Shown here: one piece after another, positions 1 through 36,114 of the stretch | How the letters are laid out: the number at the start of each line of letters is the position of its first letter | Numbering within the stretch: the first letter of the stretch is position 1 | Source: Naegleria gruberi | Lineage: Eukaryota | NCBI GenBank assembly: GCA_000004985.1 | Contig: GG739231.1 | Direction: 5' to 3' (one strand) | DNA length: 36,114 nucleotides | Made by a program: the position numbers and the translations under genes | Notes under the pieces: generated by a model | Told to the model about the DNA's origin: nothing | Database searches by the model: none | Seen by the model: the letters and a program-made list of their open reading frames with translations, nothing else

Positions 1-153
1 ACAATTTTGTAAATAGTTATTCTTCCAGTACTGGTTTAGTCAATTGTTCTACTATTTCTTCTATTGATTTGTCTTTAACCAACTTGGTGAGGTCATAAAG
101 AATACAAATCACTTTTTGGAGAAACACATCCAGCCTTTGCCTTTTCAGGGGAA

Positions 154-1014
154 TCATAAAGAGGAGTGGTGAGTACCAGATTTGGATTTGATTGGTTTAA
201 GTTCCTTATCAAAACATTGATTTCCATTGAAAGAGTGGTAGAGTAATGAGATGCCATAATCAATCAAAAAGAAATGACCATCATAGTTGACCACATTTAT
301 TTTTGAACTTGGTAACTGGCTCGCCTTCTAGAGTAGGTAACATTGCGATATAAAGTGTGAGAAAGGGTAGTTGAGTGATTTTAATGTCATTACTGAGATT
401 TTTTTGCAATAAGCATTCCATGATTTACCAAGATCGTTCTCTAAAACTCCTTTCCACAGTGAATCAGTTGTACTGGAAGAAACATCTTTTGCTTTTTCTT
501 TGAAGGAAAAATGTAGAGAGAGATCTATTTGAACTTTTGTTTCCAATGATTTTGACTCTGTTGGTTCCATTAGAGAGGACATAGCTTGTCTTAGATATTG
601 TTCAACCATATTTGAATCAGGTATCATGAATGATTGTAGGATATAATCAACCAATTGTCATGTTGATAACTTCCAATAAAGAACAATGAATGGCTTGTAC
701 TCAGACTATTATCAACAATAGCTTGCAAACAATACAGATTGGTCACTTCTCTATCTGTTGTCATTCCCAAAACGAATAGATTATTGTGTATTTCTGGCTT
801 AAGGTCTCTTTTAACTAGTTCTCTCACGTTTCTAGATAATGCTAATCGCATGATAAAAATTTAGATGATTCATAAATCTATCTTTGTTGTCTTCCCTTAT
901 TATCTTTAAAAGAAGCTTTTCATTGTATTGTTGAACTAGGACAGCATCCACTTGTAGTTCTGTTAAAGATTGCTGTATGTTTGTTGAGTAAACCTGGAAT
1001 TTGCTTATTGCTAT
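154..1014 (-). pseudogene. Protein-kinase-like relic, split over two reading frames with in-frame stops; probable kinase pseudogene or pseudokinase remnant
   Basis: Minus-strand frame A (codon starts ≡0 mod 3): IAISKFQVYSTNIQQSLTELQVDAVLVQQYNEKLLLKIIREDNKDRFMNHLNFYHAISII* (1014..832). This resembles kinase subdomains IV-V: hpNI…L…, then LVxEY. Frame B (851..624): MRLALSRNVRELVKRDLKPEIHNNLFVLGMTT…. This resembles the catalytic loop (V)HRDLKPEN with H replaced by K. Frame A again (657..154) is broken by TAG at 330-328: …DSLWKGVLENDLGKSWNAYCKKISVMTLKS…CYLL*KASQLPSSKINVVNYDGHFFLIDYGISLLYHSFNGNQCFDKELKPIKSKSGTHHSSL*. This resembles a Gly-loop/β3 stretch (LxxxLGxG…VAIKTLK), NILVxxxGxxKIxDFGLS, and a PIK activation-loop stretch. 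There are four disablements: TGA at 1015, a frame A→B switch at a T5 run (855-859), a frame B→A switch near 624-657, and TAG at 328. Motif spacing is abnormal. Gly-loop to DYG is about 45 residues, against about 110 in a normal kinase. Confidence 0.35.
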
Positions 1015-1489
1015 TCACCAACAGATTGTTGCACGATGAAAGTGCTGCAAGATCGAAAAGTGACTAAAATGGGTTGTAGTTTTTGGTAATTTTGTGGTTT
1101 CCTCATCTTTTTCAAGTTGGAGAGGATCTAGAGCTCTCAATATAAAAGACTTGTTATCAGTCTTTAGTTTGTAATAACTCAAAACAATGTTCAGATTCTC
1201 TTGGGATGGTTGTTTGACATACTCCAACAAGTGTTGGCTTCCCTTGTGTTGGTCTTCATTAAAAATAGAGCAATTCAATAATGAAAAGGTAATATTCATA
1301 GCTAACACCATTCTATTGAATGCCTCTTGTTTGGAGCAACCTAAAATGGTGGAGAGTTTGTCTAAATCCTCAACAACCTTATCTTGCACAGAAACTAGGT
1401 TCGATTCTTTGTTTAAATAATATTCAATCTCTTTCAAATAGTCATTATTTAACAAAGTTTCCGTGAGCTTGAAAGGTGTTTTGCAGTCT
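1015..1489 (-). CDS. 3' (C-terminal) portion of a protein-coding gene whose 5' part lies in the N run; hypothetical protein, family not recognised
   Basis: The minus-strand frame is open from the gap edge down to TGA at 1017-1015. It is 157 codons with globular, helix-like composition: …FKLTETLLNNDYLKEIEYYLNKESNLVSVQDKVVEDLDKLSTILGCSKQEAFNRMVLAMNITF…HLLEYVKQPSQENLNIVLSYYKLKTDNKSF…. The opposite strand (ORF 1187..1420, +) is W/C/F-rich, as expected for antisense. It may instead be the N-terminal part of the kinase-like locus downstream, since the same frame stays open for 60 more codons after the TGA. Confidence 0.4.
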
Positions 1490-4400
1490 NNNNNNNNNNN
1501 NNNNNNNNNNNNNNNNNNNNNNNNNNNNNNNNNNNNNNNNNNNNNNNNNNNNNNNNNNNNNNNNNNNNNNNNNNNNNNNNNNNNNNNNNNNNNNNNNNNN
1601 NNNNNNNNNNNNNNNNNNNNNNNNNNNNNNNNNNNNNNNNNNNNNNNNNNNNNNNNNNNNNNNNNNNNNNNNNNNNNNNNNNNNNNNNNNNNNNNNNNNN
1701 NNNNNNNNNNNNNNNNNNNNNNNNNNNNNNNNNNNNNNNNNNNNNNNNNNNNNNNNNNNNNNNNNNNNNNNNNNNNNNNNNNNNNNNNNNNNNNNNNNNN
1801 NNNNNNNNNNNNNNNNNNNNNNNNNNNNNNNNNNNNNNNNNNNNNNNNNNNNNNNNNNNNNNNNNNNNNNNNNNNNNNNNNNNNNNNNNNNNNNNNNNNN
1901 NNNNNNNNNNNNNNNNNNNNNNNNNNNNNNNNNNNNNNNNNNNNNNNNNNNNNNNNNNNNNNNNNNNNNNNNNNNNNNNNNNNNNNNNNNNNNNNNNNNN
2001 NNNNNNNNNNNNNNNNNNNNNNNNNNNNNNNNNNNNNNNNNNNNNNNNNNNNNNNNNNNNNNNNNNNNNNNNNNNNNNNNNNNNNNNNNNNNNNNNNNNN
2101 NNNNNNNNNNNNNNNNNNNNNNNNNNNNNNNNNNNNNNNNNNNNNNNNNNNNNNNNNNNNNNNNNNNNNNNNNNNNNNNNNNNNNNNNNNNNNNNNNNNN
2201 NNNNNNNNNNNNNNNNNNNNNNNNNNNNNNNNNNNNNNNNNNNNNNNNNNNNNNNNNNNNNNNNNNNNNNNNNNNNNNNNNNNNNNNNNNNNNNNNNNNN
2301 NNNNNNNNNNNNNNNNNNNNNNNNNNNNNNNNNNNNNNNNNNNNNNNNNNNNNNNNNNNNNNNNNNNNNNNNNNNNNNNNNNNNNNNNNNNNNNNNNNNN
2401 NNNNNNNNNNNNNNNNNNNNNNNNNNNNNNNNNNNNNNNNNNNNNNNNNNNNNNNNNNNNNNNNNNNNNNNNNNNNNNNNNNNNNNNNNNNNNNNNNNNN
2501 NNNNNNNNNNNNNNNNNNNNNNNNNNNNNNNNNNNNNNNNNNNNNNNNNNNNNNNNNNNNNNNNNNNNNNNNNNNNNNNNNNNNNNNNNNNNNNNNNNNN
2601 NNNNNNNNNNNNNNNNNNNNNNNNNNNNNNNNNNNNNNNNNNNNNNNNNNNNNNNNNNNNNNNNNNNNNNNNNNNNNNNNNNNNNNNNNNNNNNNNNNNN
2701 NNNNNNNNNNNNNNNNNNNNNNNNNNNNNNNNNNNNNNNNNNNNNNNNNNNNNNNNNNNNNNNNNNNNNNNNNNNNNNNNNNNNNNNNNNNNNNNNNNNN
2801 NNNNNNNNNNNNNNNNNNNNNNNNNNNNNNNNNNNNNNNNNNNNNNNNNNNNNNNNNNNNNNNNNNNNNNNNNNNNNNNNNNNNNNNNNNNNNNNNNNNN
2901 NNNNNNNNNNNNNNNNNNNNNNNNNNNNNNNNNNNNNNNNNNNNNNNNNNNNNNNNNNNNNNNNNNNNNNNNNNNNNNNNNNNNNNNNNNNNNNNNNNNN
3001 NNNNNNNNNNNNNNNNNNNNNNNNNNNNNNNNNNNNNNNNNNNNNNNNNNNNNNNNNNNNNNNNNNNNNNNNNNNNNNNNNNNNNNNNNNNNNNNNNNNN
3101 NNNNNNNNNNNNNNNNNNNNNNNNNNNNNNNNNNNNNNNNNNNNNNNNNNNNNNNNNNNNNNNNNNNNNNNNNNNNNNNNNNNNNNNNNNNNNNNNNNNN
3201 NNNNNNNNNNNNNNNNNNNNNNNNNNNNNNNNNNNNNNNNNNNNNNNNNNNNNNNNNNNNNNNNNNNNNNNNNNNNNNNNNNNNNNNNNNNNNNNNNNNN
3301 NNNNNNNNNNNNNNNNNNNNNNNNNNNNNNNNNNNNNNNNNNNNNNNNNNNNNNNNNNNNNNNNNNNNNNNNNNNNNNNNNNNNNNNNNNNNNNNNNNNN
3401 NNNNNNNNNNNNNNNNNNNNNNNNNNNNNNNNNNNNNNNNNNNNNNNNNNNNNNNNNNNNNNNNNNNNNNNNNNNNNNNNNNNNNNNNNNNNNNNNNNNN
3501 NNNNNNNNNNNNNNNNNNNNNNNNNNNNNNNNNNNNNNNNNNNNNNNNNNNNNNNNNNNNNNNNNNNNNNNNNNNNNNNNNNNNNNNNNNNNNNNNNNNN
3601 NNNNNNNNNNNNNNNNNNNNNNNNNNNNNNNNNNNNNNNNNNNNNNNNNNNNNNNNNNNNNNNNNNNNNNNNNNNNNNNNNNNNNNNNNNNNNNNNNNNN
3701 NNNNNNNNNNNNNNNNNNNNNNNNNNNNNNNNNNNNNNNNNNNNNNNNNNNNNNNNNNNNNNNNNNNNNNNNNNNNNNNNNNNNNNNNNNNNNNNNNNNN
3801 NNNNNNNNNNNNNNNNNNNNNNNNNNNNNNNNNNNNNNNNNNNNNNNNNNNNNNNNNNNNNNNNNNNNNNNNNNNNNNNNNNNNNNNNNNNNNNNNNNNN
3901 NNNNNNNNNNNNNNNNNNNNNNNNNNNNNNNNNNNNNNNNNNNNNNNNNNNNNNNNNNNNNNNNNNNNNNNNNNNNNNNNNNNNNNNNNNNNNNNNNNNN
4001 NNNNNNNNNNNNNNNNNNNNNNNNNNNNNNNNNNNNNNNNNNNNNNNNNNNNNNNNNNNNNNNNNNNNNNNNNNNNNNNNNNNNNNNNNNNNNNNNNNNN
4101 NNNNNNNNNNNNNNNNNNNNNNNNNNNNNNNNNNNNNNNNNNNNNNNNNNNNNNNNNNNNNNNNNNNNNNNNNNNNNNNNNNNNNNNNNNNNNNNNNNNN
4201 NNNNNNNNNNNNNNNNNNNNNNNNNNNNNNNNNNNNNNNNNNNNNNNNNNNNNNNNNNNNNNNNNNNNNNNNNNNNNNNNNNNNNNNNNNNNNNNNNNNN
4301 NNNNNNNNNNNNNNNNNNNNNNNNNNNNNNNNNNNNNNNNNNNNNNNNNNNNNNNNNNNNNNNNNNNNNNNNNNNNNNNNNNNNNNNNNNNNNNNNNNNN

Positions 4401-7400
4401 NNNNNNNNNNNNNNNNNNNNNNNNNNNNNNNNNNNNNNNNNNNNNNNNNNNNNNNNNNNNNNNNNNNNNNNNNNNNNNNNNNNNNNNNNNNNNNNNNNNN
4501 NNNNNNNNNNNNNNNNNNNNNNNNNNNNNNNNNNNNNNNNNNNNNNNNNNNNNNNNNNNNNNNNNNNNNNNNNNNNNNNNNNNNNNNNNNNNNNNNNNNN
4601 NNNNNNNNNNNNNNNNNNNNNNNNNNNNNNNNNNNNNNNNNNNNNNNNNNNNNNNNNNNNNNNNNNNNNNNNNNNNNNNNNNNNNNNNNNNNNNNNNNNN
4701 NNNNNNNNNNNNNNNNNNNNNNNNNNNNNNNNNNNNNNNNNNNNNNNNNNNNNNNNNNNNNNNNNNNNNNNNNNNNNNNNNNNNNNNNNNNNNNNNNNNN
4801 NNNNNNNNNNNNNNNNNNNNNNNNNNNNNNNNNNNNNNNNNNNNNNNNNNNNNNNNNNNNNNNNNNNNNNNNNNNNNNNNNNNNNNNNNNNNNNNNNNNN
4901 NNNNNNNNNNNNNNNNNNNNNNNNNNNNNNNNNNNNNNNNNNNNNNNNNNNNNNNNNNNNNNNNNNNNNNNNNNNNNNNNNNNNNNNNNNNNNNNNNNNN
5001 NNNNNNNNNNNNNNNNNNNNNNNNNNNNNNNNNNNNNNNNNNNNNNNNNNNNNNNNNNNNNNNNNNNNNNNNNNNNNNNNNNNNNNNNNNNNNNNNNNNN
5101 NNNNNNNNNNNNNNNNNNNNNNNNNNNNNNNNNNNNNNNNNNNNNNNNNNNNNNNNNNNNNNNNNNNNNNNNNNNNNNNNNNNNNNNNNNNNNNNNNNNN
5201 NNNNNNNNNNNNNNNNNNNNNNNNNNNNNNNNNNNNNNNNNNNNNNNNNNNNNNNNNNNNNNNNNNNNNNNNNNNNNNNNNNNNNNNNNNNNNNNNNNNN
5301 NNNNNNNNNNNNNNNNNNNNNNNNNNNNNNNNNNNNNNNNNNNNNNNNNNNNNNNNNNNNNNNNNNNNNNNNNNNNNNNNNNNNNNNNNNNNNNNNNNNN
5401 NNNNNNNNNNNNNNNNNNNNNNNNNNNNNNNNNNNNNNNNNNNNNNNNNNNNNNNNNNNNNNNNNNNNNNNNNNNNNNNNNNNNNNNNNNNNNNNNNNNN
5501 NNNNNNNNNNNNNNNNNNNNNNNNNNNNNNNNNNNNNNNNNNNNNNNNNNNNNNNNNNNNNNNNNNNNNNNNNNNNNNNNNNNNNNNNNNNNNNNNNNNN
5601 NNNNNNNNNNNNNNNNNNNNNNNNNNNNNNNNNNNNNNNNNNNNNNNNNNNNNNNNNNNNNNNNNNNNNNNNNNNNNNNNNNNNNNNNNNNNNNNNNNNN
5701 NNNNNNNNNNNNNNNNNNNNNNNNNNNNNNNNNNNNNNNNNNNNNNNNNNNNNNNNNNNNNNNNNNNNNNNNNNNNNNNNNNNNNNNNNNNNNNNNNNNN
5801 NNNNNNNNNNNNNNNNNNNNNNNNNNNNNNNNNNNNNNNNNNNNNNNNNNNNNNNNNNNNNNNNNNNNNNNNNNNNNNNNNNNNNNNNNNNNNNNNNNNN
5901 NNNNNNNNNNNNNNNNNNNNNNNNNNNNNNNNNNNNNNNNNNNNNNNNNNNNNNNNNNNNNNNNNNNNNNNNNNNNNNNNNNNNNNNNNNNNNNNNNNNN
6001 NNNNNNNNNNNNNNNNNNNNNNNNNNNNNNNNNNNNNNNNNNNNNNNNNNNNNNNNNNNNNNNNNNNNNNNNNNNNNNNNNNNNNNNNNNNNNNNNNNNN
6101 NNNNNNNNNNNNNNNNNNNNNNNNNNNNNNNNNNNNNNNNNNNNNNNNNNNNNNNNNNNNNNNNNNNNNNNNNNNNNNNNNNNNNNNNNNNNNNNNNNNN
6201 NNNNNNNNNNNNNNNNNNNNNNNNNNNNNNNNNNNNNNNNNNNNNNNNNNNNNNNNNNNNNNNNNNNNNNNNNNNNNNNNNNNNNNNNNNNNNNNNNNNN
6301 NNNNNNNNNNNNNNNNNNNNNNNNNNNNNNNNNNNNNNNNNNNNNNNNNNNNNNNNNNNNNNNNNNNNNNNNNNNNNNNNNNNNNNNNNNNNNNNNNNNN
6401 NNNNNNNNNNNNNNNNNNNNNNNNNNNNNNNNNNNNNNNNNNNNNNNNNNNNNNNNNNNNNNNNNNNNNNNNNNNNNNNNNNNNNNNNNNNNNNNNNNNN
6501 NNNNNNNNNNNNNNNNNNNNNNNNNNNNNNNNNNNNNNNNNNNNNNNNNNNNNNNNNNNNNNNNNNNNNNNNNNNNNNNNNNNNNNNNNNNNNNNNNNNN
6601 NNNNNNNNNNNNNNNNNNNNNNNNNNNNNNNNNNNNNNNNNNNNNNNNNNNNNNNNNNNNNNNNNNNNNNNNNNNNNNNNNNNNNNNNNNNNNNNNNNNN
6701 NNNNNNNNNNNNNNNNNNNNNNNNNNNNNNNNNNNNNNNNNNNNNNNNNNNNNNNNNNNNNNNNNNNNNNNNNNNNNNNNNNNNNNNNNNNNNNNNNNNN
6801 NNNNNNNNNNNNNNNNNNNNNNNNNNNNNNNNNNNNNNNNNNNNNNNNNNNNNNNNNNNNNNNNNNNNNNNNNNNNNNNNNNNNNNNNNNNNNNNNNNNN
6901 NNNNNNNNNNNNNNNNNNNNNNNNNNNNNNNNNNNNNNNNNNNNNNNNNNNNNNNNNNNNNNNNNNNNNNNNNNNNNNNNNNNNNNNNNNNNNNNNNNNN
7001 NNNNNNNNNNNNNNNNNNNNNNNNNNNNNNNNNNNNNNNNNNNNNNNNNNNNNNNNNNNNNNNNNNNNNNNNNNNNNNNNNNNNNNNNNNNNNNNNNNNN
7101 NNNNNNNNNNNNNNNNNNNNNNNNNNNNNNNNNNNNNNNNNNNNNNNNNNNNNNNNNNNNNNNNNNNNNNNNNNNNNNNNNNNNNNNNNNNNNNNNNNNN
7201 NNNNNNNNNNNNNNNNNNNNNNNNNNNNNNNNNNNNNNNNNNNNNNNNNNNNNNNNNNNNNNNNNNNNNNNNNNNNNNNNNNNNNNNNNNNNNNNNNNNN
7301 NNNNNNNNNNNNNNNNNNNNNNNNNNNNNNNNNNNNNNNNNNNNNNNNNNNNNNNNNNNNNNNNNNNNNNNNNNNNNNNNNNNNNNNNNNNNNNNNNNNN

Positions 7401-10400
7401 NNNNNNNNNNNNNNNNNNNNNNNNNNNNNNNNNNNNNNNNNNNNNNNNNNNNNNNNNNNNNNNNNNNNNNNNNNNNNNNNNNNNNNNNNNNNNNNNNNNN
7501 NNNNNNNNNNNNNNNNNNNNNNNNNNNNNNNNNNNNNNNNNNNNNNNNNNNNNNNNNNNNNNNNNNNNNNNNNNNNNNNNNNNNNNNNNNNNNNNNNNNN
7601 NNNNNNNNNNNNNNNNNNNNNNNNNNNNNNNNNNNNNNNNNNNNNNNNNNNNNNNNNNNNNNNNNNNNNNNNNNNNNNNNNNNNNNNNNNNNNNNNNNNN
7701 NNNNNNNNNNNNNNNNNNNNNNNNNNNNNNNNNNNNNNNNNNNNNNNNNNNNNNNNNNNNNNNNNNNNNNNNNNNNNNNNNNNNNNNNNNNNNNNNNNNN
7801 NNNNNNNNNNNNNNNNNNNNNNNNNNNNNNNNNNNNNNNNNNNNNNNNNNNNNNNNNNNNNNNNNNNNNNNNNNNNNNNNNNNNNNNNNNNNNNNNNNNN
7901 NNNNNNNNNNNNNNNNNNNNNNNNNNNNNNNNNNNNNNNNNNNNNNNNNNNNNNNNNNNNNNNNNNNNNNNNNNNNNNNNNNNNNNNNNNNNNNNNNNNN
8001 NNNNNNNNNNNNNNNNNNNNNNNNNNNNNNNNNNNNNNNNNNNNNNNNNNNNNNNNNNNNNNNNNNNNNNNNNNNNNNNNNNNNNNNNNNNNNNNNNNNN
8101 NNNNNNNNNNNNNNNNNNNNNNNNNNNNNNNNNNNNNNNNNNNNNNNNNNNNNNNNNNNNNNNNNNNNNNNNNNNNNNNNNNNNNNNNNNNNNNNNNNNN
8201 NNNNNNNNNNNNNNNNNNNNNNNNNNNNNNNNNNNNNNNNNNNNNNNNNNNNNNNNNNNNNNNNNNNNNNNNNNNNNNNNNNNNNNNNNNNNNNNNNNNN
8301 NNNNNNNNNNNNNNNNNNNNNNNNNNNNNNNNNNNNNNNNNNNNNNNNNNNNNNNNNNNNNNNNNNNNNNNNNNNNNNNNNNNNNNNNNNNNNNNNNNNN
8401 NNNNNNNNNNNNNNNNNNNNNNNNNNNNNNNNNNNNNNNNNNNNNNNNNNNNNNNNNNNNNNNNNNNNNNNNNNNNNNNNNNNNNNNNNNNNNNNNNNNN
8501 NNNNNNNNNNNNNNNNNNNNNNNNNNNNNNNNNNNNNNNNNNNNNNNNNNNNNNNNNNNNNNNNNNNNNNNNNNNNNNNNNNNNNNNNNNNNNNNNNNNN
8601 NNNNNNNNNNNNNNNNNNNNNNNNNNNNNNNNNNNNNNNNNNNNNNNNNNNNNNNNNNNNNNNNNNNNNNNNNNNNNNNNNNNNNNNNNNNNNNNNNNNN
8701 NNNNNNNNNNNNNNNNNNNNNNNNNNNNNNNNNNNNNNNNNNNNNNNNNNNNNNNNNNNNNNNNNNNNNNNNNNNNNNNNNNNNNNNNNNNNNNNNNNNN
8801 NNNNNNNNNNNNNNNNNNNNNNNNNNNNNNNNNNNNNNNNNNNNNNNNNNNNNNNNNNNNNNNNNNNNNNNNNNNNNNNNNNNNNNNNNNNNNNNNNNNN
8901 NNNNNNNNNNNNNNNNNNNNNNNNNNNNNNNNNNNNNNNNNNNNNNNNNNNNNNNNNNNNNNNNNNNNNNNNNNNNNNNNNNNNNNNNNNNNNNNNNNNN
9001 NNNNNNNNNNNNNNNNNNNNNNNNNNNNNNNNNNNNNNNNNNNNNNNNNNNNNNNNNNNNNNNNNNNNNNNNNNNNNNNNNNNNNNNNNNNNNNNNNNNN
9101 NNNNNNNNNNNNNNNNNNNNNNNNNNNNNNNNNNNNNNNNNNNNNNNNNNNNNNNNNNNNNNNNNNNNNNNNNNNNNNNNNNNNNNNNNNNNNNNNNNNN
9201 NNNNNNNNNNNNNNNNNNNNNNNNNNNNNNNNNNNNNNNNNNNNNNNNNNNNNNNNNNNNNNNNNNNNNNNNNNNNNNNNNNNNNNNNNNNNNNNNNNNN
9301 NNNNNNNNNNNNNNNNNNNNNNNNNNNNNNNNNNNNNNNNNNNNNNNNNNNNNNNNNNNNNNNNNNNNNNNNNNNNNNNNNNNNNNNNNNNNNNNNNNNN
9401 NNNNNNNNNNNNNNNNNNNNNNNNNNNNNNNNNNNNNNNNNNNNNNNNNNNNNNNNNNNNNNNNNNNNNNNNNNNNNNNNNNNNNNNNNNNNNNNNNNNN
9501 NNNNNNNNNNNNNNNNNNNNNNNNNNNNNNNNNNNNNNNNNNNNNNNNNNNNNNNNNNNNNNNNNNNNNNNNNNNNNNNNNNNNNNNNNNNNNNNNNNNN
9601 NNNNNNNNNNNNNNNNNNNNNNNNNNNNNNNNNNNNNNNNNNNNNNNNNNNNNNNNNNNNNNNNNNNNNNNNNNNNNNNNNNNNNNNNNNNNNNNNNNNN
9701 NNNNNNNNNNNNNNNNNNNNNNNNNNNNNNNNNNNNNNNNNNNNNNNNNNNNNNNNNNNNNNNNNNNNNNNNNNNNNNNNNNNNNNNNNNNNNNNNNNNN
9801 NNNNNNNNNNNNNNNNNNNNNNNNNNNNNNNNNNNNNNNNNNNNNNNNNNNNNNNNNNNNNNNNNNNNNNNNNNNNNNNNNNNNNNNNNNNNNNNNNNNN
9901 NNNNNNNNNNNNNNNNNNNNNNNNNNNNNNNNNNNNNNNNNNNNNNNNNNNNNNNNNNNNNNNNNNNNNNNNNNNNNNNNNNNNNNNNNNNNNNNNNNNN
10001 NNNNNNNNNNNNNNNNNNNNNNNNNNNNNNNNNNNNNNNNNNNNNNNNNNNNNNNNNNNNNNNNNNNNNNNNNNNNNNNNNNNNNNNNNNNNNNNNNNNN
10101 NNNNNNNNNNNNNNNNNNNNNNNNNNNNNNNNNNNNNNNNNNNNNNNNNNNNNNNNNNNNNNNNNNNNNNNNNNNNNNNNNNNNNNNNNNNNNNNNNNNN
10201 NNNNNNNNNNNNNNNNNNNNNNNNNNNNNNNNNNNNNNNNNNNNNNNNNNNNNNNNNNNNNNNNNNNNNNNNNNNNNNNNNNNNNNNNNNNNNNNNNNNN
10301 NNNNNNNNNNNNNNNNNNNNNNNNNNNNNNNNNNNNNNNNNNNNNNNNNNNNNNNNNNNNNNNNNNNNNNNNNNNNNNNNNNNNNNNNNNNNNNNNNNNN

Positions 10401-13400
10401 NNNNNNNNNNNNNNNNNNNNNNNNNNNNNNNNNNNNNNNNNNNNNNNNNNNNNNNNNNNNNNNNNNNNNNNNNNNNNNNNNNNNNNNNNNNNNNNNNNNN
10501 NNNNNNNNNNNNNNNNNNNNNNNNNNNNNNNNNNNNNNNNNNNNNNNNNNNNNNNNNNNNNNNNNNNNNNNNNNNNNNNNNNNNNNNNNNNNNNNNNNNN
10601 NNNNNNNNNNNNNNNNNNNNNNNNNNNNNNNNNNNNNNNNNNNNNNNNNNNNNNNNNNNNNNNNNNNNNNNNNNNNNNNNNNNNNNNNNNNNNNNNNNNN
10701 NNNNNNNNNNNNNNNNNNNNNNNNNNNNNNNNNNNNNNNNNNNNNNNNNNNNNNNNNNNNNNNNNNNNNNNNNNNNNNNNNNNNNNNNNNNNNNNNNNNN
10801 NNNNNNNNNNNNNNNNNNNNNNNNNNNNNNNNNNNNNNNNNNNNNNNNNNNNNNNNNNNNNNNNNNNNNNNNNNNNNNNNNNNNNNNNNNNNNNNNNNNN
10901 NNNNNNNNNNNNNNNNNNNNNNNNNNNNNNNNNNNNNNNNNNNNNNNNNNNNNNNNNNNNNNNNNNNNNNNNNNNNNNNNNNNNNNNNNNNNNNNNNNNN
11001 NNNNNNNNNNNNNNNNNNNNNNNNNNNNNNNNNNNNNNNNNNNNNNNNNNNNNNNNNNNNNNNNNNNNNNNNNNNNNNNNNNNNNNNNNNNNNNNNNNNN
11101 NNNNNNNNNNNNNNNNNNNNNNNNNNNNNNNNNNNNNNNNNNNNNNNNNNNNNNNNNNNNNNNNNNNNNNNNNNNNNNNNNNNNNNNNNNNNNNNNNNNN
11201 NNNNNNNNNNNNNNNNNNNNNNNNNNNNNNNNNNNNNNNNNNNNNNNNNNNNNNNNNNNNNNNNNNNNNNNNNNNNNNNNNNNNNNNNNNNNNNNNNNNN
11301 NNNNNNNNNNNNNNNNNNNNNNNNNNNNNNNNNNNNNNNNNNNNNNNNNNNNNNNNNNNNNNNNNNNNNNNNNNNNNNNNNNNNNNNNNNNNNNNNNNNN
11401 NNNNNNNNNNNNNNNNNNNNNNNNNNNNNNNNNNNNNNNNNNNNNNNNNNNNNNNNNNNNNNNNNNNNNNNNNNNNNNNNNNNNNNNNNNNNNNNNNNNN
11501 NNNNNNNNNNNNNNNNNNNNNNNNNNNNNNNNNNNNNNNNNNNNNNNNNNNNNNNNNNNNNNNNNNNNNNNNNNNNNNNNNNNNNNNNNNNNNNNNNNNN
11601 NNNNNNNNNNNNNNNNNNNNNNNNNNNNNNNNNNNNNNNNNNNNNNNNNNNNNNNNNNNNNNNNNNNNNNNNNNNNNNNNNNNNNNNNNNNNNNNNNNNN
11701 NNNNNNNNNNNNNNNNNNNNNNNNNNNNNNNNNNNNNNNNNNNNNNNNNNNNNNNNNNNNNNNNNNNNNNNNNNNNNNNNNNNNNNNNNNNNNNNNNNNN
11801 NNNNNNNNNNNNNNNNNNNNNNNNNNNNNNNNNNNNNNNNNNNNNNNNNNNNNNNNNNNNNNNNNNNNNNNNNNNNNNNNNNNNNNNNNNNNNNNNNNNN
11901 NNNNNNNNNNNNNNNNNNNNNNNNNNNNNNNNNNNNNNNNNNNNNNNNNNNNNNNNNNNNNNNNNNNNNNNNNNNNNNNNNNNNNNNNNNNNNNNNNNNN
12001 NNNNNNNNNNNNNNNNNNNNNNNNNNNNNNNNNNNNNNNNNNNNNNNNNNNNNNNNNNNNNNNNNNNNNNNNNNNNNNNNNNNNNNNNNNNNNNNNNNNN
12101 NNNNNNNNNNNNNNNNNNNNNNNNNNNNNNNNNNNNNNNNNNNNNNNNNNNNNNNNNNNNNNNNNNNNNNNNNNNNNNNNNNNNNNNNNNNNNNNNNNNN
12201 NNNNNNNNNNNNNNNNNNNNNNNNNNNNNNNNNNNNNNNNNNNNNNNNNNNNNNNNNNNNNNNNNNNNNNNNNNNNNNNNNNNNNNNNNNNNNNNNNNNN
12301 NNNNNNNNNNNNNNNNNNNNNNNNNNNNNNNNNNNNNNNNNNNNNNNNNNNNNNNNNNNNNNNNNNNNNNNNNNNNNNNNNNNNNNNNNNNNNNNNNNNN
12401 NNNNNNNNNNNNNNNNNNNNNNNNNNNNNNNNNNNNNNNNNNNNNNNNNNNNNNNNNNNNNNNNNNNNNNNNNNNNNNNNNNNNNNNNNNNNNNNNNNNN
12501 NNNNNNNNNNNNNNNNNNNNNNNNNNNNNNNNNNNNNNNNNNNNNNNNNNNNNNNNNNNNNNNNNNNNNNNNNNNNNNNNNNNNNNNNNNNNNNNNNNNN
12601 NNNNNNNNNNNNNNNNNNNNNNNNNNNNNNNNNNNNNNNNNNNNNNNNNNNNNNNNNNNNNNNNNNNNNNNNNNNNNNNNNNNNNNNNNNNNNNNNNNNN
12701 NNNNNNNNNNNNNNNNNNNNNNNNNNNNNNNNNNNNNNNNNNNNNNNNNNNNNNNNNNNNNNNNNNNNNNNNNNNNNNNNNNNNNNNNNNNNNNNNNNNN
12801 NNNNNNNNNNNNNNNNNNNNNNNNNNNNNNNNNNNNNNNNNNNNNNNNNNNNNNNNNNNNNNNNNNNNNNNNNNNNNNNNNNNNNNNNNNNNNNNNNNNN
12901 NNNNNNNNNNNNNNNNNNNNNNNNNNNNNNNNNNNNNNNNNNNNNNNNNNNNNNNNNNNNNNNNNNNNNNNNNNNNNNNNNNNNNNNNNNNNNNNNNNNN
13001 NNNNNNNNNNNNNNNNNNNNNNNNNNNNNNNNNNNNNNNNNNNNNNNNNNNNNNNNNNNNNNNNNNNNNNNNNNNNNNNNNNNNNNNNNNNNNNNNNNNN
13101 NNNNNNNNNNNNNNNNNNNNNNNNNNNNNNNNNNNNNNNNNNNNNNNNNNNNNNNNNNNNNNNNNNNNNNNNNNNNNNNNNNNNNNNNNNNNNNNNNNNN
13201 NNNNNNNNNNNNNNNNNNNNNNNNNNNNNNNNNNNNNNNNNNNNNNNNNNNNNNNNNNNNNNNNNNNNNNNNNNNNNNNNNNNNNNNNNNNNNNNNNNNN
13301 NNNNNNNNNNNNNNNNNNNNNNNNNNNNNNNNNNNNNNNNNNNNNNNNNNNNNNNNNNNNNNNNNNNNNNNNNNNNNNNNNNNNNNNNNNNNNNNNNNNN

Positions 13401-16400
13401 NNNNNNNNNNNNNNNNNNNNNNNNNNNNNNNNNNNNNNNNNNNNNNNNNNNNNNNNNNNNNNNNNNNNNNNNNNNNNNNNNNNNNNNNNNNNNNNNNNNN
13501 NNNNNNNNNNNNNNNNNNNNNNNNNNNNNNNNNNNNNNNNNNNNNNNNNNNNNNNNNNNNNNNNNNNNNNNNNNNNNNNNNNNNNNNNNNNNNNNNNNNN
13601 NNNNNNNNNNNNNNNNNNNNNNNNNNNNNNNNNNNNNNNNNNNNNNNNNNNNNNNNNNNNNNNNNNNNNNNNNNNNNNNNNNNNNNNNNNNNNNNNNNNN
13701 NNNNNNNNNNNNNNNNNNNNNNNNNNNNNNNNNNNNNNNNNNNNNNNNNNNNNNNNNNNNNNNNNNNNNNNNNNNNNNNNNNNNNNNNNNNNNNNNNNNN
13801 NNNNNNNNNNNNNNNNNNNNNNNNNNNNNNNNNNNNNNNNNNNNNNNNNNNNNNNNNNNNNNNNNNNNNNNNNNNNNNNNNNNNNNNNNNNNNNNNNNNN
13901 NNNNNNNNNNNNNNNNNNNNNNNNNNNNNNNNNNNNNNNNNNNNNNNNNNNNNNNNNNNNNNNNNNNNNNNNNNNNNNNNNNNNNNNNNNNNNNNNNNNN
14001 NNNNNNNNNNNNNNNNNNNNNNNNNNNNNNNNNNNNNNNNNNNNNNNNNNNNNNNNNNNNNNNNNNNNNNNNNNNNNNNNNNNNNNNNNNNNNNNNNNNN
14101 NNNNNNNNNNNNNNNNNNNNNNNNNNNNNNNNNNNNNNNNNNNNNNNNNNNNNNNNNNNNNNNNNNNNNNNNNNNNNNNNNNNNNNNNNNNNNNNNNNNN
14201 NNNNNNNNNNNNNNNNNNNNNNNNNNNNNNNNNNNNNNNNNNNNNNNNNNNNNNNNNNNNNNNNNNNNNNNNNNNNNNNNNNNNNNNNNNNNNNNNNNNN
14301 NNNNNNNNNNNNNNNNNNNNNNNNNNNNNNNNNNNNNNNNNNNNNNNNNNNNNNNNNNNNNNNNNNNNNNNNNNNNNNNNNNNNNNNNNNNNNNNNNNNN
14401 NNNNNNNNNNNNNNNNNNNNNNNNNNNNNNNNNNNNNNNNNNNNNNNNNNNNNNNNNNNNNNNNNNNNNNNNNNNNNNNNNNNNNNNNNNNNNNNNNNNN
14501 NNNNNNNNNNNNNNNNNNNNNNNNNNNNNNNNNNNNNNNNNNNNNNNNNNNNNNNNNNNNNNNNNNNNNNNNNNNNNNNNNNNNNNNNNNNNNNNNNNNN
14601 NNNNNNNNNNNNNNNNNNNNNNNNNNNNNNNNNNNNNNNNNNNNNNNNNNNNNNNNNNNNNNNNNNNNNNNNNNNNNNNNNNNNNNNNNNNNNNNNNNNN
14701 NNNNNNNNNNNNNNNNNNNNNNNNNNNNNNNNNNNNNNNNNNNNNNNNNNNNNNNNNNNNNNNNNNNNNNNNNNNNNNNNNNNNNNNNNNNNNNNNNNNN
14801 NNNNNNNNNNNNNNNNNNNNNNNNNNNNNNNNNNNNNNNNNNNNNNNNNNNNNNNNNNNNNNNNNNNNNNNNNNNNNNNNNNNNNNNNNNNNNNNNNNNN
14901 NNNNNNNNNNNNNNNNNNNNNNNNNNNNNNNNNNNNNNNNNNNNNNNNNNNNNNNNNNNNNNNNNNNNNNNNNNNNNNNNNNNNNNNNNNNNNNNNNNNN
15001 NNNNNNNNNNNNNNNNNNNNNNNNNNNNNNNNNNNNNNNNNNNNNNNNNNNNNNNNNNNNNNNNNNNNNNNNNNNNNNNNNNNNNNNNNNNNNNNNNNNN
15101 NNNNNNNNNNNNNNNNNNNNNNNNNNNNNNNNNNNNNNNNNNNNNNNNNNNNNNNNNNNNNNNNNNNNNNNNNNNNNNNNNNNNNNNNNNNNNNNNNNNN
15201 NNNNNNNNNNNNNNNNNNNNNNNNNNNNNNNNNNNNNNNNNNNNNNNNNNNNNNNNNNNNNNNNNNNNNNNNNNNNNNNNNNNNNNNNNNNNNNNNNNNN
15301 NNNNNNNNNNNNNNNNNNNNNNNNNNNNNNNNNNNNNNNNNNNNNNNNNNNNNNNNNNNNNNNNNNNNNNNNNNNNNNNNNNNNNNNNNNNNNNNNNNNN
15401 NNNNNNNNNNNNNNNNNNNNNNNNNNNNNNNNNNNNNNNNNNNNNNNNNNNNNNNNNNNNNNNNNNNNNNNNNNNNNNNNNNNNNNNNNNNNNNNNNNNN
15501 NNNNNNNNNNNNNNNNNNNNNNNNNNNNNNNNNNNNNNNNNNNNNNNNNNNNNNNNNNNNNNNNNNNNNNNNNNNNNNNNNNNNNNNNNNNNNNNNNNNN
15601 NNNNNNNNNNNNNNNNNNNNNNNNNNNNNNNNNNNNNNNNNNNNNNNNNNNNNNNNNNNNNNNNNNNNNNNNNNNNNNNNNNNNNNNNNNNNNNNNNNNN
15701 NNNNNNNNNNNNNNNNNNNNNNNNNNNNNNNNNNNNNNNNNNNNNNNNNNNNNNNNNNNNNNNNNNNNNNNNNNNNNNNNNNNNNNNNNNNNNNNNNNNN
15801 NNNNNNNNNNNNNNNNNNNNNNNNNNNNNNNNNNNNNNNNNNNNNNNNNNNNNNNNNNNNNNNNNNNNNNNNNNNNNNNNNNNNNNNNNNNNNNNNNNNN
15901 NNNNNNNNNNNNNNNNNNNNNNNNNNNNNNNNNNNNNNNNNNNNNNNNNNNNNNNNNNNNNNNNNNNNNNNNNNNNNNNNNNNNNNNNNNNNNNNNNNNN
16001 NNNNNNNNNNNNNNNNNNNNNNNNNNNNNNNNNNNNNNNNNNNNNNNNNNNNNNNNNNNNNNNNNNNNNNNNNNNNNNNNNNNNNNNNNNNNNNNNNNNN
16101 NNNNNNNNNNNNNNNNNNNNNNNNNNNNNNNNNNNNNNNNNNNNNNNNNNNNNNNNNNNNNNNNNNNNNNNNNNNNNNNNNNNNNNNNNNNNNNNNNNNN
16201 NNNNNNNNNNNNNNNNNNNNNNNNNNNNNNNNNNNNNNNNNNNNNNNNNNNNNNNNNNNNNNNNNNNNNNNNNNNNNNNNNNNNNNNNNNNNNNNNNNNN
16301 NNNNNNNNNNNNNNNNNNNNNNNNNNNNNNNNNNNNNNNNNNNNNNNNNNNNNNNNNNNNNNNNNNNNNNNNNNNNNNNNNNNNNNNNNNNNNNNNNNNN

Positions 16401-19400
16401 NNNNNNNNNNNNNNNNNNNNNNNNNNNNNNNNNNNNNNNNNNNNNNNNNNNNNNNNNNNNNNNNNNNNNNNNNNNNNNNNNNNNNNNNNNNNNNNNNNNN
16501 NNNNNNNNNNNNNNNNNNNNNNNNNNNNNNNNNNNNNNNNNNNNNNNNNNNNNNNNNNNNNNNNNNNNNNNNNNNNNNNNNNNNNNNNNNNNNNNNNNNN
16601 NNNNNNNNNNNNNNNNNNNNNNNNNNNNNNNNNNNNNNNNNNNNNNNNNNNNNNNNNNNNNNNNNNNNNNNNNNNNNNNNNNNNNNNNNNNNNNNNNNNN
16701 NNNNNNNNNNNNNNNNNNNNNNNNNNNNNNNNNNNNNNNNNNNNNNNNNNNNNNNNNNNNNNNNNNNNNNNNNNNNNNNNNNNNNNNNNNNNNNNNNNNN
16801 NNNNNNNNNNNNNNNNNNNNNNNNNNNNNNNNNNNNNNNNNNNNNNNNNNNNNNNNNNNNNNNNNNNNNNNNNNNNNNNNNNNNNNNNNNNNNNNNNNNN
16901 NNNNNNNNNNNNNNNNNNNNNNNNNNNNNNNNNNNNNNNNNNNNNNNNNNNNNNNNNNNNNNNNNNNNNNNNNNNNNNNNNNNNNNNNNNNNNNNNNNNN
17001 NNNNNNNNNNNNNNNNNNNNNNNNNNNNNNNNNNNNNNNNNNNNNNNNNNNNNNNNNNNNNNNNNNNNNNNNNNNNNNNNNNNNNNNNNNNNNNNNNNNN
17101 NNNNNNNNNNNNNNNNNNNNNNNNNNNNNNNNNNNNNNNNNNNNNNNNNNNNNNNNNNNNNNNNNNNNNNNNNNNNNNNNNNNNNNNNNNNNNNNNNNNN
17201 NNNNNNNNNNNNNNNNNNNNNNNNNNNNNNNNNNNNNNNNNNNNNNNNNNNNNNNNNNNNNNNNNNNNNNNNNNNNNNNNNNNNNNNNNNNNNNNNNNNN
17301 NNNNNNNNNNNNNNNNNNNNNNNNNNNNNNNNNNNNNNNNNNNNNNNNNNNNNNNNNNNNNNNNNNNNNNNNNNNNNNNNNNNNNNNNNNNNNNNNNNNN
17401 NNNNNNNNNNNNNNNNNNNNNNNNNNNNNNNNNNNNNNNNNNNNNNNNNNNNNNNNNNNNNNNNNNNNNNNNNNNNNNNNNNNNNNNNNNNNNNNNNNNN
17501 NNNNNNNNNNNNNNNNNNNNNNNNNNNNNNNNNNNNNNNNNNNNNNNNNNNNNNNNNNNNNNNNNNNNNNNNNNNNNNNNNNNNNNNNNNNNNNNNNNNN
17601 NNNNNNNNNNNNNNNNNNNNNNNNNNNNNNNNNNNNNNNNNNNNNNNNNNNNNNNNNNNNNNNNNNNNNNNNNNNNNNNNNNNNNNNNNNNNNNNNNNNN
17701 NNNNNNNNNNNNNNNNNNNNNNNNNNNNNNNNNNNNNNNNNNNNNNNNNNNNNNNNNNNNNNNNNNNNNNNNNNNNNNNNNNNNNNNNNNNNNNNNNNNN
17801 NNNNNNNNNNNNNNNNNNNNNNNNNNNNNNNNNNNNNNNNNNNNNNNNNNNNNNNNNNNNNNNNNNNNNNNNNNNNNNNNNNNNNNNNNNNNNNNNNNNN
17901 NNNNNNNNNNNNNNNNNNNNNNNNNNNNNNNNNNNNNNNNNNNNNNNNNNNNNNNNNNNNNNNNNNNNNNNNNNNNNNNNNNNNNNNNNNNNNNNNNNNN
18001 NNNNNNNNNNNNNNNNNNNNNNNNNNNNNNNNNNNNNNNNNNNNNNNNNNNNNNNNNNNNNNNNNNNNNNNNNNNNNNNNNNNNNNNNNNNNNNNNNNNN
18101 NNNNNNNNNNNNNNNNNNNNNNNNNNNNNNNNNNNNNNNNNNNNNNNNNNNNNNNNNNNNNNNNNNNNNNNNNNNNNNNNNNNNNNNNNNNNNNNNNNNN
18201 NNNNNNNNNNNNNNNNNNNNNNNNNNNNNNNNNNNNNNNNNNNNNNNNNNNNNNNNNNNNNNNNNNNNNNNNNNNNNNNNNNNNNNNNNNNNNNNNNNNN
18301 NNNNNNNNNNNNNNNNNNNNNNNNNNNNNNNNNNNNNNNNNNNNNNNNNNNNNNNNNNNNNNNNNNNNNNNNNNNNNNNNNNNNNNNNNNNNNNNNNNNN
18401 NNNNNNNNNNNNNNNNNNNNNNNNNNNNNNNNNNNNNNNNNNNNNNNNNNNNNNNNNNNNNNNNNNNNNNNNNNNNNNNNNNNNNNNNNNNNNNNNNNNN
18501 NNNNNNNNNNNNNNNNNNNNNNNNNNNNNNNNNNNNNNNNNNNNNNNNNNNNNNNNNNNNNNNNNNNNNNNNNNNNNNNNNNNNNNNNNNNNNNNNNNNN
18601 NNNNNNNNNNNNNNNNNNNNNNNNNNNNNNNNNNNNNNNNNNNNNNNNNNNNNNNNNNNNNNNNNNNNNNNNNNNNNNNNNNNNNNNNNNNNNNNNNNNN
18701 NNNNNNNNNNNNNNNNNNNNNNNNNNNNNNNNNNNNNNNNNNNNNNNNNNNNNNNNNNNNNNNNNNNNNNNNNNNNNNNNNNNNNNNNNNNNNNNNNNNN
18801 NNNNNNNNNNNNNNNNNNNNNNNNNNNNNNNNNNNNNNNNNNNNNNNNNNNNNNNNNNNNNNNNNNNNNNNNNNNNNNNNNNNNNNNNNNNNNNNNNNNN
18901 NNNNNNNNNNNNNNNNNNNNNNNNNNNNNNNNNNNNNNNNNNNNNNNNNNNNNNNNNNNNNNNNNNNNNNNNNNNNNNNNNNNNNNNNNNNNNNNNNNNN
19001 NNNNNNNNNNNNNNNNNNNNNNNNNNNNNNNNNNNNNNNNNNNNNNNNNNNNNNNNNNNNNNNNNNNNNNNNNNNNNNNNNNNNNNNNNNNNNNNNNNNN
19101 NNNNNNNNNNNNNNNNNNNNNNNNNNNNNNNNNNNNNNNNNNNNNNNNNNNNNNNNNNNNNNNNNNNNNNNNNNNNNNNNNNNNNNNNNNNNNNNNNNNN
19201 NNNNNNNNNNNNNNNNNNNNNNNNNNNNNNNNNNNNNNNNNNNNNNNNNNNNNNNNNNNNNNNNNNNNNNNNNNNNNNNNNNNNNNNNNNNNNNNNNNNN
19301 NNNNNNNNNNNNNNNNNNNNNNNNNNNNNNNNNNNNNNNNNNNNNNNNNNNNNNNNNNNNNNNNNNNNNNNNNNNNNNNNNNNNNNNNNNNNNNNNNNNN

Positions 19401-22400
19401 NNNNNNNNNNNNNNNNNNNNNNNNNNNNNNNNNNNNNNNNNNNNNNNNNNNNNNNNNNNNNNNNNNNNNNNNNNNNNNNNNNNNNNNNNNNNNNNNNNNN
19501 NNNNNNNNNNNNNNNNNNNNNNNNNNNNNNNNNNNNNNNNNNNNNNNNNNNNNNNNNNNNNNNNNNNNNNNNNNNNNNNNNNNNNNNNNNNNNNNNNNNN
19601 NNNNNNNNNNNNNNNNNNNNNNNNNNNNNNNNNNNNNNNNNNNNNNNNNNNNNNNNNNNNNNNNNNNNNNNNNNNNNNNNNNNNNNNNNNNNNNNNNNNN
19701 NNNNNNNNNNNNNNNNNNNNNNNNNNNNNNNNNNNNNNNNNNNNNNNNNNNNNNNNNNNNNNNNNNNNNNNNNNNNNNNNNNNNNNNNNNNNNNNNNNNN
19801 NNNNNNNNNNNNNNNNNNNNNNNNNNNNNNNNNNNNNNNNNNNNNNNNNNNNNNNNNNNNNNNNNNNNNNNNNNNNNNNNNNNNNNNNNNNNNNNNNNNN
19901 NNNNNNNNNNNNNNNNNNNNNNNNNNNNNNNNNNNNNNNNNNNNNNNNNNNNNNNNNNNNNNNNNNNNNNNNNNNNNNNNNNNNNNNNNNNNNNNNNNNN
20001 NNNNNNNNNNNNNNNNNNNNNNNNNNNNNNNNNNNNNNNNNNNNNNNNNNNNNNNNNNNNNNNNNNNNNNNNNNNNNNNNNNNNNNNNNNNNNNNNNNNN
20101 NNNNNNNNNNNNNNNNNNNNNNNNNNNNNNNNNNNNNNNNNNNNNNNNNNNNNNNNNNNNNNNNNNNNNNNNNNNNNNNNNNNNNNNNNNNNNNNNNNNN
20201 NNNNNNNNNNNNNNNNNNNNNNNNNNNNNNNNNNNNNNNNNNNNNNNNNNNNNNNNNNNNNNNNNNNNNNNNNNNNNNNNNNNNNNNNNNNNNNNNNNNN
20301 NNNNNNNNNNNNNNNNNNNNNNNNNNNNNNNNNNNNNNNNNNNNNNNNNNNNNNNNNNNNNNNNNNNNNNNNNNNNNNNNNNNNNNNNNNNNNNNNNNNN
20401 NNNNNNNNNNNNNNNNNNNNNNNNNNNNNNNNNNNNNNNNNNNNNNNNNNNNNNNNNNNNNNNNNNNNNNNNNNNNNNNNNNNNNNNNNNNNNNNNNNNN
20501 NNNNNNNNNNNNNNNNNNNNNNNNNNNNNNNNNNNNNNNNNNNNNNNNNNNNNNNNNNNNNNNNNNNNNNNNNNNNNNNNNNNNNNNNNNNNNNNNNNNN
20601 NNNNNNNNNNNNNNNNNNNNNNNNNNNNNNNNNNNNNNNNNNNNNNNNNNNNNNNNNNNNNNNNNNNNNNNNNNNNNNNNNNNNNNNNNNNNNNNNNNNN
20701 NNNNNNNNNNNNNNNNNNNNNNNNNNNNNNNNNNNNNNNNNNNNNNNNNNNNNNNNNNNNNNNNNNNNNNNNNNNNNNNNNNNNNNNNNNNNNNNNNNNN
20801 NNNNNNNNNNNNNNNNNNNNNNNNNNNNNNNNNNNNNNNNNNNNNNNNNNNNNNNNNNNNNNNNNNNNNNNNNNNNNNNNNNNNNNNNNNNNNNNNNNNN
20901 NNNNNNNNNNNNNNNNNNNNNNNNNNNNNNNNNNNNNNNNNNNNNNNNNNNNNNNNNNNNNNNNNNNNNNNNNNNNNNNNNNNNNNNNNNNNNNNNNNNN
21001 NNNNNNNNNNNNNNNNNNNNNNNNNNNNNNNNNNNNNNNNNNNNNNNNNNNNNNNNNNNNNNNNNNNNNNNNNNNNNNNNNNNNNNNNNNNNNNNNNNNN
21101 NNNNNNNNNNNNNNNNNNNNNNNNNNNNNNNNNNNNNNNNNNNNNNNNNNNNNNNNNNNNNNNNNNNNNNNNNNNNNNNNNNNNNNNNNNNNNNNNNNNN
21201 NNNNNNNNNNNNNNNNNNNNNNNNNNNNNNNNNNNNNNNNNNNNNNNNNNNNNNNNNNNNNNNNNNNNNNNNNNNNNNNNNNNNNNNNNNNNNNNNNNNN
21301 NNNNNNNNNNNNNNNNNNNNNNNNNNNNNNNNNNNNNNNNNNNNNNNNNNNNNNNNNNNNNNNNNNNNNNNNNNNNNNNNNNNNNNNNNNNNNNNNNNNN
21401 NNNNNNNNNNNNNNNNNNNNNNNNNNNNNNNNNNNNNNNNNNNNNNNNNNNNNNNNNNNNNNNNNNNNNNNNNNNNNNNNNNNNNNNNNNNNNNNNNNNN
21501 NNNNNNNNNNNNNNNNNNNNNNNNNNNNNNNNNNNNNNNNNNNNNNNNNNNNNNNNNNNNNNNNNNNNNNNNNNNNNNNNNNNNNNNNNNNNNNNNNNNN
21601 NNNNNNNNNNNNNNNNNNNNNNNNNNNNNNNNNNNNNNNNNNNNNNNNNNNNNNNNNNNNNNNNNNNNNNNNNNNNNNNNNNNNNNNNNNNNNNNNNNNN
21701 NNNNNNNNNNNNNNNNNNNNNNNNNNNNNNNNNNNNNNNNNNNNNNNNNNNNNNNNNNNNNNNNNNNNNNNNNNNNNNNNNNNNNNNNNNNNNNNNNNNN
21801 NNNNNNNNNNNNNNNNNNNNNNNNNNNNNNNNNNNNNNNNNNNNNNNNNNNNNNNNNNNNNNNNNNNNNNNNNNNNNNNNNNNNNNNNNNNNNNNNNNNN
21901 NNNNNNNNNNNNNNNNNNNNNNNNNNNNNNNNNNNNNNNNNNNNNNNNNNNNNNNNNNNNNNNNNNNNNNNNNNNNNNNNNNNNNNNNNNNNNNNNNNNN
22001 NNNNNNNNNNNNNNNNNNNNNNNNNNNNNNNNNNNNNNNNNNNNNNNNNNNNNNNNNNNNNNNNNNNNNNNNNNNNNNNNNNNNNNNNNNNNNNNNNNNN
22101 NNNNNNNNNNNNNNNNNNNNNNNNNNNNNNNNNNNNNNNNNNNNNNNNNNNNNNNNNNNNNNNNNNNNNNNNNNNNNNNNNNNNNNNNNNNNNNNNNNNN
22201 NNNNNNNNNNNNNNNNNNNNNNNNNNNNNNNNNNNNNNNNNNNNNNNNNNNNNNNNNNNNNNNNNNNNNNNNNNNNNNNNNNNNNNNNNNNNNNNNNNNN
22301 NNNNNNNNNNNNNNNNNNNNNNNNNNNNNNNNNNNNNNNNNNNNNNNNNNNNNNNNNNNNNNNNNNNNNNNNNNNNNNNNNNNNNNNNNNNNNNNNNNNN

Positions 22401-25400
22401 NNNNNNNNNNNNNNNNNNNNNNNNNNNNNNNNNNNNNNNNNNNNNNNNNNNNNNNNNNNNNNNNNNNNNNNNNNNNNNNNNNNNNNNNNNNNNNNNNNNN
22501 NNNNNNNNNNNNNNNNNNNNNNNNNNNNNNNNNNNNNNNNNNNNNNNNNNNNNNNNNNNNNNNNNNNNNNNNNNNNNNNNNNNNNNNNNNNNNNNNNNNN
22601 NNNNNNNNNNNNNNNNNNNNNNNNNNNNNNNNNNNNNNNNNNNNNNNNNNNNNNNNNNNNNNNNNNNNNNNNNNNNNNNNNNNNNNNNNNNNNNNNNNNN
22701 NNNNNNNNNNNNNNNNNNNNNNNNNNNNNNNNNNNNNNNNNNNNNNNNNNNNNNNNNNNNNNNNNNNNNNNNNNNNNNNNNNNNNNNNNNNNNNNNNNNN
22801 NNNNNNNNNNNNNNNNNNNNNNNNNNNNNNNNNNNNNNNNNNNNNNNNNNNNNNNNNNNNNNNNNNNNNNNNNNNNNNNNNNNNNNNNNNNNNNNNNNNN
22901 NNNNNNNNNNNNNNNNNNNNNNNNNNNNNNNNNNNNNNNNNNNNNNNNNNNNNNNNNNNNNNNNNNNNNNNNNNNNNNNNNNNNNNNNNNNNNNNNNNNN
23001 NNNNNNNNNNNNNNNNNNNNNNNNNNNNNNNNNNNNNNNNNNNNNNNNNNNNNNNNNNNNNNNNNNNNNNNNNNNNNNNNNNNNNNNNNNNNNNNNNNNN
23101 NNNNNNNNNNNNNNNNNNNNNNNNNNNNNNNNNNNNNNNNNNNNNNNNNNNNNNNNNNNNNNNNNNNNNNNNNNNNNNNNNNNNNNNNNNNNNNNNNNNN
23201 NNNNNNNNNNNNNNNNNNNNNNNNNNNNNNNNNNNNNNNNNNNNNNNNNNNNNNNNNNNNNNNNNNNNNNNNNNNNNNNNNNNNNNNNNNNNNNNNNNNN
23301 NNNNNNNNNNNNNNNNNNNNNNNNNNNNNNNNNNNNNNNNNNNNNNNNNNNNNNNNNNNNNNNNNNNNNNNNNNNNNNNNNNNNNNNNNNNNNNNNNNNN
23401 NNNNNNNNNNNNNNNNNNNNNNNNNNNNNNNNNNNNNNNNNNNNNNNNNNNNNNNNNNNNNNNNNNNNNNNNNNNNNNNNNNNNNNNNNNNNNNNNNNNN
23501 NNNNNNNNNNNNNNNNNNNNNNNNNNNNNNNNNNNNNNNNNNNNNNNNNNNNNNNNNNNNNNNNNNNNNNNNNNNNNNNNNNNNNNNNNNNNNNNNNNNN
23601 NNNNNNNNNNNNNNNNNNNNNNNNNNNNNNNNNNNNNNNNNNNNNNNNNNNNNNNNNNNNNNNNNNNNNNNNNNNNNNNNNNNNNNNNNNNNNNNNNNNN
23701 NNNNNNNNNNNNNNNNNNNNNNNNNNNNNNNNNNNNNNNNNNNNNNNNNNNNNNNNNNNNNNNNNNNNNNNNNNNNNNNNNNNNNNNNNNNNNNNNNNNN
23801 NNNNNNNNNNNNNNNNNNNNNNNNNNNNNNNNNNNNNNNNNNNNNNNNNNNNNNNNNNNNNNNNNNNNNNNNNNNNNNNNNNNNNNNNNNNNNNNNNNNN
23901 NNNNNNNNNNNNNNNNNNNNNNNNNNNNNNNNNNNNNNNNNNNNNNNNNNNNNNNNNNNNNNNNNNNNNNNNNNNNNNNNNNNNNNNNNNNNNNNNNNNN
24001 NNNNNNNNNNNNNNNNNNNNNNNNNNNNNNNNNNNNNNNNNNNNNNNNNNNNNNNNNNNNNNNNNNNNNNNNNNNNNNNNNNNNNNNNNNNNNNNNNNNN
24101 NNNNNNNNNNNNNNNNNNNNNNNNNNNNNNNNNNNNNNNNNNNNNNNNNNNNNNNNNNNNNNNNNNNNNNNNNNNNNNNNNNNNNNNNNNNNNNNNNNNN
24201 NNNNNNNNNNNNNNNNNNNNNNNNNNNNNNNNNNNNNNNNNNNNNNNNNNNNNNNNNNNNNNNNNNNNNNNNNNNNNNNNNNNNNNNNNNNNNNNNNNNN
24301 NNNNNNNNNNNNNNNNNNNNNNNNNNNNNNNNNNNNNNNNNNNNNNNNNNNNNNNNNNNNNNNNNNNNNNNNNNNNNNNNNNNNNNNNNNNNNNNNNNNN
24401 NNNNNNNNNNNNNNNNNNNNNNNNNNNNNNNNNNNNNNNNNNNNNNNNNNNNNNNNNNNNNNNNNNNNNNNNNNNNNNNNNNNNNNNNNNNNNNNNNNNN
24501 NNNNNNNNNNNNNNNNNNNNNNNNNNNNNNNNNNNNNNNNNNNNNNNNNNNNNNNNNNNNNNNNNNNNNNNNNNNNNNNNNNNNNNNNNNNNNNNNNNNN
24601 NNNNNNNNNNNNNNNNNNNNNNNNNNNNNNNNNNNNNNNNNNNNNNNNNNNNNNNNNNNNNNNNNNNNNNNNNNNNNNNNNNNNNNNNNNNNNNNNNNNN
24701 NNNNNNNNNNNNNNNNNNNNNNNNNNNNNNNNNNNNNNNNNNNNNNNNNNNNNNNNNNNNNNNNNNNNNNNNNNNNNNNNNNNNNNNNNNNNNNNNNNNN
24801 NNNNNNNNNNNNNNNNNNNNNNNNNNNNNNNNNNNNNNNNNNNNNNNNNNNNNNNNNNNNNNNNNNNNNNNNNNNNNNNNNNNNNNNNNNNNNNNNNNNN
24901 NNNNNNNNNNNNNNNNNNNNNNNNNNNNNNNNNNNNNNNNNNNNNNNNNNNNNNNNNNNNNNNNNNNNNNNNNNNNNNNNNNNNNNNNNNNNNNNNNNNN
25001 NNNNNNNNNNNNNNNNNNNNNNNNNNNNNNNNNNNNNNNNNNNNNNNNNNNNNNNNNNNNNNNNNNNNNNNNNNNNNNNNNNNNNNNNNNNNNNNNNNNN
25101 NNNNNNNNNNNNNNNNNNNNNNNNNNNNNNNNNNNNNNNNNNNNNNNNNNNNNNNNNNNNNNNNNNNNNNNNNNNNNNNNNNNNNNNNNNNNNNNNNNNN
25201 NNNNNNNNNNNNNNNNNNNNNNNNNNNNNNNNNNNNNNNNNNNNNNNNNNNNNNNNNNNNNNNNNNNNNNNNNNNNNNNNNNNNNNNNNNNNNNNNNNNN
25301 NNNNNNNNNNNNNNNNNNNNNNNNNNNNNNNNNNNNNNNNNNNNNNNNNNNNNNNNNNNNNNNNNNNNNNNNNNNNNNNNNNNNNNNNNNNNNNNNNNNN

Positions 25401-28400
25401 NNNNNNNNNNNNNNNNNNNNNNNNNNNNNNNNNNNNNNNNNNNNNNNNNNNNNNNNNNNNNNNNNNNNNNNNNNNNNNNNNNNNNNNNNNNNNNNNNNNN
25501 NNNNNNNNNNNNNNNNNNNNNNNNNNNNNNNNNNNNNNNNNNNNNNNNNNNNNNNNNNNNNNNNNNNNNNNNNNNNNNNNNNNNNNNNNNNNNNNNNNNN
25601 NNNNNNNNNNNNNNNNNNNNNNNNNNNNNNNNNNNNNNNNNNNNNNNNNNNNNNNNNNNNNNNNNNNNNNNNNNNNNNNNNNNNNNNNNNNNNNNNNNNN
25701 NNNNNNNNNNNNNNNNNNNNNNNNNNNNNNNNNNNNNNNNNNNNNNNNNNNNNNNNNNNNNNNNNNNNNNNNNNNNNNNNNNNNNNNNNNNNNNNNNNNN
25801 NNNNNNNNNNNNNNNNNNNNNNNNNNNNNNNNNNNNNNNNNNNNNNNNNNNNNNNNNNNNNNNNNNNNNNNNNNNNNNNNNNNNNNNNNNNNNNNNNNNN
25901 NNNNNNNNNNNNNNNNNNNNNNNNNNNNNNNNNNNNNNNNNNNNNNNNNNNNNNNNNNNNNNNNNNNNNNNNNNNNNNNNNNNNNNNNNNNNNNNNNNNN
26001 NNNNNNNNNNNNNNNNNNNNNNNNNNNNNNNNNNNNNNNNNNNNNNNNNNNNNNNNNNNNNNNNNNNNNNNNNNNNNNNNNNNNNNNNNNNNNNNNNNNN
26101 NNNNNNNNNNNNNNNNNNNNNNNNNNNNNNNNNNNNNNNNNNNNNNNNNNNNNNNNNNNNNNNNNNNNNNNNNNNNNNNNNNNNNNNNNNNNNNNNNNNN
26201 NNNNNNNNNNNNNNNNNNNNNNNNNNNNNNNNNNNNNNNNNNNNNNNNNNNNNNNNNNNNNNNNNNNNNNNNNNNNNNNNNNNNNNNNNNNNNNNNNNNN
26301 NNNNNNNNNNNNNNNNNNNNNNNNNNNNNNNNNNNNNNNNNNNNNNNNNNNNNNNNNNNNNNNNNNNNNNNNNNNNNNNNNNNNNNNNNNNNNNNNNNNN
26401 NNNNNNNNNNNNNNNNNNNNNNNNNNNNNNNNNNNNNNNNNNNNNNNNNNNNNNNNNNNNNNNNNNNNNNNNNNNNNNNNNNNNNNNNNNNNNNNNNNNN
26501 NNNNNNNNNNNNNNNNNNNNNNNNNNNNNNNNNNNNNNNNNNNNNNNNNNNNNNNNNNNNNNNNNNNNNNNNNNNNNNNNNNNNNNNNNNNNNNNNNNNN
26601 NNNNNNNNNNNNNNNNNNNNNNNNNNNNNNNNNNNNNNNNNNNNNNNNNNNNNNNNNNNNNNNNNNNNNNNNNNNNNNNNNNNNNNNNNNNNNNNNNNNN
26701 NNNNNNNNNNNNNNNNNNNNNNNNNNNNNNNNNNNNNNNNNNNNNNNNNNNNNNNNNNNNNNNNNNNNNNNNNNNNNNNNNNNNNNNNNNNNNNNNNNNN
26801 NNNNNNNNNNNNNNNNNNNNNNNNNNNNNNNNNNNNNNNNNNNNNNNNNNNNNNNNNNNNNNNNNNNNNNNNNNNNNNNNNNNNNNNNNNNNNNNNNNNN
26901 NNNNNNNNNNNNNNNNNNNNNNNNNNNNNNNNNNNNNNNNNNNNNNNNNNNNNNNNNNNNNNNNNNNNNNNNNNNNNNNNNNNNNNNNNNNNNNNNNNNN
27001 NNNNNNNNNNNNNNNNNNNNNNNNNNNNNNNNNNNNNNNNNNNNNNNNNNNNNNNNNNNNNNNNNNNNNNNNNNNNNNNNNNNNNNNNNNNNNNNNNNNN
27101 NNNNNNNNNNNNNNNNNNNNNNNNNNNNNNNNNNNNNNNNNNNNNNNNNNNNNNNNNNNNNNNNNNNNNNNNNNNNNNNNNNNNNNNNNNNNNNNNNNNN
27201 NNNNNNNNNNNNNNNNNNNNNNNNNNNNNNNNNNNNNNNNNNNNNNNNNNNNNNNNNNNNNNNNNNNNNNNNNNNNNNNNNNNNNNNNNNNNNNNNNNNN
27301 NNNNNNNNNNNNNNNNNNNNNNNNNNNNNNNNNNNNNNNNNNNNNNNNNNNNNNNNNNNNNNNNNNNNNNNNNNNNNNNNNNNNNNNNNNNNNNNNNNNN
27401 NNNNNNNNNNNNNNNNNNNNNNNNNNNNNNNNNNNNNNNNNNNNNNNNNNNNNNNNNNNNNNNNNNNNNNNNNNNNNNNNNNNNNNNNNNNNNNNNNNNN
27501 NNNNNNNNNNNNNNNNNNNNNNNNNNNNNNNNNNNNNNNNNNNNNNNNNNNNNNNNNNNNNNNNNNNNNNNNNNNNNNNNNNNNNNNNNNNNNNNNNNNN
27601 NNNNNNNNNNNNNNNNNNNNNNNNNNNNNNNNNNNNNNNNNNNNNNNNNNNNNNNNNNNNNNNNNNNNNNNNNNNNNNNNNNNNNNNNNNNNNNNNNNNN
27701 NNNNNNNNNNNNNNNNNNNNNNNNNNNNNNNNNNNNNNNNNNNNNNNNNNNNNNNNNNNNNNNNNNNNNNNNNNNNNNNNNNNNNNNNNNNNNNNNNNNN
27801 NNNNNNNNNNNNNNNNNNNNNNNNNNNNNNNNNNNNNNNNNNNNNNNNNNNNNNNNNNNNNNNNNNNNNNNNNNNNNNNNNNNNNNNNNNNNNNNNNNNN
27901 NNNNNNNNNNNNNNNNNNNNNNNNNNNNNNNNNNNNNNNNNNNNNNNNNNNNNNNNNNNNNNNNNNNNNNNNNNNNNNNNNNNNNNNNNNNNNNNNNNNN
28001 NNNNNNNNNNNNNNNNNNNNNNNNNNNNNNNNNNNNNNNNNNNNNNNNNNNNNNNNNNNNNNNNNNNNNNNNNNNNNNNNNNNNNNNNNNNNNNNNNNNN
28101 NNNNNNNNNNNNNNNNNNNNNNNNNNNNNNNNNNNNNNNNNNNNNNNNNNNNNNNNNNNNNNNNNNNNNNNNNNNNNNNNNNNNNNNNNNNNNNNNNNNN
28201 NNNNNNNNNNNNNNNNNNNNNNNNNNNNNNNNNNNNNNNNNNNNNNNNNNNNNNNNNNNNNNNNNNNNNNNNNNNNNNNNNNNNNNNNNNNNNNNNNNNN
28301 NNNNNNNNNNNNNNNNNNNNNNNNNNNNNNNNNNNNNNNNNNNNNNNNNNNNNNNNNNNNNNNNNNNNNNNNNNNNNNNNNNNNNNNNNNNNNNNNNNNN

Positions 28401-31400
28401 NNNNNNNNNNNNNNNNNNNNNNNNNNNNNNNNNNNNNNNNNNNNNNNNNNNNNNNNNNNNNNNNNNNNNNNNNNNNNNNNNNNNNNNNNNNNNNNNNNNN
28501 NNNNNNNNNNNNNNNNNNNNNNNNNNNNNNNNNNNNNNNNNNNNNNNNNNNNNNNNNNNNNNNNNNNNNNNNNNNNNNNNNNNNNNNNNNNNNNNNNNNN
28601 NNNNNNNNNNNNNNNNNNNNNNNNNNNNNNNNNNNNNNNNNNNNNNNNNNNNNNNNNNNNNNNNNNNNNNNNNNNNNNNNNNNNNNNNNNNNNNNNNNNN
28701 NNNNNNNNNNNNNNNNNNNNNNNNNNNNNNNNNNNNNNNNNNNNNNNNNNNNNNNNNNNNNNNNNNNNNNNNNNNNNNNNNNNNNNNNNNNNNNNNNNNN
28801 NNNNNNNNNNNNNNNNNNNNNNNNNNNNNNNNNNNNNNNNNNNNNNNNNNNNNNNNNNNNNNNNNNNNNNNNNNNNNNNNNNNNNNNNNNNNNNNNNNNN
28901 NNNNNNNNNNNNNNNNNNNNNNNNNNNNNNNNNNNNNNNNNNNNNNNNNNNNNNNNNNNNNNNNNNNNNNNNNNNNNNNNNNNNNNNNNNNNNNNNNNNN
29001 NNNNNNNNNNNNNNNNNNNNNNNNNNNNNNNNNNNNNNNNNNNNNNNNNNNNNNNNNNNNNNNNNNNNNNNNNNNNNNNNNNNNNNNNNNNNNNNNNNNN
29101 NNNNNNNNNNNNNNNNNNNNNNNNNNNNNNNNNNNNNNNNNNNNNNNNNNNNNNNNNNNNNNNNNNNNNNNNNNNNNNNNNNNNNNNNNNNNNNNNNNNN
29201 NNNNNNNNNNNNNNNNNNNNNNNNNNNNNNNNNNNNNNNNNNNNNNNNNNNNNNNNNNNNNNNNNNNNNNNNNNNNNNNNNNNNNNNNNNNNNNNNNNNN
29301 NNNNNNNNNNNNNNNNNNNNNNNNNNNNNNNNNNNNNNNNNNNNNNNNNNNNNNNNNNNNNNNNNNNNNNNNNNNNNNNNNNNNNNNNNNNNNNNNNNNN
29401 NNNNNNNNNNNNNNNNNNNNNNNNNNNNNNNNNNNNNNNNNNNNNNNNNNNNNNNNNNNNNNNNNNNNNNNNNNNNNNNNNNNNNNNNNNNNNNNNNNNN
29501 NNNNNNNNNNNNNNNNNNNNNNNNNNNNNNNNNNNNNNNNNNNNNNNNNNNNNNNNNNNNNNNNNNNNNNNNNNNNNNNNNNNNNNNNNNNNNNNNNNNN
29601 NNNNNNNNNNNNNNNNNNNNNNNNNNNNNNNNNNNNNNNNNNNNNNNNNNNNNNNNNNNNNNNNNNNNNNNNNNNNNNNNNNNNNNNNNNNNNNNNNNNN
29701 NNNNNNNNNNNNNNNNNNNNNNNNNNNNNNNNNNNNNNNNNNNNNNNNNNNNNNNNNNNNNNNNNNNNNNNNNNNNNNNNNNNNNNNNNNNNNNNNNNNN
29801 NNNNNNNNNNNNNNNNNNNNNNNNNNNNNNNNNNNNNNNNNNNNNNNNNNNNNNNNNNNNNNNNNNNNNNNNNNNNNNNNNNNNNNNNNNNNNNNNNNNN
29901 NNNNNNNNNNNNNNNNNNNNNNNNNNNNNNNNNNNNNNNNNNNNNNNNNNNNNNNNNNNNNNNNNNNNNNNNNNNNNNNNNNNNNNNNNNNNNNNNNNNN
30001 NNNNNNNNNNNNNNNNNNNNNNNNNNNNNNNNNNNNNNNNNNNNNNNNNNNNNNNNNNNNNNNNNNNNNNNNNNNNNNNNNNNNNNNNNNNNNNNNNNNN
30101 NNNNNNNNNNNNNNNNNNNNNNNNNNNNNNNNNNNNNNNNNNNNNNNNNNNNNNNNNNNNNNNNNNNNNNNNNNNNNNNNNNNNNNNNNNNNNNNNNNNN
30201 NNNNNNNNNNNNNNNNNNNNNNNNNNNNNNNNNNNNNNNNNNNNNNNNNNNNNNNNNNNNNNNNNNNNNNNNNNNNNNNNNNNNNNNNNNNNNNNNNNNN
30301 NNNNNNNNNNNNNNNNNNNNNNNNNNNNNNNNNNNNNNNNNNNNNNNNNNNNNNNNNNNNNNNNNNNNNNNNNNNNNNNNNNNNNNNNNNNNNNNNNNNN
30401 NNNNNNNNNNNNNNNNNNNNNNNNNNNNNNNNNNNNNNNNNNNNNNNNNNNNNNNNNNNNNNNNNNNNNNNNNNNNNNNNNNNNNNNNNNNNNNNNNNNN
30501 NNNNNNNNNNNNNNNNNNNNNNNNNNNNNNNNNNNNNNNNNNNNNNNNNNNNNNNNNNNNNNNNNNNNNNNNNNNNNNNNNNNNNNNNNNNNNNNNNNNN
30601 NNNNNNNNNNNNNNNNNNNNNNNNNNNNNNNNNNNNNNNNNNNNNNNNNNNNNNNNNNNNNNNNNNNNNNNNNNNNNNNNNNNNNNNNNNNNNNNNNNNN
30701 NNNNNNNNNNNNNNNNNNNNNNNNNNNNNNNNNNNNNNNNNNNNNNNNNNNNNNNNNNNNNNNNNNNNNNNNNNNNNNNNNNNNNNNNNNNNNNNNNNNN
30801 NNNNNNNNNNNNNNNNNNNNNNNNNNNNNNNNNNNNNNNNNNNNNNNNNNNNNNNNNNNNNNNNNNNNNNNNNNNNNNNNNNNNNNNNNNNNNNNNNNNN
30901 NNNNNNNNNNNNNNNNNNNNNNNNNNNNNNNNNNNNNNNNNNNNNNNNNNNNNNNNNNNNNNNNNNNNNNNNNNNNNNNNNNNNNNNNNNNNNNNNNNNN
31001 NNNNNNNNNNNNNNNNNNNNNNNNNNNNNNNNNNNNNNNNNNNNNNNNNNNNNNNNNNNNNNNNNNNNNNNNNNNNNNNNNNNNNNNNNNNNNNNNNNNN
31101 NNNNNNNNNNNNNNNNNNNNNNNNNNNNNNNNNNNNNNNNNNNNNNNNNNNNNNNNNNNNNNNNNNNNNNNNNNNNNNNNNNNNNNNNNNNNNNNNNNNN
31201 NNNNNNNNNNNNNNNNNNNNNNNNNNNNNNNNNNNNNNNNNNNNNNNNNNNNNNNNNNNNNNNNNNNNNNNNNNNNNNNNNNNNNNNNNNNNNNNNNNNN
31301 NNNNNNNNNNNNNNNNNNNNNNNNNNNNNNNNNNNNNNNNNNNNNNNNNNNNNNNNNNNNNNNNNNNNNNNNNNNNNNNNNNNNNNNNNNNNNNNNNNNN

Positions 31401-34357
31401 NNNNNNNNNNNNNNNNNNNNNNNNNNNNNNNNNNNNNNNNNNNNNNNNNNNNNNNNNNNNNNNNNNNNNNNNNNNNNNNNNNNNNNNNNNNNNNNNNNNN
31501 NNNNNNNNNNNNNNNNNNNNNNNNNNNNNNNNNNNNNNNNNNNNNNNNNNNNNNNNNNNNNNNNNNNNNNNNNNNNNNNNNNNNNNNNNNNNNNNNNNNN
31601 NNNNNNNNNNNNNNNNNNNNNNNNNNNNNNNNNNNNNNNNNNNNNNNNNNNNNNNNNNNNNNNNNNNNNNNNNNNNNNNNNNNNNNNNNNNNNNNNNNNN
31701 NNNNNNNNNNNNNNNNNNNNNNNNNNNNNNNNNNNNNNNNNNNNNNNNNNNNNNNNNNNNNNNNNNNNNNNNNNNNNNNNNNNNNNNNNNNNNNNNNNNN
31801 NNNNNNNNNNNNNNNNNNNNNNNNNNNNNNNNNNNNNNNNNNNNNNNNNNNNNNNNNNNNNNNNNNNNNNNNNNNNNNNNNNNNNNNNNNNNNNNNNNNN
31901 NNNNNNNNNNNNNNNNNNNNNNNNNNNNNNNNNNNNNNNNNNNNNNNNNNNNNNNNNNNNNNNNNNNNNNNNNNNNNNNNNNNNNNNNNNNNNNNNNNNN
32001 NNNNNNNNNNNNNNNNNNNNNNNNNNNNNNNNNNNNNNNNNNNNNNNNNNNNNNNNNNNNNNNNNNNNNNNNNNNNNNNNNNNNNNNNNNNNNNNNNNNN
32101 NNNNNNNNNNNNNNNNNNNNNNNNNNNNNNNNNNNNNNNNNNNNNNNNNNNNNNNNNNNNNNNNNNNNNNNNNNNNNNNNNNNNNNNNNNNNNNNNNNNN
32201 NNNNNNNNNNNNNNNNNNNNNNNNNNNNNNNNNNNNNNNNNNNNNNNNNNNNNNNNNNNNNNNNNNNNNNNNNNNNNNNNNNNNNNNNNNNNNNNNNNNN
32301 NNNNNNNNNNNNNNNNNNNNNNNNNNNNNNNNNNNNNNNNNNNNNNNNNNNNNNNNNNNNNNNNNNNNNNNNNNNNNNNNNNNNNNNNNNNNNNNNNNNN
32401 NNNNNNNNNNNNNNNNNNNNNNNNNNNNNNNNNNNNNNNNNNNNNNNNNNNNNNNNNNNNNNNNNNNNNNNNNNNNNNNNNNNNNNNNNNNNNNNNNNNN
32501 NNNNNNNNNNNNNNNNNNNNNNNNNNNNNNNNNNNNNNNNNNNNNNNNNNNNNNNNNNNNNNNNNNNNNNNNNNNNNNNNNNNNNNNNNNNNNNNNNNNN
32601 NNNNNNNNNNNNNNNNNNNNNNNNNNNNNNNNNNNNNNNNNNNNNNNNNNNNNNNNNNNNNNNNNNNNNNNNNNNNNNNNNNNNNNNNNNNNNNNNNNNN
32701 NNNNNNNNNNNNNNNNNNNNNNNNNNNNNNNNNNNNNNNNNNNNNNNNNNNNNNNNNNNNNNNNNNNNNNNNNNNNNNNNNNNNNNNNNNNNNNNNNNNN
32801 NNNNNNNNNNNNNNNNNNNNNNNNNNNNNNNNNNNNNNNNNNNNNNNNNNNNNNNNNNNNNNNNNNNNNNNNNNNNNNNNNNNNNNNNNNNNNNNNNNNN
32901 NNNNNNNNNNNNNNNNNNNNNNNNNNNNNNNNNNNNNNNNNNNNNNNNNNNNNNNNNNNNNNNNNNNNNNNNNNNNNNNNNNNNNNNNNNNNNNNNNNNN
33001 NNNNNNNNNNNNNNNNNNNNNNNNNNNNNNNNNNNNNNNNNNNNNNNNNNNNNNNNNNNNNNNNNNNNNNNNNNNNNNNNNNNNNNNNNNNNNNNNNNNN
33101 NNNNNNNNNNNNNNNNNNNNNNNNNNNNNNNNNNNNNNNNNNNNNNNNNNNNNNNNNNNNNNNNNNNNNNNNNNNNNNNNNNNNNNNNNNNNNNNNNNNN
33201 NNNNNNNNNNNNNNNNNNNNNNNNNNNNNNNNNNNNNNNNNNNNNNNNNNNNNNNNNNNNNNNNNNNNNNNNNNNNNNNNNNNNNNNNNNNNNNNNNNNN
33301 NNNNNNNNNNNNNNNNNNNNNNNNNNNNNNNNNNNNNNNNNNNNNNNNNNNNNNNNNNNNNNNNNNNNNNNNNNNNNNNNNNNNNNNNNNNNNNNNNNNN
33401 NNNNNNNNNNNNNNNNNNNNNNNNNNNNNNNNNNNNNNNNNNNNNNNNNNNNNNNNNNNNNNNNNNNNNNNNNNNNNNNNNNNNNNNNNNNNNNNNNNNN
33501 NNNNNNNNNNNNNNNNNNNNNNNNNNNNNNNNNNNNNNNNNNNNNNNNNNNNNNNNNNNNNNNNNNNNNNNNNNNNNNNNNNNNNNNNNNNNNNNNNNNN
33601 NNNNNNNNNNNNNNNNNNNNNNNNNNNNNNNNNNNNNNNNNNNNNNNNNNNNNNNNNNNNNNNNNNNNNNNNNNNNNNNNNNNNNNNNNNNNNNNNNNNN
33701 NNNNNNNNNNNNNNNNNNNNNNNNNNNNNNNNNNNNNNNNNNNNNNNNNNNNNNNNNNNNNNNNNNNNNNNNNNNNNNNNNNNNNNNNNNNNNNNNNNNN
33801 NNNNNNNNNNNNNNNNNNNNNNNNNNNNNNNNNNNNNNNNNNNNNNNNNNNNNNNNNNNNNNNNNNNNNNNNNNNNNNNNNNNNNNNNNNNNNNNNNNNN
33901 NNNNNNNNNNNNNNNNNNNNNNNNNNNNNNNNNNNNNNNNNNNNNNNNNNNNNNNNNNNNNNNNNNNNNNNNNNNNNNNNNNNNNNNNNNNNNNNNNNNN
34001 NNNNNNNNNNNNNNNNNNNNNNNNNNNNNNNNNNNNNNNNNNNNNNNNNNNNNNNNNNNNNNNNNNNNNNNNNNNNNNNNNNNNNNNNNNNNNNNNNNNN
34101 NNNNNNNNNNNNNNNNNNNNNNNNNNNNNNNNNNNNNNNNNNNNNNNNNNNNNNNNNNNNNNNNNNNNNNNNNNNNNNNNNNNNNNNNNNNNNNNNNNNN
34201 NNNNNNNNNNNNNNNNNNNNNNNNNNNNNNNNNNNNNNNNNNNNNNNNNNNNNNNNNNNNNNNNNNNNNNNNNNNNNNNNNNNNNNNNNNNNNNNNNNNN
34301 NNNNNNNNNNNNNNNNNNNNNNNNNNNNNNNNNNNNNNNNNNNNNNNNNNNNNNNNN
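1490..34357. other. Assembly gap: uninterrupted run of 32,868 N
   Basis: Seen directly in the sequence. The first n is at 1490 (…ttgcagtct|n) and the last n is at 34357 (n|ccaacagaatcg). The run carries no base information. The non-round length suggests a size-estimated scaffold gap or deliberate masking. Confidence 0.99.
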
Positions 34358-34486
34358 CCAACAGAATCGTCTAATGGAAATTCTTCACATCTAGAAGAAT
34401 TAGAAGTTGATGATTTGATAGAAACTAATGATTTCACAACTCCAAGTTTAAAGTCGTTCAACAACTTTCCAAAAGGAGGAAACTGA
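34358..34486 (+). CDS. 3' end of a protein-coding gene emerging from the gap (C-terminal 42 codons + TGA)
   Basis: The + strand frame (codon starts ≡2 mod 3) is open from the gap edge to TGA at 34484-34486: PTESSNGNSSHLEELEVDDLIETNDFTTPSLKSFNNFPKGGN*. It has acidic, Ser/Thr-rich composition. The antisense frame (ORF-track minus ORF starting at 34539, actually a TTG) is Phe/Leu-rich, typical of the antisense of K/E-rich coding sequence. The body of the gene is unresolved. Confidence 0.35.
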   Translation, partial: PTESSNGNSSHLEELEVDDLIETNDFTTPSLKSFNNFPKGGN

Positions 34487-34625
34487 GGAAACAACAACCT
34501 TTCAAGTTGAAATTCCTGAAAAAGAATGGAAAAGAACAATTAACAGACAAGTTTATTCTACTACTCAACCAATTAATCGTTCCATTCAAGAATTGAAACA
34601 ACAAGTGACCGAAACAAAACGAAAC

Positions 34626-35291
34626 ATGTTGTCAATTTCCACTCCTCTATGGATTTTGGTCTTCCTTCTCTCAGTTTTGATTGCAATTGAATATTCCAAG
34701 TTTCAATTTGTTTCTAATAATTCATCAACAGCAACCCAACAACCAAATTATATTTACAACAATTACACAACCATTCAATCAAAATATTCAACTAGATCAT
34801 TAGAAACCAATGCCAATGACAATATTAAGAGCTCTAATAACCCTCCTTCTTCTCTTCCTTCCCCACCAATTCCAAAACTCACAATTCAATTCATTTCTGA
34901 AAATGTCCAATACATTAATACTGGTTATCTTCAAGAAAAGTTTACAAAATCACTCAGTTCATTGACAGTCCCTCCAAAAATTCAATTCGAATTCAAAAGA
35001 TTAAAATCCATAGATGAAATCACTAAGAATTCATTCTTCCTCTTAATTGTACAATCCACAAGATTCCACGATGAAGAAAGGGAACATCTCTTGAAGAAGT
35101 ATACAAAGGATATTCCATTAGATCAATGTGCTGTCATTTTCGTATGTCTTTCAGATTTGATTAGATTGACTAAAGATCAAACTATGGGAAGAGATGTTTT
35201 CAGTGTGAAATGGAATGAAAATGTCAAACAAATTAATGAAAGAGATGAAAAAACAATTGGAAAATTGATTGAAAAAATTATTGGTGAATAA
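34626..35291 (+). CDS. Hypothetical secretory-pathway protein, 221 aa: N-terminal signal peptide or signal anchor, N/S/T/P-rich stalk, small C-terminal domain
   Basis: ATG at 34626 (context aaacATGt) starts MLSISTPLWILVFLLSVLIAIEYSKF…. This is a 17-residue uninterrupted hydrophobic core straight after the Met. It is followed by a low-complexity stalk with NxS/T sequons (NNSS, NYTT): SNNSSTATQQPNYIYNNYTTIQSKYSTRSLETNANDNIKSSNNPPSSLPSPPIPK. A C-terminal region of about 130 aa follows (…FFLLIVQSTRFHDEEREHLLKKYTKDIPLDQCAVIFVCLSDL…KLIEKIIGE). The stop is TAA at 35289-35291. The ORF track starts it at 34593, which is a TTG. The first in-frame ATG is 34626. The frame is additionally open upstream to 34452 (see findings). 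Confidence 0.7.
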   Translation: MLSISTPLWILVFLLSVLIAIEYSKFQFVSNNSSTATQQPNYIYNNYTTIQSKYSTRSLETNANDNIKSSNNPPSSLPSPPIPKLTIQFISENVQYINTGYLQEKFTKSLSSLTVPPKIQFEFKRLKSIDEITKNSFFLLIVQSTRFHDEEREHLLKKYTKDIPLDQCAVIFVCLSDLIRLTKDQTMGRDVFSVKWNENVKQINERDEKTIGKLIEKIIGE

Positions 35292-35292
35292 A
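35287..35292 (+). promoter_or_regulatory. AATAAA hexamer overlapping the TAA stop of the 221-aa protein gene (possible polyadenylation/positioning element)
   Basis: The sequence ggtgAATAAAct contains AATAAA, with TAA at 35289-35291 embedded in it. AT-rich context makes a chance occurrence plausible. It is only meaningful if the genome is eukaryotic. Confidence 0.2.
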
Positions 35293-35326
35293 CTTTGACA
35301 GCTCGAGTTGGACAATAATCTTTACA

Positions 35327-35332
35327 TTTATT
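35327..35332 (-). promoter_or_regulatory. AATAAA hexamer (minus strand) overlapping the TAA stop of the nucleotidyltransferase gene
   Basis: Plus strand 35327-35332 is tttatt. On the minus strand it reads …attAAATAAAtgt…, with the stop TAA (35330-35328) inside AATAAA. It is the mirror image of the arrangement on the convergent gene 36 bp away. Confidence 0.2.
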
Positions 35333-36114
35333 TAATATGGTTAGCGAAATGATTATTGTAAAACTGATCACCAAAATCACTTCTCAACAAATTCTCCAAC
35401 TTTGCTTTGTTAGCTTTTCCAATTCCTTTCGTGTATTGAGTTCTAATTTCCATGTCACTAATGAATTTACCACTTTTAACTTGTTCAATTATGAATGATT
35501 TAGTTTTGGCATCTGCAGAATATCCCTTCAAAAGGAATTTGTAAAATCTCATCAACTTTGTTGGATTGCCAGAAACCCAAAATTCCCAATCTCTTGGTTT
35601 TACAGGAATTCGTAAATTTTTTGAAATTACGTCCTTAATTCCTTGCCCATTTCCAATAGTATCAATAATGCACTTATTGATTGGATCATACCAAAGAGAA
35701 TTACATGTGAAATCTCTACAAATGTTTTCTCCTCTCAGATTAGTTCCATAACATTGAGCAATTTGTGCTTTCACACTCTTATTATCATTATTTAAACCAT
35801 TAATGGCTTTACCTTCCAGGAATAGATCAGAACCATTGGAGCTTCCTACTTGAACTAGTCCACGGGGTCCAGGAATTGGAACACCTGATTTATATTTTCG
35901 AGTGAGGCGTCCATGAAATGTTTGTGGATCACAACCAAATCCAATATCAATATCCTTAATATTATTCATAATTTGTAAGGCATTGGTCTTTTTTTCAACA
36001 ATCACTTCTCTAATGACATCTCTGACAGCTCCTCCAACAATAAATATTGGAATATCATGCTGTTCTCTCATGTATTTCATAACATCGATATAGGTAGCAT
36101 TGGGCTCACTCCAT
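35328..36114 (-). CDS. Class II nucleotidyltransferase (CCA-adding enzyme / poly(A) polymerase family, PolyA_pol head domain plus neck); short form without body/tail domains; 5' end open at the window edge
   Basis: Translation …YIDVMKYMREQHDIPIFIVGGAVRDVIREVIVEKKTNALQIMNNIKDIDIGFGCDPQTFHGRLTRKYKSG…RGENICRDFTCNSLWYDPINKCIIDTIGNGQGIKDVISKNLRIPVKPRDWEFWVSGNPTKLMRFYKFLLKGY…NHIK*. GGAVRD plus DIDI matches motif A (GGxVRD…DxD metal carboxylates). CRDFTCNS matches the RRD(F/L)TxNA motif. GxGxxDxxxxxLR and NPTKLMRFYKFL match the (E)DPLRxLRxxRF neck helix. The stop TAA is at 35330-35328. The frame stays open upstream of the ATG at 36080 right to base 36114 (…WSEPNATYIDV-M), so the true start may be 36080 or lie beyond the window. 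It is 262 or more codons, against about 410-550 for canonical CCA enzymes. Confidence 0.8.
   Translation of the reverse strand, partial: WSEPNATYIDVMKYMREQHDIPIFIVGGAVRDVIREVIVEKKTNALQIMNNIKDIDIGFGCDPQTFHGRLTRKYKSGVPIPGPRGLVQVGSSNGSDLFLEGKAINGLNNDNKSVKAQIAQCYGTNLRGENICRDFTCNSLWYDPINKCIIDTIGNGQGIKDVISKNLRIPVKPRDWEFWVSGNPTKLMRFYKFLLKGYSADAKTKSFIIEQVKSGKFISDMEIRTQYTKGIGKANKAKLENLLRSDFGDQFYNNHFANHIK

What the first reader, a model, noticed from the sequence alone, without database searches (positions are those of the whole stretch)
154..1014. Patchwork of protein-kinase motifs split across two frames with two in-frame stops; a decayed kinase or pseudokinase locus
Three adjacent minus-strand ORF pieces each carry kinase-like landmarks in the right 5'→3' order. 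LVQQYNEK resembles the subdomain V hinge motif LVMEY. KRDLKPE resembles the catalytic loop. A second stretch resembles a Gly-loop/β3 (LENDLGKSWNAY…ISVMTLKS versus LxxxLGxGxFGxV…VAIKTLK), followed by NVVNYDGHFFLIDYGIS (DFG region) and PIK. But H of HRD is K, the VAIK lysine position is M, and spacing between landmarks is far too short. The reading frame switches twice, and TGA (1015) and TAG (328) interrupt. The intact genes in the right flank show the sequence is not generally indel-ridden, so the disablements are probably biological and this is a pseudogene. Expanded, partly decayed kinase families are typical of some AT-rich parasitic protists, and such decayed copies often sit at assembly gaps. 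The frame may also be continuous with the 1015-1489 CDS fragment, giving one long degraded gene running into the gap.
Basis: partly seen in the sequence, partly recalled or inferred. Interest (0 to 1): 0.5.

Follow-up and report, generated by a model that had tools for sequence, protein, structure and literature searches.

The report
Decayed copy of Naegleria kinase gene
The flagged stretch is a broken, almost certainly non-functional second copy of a Naegleria gruberi-specific protein-kinase gene lying on a tiny leftover assembly scaffold; it is an ordinary pseudogene or haplotig, not a new kind of element.

Summary
The window is one whole 36,114-bp Naegleria gruberi scaffold: two ~1.5-kb contigs joined by 32,868 Ns. 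The minus strand of 1-1489 is collinear with residues ~57-580 of two intact ~665-aa Naegleria proteins (large N-terminal domain plus divergent Ser/Thr kinase) at 47% identity. Following that homology takes seven robust frame changes. Multi-base deletions remove conserved motifs, including the kinase catalytic loop. The eight homology-supported segments hold 0 stops in 456 codons, against 34 and 40 in the off-frames. So this was a constrained gene until recently.

A near-identical copy (80/82 codons), NAEGRDRAFT_74296 on a 238-kb scaffold, still has the catalytic loop and reads through one frameshift site. The right-flank gene also has a 99%-identical twin on that scaffold. The window is therefore a haplotig or recent duplicate carrying a dead copy.

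Most motif calls do not. KRDLKPE and LVQQYNEK lie in the non-kinase N-terminal domain. VMTLKS and both "in-frame" stops are off-frame. There are seven or more frame changes, not two. This is an ordinary finding of low interest. One side lead is untested: the family's N-terminal domain has a PD-(D/E)xK-like motif.

The parts
1..1489 (-). Whole decayed gene copy as far as it is present. The 5' end is lost in the N gap and the 3' end is cut by the scaffold end. It is collinear with residues ~57-580 of P0001 (N. lovaniensis C9374_005630) and P0002 (N. gruberi NAEGRDRAFT_62395).
   Evidence: E = 4e-84; 47% identity to each homologue over 451 columns; 71% of positions invariant between the two intact proteins are retained.
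1063..1473 (-). Segment S1 (frame 1): start of the N-terminal domain, ending ...TTTHFS.
   Evidence: 137 codons, no stop.
1061..1062 (-). Junction J1: net 1-nt deletion inside the conserved HFS[P/S]LF[D/E]LA motif (frame 1 to frame 0).
   Evidence: The motif has fixed spacing in P0001, P0002 and P0012.
980..1060 (-). Segment S2 (frame 0): LFDLAALSSCNNLLVNSNKQIPGLLNK.
979..979 (-). Junction J2: frame 0 to frame 1. Six residues of the homologues (KILSKK) have no counterpart. Size is uncertain (about -17 nt, or +1 nt if this copy is naturally shorter).
862..978 (-). Segment S3 (frame 1): ...ELQVDAVLVQQYNEKLLLKIIREDNKDRFMNHL. This is the N-terminal-domain core (D...EDK motif, with K replaced by N).
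855..861 (-). Junction J3: frame 1 to frame 2. About 8 codons are missing, including the nearly invariant HPDF motif (D270 of P0002). This amounts to a deletion of roughly 23 nt.
660..860 (-). Segment S4 (frame 2): IFIMRLALSRNVRELVKRDLKPEIHNNLFVLGMTTD...SLFFIGSYQH.
658..659 (-). Junction J4: frame 2 to frame 1. Seven residues (SDIEDRA, including a family-conserved Arg) are replaced by 2 nt, a deletion of about 19 nt.
394..657 (-). Segment S5 (frame 1): QLVDYILQSF...SLWKGVLENDLGKSWNAYCKKIS. This is the end of the N-terminal domain and the probable beta1-beta3 of a glycine-loop-less kinase N-lobe (K of AYCKK = putative beta3 Lys).
392..393 (-). Junction J5: frame 1 to frame 0. Size is uncertain (-7 or -1 nt).
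299..391 (-). Segment S6 (frame 0): NDIKITQLPFLTLYIAMLPTLEGEPVTKFKN (alphaC-beta5/hinge region). The last 16 codons are 100% identical to the start of P0018.
296..298 (-). Junction J6: 80-nt deletion relative to NAEGRDRAFT_74296. It removes EEAIIDLVQLVLLGICKTIHNDIKPD, the end of alphaE plus the catalytic loop HxDxKP. Frame 0 to frame 1.
   Evidence: P0018 scores 36.5 bits on Pkinase, against 14.5 bits for the stitched window segment and no hit for the repaired protein.
178..297 (-). Segment S7 (frame 1): NVVNYDGHFFLIDYGISLLYHSFNGNQCFDKELKPIKSKS, covering the catalytic-loop Asn, DFG (as DYG) and the activation segment.
   Evidence: 97.5% identical to P0018.
177..177 (-). Junction J7: 1-nt insertion relative to NAEGRDRAFT_74296 (frame 1 to frame 2).
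96..176 (-). Segment S8 (frame 2): VLTTPLYDSPEKAKAGCVSPKSDLYSL, covering APE (as SPE) and subdomain IX.
93..95 (-). TGA stop exactly where the homologues and P0018 have the Gly of SLG. This could be a GGA-to-TGA nonsense change or a further frame change. Sequence downstream (92-1) could not be assigned confidently.
   Evidence: inference.
1490..34357 (.). Assembly gap of 32,868 Ns. It hides the gene's first ~57 codons and its promoter.

Best explanation
Window 1-1489 (minus strand) is a dead copy, an unprocessed pseudogene, of a member of a Naegleria-expanded gene family. The family encodes proteins of ~650 aa with a ~350-aa N-terminal domain of unknown function followed by a divergent, non-RD (HND), DYG-type Ser/Thr kinase domain. 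The whole window is a small N. gruberi scaffold that duplicates, at ~98-99% protein identity, a locus on a 238,573-bp scaffold (NAEGRDRAFT_53363 ... NAEGRDRAFT_74296). So it is either the alternative haplotype or a very recent segmental duplicate.

Shown: the copy cannot make the family protein. It has seven robust reading-frame changes. It has lost the nearly invariant HPDF motif and a conserved Arg of the N-terminal domain. An 80-nt deletion removes the end of helix alphaE and the catalytic loop (HNDIKPD).

Inferred: the decay is recent and deletion-biased. The coding signal is still clean (no stops in the true frames). The sequence is no more diverged from the two intact homologues than they are from each other. 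The partner copy on the main scaffold still has the catalytic loop. That partner is annotated only as a 115-aa fragment, so it is probably damaged as well, but this could not be checked.

The locus is therefore best read as a gene-death intermediate in a fast-turnover lineage-specific family, with no function of its own.
For: - Homology and collinearity.
- Seven frame changes, placed by a frameshift-aware DP and visible in the three-frame read-out.
- 0 stops in 456 codons in supported frames against 34 and 40 off-frame, and a simulation pointing to fewer than ~40 neutral substitutions since inactivation.
- Equal 47% pairwise identities and 71% retention of invariant positions.
- Near-identical copy P0018 = NAEGRDRAFT_74296 (80/82 codons) containing the 26 codons the window lacks and no frameshift at 177. 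Plain tblastn splits P0018 over three window frames.
- Pkinase score 36.5 bits for P0018, 14.5 bits for the stitched window segment and no hit for the repaired window protein.
- The right-flank ORF is gap-free and 255/258 identical to NAEGRDRAFT_53363 on the same 238-kb scaffold, so the scaffold is a true second copy and is not generally indel-ridden.
- Missing HPDF/D270 and conserved Arg compared with a 19-member family alignment.
- Heterozygosity of N. gruberi NEG-M, reported by Fritz-Laylin et al. 2010 as cited in PMC9928731.
- No introns that could rescue the frame. The DNA is shorter than the homologues' CDS, never longer. The only intron in the N. lovaniensis gene follows codon 7.
Against: - No read-level, depth or expression data could be examined.
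- The scaffold is built from two ~1.5-kb contigs bridged by a fosmid-sized gap, so it probably rests on very few Sanger reads. Some single-base frame changes could therefore be errors.
- Only two of the lesions (J6, J7) could be compared with the sister copy. The sizes of J2 and J5 are uncertain. J7 looked like +7 nt against the distant homologues but is +1 nt against the close copy.
- Seven or eight indels with no in-frame stop is somewhat indel-heavy for neutral decay. It is compatible with a Drosophila-like deletion bias (my own knowledge) but is also what indel-type artefacts would give.
Confidence: 0.75

Rival explanations
1. Assembly or cloning artefact. The left contig is a low-coverage, low-quality (or clone-deleted) redundant rendering of the NAEGRDRAFT_74296 locus that failed to merge with the main scaffold. 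The frame changes and deletions are errors and no second, dead copy exists in the organism.
For: The scaffold consists of two ~1.5-kb islands joined by 32,868 Ns, which is typical of a few unplaced reads linked by one fosmid pair (inference). The three residues at the very scaffold edge of the right-flank ORF mismatch its twin. No in-frame stops accompany 7-8 indels. Two gene models separate the twins of the two ends on the main scaffold (accession order), which fits poorly with a 33-kb gap.
Against: Deletions of about 19, 23 and 80 nt are not base-calling errors. The 1,757-bp right contig of the same scaffold has no indel over 258 codons against its twin and shows only 3 substitutions, consistent with allelic divergence. 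The amino-acid differences from the twins (2/82 and 3/258) look like real polymorphism. The main-scaffold gene is annotated only as a 115-aa fragment, which suggests that the locus is defective even in the well-assembled copy.
Confidence: 0.15
2. Heterozygous null allele only. The copy on the 238-kb scaffold is a fully functional full-length gene that was merely under-annotated, and the window is its recently inactivated allele. This is a sub-case of the best explanation that differs on the state of the partner.
For: P0018 keeps the catalytic loop, reads through J7 and passes the Pkinase threshold. The window's coding signal is still clean, which implies very recent inactivation.
Against: Other family members in the same annotation were modelled at full length (666, 684 and 715 aa). 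A 115-aa model that starts at an internal Met and ends six residues after SDLYSL suggests the partner's ORF is also interrupted on both sides (inference).
Confidence: 0.25
3. The locus is still expressed as a functional product. Possibilities are a truncated N-terminal-domain protein, a pseudokinase scaffold, or a gene rescued by splicing, ribosomal frameshifting or editing.
For: The first 137 aligned codons (1473-1063) are an uninterrupted ORF. Every segment keeps a clean coding signal.
Against: The frame changes go in both directions (+1 and -1) with no common slippery motif. The DNA is shorter than the homologous CDS, so there is no intron to remove. Conserved N-terminal-domain motifs and the catalytic loop are physically absent. 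Nuclear insertional editing is not known in Heterolobosea (my own knowledge).
Confidence: 0.03

Closest known systems
NAEGRDRAFT_74296 (XP_002670737.1 / EFC37993.1, 'predicted protein', 115 aa) on a 238,573-bp N. gruberi scaffold
   Same: 80 of 82 aligned codons are identical across window 343-96. It has the same DYG, SPE and SDLYSL motifs. Its neighbourhood also contains the twin (NAEGRDRAFT_53363) of the window's right-flank gene.
   Different: It retains 26 codons (EEAIIDLVQLVLLGICKTIHNDIKPD) that the window has lost through an 80-nt deletion. It lacks the 1-nt insertion at 177. It has Gly where the window has TGA after SDLYSL. It passes the Pkinase threshold, which the window copy does not.
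Full-length family members NAEGRDRAFT_62395 (P0002, 666 aa, N. gruberi) and C9374_005630 (P0001, 663 aa, N. lovaniensis)
   Same: Collinear over ~520 residues at 47% identity. The N-terminal domain and the kinase C-lobe are shared. 71% of the positions invariant between these two are kept in the window.
Eukaryotic protein kinase superfamily (Pfam PF00069 Pkinase)
   Same: The ancestral gene is a member. The intact homologues hit Pkinase at E = 6e-12 to 1e-22 from alphaE onward and align with PknB, TTK, COT and PDK1.
   Different: The family's N-lobe is too divergent for the profile: there is no GxGxxG and only profile positions ~90-260 match. The window copy falls below threshold altogether.
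Pseudokinases (intact proteins with degraded catalytic motifs)
   Same: Loss of the catalytic Asp/Lys loop.
   Different: Pseudokinases keep an uninterrupted ORF and the fold. Here the ORF is broken by frameshifts, and the loop was removed by a frame-shifting 80-nt deletion.
FunK1 / Pkinase_fungal (PF17667)
   Same: Seven of 19 family members give hits to this model, most of them weak. Like FunK1, the family is lineage-expanded and has a long N-terminal extension (the FunK1 comparison is my own knowledge).
   Different: In the members examined individually, matches cover only the catalytic-loop to DFG part of the model (positions ~287-369 of 387) and are below the 24.1-bit threshold. There is no evidence of shared N-terminal regions, so it is not a member.

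Membership tests
Protein kinase domain (Pfam PF00069) | Profile match at or above the gathering score (31.7 bits) | tested here: not met
   The stitched DFG-APE segment scored 14.5 bits, E = 0.024. The repaired 456-aa protein gave no hit at E <= 0.01. The feature is met by P0018 (36.5 bits), P0001 (45.9) and P0002 (56.8).
Protein kinase domain (Pfam PF00069) | Catalytic loop H/Y-x-D-x-K-x-x-N | tested here: not met
   HNDIKPD is removed by the 80-nt deletion at ~298. Only the terminal Asn (NVV) remains.
Protein kinase domain (Pfam PF00069) | DFG, APE and subdomain IX motifs | tested here: met
   LIDYG (DYG), YDSPE and KSDLYSL are present and aligned to the homologues and to PknB, but they lie in two different frames.
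Protein kinase domain (Pfam PF00069) | Gly-rich loop and beta3 Lys / alphaC Glu | tested here: inconclusive
   No family member has GxGxxG. A conserved K column (AFC-K; window AYC-K) is the probable beta3 Lys. N-lobe pLDDT is only 40-70 in the model.
Naegleria N-terminal-domain + kinase family (P0001/P0002/P0012/P0162 and others) | Collinear N-terminal domain followed by a kinase domain | tested here: met
   Frameshift-aware alignment covers residues ~57-580 at 47% identity.
Naegleria N-terminal-domain + kinase family (P0001/P0002/P0012/P0162 and others) | Nearly invariant D238, E256(-D-K258) and H-x-D270-F of the N-terminal domain | tested here: not met
   D (QVD) and E (RED) are present. K258 is replaced (REDNKD). 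HPDF is deleted at J3.
Naegleria N-terminal-domain + kinase family (P0001/P0002/P0012/P0162 and others) | Continuous open reading frame | tested here: not met
   Seven robust frame changes plus a TGA at 95-93.
Unprocessed pseudogene | Clear homology to a functional gene family plus disabling lesions | tested here: met
Unprocessed pseudogene | Lesions are real in the organism's DNA, not assembly errors | not testable with these tools
   No reads were available and the sister-scaffold DNA was not retrievable. Indirect support comes from the multi-base deletions and the clean right-flank contig.
Unprocessed pseudogene | Relaxed constraint (dN/dS near 1) since inactivation, or no expression | not testable with these tools
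   Only protein sequence is available for the close copy. The distant homologues are saturated at synonymous sites. The absence of in-frame stops implies that little time has passed.
Pseudokinase | Intact, foldable kinase-like ORF lacking catalytic residues | tested here: not met
   The ORF is broken.
FunK1 (PF17667) | Match at or above the 24.1-bit threshold that includes regions outside the generic catalytic core | tested here: not met
   Members examined individually score 12-18.5 bits, on profile positions 287-369 only.
PD-(D/E)xK nuclease fold (for the family's N-terminal domain) | alpha-beta-beta-beta-alpha-beta core with D ... (D/E)xK on adjacent strands, supported by a fold or profile match | tested here: inconclusive
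   The motif and the predicted strand order fit. However, there was no PDB sequence hit. There was no Pfam or NCBIfam nuclease hit. Only one weak SduA/DUF4263 hit appeared, E = 0.0035, in 1 of 15 members. All fold searches were swamped by the kinase domain.

The most novel reading that the evidence does not exclude
The relic belongs to a so far undescribed, heterolobosean-expanded family that fuses a PD-(D/E)xK-like (nuclease-fold) N-terminal domain to a glycine-loop-less non-RD kinase. The window, together with its 98%-identical partner that still has a catalytic loop, would then capture allele-by-allele gene death in a fast birth-and-death family of the kind seen in conflict or defence systems.
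Probability: 0.2. Interest if true: 0.45.

Novelty: new member of a known kind. Interest (0 to 1): 0.13.

Why it matters
For the finding itself, it matters little. It is an unannotated pseudogene or haplotig on a leftover scaffold of a 2010 draft assembly. Its practical use is as an annotation note: this scaffold is redundant with part of the 238-kb scaffold, and the left contig should be flagged as a pseudogene.

It does have modest value as an example of deletion-biased decay in a compact protist genome, with lesions of roughly 1, 19, 23 and 80 nt and no nonsense mutation yet in the aligned frames.

It also led to a Naegleria-expanded kinase family with a large conserved N-terminal domain of unknown function. 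If that domain is a nuclease fold, the family would be worth a dedicated study.

Tried and rejected
- Ciliate genetic code (table 6) as an explanation for the stops: rejected. The organism is Naegleria, and the stops are off-frame anyway.
- Introns as the cause of the frame changes: rejected. The window DNA is always shorter than the homologous CDS, never longer. The N. lovaniensis gene has a single intron, after codon 7.
- PI3K/PIKK-type kinase (suggested by NVVNYDGHFFLIDYG): rejected once the homologues matched Pkinase and PknB.
- Pfam on the individual ORF pieces: no meaningful hits.
- Retrieving N. gruberi DNA for P0002, P0003 and P0018 through the look-up of encoding contigs: not on record. 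No nucleotide comparison of the two copies was therefore possible.
- Third homology search, using the N-terminal 358 aa to find gene-model fragments of the main-scaffold copy: it returned nothing, not even P0001 and P0002, which are known to match. The negative is uninformative. One search likewise missed P0018.
- AF2 on the two-sequence alignment: unusable, pLDDT 31.7. The 19-sequence alignment gave a usable model.
- Profile search of the N-terminal domain against PDB sequences, NCBIfam and PADLOC: nothing significant.
- FunK1 membership: rejected.
- Rfam, tRNA and repeat scans of 1-1489: nothing apart from one weak inverted repeat.
- The genome paper and a review were not held. A kinome literature search found nothing on this family.

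Full report
**What the window is.** Only 1-1489 and 34358-36114 are real sequence; 1490-34357 is a run of 32,868 Ns. GC content is about 33%. The right flank carries two compact, intron-less, convergent ORFs. The minus-strand one (36113-35331) matches an N. gruberi 'predicted protein' whose longest contig is 36,114 bp, exactly the window length. So the window is one complete small scaffold of the N. gruberi NEG-M assembly.

**Checking the observation.** Pfam on the separate pieces found nothing. A hand-stitched DFG-APE segment reached only 14.5 bits on Pkinase, below the 31.7-bit threshold.

I then searched with all minus-strand pieces concatenated. This found two proteins at E = 4e-84 and 3e-76: C9374_005630 of N. 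lovaniensis (P0001, 663 aa) and NAEGRDRAFT_62395 of N. gruberi (P0002, 666 aa). Both carry a Pkinase domain, and they cover 91-99% of the query. The sequence is therefore real, homologous coding sequence, far beyond chance.

**Anatomy.** tblastn read through stops, so I wrote a protein-to-DNA dynamic-programming aligner with explicit frameshift states. Residues ~57-580 of both homologues align collinearly to 1473-96 at 47-48% identity. The path changes frame at about 1062, 979, 855-861, 659, 393, 298-319 and 171-177, and possibly again at 95. The three-frame read-outs confirm each junction.

- At J1, a single base is missing inside the fixed-spacing motif HFS[P/S]LF[D/E]LA.
- At J3, about eight codons including HPDF are gone.
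- At J4, seven codons (SDIEDRA) are replaced by 2 nt.
- At J6, about 30 codons including the catalytic loop are gone.

The DNA is never longer than the homologous CDS, so introns cannot explain the frame changes. The N. lovaniensis gene has only one ~50-nt intron, after codon 7.

The eight homology-supported segments contain 0 stops in 456 codons. The other two frames of the same DNA contain 34 and 40. In a three-way alignment all pairwise identities are 47%, and 71% of the positions invariant between the two intact proteins are kept in the window. The copy therefore evolved under constraint for essentially all of its history. A simulation indicates fewer than about 40 neutral substitutions since inactivation.

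- KRDLKPE aligns to KEKLDPS / KKDLESN, and LVQQYNEK aligns to IMVQKYNDK. Both lie in the ~350-aa N-terminal non-kinase domain.
- ISVMTLKS lies beyond the frame change at 393 and is off-frame.
- TGA at 1015 (frame 1) falls where the true frame is frame 0. TAG at 328 (frame 1) also falls where the true frame is frame 0.
- NVVNYDGHFFLIDYGIS is correctly the Asn-to-DFG region. The intact homologue aligns IHNDLKPQNIV...IIDYG...YDSPE...SDLFSLG to PknB IHRDVKPANIL...VVDFG...YLSPE...SDVYSLG.
- LENDLGKSWNAYCKK is roughly the beta1-beta3 region of a glycine-loop-less N-lobe. A conserved K column in the family alignment marks the likely beta3 Lys.

**A near-identical copy in the same genome.** An exhaustive profile search with P0001 and P0002 returned many family members. 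Among them was P0018, 115 aa:

MLPTLEGEPVTKFKNK-EEAIIDLVQLVLLGICKTIHNDIKPD-NVVKYDGHFFLIDYGISLLYHSFNGNQCFDKELKPIKSKSVLTTPLYDSPEKAKDGCVSPKSDLYSLGVYFFY

It is NAEGRDRAFT_74296 (XP_002670737.1, EFC37993.1) on a 238,573-bp N. gruberi scaffold. Against the window it is identical at 80 of 82 aligned codons. It contains 26 codons that the window lacks, which corresponds to an 80-nt deletion in the window taking out the end of alphaE and HNDIKPD. It also has no frameshift at 177, where the window has one extra base. Plain tblastn independently splits P0018 across three window frames at 100%, 97.5% and 96.3% identity. P0018 passes the Pkinase threshold (36.5 bits). The repaired window protein does not hit Pkinase at all.

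The right-flank ORF is gap-free and 255/258 identical (ignoring three edge residues) to the C-terminus of NAEGRDRAFT_53363 (EFC37990), which lies on the same 238-kb scaffold. Both ends of the window thus have 98-99% twins close together on a main scaffold. The window is an alternative haplotype or a very recent duplicate of that locus. Heterozygosity in NEG-M is on record (PMC9928731, citing Fritz-Laylin et al. 2010).

**Explanation.** The best reading (0.75) is a real, dead gene copy. It is an unprocessed pseudogene undergoing deletion-biased decay, caught early: the coding signal is clean, there is no nonsense mutation within the aligned frames, and a single TGA sits exactly at the Gly of SLG. 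The partner copy keeps the catalytic loop. It is modelled only as a 115-aa fragment, whereas other family members in the same annotation are modelled at 666-715 aa, so it is probably damaged too. I could not test this because N. gruberi DNA was not retrievable and the last homology search failed even on known positives.

The main rival (0.15) is an artefact of a low-coverage leftover contig. Three observations argue against it: the 19-, 23- and 80-nt deletions, the indel-free right contig, and the polymorphism-like substitutions. Only reads or PCR can settle the question. A functional product obtained through splicing, recoding or truncation is very unlikely (0.03).

The N-terminal domain has nearly invariant D238 ([KR]PD), E256 and K258 ([IV]xEDK) and D270 (HxDF) on a predicted alpha-beta-beta-alpha-beta-beta-beta unit. 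This resembles a PD-(D/E)xK core. No profile or fold search could confirm it. I report it only as a lead.

**Verdict.** The object is an ordinary pseudogene or haplotig of a lineage-specific kinase family: a new member of a known kind, of low interest.

Noticed in passing
window 1490-34357 (gap), compared with the accessions of the twins: The twins of the two ends of the scaffold are EFC37993 (kinase fragment) and EFC37990 (PolyA_pol-head protein), only three protein accessions apart on the 238,573-bp scaffold. If accession order follows position (my assumption), the two loci are a few kb apart there, not ~33 kb. The 32,868-N gap is then probably overestimated, or the two copies differ structurally.
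   Followed up: partly
Family alignment A2/A3; window 862-978 and 855-861: The ~350-aa N-terminal domain of the family has nearly invariant D ([KR]PD), E-D-K and H-x-D-F motifs on adjacent predicted strands and a helix, resembling a PD-(D/E)xK nuclease core. One of 15 members gives a weak hit (E = 0.0035) to PADLOC SduA/DUF4263. There was no other support, because the fold searches were swamped by the kinase domain.
   Followed up: partly
window 35331-36113 (-): This is the C-terminal part of a PolyA_pol-head (tRNA nucleotidyltransferase / poly(A) polymerase-like) gene. The model annotated on this scaffold (NAEGRDRAFT_76898, 218 aa) uses a spliced C-terminus. The twin on the main scaffold (NAEGRDRAFT_53363, 555 aa) follows the uninterrupted ORF, which the window also has. 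The 218-aa model therefore looks mis-spliced and truncated by the scaffold end.
   Followed up: partly
window 34358-35288 (+): A 279-codon ORF (34452-35288) with a hydrophobic segment and no Pfam hit. A different frame is open from the gap edge to 34483 and overlaps its start, so there may be an intron or a frame change at ~34450-34485, or two separate genes.
   Followed up: no
P0161 (N. fowleri CAG4709305.1, 253 aa) and P0013: The N. fowleri relative of P0001 is annotated as a 253-aa protein. It jumps from the N-terminal domain (…IDKDKN) straight to the DYG region (YGLAILYY…), skipping the kinase N-lobe and catalytic loop. It is either a poor model or another decayed member of the same subfamily.
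   Followed up: no
window 93-95 (-): The stop TGA directly follows SDLYSL, where P0018 and all homologues have Gly (SLG). This is compatible with a single GGA-to-TGA nonsense substitution. P0018 itself ends oddly (…SLGVYFFY*), so the main-scaffold copy may also be abnormal here.
   Followed up: partly
tool behaviour: The word-indexed homology search missed P0018, which shares long exact stretches with the query. It missed P0001 and P0002. Negative results from that tool for this locus should not be trusted. The exhaustive representative search was what found the key sequence.
   Followed up: yes
window 712-729 / 917-934: An 18-nt inverted repeat, 78% complementary, with arms 187 nt apart inside the decayed coding sequence. 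It is most likely chance.
   Followed up: no

What the first reader, a model, noticed from the sequence alone, without database searches (positions are those of the whole stretch)
35328..36114. Class II nucleotidyltransferase with head and neck only (no body/tail)
The ORF carries every catalytic head signature of the CCA-adding / poly(A) polymerase superfamily: GGAVRD, DIDI, RDFTCN, and an NPTKLMRFYKFL neck helix. But it terminates at a clean TAA only about 60 residues after the neck. A convergent gene's stop lies 36 bp beyond, so no downstream exon can supply the missing part. Canonical CCA-adding enzymes need the C-terminal body and tail to hold the tRNA acceptor and T arms. A form without them might act on a different substrate, need a partner protein, or be a recently truncated gene. 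The RRDFTINA motif is altered to CRDFTCNS (first Arg→Cys, Ile→Cys, Ala→Ser), which may change nucleotide selection.
Basis: partly seen in the sequence, partly recalled or inferred. Interest (0 to 1): 0.55.

Follow-up and report, generated by a model that had tools for sequence, protein, structure and literature searches.

The report
Tail-less nucleotidyltransferase tied to ADP-ribose systems
The window holds the back half of a Naegleria gruberi gene for an uncharacterised relative of the tRNA CCA-adding enzymes. This relative never had the tRNA-holding domains; instead it carries, in relatives and neighbouring genes, ADP-ribose-related modules (PBZ-like zinc fingers, WWE, PARP), which suggests a new link between nucleotide tailing and ADP-ribosylation.

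Summary
Window 35328-36114 (minus strand) is an intact class II nucleotidyltransferase ORF (Pfam PF01743, E 2.3e-9). It has GGAVRD, DIDIGF and CRDFTCNS motifs, a TAA stop 67 residues after the neck helix, and a convergent ORF 36 bp away.

The window is a whole N. gruberi scaffold, and its end cuts the gene. The fragment is 99% identical to the last 258 residues of a full-length 555-aa N. gruberi protein (NAEGRDRAFT_53363). That protein also lacks body and tail. Upstream it has PBZ-like CCHH zinc fingers and an SH3-like beta-barrel.

This is a conserved family, not a recent truncation: 63 cluster representatives score E<=1e-30, and 58 of 62 end within 60 residues of the module. The base-templating Asp/Arg of CCA enzymes is replaced by a conserved Asn/Lys.

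Relatives are fused to WWE or to U-box+PARP. In Naegleria, Willaertia and two metagenomic lineages they lie beside PARP genes and CCR4-like nuclease genes that carry the same zinc fingers. More distant relatives sit in phage head-gene modules.

Best reading (inferred, not shown): an ADP-ribose-targeted terminal nucleotidyltransferase acting on RNA ends. I found no description of it in the literature, so I rate it a new variant of a known kind.

The parts
35328..36114 (-). 3' part (last 258-261 codons plus TAA stop) of a class II nucleotidyltransferase gene. The 5' part is cut off by the scaffold end.
   Evidence: The frame is open to the scaffold end. Pfam PF01743 matches at E 2.3e-9. The fragment is 255/258 identical to residues 298-555 of N. 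gruberi NAEGRDRAFT_53363, P0164.
36018..36035 (-). Motif A, first part: GGAVRD.
   Evidence: Coordinates. GG, R and D are 97-100% conserved in the core family.
35937..35957 (-). Motif A, second part: KDIDIGF, with the two metal-binding aspartates (DxD).
   Evidence: D 100% and 97%.
35781..35819 (-). Family-specific head segment LEGKAINGLNNDN. Its Glu is a candidate third carboxylate.
   Evidence: E 97%, G 100% and K 100% conserved in the core family. The role of the Glu is inferred.
35685..35729 (-). Motif B region ENICRDFTCNSLWYD (CRD in place of the canonical RRD).
   Evidence: It aligns to RRDATINALFYN of S. pombe cca1. R is 94% and D 100% conserved; the first position is C 58% / Y 30%.
35601..35669 (-). 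Motif C-like segment IIDTIGNGQGIKDVISKNLRIPV.
   Evidence: It aligns to VEDFTGKGLVDLSNKIIRTPL of cca1.
35520..35579 (-). Neck helix with the altered motif D: WVSGNPTKLMRFYKFLLKGY. GNPTK stands where CCA enzymes have [E/D]DPxR.
   Evidence: HMMER alignments to cca1 'GDDPLR'. N and K are each 97% conserved in the core family.
35331..35474 (-). C-terminal 48 residues: short helical tail that ends the protein. It is not a body or tail domain.
   Evidence: The models show helices only, at pLDDT above 88. There is no Pfam match. The homologues end at the same place.
36102..36114 (-). Scaffold-end anomaly. The frame that matches the full-length copy switches here (GVSP in one frame, PNATY... in the next).
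   Evidence: Three-frame translation compared with P0164 residues 294-301. This looks like a 1-nt difference in a C run. It could be a read-end error or a real frameshift; I could not tell which.
35292..35327 (.). 36-bp spacer between the two convergent stop codons.
34593..35291 (+). Convergent 232-aa ORF (context only). It has an N-terminal hydrophobic stretch and no known domain.
   Evidence: It has no counterpart beside the NTase gene in the six related loci held at that point, L001-L006.

Best explanation
The window carries the 3' part of a near-identical second copy of N. gruberi gene NAEGRDRAFT_53363. This copy is either a haplotig or a very recent duplicate.

The full protein (555 aa) reads: PBZ-like CCHH zinc fingers, then an SH3-like beta-barrel, then a class II nucleotidyltransferase head, then the neck plus a short helical tail.

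It belongs to a conserved, uncharacterised clade of class II enzymes that never had the tRNA-measuring body and tail. The active site is intact. The nucleobase-templating Asp/Arg of CCA-adding enzymes and poly(A) polymerases is replaced by Asn/Lys.

I infer that it is a template-independent terminal (ribo)nucleotidyltransferase. It would be placed on its substrate not by tRNA shape but by ADP-ribose/poly(ADP-ribose) marks read by its zinc fingers (by WWE in some relatives). It would work together with the PARP enzymes and the CCR4/ANGEL-type 3'-end nucleases that are encoded beside it and carry the same zinc fingers.

The most likely acceptor is the 3' end of RNA, in a stress or antiviral RNA-end pathway.

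Shown here: the fold, the motifs, the absence of body and tail, the family, the fusions and the gene neighbourhoods.
Inferred: catalytic activity, nucleotide specificity, the acceptor, PAR binding, and the pathway.
For: Identity of the fragment.
- The window is a complete 36,114-bp N. gruberi scaffold.
- The ORF is 99% identical to the C-terminal 258 aa of the 555-aa P0164.

Fold.
- AlphaFold models are confident: the Willaertia orthologue scores pLDDT 93.4 and pTM 0.91; the N. gruberi core scores pLDDT above 90.

Family.
- 63 representatives score E<=1e-30 and 403 score E<=1e-10.
- 58 of 62 members end within 60 residues of the module.
- The catalytic motifs and the GNPxK motif are conserved at 94-100%.

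Links to ADP-ribose.
- Tandem C-x5-C-x6-9-H-x5-H fingers, many with the C-x-[FY]-G-x-x-C...H-x3-[FY]-x-H pattern, occur in the NTases and in the neighbouring PARP and EEP proteins. Shuffled sequences give about 0.01 per protein.
- There is one WWE fusion, at E 3.7e-11.
- Three U-box+PARP+NTase fusion clusters exist.

Gene neighbourhoods.
- N. lovaniensis: PARP - EEP - NTase - EEP - PARP - zfUBP-SIR2.
- N. fowleri has the same order.
- Willaertia: PARP is adjacent and the orthologous EEP lies on the same contig.
- N. gruberi: the orthologous EEP is on a contig of the same 238,573-bp length as the one carrying the full-length NTase, and is probably the same scaffold.
- Two unnamed metagenomic lineages: EEP adjacent, or EEP plus PARP.

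Neighbour types.
- The EEPs are closest to CCR4, CNOT6L, ANGEL2 and Nocturnin.
- The PARPs are closest to PARP12/15/14 but have Glu at the third triad position.

Precedents.
- TENT5/FAM46 shows that a head-plus-helical-domain enzyme without body or tail is an active poly(A) polymerase (PMC7049688).
- PARP10, PARP15 and TRPT1 appear in papers on ADP-ribosylation of RNA (PMC6582358, seen only in the search listing). That these enzymes modify RNA ends is from my own knowledge.
Against: - There is no biochemical evidence of any kind for this family.
- The PBZ assignment rests on the sequence pattern. Pfam zf-CCHH matches only one relative, and below threshold (16.8 bits against 22.7).
- The window itself shows neither the zinc fingers nor PARP or EEP neighbours. 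Its downstream gene differs from that in N. lovaniensis.
- Three eukaryotic loci have no PARP or EEP nearby: the Willaertia paralogue, L010 and L011.
- Phage relatives have no PAR context. The ADP-ribose link is therefore a eukaryotic addition and says little about the core enzyme's acceptor.
- PBZ proteins are typically DNA-damage-response factors (PMC4245714). That favours DNA ends or PAR over RNA as the acceptor.
- The window copy may itself be non-functional or an assembly duplicate.
Confidence: 0.5

Rival explanations
1. The acceptor is ADP-ribose or poly(ADP-ribose) itself. In this reading the enzyme adds a nucleotide to a ribose hydroxyl of protein- or nucleic-acid-linked ADP-ribose. 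That would cap or mark the chain. The neighbouring CCR4/PDE12-type EEP would be the eraser.
For: - PAR/ADP-ribose reader modules are fused to the enzyme: PBZ-like fingers and WWE.
- Direct U-box+PARP+NTase fusions exist.
- The neighbouring PARPs have an H-Y-E triad, which is compatible with PAR synthesis.
- The altered base-templating and motif B residues and the missing tRNA-binding domains fit an unusual substrate pocket.
- There is a precedent. OAS adds 2'-5' AMP to ADP-ribose and so terminates PARylation (PMC7756014).
- The EEP family includes PDE12 and Nocturnin, which act on 2-5A and NADP(H). For PDE12 this is my own knowledge; Nocturnin is among the PDB hits.
Against: - Phage relatives share the barrel+head+neck core but have no PARP context.
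- Class II enzymes are known only with polynucleotide primers.
- Reader domains normally recruit enzymes to a site. They do not define the substrate.
Confidence: 0.18
2. It is a DNA-end processing enzyme of PAR-dependent DNA repair. It would add untemplated nucleotides to DNA 3' ends at breaks that PARP has marked, with the EEP acting as an end-cleaning nuclease or phosphatase.
For: - PBZ modules are reported almost only in DNA-damage-response proteins and co-occur with PARPs (PMC4245714).
- The EEP superfamily also contains DNA-repair enzymes such as APE1 and TDP2 (my own knowledge).
- The change of the first motif B Arg (CRD) could relax discrimination of the sugar. This is an inference.
Against: - The closest solved relatives of the EEPs are RNA or nucleotide enzymes (CCR4, CNOT6L, ANGEL2, Nocturnin), not APE1 or TDP2.
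- The Arg-Asp of motif B is retained.
- No class II enzyme is known to act on DNA in vivo.
- The PARPs resemble the PARP12/14/15 group rather than the DNA-break sensors PARP1-3.
Confidence: 0.12
3. It is a compact tRNA CCA-adding or CCA-repair enzyme in which the N-terminal barrel replaces the body and tail.
For: - The nearest sequence and structure relatives are CCA-adding enzymes.
- Phages encode tRNA nucleotidyltransferases.
Against: - NCBIfam CCA equivalog models score 24.5 against a cut-off of 438.8, and 13.5 against 290.
- The Asp/Arg that template C and A are Asn/Lys.
- The fusions with PBZ, WWE, PARP and U-box have no link to tRNA maturation.
Confidence: 0.05
4. The short form is a recently truncated or decaying gene.
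For: - The window copy is incomplete and lies on a 1.76-kb contig.
- It has an apparent 1-nt frame change 12 nt from the scaffold end.
- The public gene model for it is defective.
Against: - The C-terminal end point is shared by the full-length N. gruberi copy and by 58 of 62 family members.
- All catalytic motifs are intact across 258 codons, with only 3 substitutions relative to the full-length copy.
- The 5' truncation coincides exactly with the scaffold end, so it is an assembly limit and not a biological truncation.
Confidence: 0.03

Closest known systems
Class II CCA-adding enzymes (tRNA nucleotidyltransferases; e.g. T. maritima 3H37, B. stearothermophilus 1MIV, S. pombe cca1 9NS2)
   Same: - GGxVRD and DxD motifs.
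- R-D of motif B.
- Motif C-like segment.
- Helix carrying motif D.
   Different: - No body or tail domains.
- Motif D [E/D]DxxR is GNPxK.
- The first Arg of RRD is Cys or Tyr.
- About 25 extra residues in the head, including LEGKxINGxNND.
- An added N-terminal SH3-like barrel and PBZ-like fingers.
- NCBIfam equivalog scores are far below the cut-offs.
Bacterial poly(A) polymerase I (PcnB; 3AQL)
   Different: The score is 35.4 against a cut-off of 305.65. The enzyme here has no body, tail or C-terminal RNA-binding region, and its base-contacting residues differ.
TENT5/FAM46 non-canonical poly(A) polymerases (6JYJ)
   Different: Only about 12% identity, so it is not the same sequence family. 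TENT5 has no barrel and no PBZ or WWE modules. TENT5 is found mainly in vertebrates (PMC7049688).
OAS1 / PDE12 pair acting on 2'-5' adenylates and on ADP-ribose
   Same: The same concept: a nucleotidyltransferase paired with a CCR4-type EEP phosphodiesterase and connected to PARylation. OAS 2'-adenylates ADP-ribose and so terminates PAR chains (PMC7756014).
   Different: OAS is a different branch of the Pol-beta superfamily, activated by dsRNA. No homology beyond the core fold is implied. The parallel is functional only and has not been tested.
Phage virion-associated InPase + PolyA_pol proteins ('polyvalent protein' context, Iyer et al. 2017)
   Same: - Distant members of the same short NTase family. 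They match from the head to near the C-terminus: in about 1,100-aa fusions the module ends 19-69 residues before the C-terminus.
- One phage member keeps the N-terminal barrel (P0157).
   Different: - They are fused or adjacent to InPase, portal and terminase modules.
- They have no PBZ, WWE or PARP.
- The paper describes InPase. In the passages I searched I found no mention of a PolyA_pol-type NTase partner (PMC5512222).
Stand-alone CCA-enzyme head-domain protein (S. pneumoniae NP_344798.1, 2LA3)
   Different: It is head only (191 aa), with no neck helix carrying a motif D equivalent. The similarity is much weaker.

Membership tests
Class II nucleotidyltransferase superfamily (Pfam PF01743 PolyA_pol head) | Head-domain profile match above the curated threshold | tested here: met
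   38.1 bits against a cut-off of 23, E 2.3e-9, model positions 1-126 of 126.
Class II nucleotidyltransferase superfamily (Pfam PF01743 PolyA_pol head) | Motif A: GGxVRD followed by DxD metal-binding carboxylates | tested here: met
   GGAVRD and DIDIGF are present in the window ORF and 97-100% conserved in the family.
Class II nucleotidyltransferase superfamily (Pfam PF01743 PolyA_pol head) | Head + helical neck fold superposable on solved class II enzymes | tested here: met
   [not shown]
CCA-adding enzyme (tRNA nucleotidyltransferase) in the strict sense | [quoted passage not shown] | tested here: not met
   The protein ends 67 residues after the neck helix. No Pfam domain follows the head. 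The full-length copy and 58 of 62 relatives end at the same point. The role of body and tail is taken from PMC3925840.
CCA-adding enzyme (tRNA nucleotidyltransferase) in the strict sense | Neck motif D [E/D]DxxR: Asp and Arg that template CTP/ATP | tested here: not met
   GNPTK aligns to GDDPLR of S. pombe cca1. N and K are 97% conserved in the core family.
CCA-adding enzyme (tRNA nucleotidyltransferase) in the strict sense | Equivalog-level profile score (NCBIfam TIGR02692, NF009814) | tested here: not met
   24.5 against 438.8, and 13.5 against 290.
CCA-adding enzyme (tRNA nucleotidyltransferase) in the strict sense | CCA addition to tRNA 3' ends | not testable with these tools
   This needs an enzyme assay.
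Bacterial poly(A) polymerase I (PcnB, TIGR01942) | Subfamily profile score above cut-off | tested here: not met
   35.4 against 305.65. Only residues 121-210 match.
PBZ (PAR-binding zinc finger, Pfam PF10283) containing proteins | C-x5-C-x6-H-x5-H finger with the C-x-[FY]-G-x-x-C...H-x3-[FY]-x-H signature | tested here: inconclusive
   The window has no such finger, because that part of the gene lies off the scaffold. The full-length N. gruberi copy has two strict pattern matches. Orthologues and neighbouring PARP and EEP proteins have 2-7 tandem fingers, against about 0.01 expected in shuffles. The spacers are 7-12 rather than 6. Pfam zf-CCHH reaches only 16.8 bits against 22.7, in a single relative. 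The consensus pattern itself is recalled from the literature.
PBZ (PAR-binding zinc finger, Pfam PF10283) containing proteins | Binding of poly(ADP-ribose) | not testable with these tools
   This needs a PAR-binding assay.
TENT5/FAM46 poly(A) polymerases | Sequence-family membership | tested here: not met
   [not shown]

The most novel reading that the evidence does not exclude
The enzyme writes a hybrid mark. Guided by its PBZ or WWE readers, it transfers a nucleotide onto a ribose hydroxyl of ADP-ribose or PAR, or onto an ADP-ribosylated nucleic-acid end. The neighbouring H-Y-E PARPs would be the primary writers and the CCR4/PDE12-like EEPs the erasers. This would be an independently evolved counterpart of OAS-mediated 2'-adenylation of ADP-ribose, and a new class of ADP-ribose modification.
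Probability: 0.15. Interest if true: 0.85.

Novelty: new variant of a known kind. Interest (0 to 1): 0.6.

Why it matters
Class II nucleotidyltransferases are textbook tRNA- and RNA-tailing enzymes whose substrate choice is attributed to the body and tail domains.

This analysis points to a sizeable, conserved and unstudied branch that lacks those domains. It also has different base-reading residues. In eukaryotes it is repeatedly wired to ADP-ribosylation by PBZ-like fingers, by WWE, by U-box-PARP fusions, and by gene clusters with PARPs and CCR4-like nucleases. That kind of clustering is unusual in a eukaryote.

The result is a directly testable hypothesis that PARP signalling controls, or is itself modified by, untemplated nucleotide addition.

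It also corrects the public annotation: XP_002668193 is a truncated, mis-spliced model of a duplicate of XP_002670734.

The phage branch suggests the core enzyme may also have a role in virus-host conflict.

Tried and rejected
Searches that gave nothing or were unavailable:
- IMG/VR viral contigs scanned with family patterns: no relative. An earlier attempt failed for lack of conserved columns.
- JGI metagenome contigs scanned: no relative.
- AFDB50 fold search: the library is not installed.
- BFVD viral fold search: only ordinary phage and giant-virus tRNA nucleotidyltransferases, TM about 0.45.
- DNA for the full-length N. gruberi gene and for its EEP neighbour: not on record. I therefore could not settle haplotig versus paralogue, or the exact gene order in N. 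gruberi.
- Pfam on the convergent ORF and on the ORF pieces of the left contig: nothing.
- tblastn of the convergent ORF against the six related loci held at that point (L001-L006): nothing, so there is no synteny downstream.
- Literature searches gave no description of this family. Term sets tried: PBZ / nucleotidyltransferase / Naegleria; CCA-adding / WWE; Naegleria / CCA-adding; ADP-ribosyltransferase natural history / PBZ / WWE.

Ideas considered and rejected:
- Recent truncation: the end point is conserved.
- Giant-virus insertion: no viral relatives found, and the flanking genes are typical of eukaryotes.
- The annotated intron near the 3' end: the unspliced frame matches all homologues.
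- The weak recurrent hits to cytosolic 5'-nucleotidase III / Pfam UMPH-1 around GIPVFIVGGAVRDV: I judge these a short chance similarity.
Full report
**What is in the window.**
The window is a complete 36,114-bp scaffold of Naegleria gruberi. The public protein on it, XP_002668193 'predicted protein', lists 36,114 bp as its longest contig. Bases 1490-34357 are N. The real sequence is therefore two small contigs of about 32% G+C.

On the right-hand contig the minus-strand frame from 36113 to 35331 is open for 261 codons and stops at TAA 35328-35330.
- GGAVRD (nt 36018-36035)
- KDIDIGF (35937-35957)
- ENICRDFTCNSLWYD (35685-35729)
- the helix WVSGNPTKLMRFYKFLLKGY (35520-35579)

A 232-codon convergent ORF (34593-35291) ends 36 bp from the stop. 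Pfam gives one hit, the class II head domain PF01743 (E 2.3e-9, 38.1 bits against a cut-off of 23, full model length). Nothing else matches at E<=1. NCBIfam models for PcnB and for CCA-adding enzymes match only weakly, far below their cut-offs.

**The gene is cut by the scaffold end, and a full-length copy exists.**
The frame runs to the last base. In all homologues, the Met positions used by the ORF list and by the public model are internal residues.

A cluster look-up showed that the public model shares a 90%-identity cluster with a second N. gruberi protein. This is NAEGRDRAFT_53363 (XP_002670734, D2VYX4), 555 aa, on a 238,573-bp scaffold. The window ORF is 255/258 identical to its residues 298-555, through to the last residue. 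The window therefore holds the 3' part of a near-identical second copy, either a haplotig or a very recent duplicate. I could not decide which, because the DNA of the large scaffold was not retrievable.

Two annotation errors follow. The 218-aa public model starts at an internal Met. It also removes a small 'intron' that frame-shifts the tail, whereas the unspliced frame matches the full-length copy and every homologue. In the last 12 nt of the scaffold, the frame that matches the full-length copy changes (GVSP in one frame, PNATY... in another). This is consistent with one base missing from a C run.

**The missing body and tail is a family trait.**
A profile built from the first homologues was searched against 1.84 billion representative proteins. 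It found 63 proteins at E<=1e-30 and 403 at E<=1e-10. Of the 62 retrieved proteins whose match reaches the C-terminal end of the family model, 48 end within 20 residues and 58 within 60. Orthologues in N. lovaniensis (638 aa), N. fowleri (520 aa) and Willaertia magna (369, 700 aa) all end at the same position.

The last 48 residues form a few helices and match no known domain. 'Recent truncation' is rejected, and no compact tRNA-binding module is hidden in the tail.

**What the complete protein looks like.**

Further upstream, the Naegleria and Willaertia proteins and several metagenomic relatives carry tandem zinc-finger repeats of the form C-x5-C-x6-9-H-x5-H. Many have the C-x-[FY]-G-x-x-C ... 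H-x3-[FY]-x-H signature of PAR-binding PBZ fingers. Shuffled sequences give about 0.01 such matches per protein. Pfam's short PBZ model supports this only weakly (one relative, below threshold). I therefore call the fingers PBZ-like.

**Active site.**
The metal-binding residues and the motif B Arg-Asp are 94-100% conserved in the core family, so the enzyme is very probably active.

Two departures from canonical enzymes are conserved across the family:
- The first Arg of RRD is Cys or Tyr.
- The neck residues that align with the [E/D]DxxR of CCA enzymes read GNPxK, with Asn and Lys each 97% conserved.

In class II enzymes this Asp and Arg form the protein 'template' that reads CTP and ATP, and the body and tail hold the tRNA (PMC3925840). 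Both determinants of CCA-enzyme specificity are therefore changed.

**Links to ADP-ribosylation.**
Four independent lines of evidence connect the family to ADP-ribosylation.

1. Reader-domain fusions. These are the PBZ-like fingers, and in one representative a clear WWE domain (E 3.7e-11).

2. Catalytic fusions. Three representative clusters are U-box + PARP + NTase proteins.

3. Gene order.
   - In N. lovaniensis the order is PARP, EEP, NTase, EEP, PARP, zf-UBP-SIR2. N. fowleri has the same order.
   - In Willaertia a PARP gene lies directly upstream, and the orthologous EEP is on the same contig.
   - In two unnamed metagenomic lineages an EEP, or two EEPs plus a PARP fragment, adjoin the NTase.
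   - In N. gruberi the orthologous EEP (NAEGRDRAFT_74275, D2VYX2) is on a contig of the same 238,573-bp length as the one carrying the full-length NTase (D2VYX4). I take these to be the same scaffold. The neighbouring UniProt accessions hint that the two genes lie close together, but that is only a hint.

4. Shared fingers. The neighbouring PARP and EEP proteins carry the same tandem fingers.

The EEPs are closest to CCR4/CNOT6L, ANGEL2 and Nocturnin. The PARPs are closest to PARP12/15/14. However, they have Glu where PARP12 has Ile and PARP15 has Leu, which gives an H-Y-E triad (the triad assignments are established knowledge).

The clustering is not universal. A Willaertia paralogue lies between guanylate-binding-protein genes, and two other eukaryotic contigs show no PARP or EEP. 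The window itself shows none of this context. Its downstream ORF has no counterpart in the six related loci that were compared.

**Phage relatives.**
One member that keeps the barrel (P0157) lies in a co-directional, tightly packed phage-like contig. More distant members follow terminase, portal and an InPase gene. Others are fused to InPase in proteins of 1,100-1,700 residues, one of which contains inteins. InPase was described as a virion-packaged phage 'polyvalent protein' domain (PMC5512222). The barrel+head+neck core is therefore older than its connection to PARP, and it probably acts on nucleic-acid ends.

**Mechanism.**
The fold, motifs, architecture, family, fusions and neighbourhoods are shown. 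The rest is inferred.

My best reading is as follows. The protein is a terminal ribonucleotidyltransferase with a nucleotide preference different from C/A. It is brought to its substrate by ADP-ribose or PAR marks rather than by tRNA shape. It is opposed by CCR4/ANGEL-type 3'-end nucleases, and it sits within a PARP-controlled RNA-end pathway of stress or antiviral type.

TENT5/FAM46 shows that a head-plus-helical-domain enzyme without body or tail can be an active poly(A) polymerase (PMC7049688). PARP10, PARP15 and TRPT1 are the subject of papers on RNA ADP-ribosylation (PMC6582358, seen in the search listing). That they modify RNA ends is from my own knowledge.

The rivals are:
- ADP-ribose or PAR itself as the acceptor. 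The precedent is OAS, which 2'-adenylates ADP-ribose and terminates PARylation (PMC7756014).
- DNA ends in PAR-dependent repair. PBZ proteins are mostly DNA-damage factors (PMC4245714).
- A compact tRNA enzyme.
- Gene decay.

**Comparison and novelty.**
The protein is a member of the class II nucleotidyltransferase superfamily: the profile, the motifs and the fold were all tested and met. It is not a CCA-adding enzyme or a PcnB. For those, the body/tail, motif D and equivalog-score tests were run and not met.

It works most like a TENT5-type two-domain tailing enzyme, but it is not a sequence relative of TENT5. Four literature searches found no description of this clade or of its link to PARP. 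Database names are 'predicted protein' or 'Poly A polymerase head domain-containing protein'.

I rate it a new variant of a known kind, with interest 0.6. The architecture and the eukaryotic PARP-EEP-NTase clustering are unexpected and directly testable, but there is no functional evidence.

Noticed in passing
window 1490-34357: A run of 32,868 N. The 'window' is two contigs of 1.5 kb and 1.76 kb bridged by a gap. ORF listings that cross the gap are meaningless.
   Followed up: yes
window 35328-36080 (public model XP_002668193 / P0001): The annotated 218-aa model starts at an internal Met and splices out a short 'intron' near the 3' end. This replaces the conserved tail with a frame-shifted KLNTRKELEKLTKQSWRIC. 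The unspliced frame matches the full-length paralogue and all homologues.
   Followed up: yes
window 36102-36114: The last 12 nt read GVSP in one frame and continue as PNATY... in the next. The full-length copy reads GVSPNATY in a single frame. This looks like a 1-nt difference in a C run at the very end of the scaffold.
   Followed up: partly
window 34593-35291 (+): Convergent 232-aa ORF with an N-terminal hydrophobic stretch and Asn/Ser-rich low-complexity sequence. It has no Pfam hit and no counterpart beside the NTase gene in the six related loci compared (L001-L006).
   Followed up: partly
window 1-1489 (-): Several ORF pieces lie on the minus strand, one running into the gap. None has a Pfam match. 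They are probably part of an unrelated gene, interrupted by introns or by sequencing errors.
   Followed up: partly
L005 (N. lovaniensis) 6339-17009; L007 (N. fowleri) 8959-17115: A tight cluster of PARP, EEP, NTase, EEP, PARP and zf-UBP-SIR2 genes lies next to the ubiquitin E1 gene. A separate 507-aa protein in L005 consists of low-complexity sequence plus three of the same zinc fingers.
   Followed up: partly
L005 13967-15421 (PARP, 484 aa): This PARP is closest overall to the mono-ADP-ribosyltransferases PARP12/15. However, it has Glu at the third catalytic-triad position (H-Y-E), as PAR-forming enzymes do.
   Followed up: partly
L008 (Willaertia magna) 7279-19444: The 700-aa Willaertia paralogue lies between two guanylate-binding-protein (GBP) genes and an RCC1/BTB gene. 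This may be an immunity-type neighbourhood.
   Followed up: no
P0041 (representative library, 7704 aa): A 7,704-residue protein with five separate matches to the family profile. It may be a tandem array fused by gene prediction, or a true giant protein.
   Followed up: no
P0158 (Willaertia magna, 755 aa): This gene model combines catalase domains (PF00199, PF06628) with a C-terminal piece of the NTase module. It lies on the same contig as the truncated paralogue P0012, so it is probably a merged or broken gene model.
   Followed up: no
family region around GIPVFIVGGAVRDV (window about 36010-36050): Recurrent weak hits to Pfam UMPH-1 and to PDB cytosolic 5'-nucleotidase III (E about 0.002-0.01). 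They span the linker and motif A. I judge them a chance local similarity.
   Followed up: partly
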